From NCBI RefSeq assembly GCF_003428155.1, contig NZ_QLIR01000015.1, forward strand, positions 14,003 to 46,002: DNA of 32,000 nt, read 5' to 3'. Origin of the DNA: Fastidiosibacter lacustris. Lineage in GTDB: Bacteria; Pseudomonadota; Gammaproteobacteria; Francisellales; Francisellaceae. The notes beneath the pieces were generated by a model that saw only the letters and a program-made list of their open reading frames with translations, did not search any database and had not been told where the DNA came from. The translations under genes and the position numbers were made by a program. The number at the start of each line of letters is the position of its first letter. Positions within the stretch are counted from its first letter, which is position 1. Of the stretch, positions 1 through 32,000 are shown piece after piece.

Positions 1-262
1 GATTGAGGTAGTTAACCGCTCAGTAAATGATACTTTGTCACGCACGATTATGACCTCAGGCTTAACATTGCTAGTGGTGGTTGTACTTTATTTCTTTGGT
101 GGACCTTCATTACACGAATTTTCTTTAGCATTAATTCTCGGTGTGATCGTTGGAACTTACTCCTCAATTTATGTTGCAGGTGTATTAGCTGTCCTGTTTG
201 GTCTTAAACGTGAATCTTTACTGCCACCACAAAAGTTAGCTGATAGCGATAGGAATGAATGA
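1..262 (+). CDS. secF: Protein-export membrane protein SecF, C-terminal end (gene continues left of the window)
   Basis: The frame is open from base 2 (IEVVNRSVNDTLSRTIMTSGLTLLVVVVLYFFGG...), so the ORF-track Met at 35 is internal. The sequence resembles the conserved last TM helices of SecF. Stop TGA at 260-262. Confidence 0.85.
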   Translation, partial: IEVVNRSVNDTLSRTIMTSGLTLLVVVVLYFFGGPSLHEFSLALILGVIVGTYSSIYVAGVLAVLFGLKRESLLPPQKLADSDRNE

Positions 263-511
263 GATCATTTCGTAAAATTCAATCATATGGCAGTGTTAAG
301 TTATTTAAACCCTACTATCGTTCAATGATGATTATTTAATAACACAAGAACAAAAGCAACATGTTATTTCACACCTTTTTATGCTTTTATAATAGCTAAT
401 GAACTGACTAATTTTGTCATAATAAGTAATCAATTTGTGCTTTTTTTTCAAAGGAATCCAGCGTAAAATGCGTAAAGCCATTTTGCCTTAAACCCAACGC
501 AGATACATTTC

Positions 512-1846
512 ATGAAATATTTTGCTTTAAAAGCGCTAAAAAAGGATAAAATCTTTACTGAATCCCGTAAGCTTATGTCTTTTTCGTCGTGGCGTAGGCG
601 TTTGATTTTCTGGGGTGGAGCGATTTTGGTAGGTCTGATATGCGTATTATTTGCCTATGTTTGTGACAATTTAAATGATAGCTTTAATGCACTTAGCCAA
701 GCTCACCCTTATTGGCCACTTTTCATTATGCCAATTGGTTTTATGGTTATTATTTACTTATTAAAAACATATTTTGATGGTGCAGAAGGCAGTGGTATTC
801 CACAAGTGATAACGGCCTTAAAAGTTAAAAATATGCAACGACGTAGCAGGCTTGTTTCGATGCGTATTGCCTTAGGGAAGTTTATGTTGACAGCACTAGG
901 CTTTTTAAGTGGTGCATCGATTGGTCGAGAAGGACCAACAATTCAATTGAGTGCATCAGTGATGCACTTTTTAGGTCGATTAGAAAAATTTAATCGTGAA
1001 GATACCGAGAAAGGTTTGTTATTAGCAGGTGGTGCAGCTGGAATTGCAGCAGCCTTTAATGCACCATTAGCCGGAGTTGTGTTTGCAATCGAAGAGCTTG
1101 CTGGTTCATTTGATAAAGGGATTACAGGTACGATGATTACAACAGTCGTGCTATGTGGTTTTGTGTCATTAGAAATCATGGGTAATTATGCTTATTTTGG
1201 TGCAAGTTCTGCTACTTTGGATATTTTAGGTGGTGGTTGGATTATTATAATCGTTGTTGCTGTGGCATGTGGTTTTTTAGGTGGACTTTTTAGTCAAATG
1301 CTTCTAATAATATCAGCAGCATCTATTAGGATTATTCGTAGGTATCCAATTATTTTTGCAGGTAGCATTGGCTTTGTTGTTGCTGTGATTGGTGTACTAA
1401 CAGGTGGTATTATTTATGGCAGTGGTAAAGATACTGCAGTAGCGTTATTAAATGGTTATGATACACATATAACTGCTTTTTTTGGTTTATGGAAAATGAT
1501 TGCGACGTTGTTATCTTTCATTAGTGGTATTCCTGGTGGGATATTTGCGCCATCTTTATCCGCAGGTGCAGGATTTGGACATATGATGAGTTTTTTGTTT
1601 GCAGATAAATATGCGAGTGCAGTGATTTTAATTGGCACAGTTGCTTATTTCTCAGGCGTTGTGCAAAGCCCAATTACGTGTTTTATCATCGTATCTGAAA
1701 TGACACGTAATGTTTCAACAGGAATGCTGTTACCGATTATGTTAGCAGCGCTGTTAGGTACAGCTACCTCAAGAATTGTCTGTAAAGAACCTATTTATCA
1801 TATGTTATCGTTGCGCTATTTAGATAAGTTAAGGGGGGAGAAATAG
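512..1846 (+). CDS. CLC-family voltage-gated chloride channel / H+-Cl- antiporter
   Basis: 444-aa polytopic membrane protein with the CLC selectivity-filter motifs GSGIPQV, GREGPTIQ and GIFAPSL. Confidence 0.9.
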   Translation: MKYFALKALKKDKIFTESRKLMSFSSWRRRLIFWGGAILVGLICVLFAYVCDNLNDSFNALSQAHPYWPLFIMPIGFMVIIYLLKTYFDGAEGSGIPQVITALKVKNMQRRSRLVSMRIALGKFMLTALGFLSGASIGREGPTIQLSASVMHFLGRLEKFNREDTEKGLLLAGGAAGIAAAFNAPLAGVVFAIEELAGSFDKGITGTMITTVVLCGFVSLEIMGNYAYFGASSATLDILGGGWIIIIVVAVACGFLGGLFSQMLLIISAASIRIIRRYPIIFAGSIGFVVAVIGVLTGGIIYGSGKDTAVALLNGYDTHITAFFGLWKMIATLLSFISGIPGGIFAPSLSAGAGFGHMMSFLFADKYASAVILIGTVAYFSGVVQSPITCFIIVSEMTRNVSTGMLLPIMLAALLGTATSRIVCKEPIYHMLSLRYLDKLRGEK

Positions 1847-1898
1847 ACCTTTGGTATTTACATAAAGCTTCGTTACAATAGGGCACTTTTATAAAACG

Positions 1899-2672
1899 AT
1901 GATGTCAATCATGTTTGATTATAATTTATTCAATAAACATTCTATTAAAAACAAACAAAGATTTAGCCAACTAAGCTTTATTAAGCTTGAAATAGGTAAG
2001 CGGTTACTCGATAAGCTTAGTTTTATAAAAATAATTCCTAAAATCATTTATGTTGAGGGATTGAGTGCAGAAGATCTGACAAATTTAAAAGTCTGGTTTA
2101 CAGATGCCAAAATCATAACAGAGTTATCACAACCAGTTGATTTAATTCTTTCAAATTGTTTGCTTCACCTTAATGAGAGCATCGTAAAATGTTTAAAAAA
2201 CTGGCAAAATTGGCTAAAACCGGAAGGGATCATCTTATTTACAAGTTTTGGTAGCACAACTTTGCAAGAGTTAAAAAAAGCCTGGCAATTCATAGATTCG
2301 TATCCCCATATCAATCAAATGGTTGATTTACACGATTTAGGTGATTTACTGCTAAAACAGTATTACCAAAATCCAGTAGTTGATGCTGAAATTTTGACTT
2401 TGTCATATGATAATTTAACTATATTATTTAGCGATATTCGAAGTCTAGGTGAGCCATTAGCCGATACCAAAATGCGCCGTACATTTATAGGCAAAACTCG
2501 TTGGCAGCAATTTATAGCTCGATTGGAGAAAAAAGGGTTAAATATCAGTTATGAAATTATTTATGGTTATGCTTATAAAAGTCGAAAAAGTCTGGCTACA
2601 AAAACAATAGATGGTGAAGCGATGATAAGTTTTGAGCAATTACAGTCTTCCCTTAGAAATAGGAAAACTTAA
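1899..2672 (+). CDS. BioC-like class I methyltransferase-fold protein with a degenerate SAM-binding motif I
   Basis: The C-terminal two thirds align by eye with E. coli BioC: ILFTSFGSTTLQELKKAWQFIDSYPHINQM vs [30 protein letters not shown], and LTLSYDNLTILFSDIRSLGEP vs [21 protein letters not shown]. The position of the glycine-rich loop (VLDAGCGPG in BioC) reads IIYVEGLSAED. Confidence 0.55.
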   Translation: MMSIMFDYNLFNKHSIKNKQRFSQLSFIKLEIGKRLLDKLSFIKIIPKIIYVEGLSAEDLTNLKVWFTDAKIITELSQPVDLILSNCLLHLNESIVKCLKNWQNWLKPEGIILFTSFGSTTLQELKKAWQFIDSYPHINQMVDLHDLGDLLLKQYYQNPVVDAEILTLSYDNLTILFSDIRSLGEPLADTKMRRTFIGKTRWQQFIARLEKKGLNISYEIIYGYAYKSRKSLATKTIDGEAMISFEQLQSSLRNRKT

Positions 2673-2673
2673 T

Positions 2674-3135
2674 TTAATGTTGCGTTTGTTCAGTTGCTTG
2701 TTGTTGAGCAAGTCTTTGCATATAAAGTGCATCGAAGTTAATGGGTGCTAAATTAATTTGAGGAAAGCCACCACGGTTAATAAGGCTGTCGATAGTCTCT
2801 TTAGCATATGGGAACAATGTAGTTGGACAAAATGCACCCAACATTGGCTCAATTTGGTCTTTTGGCATATTTTGTAATGTAAAAATACCTGCTTGTGATA
2901 CTTCAATTAAATATGCATTTTTGTCTTTGTTTTTTACAGTCACGGTTAAGCTGAGTTCTACTTCGTAAACATTCCCACCCTCCAGTTTCTTGGAGTTAGT
3001 GTCTACATTTATATTGGCTTCTGGTTGCCATTGTGCTTTAAATACATCTGGGGTGCTTGGCGCTTCAAATGAGATATCCTTAGTATAAATTTTTTGAATA
3101 ACAAAATTAGGTTTAGCGCTATGTGTGTTTTCCAT
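2674..3135 (-). CDS. secB: Protein-export chaperone SecB
   Basis: 153 aa. Typical SecB N-terminus (FVIQKIYTKDISFEAP), core (AFCPTTLFPYAKETIDSLINRGGFPQINLAPINFDALY) and acidic/Gln-rich tail. Confidence 0.95.
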   Translation of the reverse strand: MENTHSAKPNFVIQKIYTKDISFEAPSTPDVFKAQWQPEANINVDTNSKKLEGGNVYEVELSLTVTVKNKDKNAYLIEVSQAGIFTLQNMPKDQIEPMLGAFCPTTLFPYAKETIDSLINRGGFPQINLAPINFDALYMQRLAQQQATEQTQH

Positions 3136-3359
3136 TTTGGTTTCCTGTTTAACGAGTCATGATTTATTGAACTATTATGCCTCATAGCATAGCAAAGTCC
3201 AACCACTTTACTGGCAACAAAAATGCTTAAGTACTGTATTTATAATTAACCTAAATTGGCAAATACAATTTATATGTAAAAAAGAGTAAAAGCCATAGAT
3301 TAAATATCACGTTGTGATTGATGGTGATTGGTTCTTAATTAACCTTTTGTATGAGTATC

Positions 3360-6300
3360 CTATGTAGCCGAAGGTACAATCGATTTTTCAAGCTTGGTAA
3401 TAAAGTGATTGATAAATGCAATTCTCTCTTTTGCATGGGGTAATGCTTTTTTTATTAAGAGGTTTTGAGCTTGACTTAACTGAAAATCTTGAGCTTGCAT
3501 TTGGACGATTTTGATCAAATGAATAGGGTCAAATTTAAGTGGTGTAATAAAGCTGATCTTGCCACCACTTGAGTGCATTTCAATTTTTTGAATGCCAATT
3601 GCAGTGGCATTTAGCTTAAGATAAGTAATATCAAATAAGTATTGCCCATATTCAGGTAACAAACCAAAGCGATCAATGATTTCTACCTTAATTTGATTGA
3701 GTTCATCTGAAGTCATAGCGCTAGAGATACGTTTATAGAGTCCTAAACGTGTGTGAACATCAAAAATATATTCTTCTGGAAAAAGCGTTGGAATGCGAAG
3801 TTCAATAGACGCATCACTCTGGAAAGATTGATTAATTTTTGTTGCATCAAATGTTTCCCCTTTTTGTAAAGCATTAATTGTTTTTTGTAATAAATCCATG
3901 TAGAGATTAAAGCCTATGCTTTGGATGTTGCCACTTTGTTCTTTACCTAGCATTTCTCCAGCGCCTCGAATTTCCAGATCGTGATTTGCAAGCATATAAC
4001 CACCACCTAAAGATTGCGTTTCAGCAATTGCTTCTAGCCGCTTTTTAGCATCTTTGGTCAGTGAAACATCAGGTGGTGTAAGTAGATAAGCATAAGCTTG
4101 ATGGTGTGAGCGACCTACTCGACCTCTAAGCTGATGCAATTGTGCCAAGCCAAAATTATCAGCACGCTCGATGACGATGGTATTAACATTAGCGATATCA
4201 ATACCTGTTTCAATAATTGTTGTACAAACTAATATTTGGTAACGATTTTGTTGGAATTCGAACATGACCTTTTCAAGTTCACGTTCACGCATTTGTCCAT
4301 GTGCAACAGCTATTTTAATTTCAGGAAAAATTTGTTGTAATTGCTCTGATTTGTCATATATGGTGATGACACTATTATGTAAATAATAAACTTGTCCACC
4401 ACGCAAGGTTTCACGCATAATCGCTTCACGAATAATGCTGATATTAAACTGCCTTATAAAAGTCTTAACAGAGAGTCGTTTAGCAGGAGGTGTTGAAATA
4501 ACCGATAGATCACGAATATTTGAAAATGCCATGTTAAGCGTACGTGGAATAGGCGTTGCTGTCATGGTTAAAATATCTATATTCGTACGCAGTGCTTTCA
4601 TTTTTTCTTTGTGTGTGACACCAAAACGATGCTCTTCATCAATAATTAATAATCCAAGGTTATGAAATTTAATTTTATCGGATAATAGTTTATGGGTGCC
4701 AATTATAATATCAATCATTCCATTATTGATTTTTTCAATGGCATCACCTTGCTCGCGTGTGGTTTTAAAACGAGATAAAACATCAACATTAGCACCTGTT
4801 TCACTAAAACGGTCACTGAAATTTTCAAAGTGCTGCTGTGCAAGCAATGTGGTAGGTGCTAAAATGGCAACTTGTTTGTTATTGTTGATAGCAATAAAAG
4901 CAGCTCGCATTGCAACCTCAGTTTTACCAAAACCCACATCACCACAAACCAATCTATCCATTGGCTTTTCAGTGATCATATCCTTTATTACATCATTGAT
5001 TGCAATAGCTTGATCAGGTGTTTCTTCAAAAGGAAATCCCTCACAAAAAGCAAGATATTCGTTTTCATTAAAAATATTACCATAGCCTTTTTTAAGCAAA
5101 CGTTTAGCGTAAATATCTAAAAGGTCAGCTGCAACATCATTAATTTTTTTAGCAGCCTTTTCTTTTTCCTTTTCCCATTGATCGGAACCCAATTTACTAA
5201 TTGGTGCATGCTCAAGGTCTGTACCGCTATAGCGACTAACAAGGTGTAAAGCATAAATAGGCACGTAAAGTTTTTCATCATTTTTAAAACTTAAAGTGAG
5301 GAATTCTGTCTCTTGATTGCCGACATCTAATTTGGTCAAGCCATCATAACGGGCAATACCATGTTCAATGTGAACCACAGGACTACCAATAGTGAGCTCC
5401 GATAGATCCTTTAACGCTACAGTTGGAAAATTCTCAATATCTTTTTTTATTTTACGGGAGCGTAAGTTAATTGCACTGTGACTTGCAAATAAATCAAACT
5501 CGGTAATGATAGCGTAGTTTTGATTAAGAATTACTCCTTGCGTAAACGGTGCTACGATGATGATGTACTGCTCATCAGTGGATATGGCTTCCGACCAGTT
5601 AGTGTGGTGATGTAGCTTAAGATGAAGTTTTGTTAGGTTTTCATAAAGTAAAGCTTTACGACCACTGCTTTCAGCGCAGAAAATCACTTTTTTAAACGTT
5701 TGACCATTGAGTAGATCCAATAAATTTTGATAGGGTTCTTTATAGTGATAATGCACATGAATATCTGTTATGGGCGCAGTAATAAGATTATTTGCTTTTG
5801 GCTTATAGTTTTTAAGCCATTTGATGTGGTTAAAGGTTTGAAGTTTTTGATTAAAATCAGTTACTGATAAAAATACTTTATCATATCTCAAAATGGGTCG
5901 CTGATGATCATGAGCCAGTTGGTCATGACGAATGATAATATCTTGATAGTAACGCTCAAGCGCTTGTTGACAGTTATAAATGCTATGAACAATTGTCTTT
6001 TGGGGTACATAATCAAAAATAGTACATAACCTTTCATAAAAAAGTGGCAAGTAAAACTCAATACCACTGATGCTTTGACCTTTGATAATCTGTTGGTAAA
6101 TTTGATTTTGAGACTTGGCGTGTGGTAAAAACGAAAACCAATTTTGTGCAAATTGATCCAAGCTTTTCTTATCTAGGACAAATTCTTGCGTTGGTAAAAT
6201 CTGAATTTTATCAATCAGATTATTTGATCTTTGAGTTTCTAGGTCAATGGTGCGAATGCTGTCTATTTCATCGTCAAATAGATCAATACGATATGCTTCA

Positions 6301-6815
6301 TCTGATCCCATTGGAAAAATATCCAAAATACTGCCACGAACGCTAAACTCACCGCGACTAATAACTTGTGATACATTTTGGTAACCAACTGTTTCTAATT
6401 GACGCTTTTTTTGAGTAATGTCAAGCCGATCACCTTTTTTCATTACGAAACTTTGTTGATTTAAAAAAGATTGTGGGGGTAAGTATTTTAAAAGTGTGGT
6501 GGCATTTGCAATGATAATCAGTTGATCATGGTTTTGGATGCGGTTTAAAGTACTTAAGCGGGAAGAAATAACGTCTTCAGAAGCGGAAAAATGGTCAAAT
6601 GGCAGAATCTCCAAATCCGCAAAATAAACAACGTCTTGAGTTGTTAATAGAAAACTTAGCTCATCATAAAGTTGTAGTGCAAGTTGTGCATTTTCAGTAA
6701 TAACTAAGTGTGTACAAAGACTATTTTGGTTGATATATTCGCTTAACGCTAAAGAGATTGATGTTGTTTGAGCATTAGCGAAAATATTGCGTGTTGTATG
6801 GGGTAACAGTTGCAT
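3360..6815 (-). CDS. mfd: Transcription-repair coupling factor Mfd
   Basis: 1151 aa. Superfamily-2 helicase motifs (GDVGFGKTEVA Walker A, LLIIDEEHRFG DEEH box, QLHQLRGRVGRS motif VI), a UvrB-homology N-terminal region and a TRG-type C-terminal part. Confidence 0.97.
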   Translation of the reverse strand: MQLLPHTTRNIFANAQTTSISLALSEYINQNSLCTHLVITENAQLALQLYDELSFLLTTQDVVYFADLEILPFDHFSASEDVISSRLSTLNRIQNHDQLIIIANATTLLKYLPPQSFLNQQSFVMKKGDRLDITQKKRQLETVGYQNVSQVISRGEFSVRGSILDIFPMGSDEAYRIDLFDDEIDSIRTIDLETQRSNNLIDKIQILPTQEFVLDKKSLDQFAQNWFSFLPHAKSQNQIYQQIIKGQSISGIEFYLPLFYERLCTIFDYVPQKTIVHSIYNCQQALERYYQDIIIRHDQLAHDHQRPILRYDKVFLSVTDFNQKLQTFNHIKWLKNYKPKANNLITAPITDIHVHYHYKEPYQNLLDLLNGQTFKKVIFCAESSGRKALLYENLTKLHLKLHHHTNWSEAISTDEQYIIIVAPFTQGVILNQNYAIITEFDLFASHSAINLRSRKIKKDIENFPTVALKDLSELTIGSPVVHIEHGIARYDGLTKLDVGNQETEFLTLSFKNDEKLYVPIYALHLVSRYSGTDLEHAPISKLGSDQWEKEKEKAAKKINDVAADLLDIYAKRLLKKGYGNIFNENEYLAFCEGFPFEETPDQAIAINDVIKDMITEKPMDRLVCGDVGFGKTEVAMRAAFIAINNNKQVAILAPTTLLAQQHFENFSDRFSETGANVDVLSRFKTTREQGDAIEKINNGMIDIIIGTHKLLSDKIKFHNLGLLIIDEEHRFGVTHKEKMKALRTNIDILTMTATPIPRTLNMAFSNIRDLSVISTPPAKRLSVKTFIRQFNISIIREAIMRETLRGGQVYYLHNSVITIYDKSEQLQQIFPEIKIAVAHGQMRERELEKVMFEFQQNRYQILVCTTIIETGIDIANVNTIVIERADNFGLAQLHQLRGRVGRSHHQAYAYLLTPPDVSLTKDAKKRLEAIAETQSLGGGYMLANHDLEIRGAGEMLGKEQSGNIQSIGFNLYMDLLQKTINALQKGETFDATKINQSFQSDASIELRIPTLFPEEYIFDVHTRLGLYKRISSAMTSDELNQIKVEIIDRFGLLPEYGQYLFDITYLKLNATAIGIQKIEMHSSGGKISFITPLKFDPIHLIKIVQMQAQDFQLSQAQNLLIKKALPHAKERIAFINHFITKLEKSIVPSAT

Positions 6816-6917
6816 TAATATGGGACTTACTTTTCAAATTACGCTATTTTAAAGACTCATGTTAAGGTTCGCAATAAAAGTTACCAAACTCTTAATATTT
6901 AAACAGGAATATAGAAA

Positions 6918-7472
6918 ATGAAAATAAAGCGTTGCCTATGGGCTGAAGATGATTCTGATATGATTGCTTATCATGATGATGAATGGGGCATCCCTTTGTA
7001 TGATGAGCAAAGACTATTTGAGTTTTTATCGTTGGAAGGTGCACAAGCTGGGTTGAGTTGGAAAACGATTTTAAAGCGAAGAGAAGCTTATCAAAAAGCA
7101 TTTCACTGTTTTGAAATCAGCAAAGTGGCATTAATGAGCACTGAAGATATGGAGTTATTACTGACAAATAGTGGCATTATTCGCAACCGTTTAAAGGTTA
7201 AAAGTGTAATTAATAATGCAAGATGTTGGCTTAAACTTAAAGAGAATCTATCTGTGGTTGAGAAATTATGGACATTTTCGCCAGAAAACCAAGATATTTA
7301 TTATCATCAACATGACGTTCCTGCGTTTACAGATGAAGCACAAGCAATGAGTAAATGGCTAAAATTAAATGGTTTTACATTCGTTGGTCCCAAGATATGT
7401 TATGCCTTTATGCAAGCAACTGGTATGGTGAATGATCATATAAAAAGTTGCTATTTGTCACGGACACAATAA
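6918..7472 (+). CDS. tag: DNA-3-methyladenine glycosylase I
   Basis: RCLWAEDDSDMIAYHDDEWGIPLYDEQRLFEFLSLEGAQAGLSWKTIL is the canonical Tag N-terminus. 184 aa. Confidence 0.93.
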   Translation: MKIKRCLWAEDDSDMIAYHDDEWGIPLYDEQRLFEFLSLEGAQAGLSWKTILKRREAYQKAFHCFEISKVALMSTEDMELLLTNSGIIRNRLKVKSVINNARCWLKLKENLSVVEKLWTFSPENQDIYYHQHDVPAFTDEAQAMSKWLKLNGFTFVGPKICYAFMQATGMVNDHIKSCYLSRTQ

Positions 7473-8644
7473 GTTACTAAGATTGCAACGATTGACATAA
7501 CTAGAATTAATAGCGCAATGAGTAAATTAGGGGTAATAGGGAGGGTTAGAGCAACGCCACTAATTAAGCCAGCAGCCAATATGTTGAGACAGCCGTATAA
7601 ACTACCAACTGCACCTATACGTGTTTTAAACGTAACAATAGCTAAAGCACTACTGGTTGGGAAGATAATCCCCGCTGAGAAGTTAAAAATAATCACCGCA
7701 ATCATAATAAAGGAAAGGCTAGTTGTGAAAAATATAGCTTGAATCGTGATCAATATTCCAGAGAAGAAAAATAAAAAAATCGCTAGACGTTGAACCTTCT
7801 CAATAGGTATGTATTTTAAGGCAATGCCGTTAATAAACATACCAACAGCAATAAAAGTCTCTCCTACAGCGAAGACGATTGCATAATCGATTTCACTTAG
7901 ACCAAAATAGTATTGAAATAAAAATGCACTTATAGATAAATAAGTAATAATAGCGCTCATAATCGTACTTGTAATTACCATGTTTTTAATAAACACTTTA
8001 TTTTTAATTACCCAAATATAGGTTTGTAGCGATAGTTTAGCTGATAGTCTTTTTTGAGGATTTAATAATGTTTCAATAAGGTAAAAATAAGCAAGACCGT
8101 AGCAAATTAGGCTTAAAATGATAATAAAGACGAAATCTGCACGCCAGTGATATATATGGGCTAAGAATGCGCCTAAAATGGGAGCCAAAGCAGGTGCTAT
8201 GAGTATGCCTATGCTCATAAATGACATAAATCGTGCATAATTGATATCATTTGGAATGACATCACGTAATATAACACGCCCTAAAGACATTGGAGCTGCC
8301 ATTCCAATGGCTTGAAATGTGCGTCCGATCATAAGCATACTAAAATTAATGCTAAAAATGGTAATAAGTGTGCCAACAATGCTAACGGAGAGCCCAAGCA
8401 GGAAAATTTTGCGGCGACCAAAGCGCTCAGATAAAGGACCATATATAAGTTGGGCACAGGCAAACATAATAAAATAGTAGGTGACACTAAAAGCAAGCAA
8501 ATTTGTGCTTGTCCCAAAATCATTACTAATGTTTGGTAAAGAAGGAACGTAAATGTCGGATATAAAAATTCCCAACATTGATGTTACCATAATAATTGTA
8601 ACGAATATTGCCTTGGCAGTAGCCGAGGTTTTCATGTTTAGCAT
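7451..8644 (-). CDS. MFS transporter, Bcr/CflA-type drug efflux family
   Basis: 397 aa, about 12 TM. MFS motif A region GPLSERFGRRKIFLLGL. Its 3' end overlaps the convergent tag gene by 22 nt. The alternative start MKTSATAK lies 9 nt downstream. Confidence 0.8.
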   Translation of the reverse strand: MLNMKTSATAKAIFVTIIMVTSMLGIFISDIYVPSLPNISNDFGTSTNLLAFSVTYYFIMFACAQLIYGPLSERFGRRKIFLLGLSVSIVGTLITIFSINFSMLMIGRTFQAIGMAAPMSLGRVILRDVIPNDINYARFMSFMSIGILIAPALAPILGAFLAHIYHWRADFVFIIILSLICYGLAYFYLIETLLNPQKRLSAKLSLQTYIWVIKNKVFIKNMVITSTIMSAIITYLSISAFLFQYYFGLSEIDYAIVFAVGETFIAVGMFINGIALKYIPIEKVQRLAIFLFFFSGILITIQAIFFTTSLSFIMIAVIIFNFSAGIIFPTSSALAIVTFKTRIGAVGSLYGCLNILAAGLISGVALTLPITPNLLIALLILVMSIVAILVTYCVRDK

Positions 8645-8972
8645 ATTTTTACCTTATTTATTTTTTATATCTATGTAATTGTATTTTTAATTTGTAATTT
8701 TATTTGAAAATACGTTGATATTTGTAAAATAAAAGTTTAGATTGGGAAAGTCAATCGATTGATGCTTATCATTTATCAAACCTTACACAAGTAAGAAAAC
8801 AAGGAGGAAAAGTTATGAATAGTATTAATAACGATAGCACATATGTACATGGAGAATCATCTGCAAAAGAAATTTGGTAGTATTGTCTATTAGCTGCATG
8901 TGTGTGAGTTGAAAAACATGTATATATCCAGCACACTTTAAACTAACCACTCAGTATGCATAAGGAGGTATT

Positions 8973-9473
8973 ATGAAAAAGATAATTTTACCCATAACCT
9001 TAGCTTTAATTTCCAGTGAGGTTTTTGCTGACGCTTATGATGCATCTGGGAATTATATTCCAAGTGGTCAAACCACTCCAAGATACGAAACTAAAATGGT
9101 TGTACACAAGTATCAATATGCAGGGCAATATATTAATGACCTTAAATTGGTCAATTTTATAGACTATTATTTGAGCTTATATCCATCGGGGTTAACTGAT
9201 CTTTATTTTAAGGGTTTTTCACCCCAACAGGCAGAAGAGTCAACTGTATATGATATTCAGGAAACTAGTATTATAAACGACAGCAATAAACTAATGACTT
9301 TTAATGAGTTTAAAACTTGGGCTTTGCACAACGTTAGTCCTAATAGTAAAGGGCTGGAAAAGTTACAACAATTAGATGAAGCAACTTTTATACAAAAAGT
9401 TGTTCAAGCGCAACAAATTTTAAACAAAACAAATAATGATGTGATTAGTATAAACACCCCGAAAGTCAAATAG
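8973..9473 (+). CDS. Secreted hypothetical protein (Sec signal peptide)
   Basis: TAAGGAGGT lies 5 nt before the ATG. N-terminus MKKIILPITLALISSEVFA/DAYD is a typical signal peptide with an AxA-like cleavage site. No family recognised. Confidence 0.65.
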   Translation: MKKIILPITLALISSEVFADAYDASGNYIPSGQTTPRYETKMVVHKYQYAGQYINDLKLVNFIDYYLSLYPSGLTDLYFKGFSPQQAEESTVYDIQETSIINDSNKLMTFNEFKTWALHNVSPNSKGLEKLQQLDEATFIQKVVQAQQILNKTNNDVISINTPKVK

Positions 9474-9475
9474 CC

Positions 9476-10034
9476 GGTAGTGTCTTACTTTAGCGTTTTA
9501 GATATTTCTACCCCATTCAATACGGTTAATGTAAAGCCCGATAACGGTATCGTGCATTAACTCGCTTTTTGAAAAGCAGATACTTTTCCTGGCAAATTGC
9601 TTTATTCTGGTTCTAAATGTTAAAAATTTGCGTTCAATCTTCTGTGTATTACGTTTCCCTATATCATGATATTCACCGGGAATAAAGCTCCGGTTACATT
9701 TCAACAATCTAAAGGCTTTTTTTATCGTATTAATCACGGTTTTTGTGCTAGCTTTTAAAACACGTGCTATATCTCGTATACCACTACCATTGCTACACAT
9801 ATCAATAATTTTTTCTTTTATCTTGGGCAGCCGACCTAGTGCTTTATATTCAAGTTGAAAGTACTTTCTGCAACCTTGACAGGGATATCTTTGCGTACCA
9901 TTTGGACTAGATTTCAATTGGTTTTTACCTGATTTAACTGTTTTTATTGAGTTGCAATTCCTGTAACGTACATCAATTTTTGCCATTTTTGATTTGGGAT
10001 TATAAAAACAAATGTGCCAGATGATAACACTACC
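9476..10034 (-). mobile_element. IS1-family element, internally deleted (non-autonomous) copy
   Basis: Terminal inverted repeats GGTAGTGTCTTAC (9476->) and GGTAGTGTTATCA (10034<-), both IS1-like GGT(A/G)ATG-type ends. About 559 bp, against about 770 bp for IS1. Contains the fused InsA/InsB-tail ORF. The 9 bp on each side (caaatagcc / cgcaatttt) are not a direct repeat. Confidence 0.8.
9498..9986 (-). CDS. IS1-family transposase remnant: InsA-like Zn-finger/HTH fused to the C-terminal tail of InsB (DDE core missing)
   Basis: TQRYPCQGCRKYFQLEY and KIIDMCSNGSGIRDIARVLKASTKTVINTIKK align with IS1 InsA ([49 protein letters not shown]). IGKRNTQKIERKFLTFRTRIKQFARKSICFSKSELMHDTVIGLYIN aligns with the InsB tail ([45 protein letters not shown]). 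The segment carrying the two catalytic Asp residues is absent. Confidence 0.8.
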   Translation of the reverse strand: MAKIDVRYRNCNSIKTVKSGKNQLKSSPNGTQRYPCQGCRKYFQLEYKALGRLPKIKEKIIDMCSNGSGIRDIARVLKASTKTVINTIKKAFRLLKCNRSFIPGEYHDIGKRNTQKIERKFLTFRTRIKQFARKSICFSKSELMHDTVIGLYINRIEWGRNI

Positions 10035-10080
10035 CGCAATTTTAAGTCGAACTCATTTAATGCTAAGTTAAAATATTTTC

Positions 10081-10108
10081 TTAAAGTAATAAGTTTAAAG
10101 TAATAAGA
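10081..10108. repeat. Tandem direct repeat, 2 x 14 bp (ttaaagtaataagt / ttaaagtaataaga)
   Basis: Read directly from the sequence. It lies between the IS1-like end and glk. Confidence 0.6.
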
Positions 10109-10193
10109 ATGTCATAACAGATGGATTTACATTTAGCTCAAACAGTGATTATATAGCTAGACTCAGAAATAAAGCTAACGTATTAACATAATA

Positions 10194-11204
10194 ATGATCG
10201 TACTATCTGGAGATGTCGGGGGCACAAATACACGCCTTCAAATAACGGAGCATCAAAGTAAAAAAGCGAAAATAATCTTTGCCAAAAAATATTTGGCAGC
10301 TGAGTTTAAAAGTCTATCTGCGATCATTGAGCAGTTTTTGGCAGAGGCTACATTTGATCGATCCAAGATTCAAGCTGTGTGTATTGCAGTTGCAGGTCCT
10401 GTTAAAAATGGAGCAATTGAATTTACGAATTTACCCTGGGGTTTAACCGAGAATGAGTTAGCAGAGGTGCTTTGTTTGGATAAAAGCAAAGTAAGATTAA
10501 TTAATGATTTTACATCGATTGGTTATGGTCTAGATTCGGTAGAAAAAAACAATTTAATTTGTCTACAAAAAGCGGAAATTGATCCTGATGCGCCAATAGC
10601 CATGGTAGGGGCAGGCACAGGAATTGGGATGGGAATTGTAACTAAACATAACGGTCAAACTTTAGTCTATCCAAGCGAAGGAGGACACCAAGATTTTGCG
10701 CCAGTAGATGATGAGCAAATTGGATTATTTCAATTTTTGAAAAAGCGGCTACATCGGGTTTCAATCGAGAGAATTTGTTGTGGTCCTGGTCTTATTAACA
10801 TCTATAAATATGTCGTTGCAAATCCATTGTATAACCAGCCTGAGTCGCCAGAATTAAAGCGAGATATGCACAAAGGGATTGACCATGCTCAGCTTATTAC
10901 TCAGTATGCGTTGGAAAAAGGTGATCCTATGGCGTTAAGAGCCGTGGATATATTTATTCGTGTATATGGTGCAGTTGCAGGTGATATGGCACTGGTTACT
11001 TTACCAAAAGGTGGATTGTATATTGTTGGTGGAATTGCACCTAAAATTATTACACAAATGCAGGATGGTCGTTTCATGAAAACCTTTCAAGATAAGGGGA
11101 GGTTATCTGGTTTAATGAAAGAAATTCCTATTTTTGTTGTTATGGATACTGACGTTGGTATCAAGGGGGCTGCCGAATTTGCGTTATCATTGTGCAAAAA
11201 ATAA
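10194..11204 (+). CDS. glk: Glucokinase
   Basis: N-terminal ATP-binding motif LSGDVGGTNTRL. The overall 336-aa layout matches bacterial Glk (VGAGTGIGMG, GGLYIVGGIAPK). Confidence 0.92.
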   Translation: MIVLSGDVGGTNTRLQITEHQSKKAKIIFAKKYLAAEFKSLSAIIEQFLAEATFDRSKIQAVCIAVAGPVKNGAIEFTNLPWGLTENELAEVLCLDKSKVRLINDFTSIGYGLDSVEKNNLICLQKAEIDPDAPIAMVGAGTGIGMGIVTKHNGQTLVYPSEGGHQDFAPVDDEQIGLFQFLKKRLHRVSIERICCGPGLINIYKYVVANPLYNQPESPELKRDMHKGIDHAQLITQYALEKGDPMALRAVDIFIRVYGAVAGDMALVTLPKGGLYIVGGIAPKIITQMQDGRFMKTFQDKGRLSGLMKEIPIFVVMDTDVGIKGAAEFALSLCKK

Positions 11205-11306
11205 TCCTGGCAATTTTACCAATATCCTATATGATACCCATGCAAAATGGGTTTATTTTAAAACGTCCAATTTGATTATATATAGACGGTTAATGAAGGT
11301 AAAAAT

Positions 11307-12461
11307 ATGCAGAAAATATTAAAACAACCAATAGACTTAAAAAGTGTATTGGTCTTAACGTTGACTCCTATTGCTGCTGTTATTTTTATTCCATATTATG
11401 CAATTAGCTATGGATTTTCAGCAGCAGATTGGTTTTGGTTTAGTTTTTTTATGATAGCAACTGGAGTTTCGATTACAGCGGGTTACCATCGATTATGGGC
11501 TCATCGTGCTTATAAGGCAAAAGCACCATTGAAGATATTCTTCATGTTGTTTGGTGCAGCTGCGCTACAAAACAGCATTATCAAATGGTCCTCAGATCAT
11601 CGTAAACATCATCGTTTTGTCGATGATAAAGAAATGGACCCTTATGCAGCAACAAAAGGCTTTTGGTATAGTCACTTTACATGGATGTTACGTCATTTAC
11701 CTAAAAAAGTGGCGCAAGTTGAGAACGTAAGTGATTTAGAAAATGATAAAATTGTTGCTTTTCAGCATAAATATTACGTTCTATTAGCAATTTTTATGTG
11801 CGTGATTTTGCCCATACTTATTGGTGCGAGCTACGGTAGTATTGGTGGTTGTTTGTTATTAGCAGGATTATTGCGTTTGGTGCTCAATCATCACTTTACT
11901 TTTTTTATTAATTCACTTGCACACATTTGGGGTAAGCAAAAATTTTCAGACGAAAACACCGCGCGTGATAATCCAATCTTGTCGTTAGTTACTTATGGGG
12001 AGGGTTATCACAACTATCATCACAAATATGCAGGTGACTATCGCAATGGAGTGAAGTGGTACGACTTTGATCCATCTAAGTGGTTGATTTATGGAGCATC
12101 CAAAATTGGTTGGGCATATGATTTAAAAACAATACCTAAGCCTGCTATTGAGGCAGCAAGAGCATCCATGCAACTAAAAGAAGCACAAAGTAGAATTAAA
12201 GACAAACGCTATATTAAGCTCGTCGTTGACTTTGAGAAAAGGTTGGAGGATCAGTATAAAGTGCTTTTTGATAGTATCAAGGAGTGGGCAAAAGCCAAAC
12301 AAGCTTGGTTACAAGCTAAAAAAGATAAGTTATCTGCCACCCAAATTTTACAGTTAAAAGAGCACTATAAGTCATTGAAACAGAAATTTAAAACCGAACG
12401 TAAATTATGGCGCACACTTTCAAACTCATCTGTCAAGGTTGCTAAATTAAAAGTTGCATAG
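11307..12461 (+). CDS. Acyl-CoA (delta-9 type) fatty acid desaturase
   Basis: The three histidine boxes of membrane desaturases are present: HRLWAH, HRKHH and HNYHH. N-terminal TM pairs and a Lys-rich coiled-coil-like tail. Confidence 0.9.
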   Translation: MQKILKQPIDLKSVLVLTLTPIAAVIFIPYYAISYGFSAADWFWFSFFMIATGVSITAGYHRLWAHRAYKAKAPLKIFFMLFGAAALQNSIIKWSSDHRKHHRFVDDKEMDPYAATKGFWYSHFTWMLRHLPKKVAQVENVSDLENDKIVAFQHKYYVLLAIFMCVILPILIGASYGSIGGCLLLAGLLRLVLNHHFTFFINSLAHIWGKQKFSDENTARDNPILSLVTYGEGYHNYHHKYAGDYRNGVKWYDFDPSKWLIYGASKIGWAYDLKTIPKPAIEAARASMQLKEAQSRIKDKRYIKLVVDFEKRLEDQYKVLFDSIKEWAKAKQAWLQAKKDKLSATQILQLKEHYKSLKQKFKTERKLWRTLSNSSVKVAKLKVA

Positions 12462-12473
12462 TTTAAAATTCCT

Positions 12474-12497
12474 CCCACCCATCTAAATGATGGTGGG
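12474..12497 (+). terminator. Possible weak intrinsic terminator hairpin after the desaturase gene
   Basis: CCCACC(C)ATC-taaat-GATGGTGGG forms a 9-bp GC-rich stem with one bulged C and a 5-nt loop, 13 nt after the stop codon. No immediate U-tract, hence low confidence. Confidence 0.3.
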
Positions 12498-12671
12498 TCA
12501 ATAACTACCTGTTTTAGCAGGCAGTCATTTAACATTTAATGTGAGTGATTATCTTATAGTCCACGATTAGTTTAAACCTTGCAATGCAACATAGGTCTCA
12601 TGATTTTGTTCGACAACATGCAAGTGTACGACTACAATAAACACAAATTTATAAGGACAGCAATCGTTAGA

Positions 12672-13565
12672 ATGAAAAAATGTGGCTATATTGCAATTAT
12701 TGGGCGACCTAACGTAGGTAAATCAACATTGCTTAATCATATCTTAAAGTATAAAGTCAGCATAACTAGCCGCAAACCACAAACAACAAGGCATCAAATT
12801 ACAGGAGTTAAAACCGTTAAAAATGCACAGTTTATCTATGTTGATACTCCAGGCTTGCATCAAGATGAGCCACGAGCAATTAATAGAATGATGAATAGGC
12901 AAGCAATGAGTGTAATCAACGATGTTGATGTCGTGCTATTTGTTGTTGAAGTGGGTAAATGGACAGCTGCTGAAGAATGGATTTTGCAAAAACTTGGGAG
13001 CGTTAAGGTATCTGTGATATTGGTTATTAATAAAGTTGATCAACTACATAATCGCCAGCAAGAGCAATTGTTTGAAAAACAAATAAGACAAAAATATCAT
13101 TTCGCGGCGAGCTTTTTGATCTCGGCAAAACAAGGGCATTTAATCACAGAGTTGGAGCAAACAATTGAGCAGTACTTACCTGTAAGTGAACACTTTTTCT
13201 ATGCTGAAGATCAAGTTACTGATCGTACAGAGCGTTTTATGATCGCAGAAATTATCCGTGAGAAACTTATGCGCACTTTAGGTCAGGAAGTGCCATATCA
13301 ATTAACGGTTGAGATCAATAAATGTAAATTTGATGAACAGCGTCAATTAATGGAAATTTTTGCAACGATTTTGGTTGAGCGTATGGGACAAAAAGCAATG
13401 GTAATTGGCAGTAAAGGACAAAAACTCAAGAAAATTGGTAGTGAAGCACGCAAGGATATCGAATATATGCTGGGGAAAAAAGTCTTTTTGGAATTATGGG
13501 TTAAAGTCAAAGAAGGCTGGTCAGATGATGAGCGTGCACTTAAATCATTGGGATATGATTTGTAA
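12672..13565 (+). CDS. era: GTPase Era
   Basis: MKKCGYIAIIGRPNVGKSTLLN (G1), DTPG (G3), NKVD (G4) and a C-terminal KH domain (VERMGQKAMVIGSKGQKLKKIG). The start is taken at Met-32 of the tracked ORF (12672), which gives the usual length of about 297 aa. Confidence 0.93.
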   Translation: MKKCGYIAIIGRPNVGKSTLLNHILKYKVSITSRKPQTTRHQITGVKTVKNAQFIYVDTPGLHQDEPRAINRMMNRQAMSVINDVDVVLFVVEVGKWTAAEEWILQKLGSVKVSVILVINKVDQLHNRQQEQLFEKQIRQKYHFAASFLISAKQGHLITELEQTIEQYLPVSEHFFYAEDQVTDRTERFMIAEIIREKLMRTLGQEVPYQLTVEINKCKFDEQRQLMEIFATILVERMGQKAMVIGSKGQKLKKIGSEARKDIEYMLGKKVFLELWVKVKEGWSDDERALKSLGYDL

Positions 13566-13585
13566 TTTTAAAAAGGTAATGGAAA

Positions 13586-14644
13586 ATGACAGAAGGTGAT
13601 AATATATCCACGGCTGATACATCGTTTGTAACTGAAAATGCTCAAATTGAAAATAGAAAAAATAAAGCATGGATTAAATATCTAGTTTTAGCAATTGTCG
13701 TAGTTGTCTGTGTTGGTGGTTTTTATACTTATGTAAAATATACAGAAATCTATCCATCAACAGATGACGCTTATATAAATGCCAATATTATTCAAATATC
13801 AGCACAAGTGACAGGTAAACTTGGTAAGCTATATATTGAAAACAATCAAGAGGTCAAAAAGGGGCAGCTTTTATTTACTATCGAGTCACAGAGTTTTCAA
13901 TATGCACAAGATAAAGCAAAGGCTGATTTAATCCTCTTAGAACAGGAGGTAGCTGCAATTGAAGATAATATTGAAGTACAGAAAGCTAAACTTAAACAAG
14001 CTCAAGCACAGCAGTTTGTAGCTGAACAAAAAGAAATAAGGATCATAAAACTTGTATCTAAAGGCATGGCATCTCAAGAAAATGGAGACGAGGTGAAAGG
14101 GAATTTAGAGGTTGCCAGAGCGAATGTAAATGCTGCGCTTGCAGGTATTGCCCAACAACAAAAGCAATTGGTATTACAGCAGTCTAAAATTGCAGCAGCG
14201 AAAGCAAACTTGTCTACCGCTGAACTTAACCTGAGCTATACCAAAATCTATGCACCTACCTCTGGCTTTATTACCAATTTTAATTTACAGCATGGATCTT
14301 TGATTACCCAAAATCAAAATTTATTTGTATTGGTAAGTAATGAGCATTTTTGGATAGATGCAAATTATAAAGAAACTCAAATGTCACGCATGAAAGTTGG
14401 TCAAAAAGCAACGATTAGATTGGATATGTATCAAAATGTCGAACTAAGTGGCACAATTCAAAGTATTTCTGAAGGAAGTGGTAGTATATTTTCGCTTCTT
14501 CCACCTGAAAATGCATCTGGGAACTGGGTGAAGGTAGTGCAGCGTTTTCCAGTTAAAGTTATATTAGATAAAGGGGAAATAAATAAAGTTCCACATTTAC
14601 GAGTTGGGTCATCTGCCACAGTTCAAGTCGATACAAACAGTTAA
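13586..14644 (+). CDS. HlyD/EmrA-family membrane fusion (periplasmic adaptor) protein
   Basis: One N-terminal TM helix, then TDDAYINANIIQISAQVTGKL (EmrA-like lipoyl motif), a long coiled coil, and YTKIYAPTSGFITN beta-barrel motifs. Confidence 0.88.
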   Translation: MTEGDNISTADTSFVTENAQIENRKNKAWIKYLVLAIVVVVCVGGFYTYVKYTEIYPSTDDAYINANIIQISAQVTGKLGKLYIENNQEVKKGQLLFTIESQSFQYAQDKAKADLILLEQEVAAIEDNIEVQKAKLKQAQAQQFVAEQKEIRIIKLVSKGMASQENGDEVKGNLEVARANVNAALAGIAQQQKQLVLQQSKIAAAKANLSTAELNLSYTKIYAPTSGFITNFNLQHGSLITQNQNLFVLVSNEHFWIDANYKETQMSRMKVGQKATIRLDMYQNVELSGTIQSISEGSGSIFSLLPPENASGNWVKVVQRFPVKVILDKGEINKVPHLRVGSSATVQVDTNS

Positions 14645-15490
14645 TTATTTAACGCCTAGCTCAATCAATCTTTCTTGTAAAAAACTATCTGCAGTTGGGT
14701 ACCTTTTGGAAAGATAAACTTCAGGTTTAGCATGCATAAAGCAAGGAATAGACATCCGATCAATCCCTAGTGCTTCACCTTCTGGTTTAATAACACGGTG
14801 TTTTGTCGCAATGTACTCAAAATCAGTCATTTCTTGTAACATATCGCCGATGTTAATAATGATTGATTGTGGTTTGCAAAGTACCTCATACCATTTATCT
14901 TCTTTATGCGAATAAACTTCTAATCCTGGAGAAGATGCAACAGGTAGTAATGTAATGAGATTGATATCTTCATGTGCAGCAGCTCGAATTGCACCTGGTT
15001 CTTCATCACCTTGGATAGCAGGATAGTGCAGAATTCTAAAGAGTGTACGTTCTAGCGACAGCGCATCAACTAAAGGCATTGCGAGCTTGTTAGATACTGC
15101 ATGATCCATATGACTATCTATCCATTGCAATAGTGTTTTTCCTAACGTGAAAAGTTGATTAAACAGTTCTCGTGCTTGATTGGAAACTTCTTTTGGATAT
15201 CGTCCATGTGGAAAATATAAATGGAAGTAATGCTTAATATCACGAGTTATTTCACCTTTGGCGATTTCAGAGACATCAAGTGGAAAGTAACCATCTTGTG
15301 TATCCTTATTATAATAATAGTTTTTTGCAGCATCAGAGTTAATGAATTGACGCCACTCGGTATAAACTTCTTCAACTAACTGCCAATCAATAGGATGTTT
15401 CTCTAATACTGCAAACCCCGTTTGTTTTAATGAGTCAGTAAAAAGTTTTGTAGCATTTGCTGCATAAAAATCAACGTTTAAAATTTTCAT
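14645..15490 (-). CDS. 2-oxoglutarate/Fe(II)-dependent oxygenase (isopenicillin N synthase-like family)
   Basis: 281 aa. Facial-triad region AAHEDINLITLL (H-x-D) and a downstream HRV...R motif (ATKHRVIKP). Its stop codon abuts the HlyD-family stop with no spacer. Confidence 0.82.
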   Translation of the reverse strand: MKILNVDFYAANATKLFTDSLKQTGFAVLEKHPIDWQLVEEVYTEWRQFINSDAAKNYYYNKDTQDGYFPLDVSEIAKGEITRDIKHYFHLYFPHGRYPKEVSNQARELFNQLFTLGKTLLQWIDSHMDHAVSNKLAMPLVDALSLERTLFRILHYPAIQGDEEPGAIRAAAHEDINLITLLPVASSPGLEVYSHKEDKWYEVLCKPQSIIINIGDMLQEMTDFEYIATKHRVIKPEGEALGIDRMSIPCFMHAKPEVYLSKRYPTADSFLQERLIELGVK

Positions 15491-15752
15491 AAAATACCTT
15501 ATGATTAAACCAAGTTTTGGCTATCCTAAAGAGCGAGTAAGATGATGTCAATAAATGGTAAAAGAGATGATAATAAATACCATTTTTTTTTACTTAGATT
15601 GATTTTCTTTTAGGTTTTTTGGTAAAAATTTGCTAGAATACTGCAAATTTCTGACACCCGTATCCTTTTCATAAATTACTATATAATGATTTATTGTTAA
15701 TAAATTGTGGTTGTTTATGTTAGGTATGCAAAAGTAAAAGGTATATGAGAGA

Positions 15753-16706
15753 ATGGCATTAGAGCATTTATTGCATCCAACAACAGTGAATAATCAAGAA
15801 AGAATTGGCAATCAAGCAAAGATTACTTTAGAGCCTTTGGAGCGTGGCTTTGGTCATACCTTAGGTTTTTCGTTAAAGCAAATCATGTTACACGTTTTAT
15901 CAGGTGCATCGTTAACAAAAGTTAAATTTAACGATGGTGTGAATAGTGAGGTCAAGTTAGCAACAACTGAATCAGTTGAAGAGTTATTGCTTAATTTGCA
16001 AATCATTAAGTTTAAACTGGATTCAGCTCATACCACTGGTAATATAAGTATTAAATTATCAGGAAAAGCTCGTGAAGTATACGCTGCAGACTTAACCTTA
16101 TCAGAAGGTGTAGAGATTTTAAATCCTGATGTGCTTATTTGCCAATATGTAGGAAAAGATAAGCTTAGCATTGAAGGATGGATAGAGTCAGGTGCTGGTT
16201 ATAAACCTGCAAATCAGAACTTTATAGATGGTTACTTTATGTTAGATGCTTCTTTTTCACCTGTTGTCAGTCTCAATTACAACGTTGAAAACGCGCGTGT
16301 TGCACAAAGAACTGACTTGGACAAACTTATTTTAGATGTGCAAACAGATGGCAGCTTGACACCTTCGGAGGCATTGAGTTTAGCGGCACAAAAGATTCAA
16401 TCTCAAATGTCTAGAATTGTTGATGAAGAAGCATTAGCTGAACGTTTGCACATTGAAGAAGAACCAAAAATTGATCCGTTTTTATTAAAAACAGTAGAAG
16501 AGTTAGACTTAACTGTGCGTTCTGCAAACTGCTTGAAGTCTGAGAATATTCGTTATATTGGTGAGCTTGTTCAACGCACGGAATCTGAGCTTATGAAAAC
16601 ACCAAACTTTGGACGTAAATCTTTAAATGAAATTAAAGAAAAACTTTCTTCGTATGGATACTCATTAGGCACAATTGTTGGAGATTGGTCAAGGGATTTA
16701 ATATAG
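15753..16706 (+). CDS. rpoA: DNA-directed RNA polymerase alpha subunit, divergent second copy (RpoA2-type)
   Basis: [25 protein letters not shown] matches E. coli Rpo[26 protein letters not shown]. The C-terminal domain [48 protein letters not shown] matches the alpha-CTD. The gene is monocistronic and lies outside any ribosomal-protein operon. Confidence 0.9.
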
Positions 16707-16875
16707 TAGAGTCGTCAATATTAGGTTCTGTTCTGTAAACCAAAAAAACTACACGCTACGTAATTAGAGTATGCAAGATACGATGCTTGATTCAACGATT
16801 GTAAGAGGTGCATGCTTGTTCGGCAGGTTATAAAAAGAAGGCAATGCGCTTCAAGCGTTTGGTAGAAGCAAGGGT

Positions 16876-17035
16876 GGCTTTATCAATATGATCCTGTACA
16901 TGAAGAAAAAATTGCAAACAACTGCTTGAAGCGTTATTTTTTCTTGATTTGCATAACATGAAAAAGCATCTCAAGCAGCTGACAAGTAGTTTTAATGGGA
17001 ACGGAGTATACGAGTGACAAACTAAGACACTACCC
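16876..17035. repeat. Relic of an MFS-gene 3' end plus 59-bp flank (copy A of a repeat also at 31404-31504), ending in an IS1-like terminal repeat
   Basis: 16932-16990 matches 31446-31504 at 54 of 59 positions. Just upstream, 16891-16931 translates to ILYMKKKLQTTA*, compared with SLYTKKDLQSAE* at the end of the 30715-31443 ORF. 17022-17035 (agacactaccc) is the reverse complement of GGGTAGTGTCT, the IS1-like end motif seen at 9476. Confidence 0.65.
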
Positions 17036-17053
17036 ACTCACTACCTTGAATAG

Positions 17054-17911
17054 TTACCTTAAAGCAATAAGCGCTCCAACACCACTGAACAAACATCCAA
17101 ATAGTAAATAAAAGGTAGGAGCAGAATCTCCAATGATTACTGAGGAAATACCGCCTATCGCGGGGAAAAGTGCTACCATATAGCTGCTTGCAGATGCTCC
17201 GATGCGCGCAACTAATTTAAGATAAAACATCCATGCAGTAAAAGAGGAAAAGACAATTAAAAACATCAAAGCCCCGAGGTAGGAAAAGGATATTGGCAAT
17301 GTAAAGCTCTGTTTTTGTATCAGACAAACCATAAGTGAAAATATAAAAGCGACGGCAAAACCAATGCTATTTGAATACATCGCATTCACACCACATCGTA
17401 CATTTCTTGCGGAGGCAACATCACCAATCGCCGTCAATAGCGTTCCAAGCAATGCAATGGCTATTCCCTTTAAATTGCTCACTCCAGCGCCATTCATTAA
17501 CAAAGGATAAACAAGTATGGAGACACCCATAATGCCCATCGAGCCTCCAACCAGAATTCTAGGATGAAGACGGTCTCCTAGACATATGCGAAGCGCAATT
17601 GGAGTCATAACAGTTTTGAGTGAAAATATCAACGTTACAAGTGCAGCAGAAACCCATATTGTCGCATAATACAGGCAAATATAACTCAAGGCTAGGTTGC
17701 ATATTCCAAAGCTCGCTATAGGGAGAAAATCCTGTCGAGAAAGCCTTCCCCTAGGTTTTATAAGATACAAAAAAGCAACAAACAATAAAACGGTTCCGCC
17801 CAATCGATACGTCAGCGATAATTCAAGGTTCACAGGGGTTCCTTGAATTTTGATGACGACAAAGTTCACTCCCCAAACAATGGCGCAAAAGGCGTACATA
17901 AAAACTGTCAT
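17054..17911 (-). CDS. EamA/DMT-superfamily transporter
   Basis: 285 aa, about 10 TM helices arranged as two EamA-like halves. Its ATG overlaps the stop of the upstream gene (ATGA, 17908-17911). Confidence 0.82.
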
Positions 17912-19140
17912 GCGTTTAAAAAATCCTGCTCGTGACTGAAAGAAATTCCAAAATAGTGAAAAACTTCCGTGAGTGCGAAAGCTAATTTCTCGATCTGCTC
18001 TTTGGTATGGTTTGGCGTCACGTTAACGCGAAAGCGCTCTGTGCCTATAGGAACTGTCGGTGAATTGATTGGCTGTAGATAGATATGATGTTGTTCTAGT
18101 AAACGCTTTGCAGCATCCTTGCATTTTTTTGCATCTCCAATCAACACGGGAAGAATATGTGTGCGACTTGATGCCATTATTGGAATATGTGCGCGAATTA
18201 GCGCATCCCTTAACGTATTGGTCTTCTGATGCAACACAATTCGTTCGTTATCTGATGATTTCAGATATTCAACGCTTGCATGACAAGCTGCAACAACCGC
18301 AGGAGGTAAGGACGTTGTAAAAATAAATCCAGGTGCAAATGAGCGAATAACATCAACAAGTAGTGATGAGGCTGCAATATATCCTCCAATGACTCCAATA
18401 CTCTTTGCCATTGTTCCCTGAATGAAATCTAACTTATTGGCAATTCCTAATTCAGCAGCAATGCCAGCACCGCGCGGTCCATAAATACCTATTGCATGCA
18501 CTTCATCAAGAAATGTTAACGCGTTATATTTCTTTGCAAGCGCTACAATCTTTTGAATTGGAGCAATATCACCATCCATGGAATATACCGATTCAAATAC
18601 AATAATTTTTGGTCGATCAAATGGTTGAGCTACAAGCAGTGCCTCTAAATGCTCAACATCATTGTGTCTAAACACCATTCTTTCAGCCTGAGTACTACGT
18701 ATCCCATTAATGATCGATGCATGGTTACGTTCATCAGAAAACACTATGCAGTCAGAAAGCAACCGTAGCAGACATTGTAATGTTGCATCATTTGCACCAT
18801 ATCCTGTGGGAAACACCAATGCGGCTTCTTTTCCATGCCACTCAGCAAGAGCAGATTCAAGCGCGGTGTAGTAAGAGTGTGTCCCACCGATATTTCTAGA
18901 ACCACCAGAGCCGGCGCCCAAAGATCGAATTGCGTCATGCATGGCTTCTGTCACGATATGATGTTGTGACATCCCTAAATAATCATTGCTGCACCAGACA
19001 ACAACCTGCTCTGTACTTTTTTGAGTTACTGATTGAGCTAACGGATATTGTCCGCGTATCCTATTGATGGTGACGAACTCTCGATACTGTCCACTTTCCT
19101 TCAAAGACTCCAGTTTTTGGCTGATAATTTTTGTATACAC
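17908..19140 (-). CDS. 5-aminolevulinate synthase (alpha-oxoamine synthase family, ALAS type)
   Basis: Aligns throughout with Rhodobacter-type ALAS: [71 protein letters not shown] (PLP lysine), [28 protein letters not shown]. Confidence 0.9.
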
Positions 19141-19803
19141 CTTGTAAAACCTTGTTTGCTTTTGTTATTTGAATAGTGCGGCGAATTAATATGCCCTTAA
19201 GGGGGGGGAGTCAAGCGGAAAATAATTCTGACTAGTCATAAGGGGTTCTGTCGCAGACTCAACAATTAGTTCATAATTTATACAAACAGTCATTCTCTGG
19301 ACATAATTATGCTGCGAGTGCATAGAACTGTTCATATATGGAAAAACTGTGAAAGGAAAATTAATACAAGTTTGCAAATGGTTGTACTCGCTTCATTAGG
19401 CTAATAGCACAGAAGAAACTTTGAACAGGCTCTAAAGTATGACACCACTAATTAATAGTTACTGGCGAAGAAAAATTGACTTTGTCATTATTAAGAAGGT
19501 TTTATGCGTGTTGCTAGCGATAACACGCAATTTCTTAGCATATTTCAAACTTCTGATATAGGCAAAATTTGTTTAATCAAAGATCGTCGTTAATAAATTA
19601 AAAGACTCTTGGCAACTTCAAAAACAATACATACGCTTTTTATTGATAGTGCTTATCTTAAGTTTTCTTTTTTAGCTTGATAAGCCAGTACTGATTGGTT
19701 GATTTTGGTCTCAATTATTATAATTTTTAATTAAGCTCATAAGTTTTGATTGGACTTAAATCACTGAATGCTATAAATGTGTGCTAACAAAATGTACTCT
19801 GTG

Positions 19804-20298
19804 TTACGCTTTTTCAACAATAATTTCTCGAGATTTTTTAGCACACTCTGGCTTCTTAGGTAACGTGATCCACAGCATTCCCTTTTTGAAAGAAGCCTTT
19901 GCTTTATCTACATCAACTGTTTCAGGCAAAAGTATACTACGCTCATATCTCCCATAACTAATTTCGCGCATCATATAGTTCTTATTTTTATCTTGTTTAG
20001 AGCTGGTTTTTTCACCTTTGATAGTTAAAATGCCATTATCGATTGAGACTTTGATGTCATTTTCACCCATACCAGGCATTTCAATTTCAACTTTAAATTG
20101 GTCATTATCATCCACGATATCAGTGGCGGGGTTAAGTGAAACGTTTTCAAAACGTTCGCTAGGAAAATGAAATGGTTCGAACCACTCATTAAAGTCACTC
20201 ATAACCTTATTGAGTTCATTTTGTAGTGACCAGAATGGGTTTTGCTTGCTTTGACTAATAGTAACAGGAATGTTTTTCTTTGTGCTTAAAAAATTCAT
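19804..20298 (-). CDS. Small heat-shock protein, Hsp20/alpha-crystallin family
   Basis: Alpha-crystallin domain (PATDIVDDNDQFKVEIEMPGMGENDIKVSIDNGILTIKGEK...GMLWITLPKK). The start is set at the Met preceded by GGAGG (20306-20310, reverse strand), not at the upstream Met of the tracked ORF. Confidence 0.9.
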   Translation of the reverse strand: MNFLSTKKNIPVTISQSKQNPFWSLQNELNKVMSDFNEWFEPFHFPSERFENVSLNPATDIVDDNDQFKVEIEMPGMGENDIKVSIDNGILTIKGEKTSSKQDKNKNYMMREISYGRYERSILLPETVDVDKAKASFKKGMLWITLPKKPECAKKSREIIVEKA

Positions 20299-20370
20299 AA
20301 TGCAACCTCCTATGTAATACCTAAGATTAATTAAGCATGACAAGTATCTTTTAGTTTTTAAAAGGCTGCC

Positions 20371-20384
20371 TTGACTAAAGTCAA
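20371..20384. promoter_or_regulatory. FNR/FixK-type operator candidate TTGAC-N4-GTCAA upstream of the Hsp20 gene
   Basis: ttgactaaagtcaa has perfect inverted half-sites. Its centre is about 80 nt upstream of the hsp20 ATG, downstream of the Crp/Fnr gene stop. Confidence 0.45.
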
Positions 20385-20472
20385 GTTGTAAGAAAAAAAT
20401 GATCTTTTTTTATTGTGTGAGTCAACATTATAGATGATAAATTAAGTCTTAAGAGGGTCGATTGGATTGCAT

Positions 20473-21186
20473 TTATCTCTCTGCCCTACAAGGAAAAGTT
20501 TTGGGATAATGATAACAAACATATTGATTTAAGTTAAAACGATCAGGGATATTAATATGTTCATTGTTAACTTGTATCCCACATTGCTTACTAAGCTTGC
20601 CTAAAGCACGAGAAAATGTTTCAGGTTTCATACCTAGGCGCAACGCTAATAAAGCTTTATTATAAGGTAGTTTTAAACTTATATTTATTTGCTTTTTTGT
20701 ATTGTCACATAATTGTAATAGAAAACTGCCAACTCGTTGCATGGCATTTTGAGTAGACAAATGTTCAATGTGTGTAGTTAACTGTCGTTGCTTTTGCAAA
20801 GTAGCTTGCAAAAAGTTTAACGATAAGTTGTGATCAGACAATATCAGCTGTTTTAATGATTGAATGGGTAAGGTAAAGATTTCAAGATGTGAAATAGATT
20901 GTGCTTCATAAGTATACTCTTTACTCGATGTAAAGAGGAAGTTTTCACCACAATAATGACTTTGAGTAAGCACATCGACAATGATTTCTTCCCCGTCAAT
21001 GCTTTGTTTATATAACTTAATACTACCAGTTATGACATATAAAAAAGTTTGTTGGCTTTGGGCGTGGTTAAAAACAATGGCATCTTTTTTATAAACGTAC
21101 CGTTTAGCGATTTGTGATAGTCGTTTTAAGCTTTCTTGTGAAGCTTGTGAAAACAAGCCAATGCATTGAAAGAAGTCTACTTGCAT
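20473..21186 (-). CDS. Crp/Fnr-family transcriptional regulator
   Basis: N-terminal cNMP-binding-like beta-roll and C-terminal HTH with the FNR-class recognition motif E-x-x-S-R (LGMKPETFSRALGKL). No N-terminal Cys cluster, so it is probably not an O2-sensing [4Fe-4S] FNR. Confidence 0.88.
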   Translation of the reverse strand: MQVDFFQCIGLFSQASQESLKRLSQIAKRYVYKKDAIVFNHAQSQQTFLYVITGSIKLYKQSIDGEEIIVDVLTQSHYCGENFLFTSSKEYTYEAQSISHLEIFTLPIQSLKQLILSDHNLSLNFLQATLQKQRQLTTHIEHLSTQNAMQRVGSFLLQLCDNTKKQINISLKLPYNKALLALRLGMKPETFSRALGKLSKQCGIQVNNEHINIPDRFNLNQYVCYHYPKTFPCRAER

Positions 21187-21335
21187 AACAATTTACCAAA
21201 ATCATGATCAGAATATCAAACTAGCTGTTTCTATATTGTTATTATTTTACATTGCAAACTATATGAAATTGGTAATAAAGTGTATTCTATTTAATATAAA
21301 TAAATAGTAGGGTAATATCTTAAATAATCTTGTTT

Positions 21336-22595
21336 TTAAATGTTCCTCTTGGTTAATTTAGAATTTTGCTGAGGGATAAAAGCCAGAATAACAGCGATGA
21401 TCAAACCAATTGTAATAGGTAAAAGTGCCGTTTGGAAACCAGATAGTGTATTTGTAGTATATTGATAAGCAGATTGATACCAACTTAAAATCCAACCAAT
21501 TAATGGCTGCAATAGCGGACCACCTAGACCAATGATAATCATGTTAGTAAAACCCATTGCCATGCCTTGTGCATCTGGATGTACAATTTTTTCGACACTA
21601 CCAAACGGAAGAATATAAGCACCTGATCCGCATCCTAATAAAAACAAGACAATATTAGCAATGCTAAATTGCATGGGTAAGTACAAAAGCAGTGAAAAGC
21701 TAATAAATGCAATGATACTGAAGAGTTGCATCACGAGCTGACATCCTATCTTGCTAGCAAGCCAACCGCTTAGAGCGGCACCGACAGCTGCACCAATAAA
21801 AACAAATGCAGTGGCATATGCGGCATAATTTACATGATCTGGATATAGAGTTTGTAAAAAGCCAATACACCACAAAGAGGCAAAGGCACTAATAATGGTA
21901 AAAATTAAACCGCCAAATAAGTTATAACGCCAAACGTTTAGGTTTTTAAGTAATATAATAAAGTGTTTTAATATGTGAGGTTCACAATTTGTTTTTTGTG
22001 ATTTTGTTGTATTTTTACAAATTTCATGTTGAGTGGATTTTACAAAGATAAGAATAAGAAGTGCAAGGATAAACCCAATTATCGCACAAATAATCATAGC
22101 AATACGCCAGCCATAACTTTGAATCCAAATTTCCAAGAAATAATCTCCAAGGGCTCCTCCTAGCATCCCCATCATTTCAATAAGTCCTGCAAGGAGGGTA
22201 AATCTTTGAGGGTACCAACGTGCCGCTAAGTACATTGCACAAGCCACACCTGGCGCACTTGCGATTCCCATGATAATGCGAGAAATATTGGCACTTCCAA
22301 AGCATTCAGAAAAAGAAAAGCCTAAAGTACTGACTGCAAGTATAAAGGTTGAGACAAACAATGTCTTTTTAGGACCAAATTTATCAATAATAAAGCCTGC
22401 TGGAATTTGTAACAGAATGTAAGGATAAAAAAAGGCTGATGATAGAAAGCCAATTTGTATCAAGTTAAGATATAAGTCTTGCATTAAAGTATGCACCATT
22501 AAGCTCGTTGAGCCTTGTAATAAAAATTGGTACAAAACAAAAAAGCCGCCTAGAAAACAAATCCAAGCAGCTATGAGATTACGATGACTAATCAT
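21336..22595 (-). CDS. MFS transporter
   Basis: 419 aa, 12 predicted TM helices, MFS motif-A-like FIIDKFGPKKTLF. Substrate not inferable. Confidence 0.85.
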   Translation of the reverse strand: MISHRNLIAAWICFLGGFFVLYQFLLQGSTSLMVHTLMQDLYLNLIQIGFLSSAFFYPYILLQIPAGFIIDKFGPKKTLFVSTFILAVSTLGFSFSECFGSANISRIIMGIASAPGVACAMYLAARWYPQRFTLLAGLIEMMGMLGGALGDYFLEIWIQSYGWRIAMIICAIIGFILALLILIFVKSTQHEICKNTTKSQKTNCEPHILKHFIILLKNLNVWRYNLFGGLIFTIISAFASLWCIGFLQTLYPDHVNYAAYATAFVFIGAAVGAALSGWLASKIGCQLVMQLFSIIAFISFSLLLYLPMQFSIANIVLFLLGCGSGAYILPFGSVEKIVHPDAQGMAMGFTNMIIIGLGGPLLQPLIGWILSWYQSAYQYTTNTLSGFQTALLPITIGLIIAVILAFIPQQNSKLTKRNI

Positions 22596-22675
22596 AGATC
22601 CTAATTTACGTTAAGAATATCATTTCTAATATGCTTCTTTATACTGAAAAAAAAGGTAAATGTCGAAATATGTTT

Positions 22676-22689
22676 TTGACAATAGTGAA
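22676..22689. promoter_or_regulatory. Second FNR-type box candidate (TTGAC-N4-GTGAA) upstream of the MFS gene
   Basis: ttgacaatagtgaa is one mismatch from the inverted repeat at 20371-20384. Its centre is about 87 nt upstream of the MFS ATG at 22595. Confidence 0.3.
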
Positions 22690-22896
22690 TGTACGAAGGA
22701 AAAAAATGGAAAAACCAATTTAAGTAATGGACCTAAACTAGCTTTTGAATCCATAATTATAGGCTTGACAAAAACTTTTTTATCTTGTCTATCTTGAGTA
22801 TTGGCTTAATTAACTGAGCTTTTGCGCTAAAATCAAATGCGTACTTTGGCTGCTTTTGTGTATAATAGGGTTACTTTTTCTCAATCACCATAACGC

Positions 22897-23964
22897 ATGA
22901 AATTAAAAAAAATTATCTTATATTCATTCACCATTTTTGGCGTTACAACACTAACAAGTTGTGGTTCAACCAGTGATTTTTTCCGTAACCGTGACTTTGA
23001 TTATGCACGCCAACCTGTAGAGCAAAACAAGCCACTTGAAGTGCCAAAGTCTGTGTCTGACAACCCTAATATTCATCCAGCACTTGTCGTGCCAGAAGGG
23101 CAAACAAGTTTTACAACTAATGAGTTTAAACAAGCACAAAGCGCTTTATTGCCACCTAATTTTGGATCAGGCTATAACGTGAGTCTTATTGAACAAAAGC
23201 AACTTTACGTGGTTTCTACTAAACTTGATTATGATAAAAACAATCAAGCAAAGCTTATAATTTATGAGCCATATAAGTTAGTATGGAAAATTATTGAAGA
23301 TGCTTTACAAAATAAGGTATCGACAATCGTAATTGAAAAAACAGACAAAGACAATAGTCGGTTTGTGATTAAAGATAAACTGTCAGCTAAATCATACTAT
23401 GTATTTATTGAACCTATTAAAAATGAATTTAGACGTGCCCAGCTTTCATTGTTTGAAATAGATGAAAAGCCAGCAACAGATAAACTATCTCAGCAATTGG
23501 TCGAAGCGATTGATAAAGCGATAAAGGGTCAACAAGTTGATGAAGCAATGCTCATTAATGCACAATTTGGCTTTATTAACACAAATAGTGGTTTGAAGTT
23601 CCAACTTTATACCGACGATACACTCGCGTCTATCGTATTTGTAGGTGATGAGCAAACCATAAATAAGACTTTAAAACAGGCAATTAATAATGCTGGTTTT
23701 AAATACATAGCGTATGATGAAAAACAGCAAACAATTTTGATTGAGGATAGCAAAGACCAAAGCTATTTATTGTATTTATACCCTTATACACAAAACGGAT
23801 CAATTTTCAGTGATATGAGTAATTGGCGCAACTTCTTTAGAGAAGAGCAGCAACAATTAAGAGTATCTTTATTTGATATAAAACAAGTTCTTATTCCCGT
23901 TGAAGTCGCTAAACTCATTTTAGCAAACATTGCAAGTCATATTCCATTAACATCCGCACAATAA
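22897..23964 (+). CDS. bamC: Lipoprotein, BamC (NlpB)-like outer-membrane assembly factor
   Basis: Lipobox LTS/C (MKLKKIILYSFTIFGVTTLTSCGS). Size and position immediately upstream of purC mirror the E. coli dapA-bamC-purC arrangement. Weak by-eye similarity to the BamC N-terminal region. Family assignment is moderate only. Confidence 0.55.
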   Translation: MKLKKIILYSFTIFGVTTLTSCGSTSDFFRNRDFDYARQPVEQNKPLEVPKSVSDNPNIHPALVVPEGQTSFTTNEFKQAQSALLPPNFGSGYNVSLIEQKQLYVVSTKLDYDKNNQAKLIIYEPYKLVWKIIEDALQNKVSTIVIEKTDKDNSRFVIKDKLSAKSYYVFIEPIKNEFRRAQLSLFEIDEKPATDKLSQQLVEAIDKAIKGQQVDEAMLINAQFGFINTNSGLKFQLYTDDTLASIVFVGDEQTINKTLKQAINNAGFKYIAYDEKQQTILIEDSKDQSYLLYLYPYTQNGSIFSDMSNWRNFFREEQQQLRVSLFDIKQVLIPVEVAKLILANIASHIPLTSAQ

Positions 23965-23989
23965 ATGAAGTAGAAAAAGGCTAAATAAA

Positions 23990-24700
23990 ATGAAGAAGTC
24001 ATTAATATACCAAGGAAAAGCAAAATCAGTTTATCAAACAGACAATAGCAATGAAGTTGTGATTGAATATCGAGATGATGCTACTGCTTTTAATGGTGTG
24101 AAAAAGGAAGCCTTAAAAGATAAAGGTCATGTCAATAACTTATTTAATGCCTATATTATGCAAAAACTTGAGGAGAGAGGAGTAAAAACACACTTTATTA
24201 AAGTGCTATCCGAAACAGAAAGTTTGATGAAAAAGCTACAGATGATTCCTGTTGAATGTGTTGTTCGTAACTATGCTGCAGGTGGAATTTGTAAGCGCTT
24301 GGGACTTGAAAAAGGCATGAAATTTGAGCGTCCTGTTTTTGAATTTTTTTTGAAAGACGATGCCTTAGGTGACCCTATGATCAACACATCACACATCTTG
24401 ACTTTTAATTGGGCAGCGCCTGAGGAAATAAAATATATGCGCAAGGTGACTTTTACAGTTAATGATATTTTGTCTAAGTTATTTGATGATGCGGGGTTGC
24501 TATTAGTTGATTATAAGCTTGAATTTGGTCGCTTTAATGGTGCGTTATTGTTGGGTGATGAGTTTAGTCCTGATGGCTGTCGGCTATGGGATAAACAAAC
24601 AAAAGATGTATTTGATAAAGACCGTTTTCGTCAGGATTTAGGTGACGTGGTAGGGCACTATAAAACCGTTGCTAAACGTATTGGGCTTACGTTGATATAA
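23990..24700 (+). CDS. purC: Phosphoribosylaminoimidazole-succinocarboxamide (SAICAR) synthase
   Basis: LIYQGKAKSVYQTDN...VIEYRDDATAFNG and LVDYKLEFG...LGDEFSPDGCRLWD are canonical PurC motifs. 236 aa. Confidence 0.96.
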   Translation: MKKSLIYQGKAKSVYQTDNSNEVVIEYRDDATAFNGVKKEALKDKGHVNNLFNAYIMQKLEERGVKTHFIKVLSETESLMKKLQMIPVECVVRNYAAGGICKRLGLEKGMKFERPVFEFFLKDDALGDPMINTSHILTFNWAAPEEIKYMRKVTFTVNDILSKLFDDAGLLLVDYKLEFGRFNGALLLGDEFSPDGCRLWDKQTKDVFDKDRFRQDLGDVVGHYKTVAKRIGLTLI

Positions 24701-24703
24701 CTA

Positions 24704-25498
24704 ATGCGTTTTGTTTTGTATAAATTTTTATTGTTCGCATTGATTTGTTTTTTAGGAATAACCTTAAGTTATGCGTGGCAATTAAACACCGTTAGTCAAC
24801 ATAAATTAGTAAATGCTGGTGTATCTTTTTATGAGTTTGCAGCTATTGAAAAGAAAACCTTTCCTATATTAGTTGATGTTGTTGTTCTTAAAAATAATCA
24901 ATATCACGCGGGTTTGTTTATCCAACGTGAGGATAATATTCAAAGTACACTAGATATAGCATCATATAACAATGCTTTTTTAGCCACAAATGGGGGCTAT
25001 TATCGTGAGGGTTTTTTAGTCAATGGGCTTTTAATTGATCAGGGAAAACTCAGATTGGGATTAGTTGAAAATAGCTTGCTATCTTCAGTTATAACGATAG
25101 ATAAAAATGGTCAAATAAGTATTTTAGACAAAGATCAAAACTATAAAAATGCATATTATGCGTTTCAAGCAGGACCAGTTCTCATGAAAAATAATGAGAT
25201 ACAAAAAGTTGAAAACACACGTATTTCAAAAAGAGTAATTTATGCAGAAACTACGAATAATCATTTAATGGTATTTTTTATTGATAGTGCAACTTTGCAA
25301 CAAAGTGCTAATGTCATAAAGGCAATTACAGCTCAACTTAATTTCCATGTTACACGAGCAGTAAATTTTGATGGAGGTATAGCAGCAGCTTTTGTATTGC
25401 GTCAAATTGTAACACCAATTATTTATCCAGAGTACGTTCCAGTAAAAAGTGTAGTGTATTTCAAACTTACTGAAAATGAAATAGGCAAAAATCGATAA
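24704..25498 (+). CDS. Phosphodiester glycosidase (DUF2233) family protein, membrane-anchored or secreted
   Basis: N-terminal hydrophobic anchor. ATNGGYY, AFQAGPVL and AVNFDGGIAAAF resemble the conserved blocks of the DUF2233/NAGPA-like family. Confidence 0.65.
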   Translation: MRFVLYKFLLFALICFLGITLSYAWQLNTVSQHKLVNAGVSFYEFAAIEKKTFPILVDVVVLKNNQYHAGLFIQREDNIQSTLDIASYNNAFLATNGGYYREGFLVNGLLIDQGKLRLGLVENSLLSSVITIDKNGQISILDKDQNYKNAYYAFQAGPVLMKNNEIQKVENTRISKRVIYAETTNNHLMVFFIDSATLQQSANVIKAITAQLNFHVTRAVNFDGGIAAAFVLRQIVTPIIYPEYVPVKSVVYFKLTENEIGKNR

Positions 25499-25677
25499 AA
25501 AAACTTAATTATTATTTGAAATATTTGATAGAGATCAGATTTGATGAATATGACTAAGGACAACAGATGATAATCACATGCTGCGAGACACGGAAAGCGT
25601 TATTGCCGCTAATCAATCAACATATAAAATTATATTTAGAAATGAAAAATGAGTATGAGAAAATTAAAAATGCGTGA

Positions 25678-25851
25678 GTCCAGTTAGTTAAAGGCTTTAT
25701 CAAGCAGTTTGGCGTAGATCTTATTGCAGGTGTTTTAGGTGATCGTGAGTTTATTGGTGGAGTATGGTTAAAGTTACTCAATGATCATGGAATTCCATTT
25801 GTTATTCAGGTAAAGCAAAACCAATTAACCACCATTGCAAAGGAGGCTTGA
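25678..25851 (+). pseudogene. IS4-family-like DDE transposase fragment
   Basis: A 57-codon open stretch with no start codon: VQLVKGFIKQFGVDLIAGVLGDREFIGGVWLKLLNDHGIPFVIQVKQNQLTTIAKEA*. The DREF...W...L...IPFVI(R/Q)xK pattern is typical of the region around the second catalytic Asp of IS4-type transposases. Confidence 0.4.
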
Positions 25852-25997
25852 AGTGGATGTTTCGGCACTGCTTTATGGCGTAAAAGTACATGAGATTAAA
25901 AAATATCAAAGATAATCAGTTGTAAAATCTTTCATATAATTTGCGATAAACCAATAACTTTTAAATGCGATTCCTCTGATAAACTATTCTTTTTGTG

Positions 25998-26026
25998 TTG
26001 ATTTATATTTGCTTTTTCAATATTAT
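25998..26026 (+). promoter_or_regulatory. Candidate sigma-70 promoter of the MetRS-like/hydroxylase/cupin operon
   Basis: TTGATT (25998-26003), 17-nt spacer, TATTAT (26021-26026), 34 nt upstream of the ATG at 26060. Confidence 0.35.
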
Positions 26027-26059
26027 ACATTTAGTTACTTAAATTAACTAAAAACTAAA

Positions 26060-27593
26060 ATGTTTCTGAATAATAATTGCAAAAAGTACCTTTTAGTTTC
26101 TGCCATTCCAACCCCAAATGGAATGGTTGCATTTGGGACATATTGGAGGGCCATTTTTAAAGTTAGACGTAATCAAAAGATCAAATCAGCAAATTGGCAA
26201 CGTTGTCTTCTTTTGTAGTGGCTCTGATAGCTATGAGTCTCATGCTTTACTTGCCGCACATAACCAAAAAAAATCAATTGAAGCGCTTTGCTTTTTTTAT
26301 CATGATCAAATTGTAAATGACTTGAAAACCATGTTAATTGATATGGATCTTTTCTTGAATCCATTGGATATCAAGTATAAAAATCATTTGACTGAAATAA
26401 CACAACAGCAAGTAAAGCAATTGGTTGATATGGGCAAAGCTGTTGAAATTAATGAACAGTACCCTTTTTCTAATAACTATGGATTTCTACCTCCCAGTTT
26501 TATTGCTGGTATCTGCCCAGAGTGCAAGCACGCTACTTCTGGCTTTATTTGTGAAACATGTGGATTTACCTATAGACCAGAAGAAATGACAGGCGTTCAC
26601 TGTCGCTCAGAGTTTAAGTTAACAGAAATGAAGAGAGTTAGTACGCTATTTCTCAAAATGGATAAACCACAGCTGCAGAAGGCGCTTGTGGCTTCTTATG
26701 TCCCGAAAAACTCTCTTGAATTGACACAAAGTTTTCTAGCCAAGAATGACTACACACGATTAACCCTTCCAATTAAGTGGGGGATTTCAGCTTCGCATGA
26801 ACGAGTTTATTATAGCTATGGTACATTTTTTTCTTACTACACAGCATTGAGAGAGTCTTGTGTTAAAGCTTTAAATTTAAAAACTCTACCCTTTACTGAG
26901 GATGCGGACGTTAATACAGTGGTCAGTTTTGGTTTTGATAACACATTGACTTTTTTGGTAGAGACATTAAATCAAGCTCTGTCATTAGGTCATAAAGGTT
27001 TTGATTGCTACTTGTCAAATAAATTTTTAACATTAAATGGAGATAAGTTTTCTACCAGTAGAAACCATGCTATATGGGTTCACAAGTTACCTAAAAATAT
27101 TAGCATCGATTTGATTAGATTATTCTTGCTCAAAGTTAATGCTGATCAGGATCAGAGTGATTTTAATCTGCAGGAATTTGTAAGTTTCTATAATTGGATT
27201 GCTTGTATAATAAACGCAAAAATAATTAGTAAATTAAAAGTTCCAAATTTCTATTTGCCTAGACAAGAGCACAACAAACATAGTAGCGGCCTGTTAAGAT
27301 TATGGGAGCAGAAAAAAATGGATGCAATCCCCAGTAATTATAGTGGAAATAAGTTTTATTTGGATATTATAAGCTGGCTGGAAGGCGACGTTTATGAAAG
27401 TGAGTATATGGAATGGTTGCACGGTATCGCGATTCTTTGCTATCCGGTAATGCCAGTGTTGAGTCAAAGAGTGTGGGATTTTCTTGGAGGTACCGGAGTA
27501 CCATCATTAGAGAATTGCAATCACTTTTCTTCGGAGCCATTCTCAATGAGTGAGATTGAGCAAATTAATATTTCTGAAATCAAGGTAGGCTAG
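26060..27593 (+). CDS. Methionyl-tRNA-synthetase-like class I ligase (hydrazine-synthetase MetRS-like component candidate), with a 1-nt frameshift near 26122
   Basis: The tracked ORF (26118-27593) begins MEWLHLGH (HIGH motif at 26130-26141). It has KFSTS (the KMSKS equivalent, 27045-27059) and a CPEC...CETC zinc knuckle (26514-26561), as in MetRS. The missing first beta-strand is encoded in another frame from the ATG at 26060: MFLNNNCKKYLLVSAIPTPNG. Joined, KKYLLVSAIPTPNG-WLHLGH mirrors E. coli MetRS [20 protein letters not shown]. Confidence 0.85.
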
Positions 27594-27595
27594 TA

Positions 27596-28870
27596 ATGAA
27601 TAAGTATGACATAGTTGGCATAGGAGCTGGTCCTGCCAATCTGAGTTTATCTGCGTTATTGGGTGTGAGAGCCCCTGAATTAACGGCGCGATTTGTCGAA
27701 AGGCAGAGTAGCTTTAATTGGCATCCTGGCATGCTGCTACCAGAGGCTAAGCTACAGGTGTCTTATCTGAAAGATTTGGTAACTTTGGTAGATCCAACAA
27801 ATCCATATTCTTATCTTAATTACCTGCATTCAAAAGGCTGTTTATATCAATTTATCACTGCCAATTTCGAAGCAGTTAGCCGTAGTGAGTTTGCTGATTA
27901 TTTACAATGGGTTTTTAACAGTCTAAATAATGTAGACAAAGGCTCTGAGGTGACTGACCTTGATTATAATGGTGAGCATCTTAAAGTAACGACTTCTACA
28001 GGAGATATTTTATTAACTAAAAACCTTGTTTTAGGAACTGGGCTGCGACCCTATATTCCCAAGTGTTGTCGGAGTATTATTAGCGATACCGTGTTTCACA
28101 ATAGTGAGTTTATGTTTAAAAAGCGAAACTTTAAAAACAAGACATTGGCCATTATTGGGGGCGGTCAGAGTGCGGCAGAAATAGTTCAATCTTTAATAAG
28201 TGATGAAGAAAACATGCCCGCAAAAATTTTGTGGTTTTCGAAAAGATTAAATTTTTTGCCTATCGATGACCCCCCATTCACAAACGAGCTATTTGTTCCC
28301 GCGTACTCTCGACACTTTTTTTCGTTGTCATCCGCCAAAAAAGAAAGATTATTGGCGCAACATAAATTAGCGAGTGATGGAATTTCAGAGTCCACTGCTG
28401 TATTGATATATAGGCGTTTGTATGAGCTGAAATATGTGAAAAAACTCCCTCAGATTTGTTATTTATTGCCATCTCATGAGTTGCATGACGTGAATCAACT
28501 CGATGACCGATATTCAATTTCGGTTTCTGATTTGGAAGCAGAATTAGATAAGCAATACAATGTAGATGGAATAATATTGTGCACAGGTTATCACTATCAT
28601 GAACCACATTTCTTGAAAAAAATTTCAAATCAATTAAATAGGGATAAGCATGGTCTTATAGTTGATGAGGACTATCGCTTGCATTGGGAAGGAGATAAAA
28701 ACTGCGCCATCTACATTCAAAATGGTGCACGACATACGCATGGTGTTGCCGATCCCAATCTGAGCTTGCTTGCTTATAGGAGTGCAAGAATCATCAATCA
28801 AATTTCAGGGAAAGAGGTTTATCAAAATGTTGAAGGTGATTGCCTGATTCAATGGGGCTTGGTTCAATAG
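27596..28870 (+). CDS. L-lysine N6-monooxygenase-type flavin N-hydroxylase (IucD/PvdA family)
   Basis: Collinear with E. coli IucD: GIGAGPANLS (FAD), FNWHPGMLLPEAKLQVSYLKDLVTLVDPTNPYSYLNYL, GGGQSAAE (NADPH), DGISESTAVLIYRRLYE, ILCTGY, HGVADPNLSLLAYRSARIINQ. Starts 2 nt after the upstream stop. Confidence 0.92.
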   Translation: MNKYDIVGIGAGPANLSLSALLGVRAPELTARFVERQSSFNWHPGMLLPEAKLQVSYLKDLVTLVDPTNPYSYLNYLHSKGCLYQFITANFEAVSRSEFADYLQWVFNSLNNVDKGSEVTDLDYNGEHLKVTTSTGDILLTKNLVLGTGLRPYIPKCCRSIISDTVFHNSEFMFKKRNFKNKTLAIIGGGQSAAEIVQSLISDEENMPAKILWFSKRLNFLPIDDPPFTNELFVPAYSRHFFSLSSAKKERLLAQHKLASDGISESTAVLIYRRLYELKYVKKLPQICYLLPSHELHDVNQLDDRYSISVSDLEAELDKQYNVDGIILCTGYHYHEPHFLKKISNQLNRDKHGLIVDEDYRLHWEGDKNCAIYIQNGARHTHGVADPNLSLLAYRSARIINQISGKEVYQNVEGDCLIQWGLVQ

Positions 28871-28884
28871 CTGAAGAGAGATTT

Positions 28885-29211
28885 ATGGAAATTTTAGAAA
28901 AACAATTTTTAGAAAATCTTCCGTTAGGTATAGAAGTTCAAGAGGTTTTATTTGCTGGCAATATACAGGGAGTTGCTCCTTTTAAGTCTTCTTTCTTTAC
29001 GGTTCAGCCAGGCGTTACTACGCCATTCGATTGCCATGAAGTAAGAGAACTATGGTTAATCGTCAGTGGTACGGGACGTGTAACGTGTGATAAAAGTGTT
29101 TCTGAGGTAAAAGAAAAGGATGCGGTGTACTTTGATTCTTTTCAGCGGCATTCGGTAGAAAATATTGGTAATACTCCGCTTATTATTATTTCGATTTGGT
29201 GGAACCCATGA
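28885..29211 (+). CDS. Small stand-alone cupin-domain protein (hydrazine-synthetase cupin component candidate)
   Basis: 108 aa from the Met preceded by GAAGAGAG. Cupin motif 1 reads PFDCHEVRELWLIVSGTG (C-H-x3-E, 29032-29049). Motif 2 reads AVYFDSFQRHSVEN (H-x3-N, 29149-29163). Confidence 0.8.
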   Translation: MEILEKQFLENLPLGIEVQEVLFAGNIQGVAPFKSSFFTVQPGVTTPFDCHEVRELWLIVSGTGRVTCDKSVSEVKEKDAVYFDSFQRHSVENIGNTPLIIISIWWNP

Positions 29212-30251
29212 AAGAATATCAAAGCGATTTATTAATTATTGGTTGTGGGATTGTAGGGCTGACAACAGCAACACTCGCTGCAATACGTAACCCAAGCCTT
29301 TCAATGACTCTGGTAGATAAAAATTTAATTGGTTTTGGAGCATCAGGGTATTCTGCTGGCTTCTCGACACCACTTGCAAAAACGGACACAGAGAATGGAA
29401 AAAAATTGATTATTGAGGGTAGCTCTGTAATGCAAGAACTCCAAGACCATATTGATCTGAAGTTAAAAAAGAAACAGGCATACTACATTGTAGGTGCTAC
29501 AAGCATAAATAATTTTCAGAAATATTATATAGCATCTGACTTGGAAGATTCTAATGATTGTGCATTAAAAACCAAATGTTCTATAGGGAATTATTTAAAC
29601 ATCCCAACGGATAAGAAAATTTATTTTTCTAGGCAAAGCGCTCACTGTGCTGATTTGCCAATGCTGATGAACCAAATGTCATTGTTTCTCAGAAGAAAAG
29701 CCCATATGATTTTTGAATGCTCTCCGATTCATCACATGGATAAAGAGCATATTACATTGGAGAGCGGGGTGAGCTTAAAAAGCAAAAAAAACCTTTTTAC
29801 AACTGGTCCTTGGCAGTATGGGGAGGCACTTCAAAAAACTAATCAGGTGAAAATAAAAAAGGTTGCAGCATTGCATTTAGCTTCTATACCTGCTGAGGAT
29901 GATCCAGCAATTATTTTTTTTGATGAGAAAGCTTTTTTATTGCCCTTGCCCGAAAAAGGTTATTGGCTGATGAGCTTCACTTCAGAAGATTGGGATGTAG
30001 CACCTAAGCAACAGCTGACATTTTCAGAGAAAGATTTAGAAATCGCTCTTGGGATTCTGAGGAAATATTCAAACGAACTGGGTGATTTATTTTCAGGTGG
30101 AAGAGTGTTTTGCGATCATTATTCGCCATCTGGGGAGATTTCAATTTCAACCCTGTCAAAAGCAAACCTTCTTGTTGAAGGAGCATCCGGATCTGGATAT
30201 CGATTCTCTTATGCTATCGCTAGCCAAATATGTAGAGAGTTTTTAACATGA
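29208..30251 (+). CDS. FAD-dependent oxidoreductase, D-amino-acid/glycine oxidase (DAO) family
   Basis: N-terminal dinucleotide-binding motif DLLIIGCGIVGLTTA (GxGxxG at 29241-29258). About 347 aa. Its ATG overlaps the cupin stop (ATGA, 29208-29211). Confidence 0.85.
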   Translation: MKEYQSDLLIIGCGIVGLTTATLAAIRNPSLSMTLVDKNLIGFGASGYSAGFSTPLAKTDTENGKKLIIEGSSVMQELQDHIDLKLKKKQAYYIVGATSINNFQKYYIASDLEDSNDCALKTKCSIGNYLNIPTDKKIYFSRQSAHCADLPMLMNQMSLFLRRKAHMIFECSPIHHMDKEHITLESGVSLKSKKNLFTTGPWQYGEALQKTNQVKIKKVAALHLASIPAEDDPAIIFFDEKAFLLPLPEKGYWLMSFTSEDWDVAPKQQLTFSEKDLEIALGILRKYSNELGDLFSGGRVFCDHYSPSGEISISTLSKANLLVEGASGSGYRFSYAIASQICREFLT

Positions 30252-30760
30252 AAGAAAAGTCTGTGGTTTTTATTTTTATAGGTGCATTATTGCTATCATT
30301 TTCATATGGTGCTTTTTTCCTGTTACCTTTGTTTATAGAGCACTTGGGTGGGGCTCAAGATGCTACAGGGTTTCTCTTGGGAGTTACTGGAATTGGAACT
30401 ATCTTTGCCGTTATTGTTAGTAAATTAATGTTAAAAAAAATGAAAAGTAATTTAGTAACTGTAATTGGTTGTATCTCATATACTGTTGGAATTTTATTAT
30501 TTGTTTTTGTTGTACATTCTATGGGACTTAAAATTATTCTAGCTTCTCTACTGTTAGGTATAGGTTGGGGGTTTTATTACAATTCAGCACCATATTCCCT
30601 TTCTTTATTTGCAAATAATACCAATAGAAGTGTGTTTTTTAGTTATTTATCAGCTTTTAGCGTTCTAGGTTCTGGTGTGGCACCTGTTGCAACGCATTTT
30701 TTTGGAAGGACCAAATGGATTTTCAATATTTATTTTTTATTGCGGGTATTGCAAGTTTAG
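30248..30760 (+). CDS. MFS transporter, N-terminal half (gene split by a frameshift in a T7 tract)
   Basis: Six TM-like segments. Its ATG overlaps the oxidase stop (ATGA, 30248-30251). The frame is lost after ...VAPVATHFF at the T7 run 30697-30703. Confidence 0.8.
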   Translation: MKEKSVVFIFIGALLLSFSYGAFFLLPLFIEHLGGAQDATGFLLGVTGIGTIFAVIVSKLMLKKMKSNLVTVIGCISYTVGILLFVFVVHSMGLKIILASLLLGIGWGFYYNSAPYSLSLFANNTNRSVFFSYLSAFSVLGSGVAPVATHFFGRTKWIFNIYFLLRVLQV

Positions 30761-31443
30761 TTGCTGCAGGTTGTTTTTATTTAGCAAGACCTGAATTCAA
30801 AGAATTTCCAAAAAATGAAACACATTGGAAAACATTTTCTTTGATTATAAAATCAATGGCTCTATACCCTCTCATTATGGTATTTTTGGGAGCCTGTGCG
30901 TTTACCATTATGGTGAATTTTCAGTCAACATACGCAAATAGTATTGGAATGAATTATTCATCTTTTTATTTAATTTATTCCCTTTCTGTTGTTTTATCGC
31001 GACTTTTGTTGGGTAAGCGTCTTTCTCAATATAATCAGTATAAAGTTGCAATTGTGTTGTTAATCCTAATGGTGATAAGTTTGACCTCATTCTTGTTTTC
31101 AAGTGACAGTGTTTTGTTGTATTGTATTAGCTCAGCTTTATTTGGCATAAGTTATGGTTTAGTATATCCGACAATACAGGCTATTGCTGTTAATGTTACA
31201 CAACCAAATCACCGGGCGGATGTGATTACCTTTTTTTCTTTATCATATTTTATTGGTGTCTATGCCTTTCCTCCAATAGCTGGATTGGCTATCGTGGCTT
31301 TTGGCTATACGAGTGTTATTATTATAATTTCTACCTTAGCTTTTATTGAGTTGATATTGGCACTTGTTTTACTAAAATTATCTATTTTTTCGATTAATCC
31401 AGAATCTCTGTACACGAAGAAAGATTTGCAAAGTGCTGAGTAA
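30715..31443 (+). CDS. MFS transporter, C-terminal half (continuation of 30248-30760 in another frame)
   Basis: This frame is open from 30661. With one extra T in the 30697-30703 run, the two parts join as ...ATHFFWKDQMDFQYLFFIAGIASL..., giving a 12-TM MFS protein of about 400 aa. Confidence 0.8.
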   Translation: MDFQYLFFIAGIASLVAAGCFYLARPEFKEFPKNETHWKTFSLIIKSMALYPLIMVFLGACAFTIMVNFQSTYANSIGMNYSSFYLIYSLSVVLSRLLLGKRLSQYNQYKVAIVLLILMVISLTSFLFSSDSVLLYCISSALFGISYGLVYPTIQAIAVNVTQPNHRADVITFFSLSYFIGVYAFPPIAGLAIVAFGYTSVIIIISTLAFIELILALVLLKLSIFSINPESLYTKKDLQSAE

Positions 31444-31504
31444 GACGTTATTTTTTCTTGATTTGCACAACATGAAAAAGCATCTCAATCAGCTAACGAA
31501 TAGT
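31404..31504. repeat. Copy B of the repeat shared with 16891-16990 (MFS 3' end plus 59-bp downstream flank)
   Basis: 31446-31504 matches 16932-16990 at 54 of 59 positions. Gapped similarity continues upstream into the last codons of the MFS gene. Confidence 0.7.
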
Positions 31505-31518
31505 CTAAAGAAAATTTC

Positions 31519-31776
31519 GGTAGTGTTATTATCTAGCAAATTTGTTTTTATAATTTCAAATAAAAAATAGCGAAAATTGATGTACGCTGCAGGAATTACA
31601 ACTCAATAAAGACAGTTGAAGCAGGTAATAACCAATTGAAATCTAGTCCAAATGGTGCGCAAAGACACCGTTGCCTAGATTGTGGCGAATACTTTCAACT
31701 TGAATATAAAGCACTAGGTCGGCTGTCCAAGACAAAAGAAAGAATTCTTGATATGTGTAGCAATGGTAGTGGTATT
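31519..31776 (+). mobile_element. IS1-family element, 5' fragment (second, truncated copy; start codon lost)
   Basis: It begins with GGTAGTGTTATTATC, the same left-end repeat as at 10034. The InsA-like frame reads (ATA)AKIDVRCRNYNSIKTVEAGNNQLKSSPNGAQRHRCLDCGEYFQLEYKALGRLSKTKERILDMCSNGSG. The ATG is mutated to ATA at 31567-31569. Homology to the 9498-9986 copy stops near 31776. Confidence 0.75.
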
Positions 31777-31845
31777 CATGGTTGAACTATTCTACAGCCA
31801 TGACTGGAAGAGCTATTCAAAATATATTAGAGTTCTTTCCAAACC

Positions 31846-31998
31846 TCAATTAGTCAATTTAAAGTTGTAAATTCCCGTTATTAAATTAAATCGAAGTCCA
31901 AACCTTTTTCGTCTATTCCGATATTTGTCGGCAATAATTTTAAAACGTTTTAACATGCCTATTACGTTTTCATTTAGTACACGGAGACTGGATAATTT
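31846..31998 (-). pseudogene. IS5-family (DDE_Tnp_4/Harbinger-like) transposase, C-terminal end (partial; runs off the window)
   Basis: The reverse strand reads ...KLSSLRVLNENVIGMLKRFKIIADKYRNRRKRFGLRFNLITGIYNFKLTN* with its stop at 31846-31848. The ENV...LK.FKI....YRNRRKRFGLRFNLI.GIYN tail is characteristic of this transposase group. Confidence 0.55.
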
Positions 31999-32000
31999 TC

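Follow-up and report, generated by a model that had tools for sequence, protein, structure and literature searches.

A probable split cupin/MetRS-like hydrazine-synthetase cassette, compact and probably decaying, in Fastidiosibacter lacustris

Split cupin/MetRS-like hydrazine-synthetase systems have been characterised before, as have the four-gene FuzDEFG cassette and enzymes from Ralstonia and Burkholderia, and from roughly 800 to more than 1,200 such enzymes are already on record from genome mining. In the hydrazinoacetic acid modules of Streptomyces (Spb38/Spb39/Spb40, Tri26/27/28 and AzsL/AzsM/AzsN) the cupin and MetRS-like parts are fused, and the genes lie inside large tailoring clusters. 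The fuscazine cluster of Microbispora fusca has instead four separate proteins, FuzD/FuzE/FuzF/FuzG (flavin N-monooxygenase, standalone cupin, flavin oxidoreductase and MetRS-like protein), as part of a larger cluster that makes a tripeptide and also encodes a dioxygenase and two ATP-grasp ligases (PMC13149037). Rhodococcus jostii RHA1 pairs the cupin RHS1 with a standalone MetRS-like protein, and in its pathway glutamate is used and cleavage falls to a saccharopine-dehydrogenase-type (PyrL-like) enzyme instead of a DAO-type oxidase (PMC8664883). The Ala/GlyHS of Ralstonia pseudosolanacearum, a standalone PyrN-C homologue with a cupin, shows the split architecture in a proteobacterium (bioRxiv 10.1101/2025.08.22.671884). 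With standalone pairs and proteobacterial enzymes characterised (PMC8664883; bioRxiv 10.1101/2025.08.22.671884; PMC13149037), the view taken in the initial annotation of this DNA, that the characterised systems come from actinomycetes, is no longer current. Our literature search turned up no publication that connects hydrazine synthetases with Fastidiosibacter, Francisella or Legionella.

We examined a 32-kb stretch of DNA from the lake bacterium F. lacustris, hereafter the window. At 26060-31443 on its forward strand are five close-packed open reading frames (ORFs), in the order MetRS-like gene, N-hydroxylase, cupin, DAO-family FAD oxidase and MFS transporter (Table 1). Sequence comparisons make it highly likely that these represent a horizontally acquired, self-contained five-gene split cupin/MetRS-like hydrazine-synthetase cassette that is now probably decaying. 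The hydroxylase gene starts 2 nt downstream of the MetRS-like gene (TAG 27591-27593, ATG 27596). The next junction (TAG 28868-28870, ATG 28885) spans 14 nt that contain the Shine-Dalgarno-like GAAGAGAG ahead of the cupin start, and ATGA overlaps join cupin to oxidase (29208-29211) and oxidase to MFS gene (30248-30251). A check of ORFs and junctions found this same-strand layout and spacing exactly as first described.

Table 1. Features of the cassette and its flanks (window coordinates)
Feature	Position	Strand	Basis or remark
Upstream spacer	25499..26059	.	Transposase debris: DDE_Tnp_1-like fragment 25690-25848
Putative MetRS-like aminoacyl-hydroxylamine synthetase gene, standalone PyrN-C homologue, frameshifted	26060..27593	+	PDB and homologue comparison
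Predicted flavin-dependent amine N-hydroxylase, Lys/Orn/diamine N-monooxygenase family, intact	27596..28870	+	Pfam PF13434 Lys_Orn_oxgnase, 3.6e-102
Predicted standalone zinc cupin, RHS1/PyrN-N homologue, 108 aa	28885..29211	+	Ungapped alignment to 5UQP, E 5e-21
Predicted Spb39/Tri27/AzsM-type FAD-dependent oxidase, DAO family, 347 aa, intact	29208..30251	+	Pfam DAO and homology to P0230
MFS transporter gene, putative exporter, split; 398 aa when repaired	30248..31443	+	Pfam MFS_1, sister assembly
IS1-like fragment, 219 bp	31609..31827	.	Shortly downstream of cassette

The described systems each resemble this locus in part. The Fuz cassette has the same four separate proteins, yet its gene order is unlike, identity is only about 28-43%, and where Fuz belongs to a larger cluster only an MFS gene is added here. 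RHA1 shares the split and has identical cupin zinc ligands, but between the MetRS-like proteins identity is only about 23%. The Ralstonia locus is without a Spb39-type oxidase or a matching MFS gene and includes a GNAT, and its hydroxylase closely resembles diamine hydroxylases (330 bits to DfoA). The Streptomyces modules have the same three activities and the Spb39-type oxidase family. The initial annotation had recognised a hydrazine-synthetase enzyme set, a reading that is borne out by sequence, each of the four enzymes being similar to its counterparts beyond the superfamily level.

The MetRS-like protein (Pfam tRNA-synt_1g, 1.7e-37) has HLGH (26130-26141), KFSTS (27045-27059) and the CxxC pairs CPEC (26514-26525) and CETC (26550-26561), all at the positions originally reported. 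With MetG it shares the class I Rossmann core, a HIGH-type motif and one CxxC/CxxC zinc knuckle, but it has KFSTS for KMSKS and is nearer PyrN-C than any solved MetRS. Its best solved relative is PyrN-C, the domain that acts as aminoacyl-hydroxylamine synthetase in a hydrazine synthetase (PDB 9L8V/9VQ4; E 3e-25, residues 4-358), against 8e-20 for the MetRS of Pyrococcus abyssi and 7.7e-9, across residues 4-158 only, for that of Escherichia coli, which upholds its assignment as hydrazine-synthetase-type. HLGH and KFSTS align with 147-HLGH-150 and 458-KFSTG-462 of PyrN, the G-x-D-N adenylate/substrate motif is present as FGFDN, and one of the two PyrN zinc clusters is kept; PTPNGxLHLGH is found in all homologues. 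In profile-profile alignment the split clade matched the didomain hydrazine synthetases with probability 100% (E 6.9e-91, 476 columns).

The eight-residue pocket code maps cleanly at positions 1-4 (A, I, D, E) and 7-8 (N, F), whereas positions 5-6 shift by one residue between methods, reading S, T by phmmer to PyrN-C and Y, F by profile-profile alignment to the AzsN type. The R. pseudosolanacearum protein P0044, 32% identical over nearly the full length, has D..E and N...F in common with it but differs at positions 1, 2, 5 and 6, and the glycine code TPDQWMNH of the Streptomyces modules is not shared. Since A-I-D-E-(Y/S)-(F/T)-N-F matches no published code, the acceptor amino acid could not be read from it and glycine cannot be asserted; glycine and lysine, named as substrates in the initial annotation, were assumptions and not findings. 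The hydroxylase is 36-54% identical to hydroxylases of other hydrazine-synthetase loci. Its nearest structures, topped by diamine hydroxylases, were considered as a guide to its substrate, and this was dropped since the ranking is no different for an AzsL-type lysine hydroxylase, DesB again coming first.

The cupin (Cupin_2, 8.8e-14) has RHS1 (PDB 5UQP), a zinc cupin that forms N-N bonds, as its best solved relative. Its predicted zinc ligands D49, H51, E55 and H89 (codons 29029-31, 29035-37, 29047-49 and 29149-51) correspond to D63, H65, E69 and H103 of RHS1, whose ligands are known to be Asp/His/Glu/His (PMC8664883); the essential Glu is kept. The oxidase (DAO, 4.3e-16) matches P0230 with E 3.8e-31 and 27% identity over 89% of its length. 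In a Streptomyces cluster of the azaserine/thrazarine type, P0230 has the place of the Spb39 homologue AzsM/ThzM, and it is through homology to P0230, and P0230's gene position, that the oxidase is likened to the Spb39 type. For the cupin and oxidase, then, similarity is specifically to hydrazine-synthetase parts, as had been proposed. The PDB holds no sequence relatives of the oxidase at E<0.01; its AlphaFold model (pLDDT 92) has sarcosine, N-methyltryptophan and glycine oxidases as closest folds, making the modelled fold of secondary-amine oxidase type. As to which C-N bond it would cleave, the sequence fits Spb39-type or Apy10-type enzymes alike.

We infer the chemical steps, substrates, product and export role by analogy with the described systems. 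The flavin N-hydroxylase would produce a hydroxylamine, most likely N6-hydroxylysine or N5-hydroxyornithine. The MetRS-like enzyme would adenylate a free amino acid with ATP, a small acceptor being plausible, and transfer it to the N-OH oxygen. The zinc cupin would then convert the unstable O-aminoacyl-hydroxylamine to an N-N bond, and the sarcosine-oxidase-like FAD enzyme would oxidise a C-N bond of the conjugate, releasing a free hydrazino acid that the MFS protein may export. There are no tailoring genes beside the four enzymes and MFS transporter, which would make the free hydrazino acid, or its conjugate, the final product.

We examined the neighbourhoods (within 6 kb) of 80 genomic homologues of the MetRS-like gene, all in genomes other than that of F. 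lacustris. The hydroxylase is the most frequent partner (70/80), ahead of the cupin (59) and oxidase (50), and 40 homologues have all three. Two Microbispora loci were among the homologues recovered in the genome scan, and many Legionella species carry related hydroxylase/MetRS-like/cupin triads. The five-gene order is intact in one locus (L010), and is found also in L002 and L003, with unrelated flanks. The four enzymes plus MFS gene without tailoring genes were seen only in these and F. lacustris. With its boundaries fixed by comparing these three lineages, the cassette is a very compact version. Gene content, homology, conserved catalytic motifs and co-occurrence are in this account direct observations, as are the lesions described next.

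Lesions were judged against a sister assembly that is 99.7% identical. The hydroxylase, cupin and oxidase are intact, but the MetRS-like gene, sound as to the motifs and layout first described, is not a single ORF. An extra T at 26124 splits it: the frame from ATG 26060 (MFLNNNCKKYLLVSAIPTPNG) stops at 26215, and the long ORF begins in another frame at 26118. RefSeq annotates only this 491-aa ORF (WP_116964401.1), compared with 510 aa for the repaired gene. The frameshift costs the first 22 codons, including the PTPNG segment; in the equivalent segment of PyrN, Ser138, Phe139, Thr141 and Asn143 contact substrates, and Thr141 and Asn143 are among the mutated residues, all variants of which lost most or all activity. 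The MFS gene proposed by the initial annotation is likewise present but split, into ORFs 30248-30760 and 30715-31443 (WP_116964405.1 and WP_116964406.1), by a 1-nt deletion leaving a T7 run at 30697-30703 where the sister assembly has T8. A phrase in that annotation, "frame-corrected operon", suggests that its author had noticed frameshifts. As written in the present assembly, the predicted pathway cannot run. The sister assembly has a different lesion, E50* in the hydroxylase. The related metagenomic copy L002 is frameshifted in the MetRS-like gene as well as in the hydroxylase, and L003, whose contig begins inside the MetRS-like gene, has the same hydroxylase frameshift. These differing lesions suggest that the cassette is decaying under relaxed selection, and it is probably a dead copy of a known, widespread system.

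It is also conceivable, though we think it unlikely, that the living strain has an intact, working cassette, and that the two frameshifts and the sister's stop codon are sequencing or assembly errors. One lesion does lie in the T7/T8 homopolymer, the other three genes are whole, and every catalytic motif is conserved. Between the two assemblies there are 20 nonsynonymous and 6 synonymous changes, a ratio to be expected from random errors or from very recent mutations, and as it is about 3:1 even in housekeeping purC, it fits errors in at least one of them. Both purC differences are presumably derived in the sister assembly, judging from PurC conservation, so that E50* might be an error too. 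Yet the insertion at 26124 is outside any homopolymer, and both coding indels fall inside the 5.4-kb cassette while the 22 window ORFs outside it all look intact. The hydroxylase moreover has Pro226 where five homologues have Ser, and the related lineage has frameshifts of its own, the hydroxylase one recurring in a second assembly; these points favour a genuinely decaying cassette.

Highly improbable is a pathway to a hydroxamate siderophore or another N-hydroxy amine, with the MetRS-like, cupin and oxidase genes accessory or unrelated. The hydroxylase does fall in the siderophore N-monooxygenase family (best solved relatives DesB, DfoA and FbsI, with KtzI and MbtG also matched), and siderophore loci commonly have MFS exporters; however, the three partner genes match N-N-forming components specifically and co-occur with the hydroxylase across phyla, and we confirmed throughout the cassette and the rest of the window the initially noted absence of IucA/IucC, NRPS, acyltransferase and TonB-dependent receptor genes. 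Even harder to credit is that the MetRS-like gene encodes a real methionyl-tRNA synthetase, whether housekeeping or a spare/resistance copy. Besides the tRNA-synt_1g match, NCBIfam "methionine--tRNA ligase" models score up to 330 bits for this ORF and 364 for the intact sister protein, and Legionella and Ralstonia relatives are annotated as MetRS. All NCBIfam MetRS scores are nevertheless below cut-off (551 for the best-scoring model; 101 vs 336 for metG TIGR00398). The two models that match best in fact represent hydrazine-synthetase partners, and the best-scoring, NF008863, is passed by a Legionella hydrazine-synthetase-type protein. Pfam found no match to an anticodon-binding domain, KFSTS is as in PyrN, and a sole metG could not tolerate a frameshift at codon 22 in a cultured isolate.

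While no new mechanism is revealed, the hydrazine-synthetase cassette extends the host range of cupin/MetRS-like hydrazine synthetases to Fastidiosibacteraceae (Thiotrichales), and offers a worked example of a biosynthetic cassette caught decaying, with different lesions in closely related genomes. Being so compact, it lends itself to heterologous expression, and to the question of whether a free hydrazino acid can serve as a final exported natural product. A more speculative and rather doubtful extension is that the minimal cassette makes and secretes a free alpha-hydrazino acid as end product, possibly a small reactive antimetabolite (e.g., a PLP-enzyme inhibitor) that aquatic or amoeba-associated gammaproteobacteria turn on competitors or hosts; in that case a cost or a lost niche would lie behind its repeated independent inactivation, and the Legionella triads would point to N-N chemistry yet to be explored in intracellular bacteria.

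Scanning the window for Rfam families and tRNAs gave no match. Promoter and terminator scans gave fewer matches than in shuffled controls, and a weak promoter-like site in the upstream spacer (25998-26026) matches no better than chance. The downstream IS1-like fragment is missing from the sister assembly, where it falls in an alignment gap, and is 88% identical to an IS1 transposase gene fragment elsewhere in the window (9778-9952).

Five ORFs are packed on the + strand between 26060 and 31443, and Pfam recovered all five domain types from them: a MetRS-like protein, an N-hydroxylase, a cupin, a DAO-family FAD oxidase and an MFS transporter. The gaps and overlaps described in the initial annotation were reproduced at each junction (table below), and its "Francisella-like" label is fair for this host (Gammaproteobacteria; Thiotrichales; Fastidiosibacteraceae). 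Its proposal that the genes form a hydrazine-synthetase system appears correct from sequence comparison, with the parts and their linkage in agreement.

Junctions within the cassette and transposase remnants on either side of it
Feature	Position	Strand	Basis	Remark
Gap, 2 nt	27594-27595	+	ORF reading	
Gap, 14 nt	28871-28884	+	ORF reading	holds Shine-Dalgarno-like GAAGAGAG
ATGA overlaps	at 29208 and at 30248	+	ORF reading	
DDE_Tnp_1-like fragment	25690-25848			upstream of cassette
IS1-like fragment, 219 bp	31609-31827			just downstream of cassette; missing from sister assembly

The MetRS-like protein had been put forward as an aminoacyl-tRNA synthetase paralogue recruited to hydrazine synthesis, and it matches such enzymes better than true MetRS. 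Its top solved relatives in a PDB comparison are 9L8V, 9VQ4, 9VQJ and 9VR2 (E 3e-25, residues 4-358), all entries for PyrN-C, the part of the pyrazomycin hydrazine synthetase that acts as O-aminoacyl-hydroxylamine synthetase (bioRxiv 10.1101/2025.08.22.671884); true MetRS scores lower (P. abyssi, E 8e-20; E. coli, 7.7e-9, with only the first 158 residues aligned). The motifs claimed for it, HLGH, KFSTS and CPEC...CETC, were found. HLGH, KFSTS and FGFDN align with PyrN 147-HLGH-150, 458-KFSTG-462 and Gly418/Asp420/Asn421, and of the two Cys4 zinc clusters in PyrN one is retained. Profile-profile alignment of 59 split homologues (cupin and MetRS-like as separate proteins) with 48 didomain hydrazine synthetases (both fused) gave a probability of 100% and E 6.9e-91. 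No NCBIfam MetRS model reaches its cut-off with the window protein, and a domain search found no anticodon-binding domain in it.

Two NCBIfam 'methionine--tRNA ligase' equivalogs do capture relatives. NF008861 spans the full length of P0044, the standalone Ralstonia MetRS-like protein (1147 bits, cut-off 633), a type of R. pseudosolanacearum enzyme characterised as an Ala/Gly hydrazine synthetase in a 2025 preprint, along with a standalone Asn enzyme of Burkholderia ubonensis (bioRxiv 10.1101/2025.08.22.671884). NF008863 is exceeded (662 against 551) by P0018 of Legionella steigerwaltii, whose gene adjoins hydroxylase and cupin genes. Both models appear in fact to describe hydrazine-synthetase partners, so the MetRS names in RefSeq are probably wrong for such proteins.

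The assignment of the cupin and the oxidase to the same system holds as well. The top solved relative of the 108-aa cupin in the PDB is 5UQP (E 5e-21, ungapped), which is RHS1 of Rhodococcus jostii, shown to be an N-N-forming zinc cupin (PMC8664883); D49, H51, E55 and H89 match the RHS1 ligands Asp63, His65, Glu69 and His103. The oxidase, proposed to be of Spb39 type, has no sequence relative in the PDB; it matches P0230 (E 3.8e-31), from a Streptomyces locus ordered hydroxylase, DAO, cupin-MetRS-carrier protein, NRPS, AMP-ligase, carrier protein, acetyltransferase. The azaserine/thrazarine clusters have the same arrangement (L-M-N-O-P-Q-S), their L, M and N genes being homologues of spb38, spb39 and spb40; P0230 occupies the place of the spb39 homologue. 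The AlphaFold model of the oxidase (pLDDT 92.4) has as nearest folds monomeric sarcosine oxidase, N-methyltryptophan oxidase, proline dehydrogenase and glycine oxidase, enzymes whose substrates are N-substituted amino acids and whose reaction oxidises the C-N bond, as would fit the proposed cleavage step. The hydroxylase matches PF13434 (3.6e-102), carries GxGxxN and GGGQSA motifs, and is 36-54% identical to hydroxylases from other hydrazine-synthetase loci.

By homology with characterised systems we infer five steps: an amine would be N-hydroxylated; an amino acid would be adenylated with ATP and passed to the N-OH oxygen; the zinc cupin would rearrange the ester to an N-N bond; FAD-dependent C-N oxidation would free a hydrazino acid; and the MFS protein would export it. 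At the eight pocket positions of the published code the window protein has A-I-D-E-(S or Y)-(T or F)-N-F, the two in the centre varying with alignment; this differs from the published glycine code TPDQWMNH and equals no other published code. A small amino acid is a plausible substrate, because the characterised enzyme most closely related to the window protein, the Ala/Gly one of Ralstonia, has D, E, N and F of the pocket code in common with it. Diamine enzymes top the list of the hydroxylase's solved relatives; an AzsL-type lysine hydroxylase ranks them alike, so this ranking does not discriminate and was dropped as a guide to substrate. In R. pseudosolanacearum, the hydroxylase beside the standalone MetRS-like gene (L007:6613-8001) scores 321-330 bits against the diamine hydroxylases DfoA/DesB/FbsI and 148 against the lysine enzyme MbtG. 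N6-hydroxylysine served as hydroxylamine in published assays of this Ala/Gly type; the native one may be different, because the hydroxylase is far nearer the diamine enzymes.

Species-representative genomes were scanned with the MetRS-like protein as query, yielding more than 570 loci with relatives. No more than 6 kb from the MetRS-like gene, 70 of the 80 best loci have a hydroxylase homologue, 59 a cupin and 50 the oxidase; 40 have the complete trio. Among the hosts are some ten Legionella species, Ralstonia, Trinickia, Burkholderia, Paraburkholderia, Pseudomonas, Bradyrhizobium, Bacteroidota and many actinomycetes. The identical five-gene order, with homologous MFS, was found elsewhere only in a metagenomic locus (L010), where the set is unbroken, and in L002/L003, whose cassette proteins are 57-65% identical to those of the window. 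The five genes behave as a single, clearly bounded unit, since L002 has flanks unlike those of the window: genes for ankyrin/U-box and SidC_N proteins, a type typical of intracellular bacteria.

Smaller and larger relatives were also seen. The ten or so Legionella species have a MetRS-like, hydroxylase and cupin triad (L014-L016, L020, L022, L023, L026, L031, L056), preceded by a GntR gene and followed by a GNAT gene in L. steigerwaltii. In a related gammaproteobacterial MAG (L011/L012) an Orn/Lys-type decarboxylase gene lies immediately upstream, which suggests a diamine-derived hydroxylamine. An ENA metagenome contig (L004:5911-14815) encodes a MetRS-like protein 40% identical to ours with a hydroxylase, DAO, a 423-aa protein with N-terminal cupin, ATP-grasp ligase, MFS, GNAT and NUDIX; its product is probably a tailored hydrazine.

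Two of the five window genes, MetRS-like and MFS, are interrupted. Every MetRS-like homologue compared has some 20 N-terminal residues ending in PTPNGxLHLGH; in the window this N-terminus (MFLNNNCKKYLLVSAIPTPNG) lies in the frame of ATG 26060, and LHLGH onward in a different one, leaving a 491-aa ORF (26118-27593) with the exact sequence of WP_116964401.1 of Fastidiosibacter lacustris, named 'class I tRNA ligase family protein'. The lost segment holds the equivalents of PyrN Ser138, Phe139, Thr141 and Asn143, which touch ribose, amino acid and hydroxylamine; Thr141 and Asn143 are among the residues mutated in PyrN, where all variants lost most or all activity. The 491-aa product as written should be inactive. 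The MFS gene is broken into two ORFs, 170 and 242 aa long. A sister assembly (GCA_024208055.1), 99.7% identical across 12.4 kb (19206-31608), lacks a surplus T found at 26124 and has T8 for the window's T7 at 30697-30703; its MetRS-like protein (510 aa, …PTPNGRLHLGH…) and MFS gene (398 aa) are uninterrupted. Its hydroxylase has a stop at codon 50 (E50*, G-to-T at window 27743), so that any product would be without the N-terminal FAD-binding GxGxxN segment.

A real caveat is that these lesions may be sequencing errors in an intact cassette: one lies inside a homopolymer, and the assemblies differ in coding sequence by 20 nonsynonymous and 6 synonymous changes, two of them at conserved purC positions, the ratio that sequencing errors would yield. 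This ratio fits errors in one assembly or very recent divergence; the cassette accounts for nine substitutions (8 nonsynonymous, the stop codon included, and 1 synonymous) and flanking genes for 12:5. Polarised with homologues, derived changes fall on both sides: S226P, in a DDSPFTN motif, in the window, and P337L and E50* in the sister. L002 has frameshifts in its MetRS-like gene (near residue 310) and hydroxylase (near residue 80-91); the second assembly L003 repeats the hydroxylase lesion, its contig opening inside the MetRS-like gene. The MFS lesion, the derived hydroxylase proline and the differing lesions in the sister and L002 fit relaxed selection, and on balance we favor genuine pseudogenisation of the cassette as the probable explanation.

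Split cupin and MetRS-like pairs were reported in 2021, among them RHS1 and gene pairs of several genera (PMC8664883); the 2025 characterisations followed the mining of 830 NCBI homologues whose genes lie together with those for a hydroxylase and a cupin (bioRxiv 10.1101/2025.08.22.671884); and 2026 brought the characterisation of FuzD/E/F/G, a split cassette of four genes, with an estimate of >1,200 members for the family (PMC13149037). Our literature search found no paper tying the family to Fastidiosibacter, Francisella or Legionella, nor any on the Legionella triads or the L011/L012 locus. The window cassette is apparently a decaying example, not seen before, of an already known system type, of note for its unusually minimal layout of enzymes plus exporter and its presence in host-associated gammaproteobacteria.

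Elsewhere the window has the sequence of an ordinary chromosome, with mfd, secB, era, glucokinase, an rpoA-like gene, purC etc., and some IS debris. Transposase debris lies on both sides of the cassette; the downstream fragment shares 88% identity with a section of the truncated IS1 transposase ORF located at 9498-9986. The EamA-family transporter and class I/II aminotransferase genes at 17054-19140 (- strand) have 41-42% GC, against ~35% elsewhere in the window, and may be a foreign insert. The full-length rpoA-like gene (15753-16706, +) is flanked by 2OG-Fe(II) oxygenase and EamA transporter genes, outside a ribosomal-protein operon; as Francisella has two rpoA paralogues, it may be a second rpoA copy.
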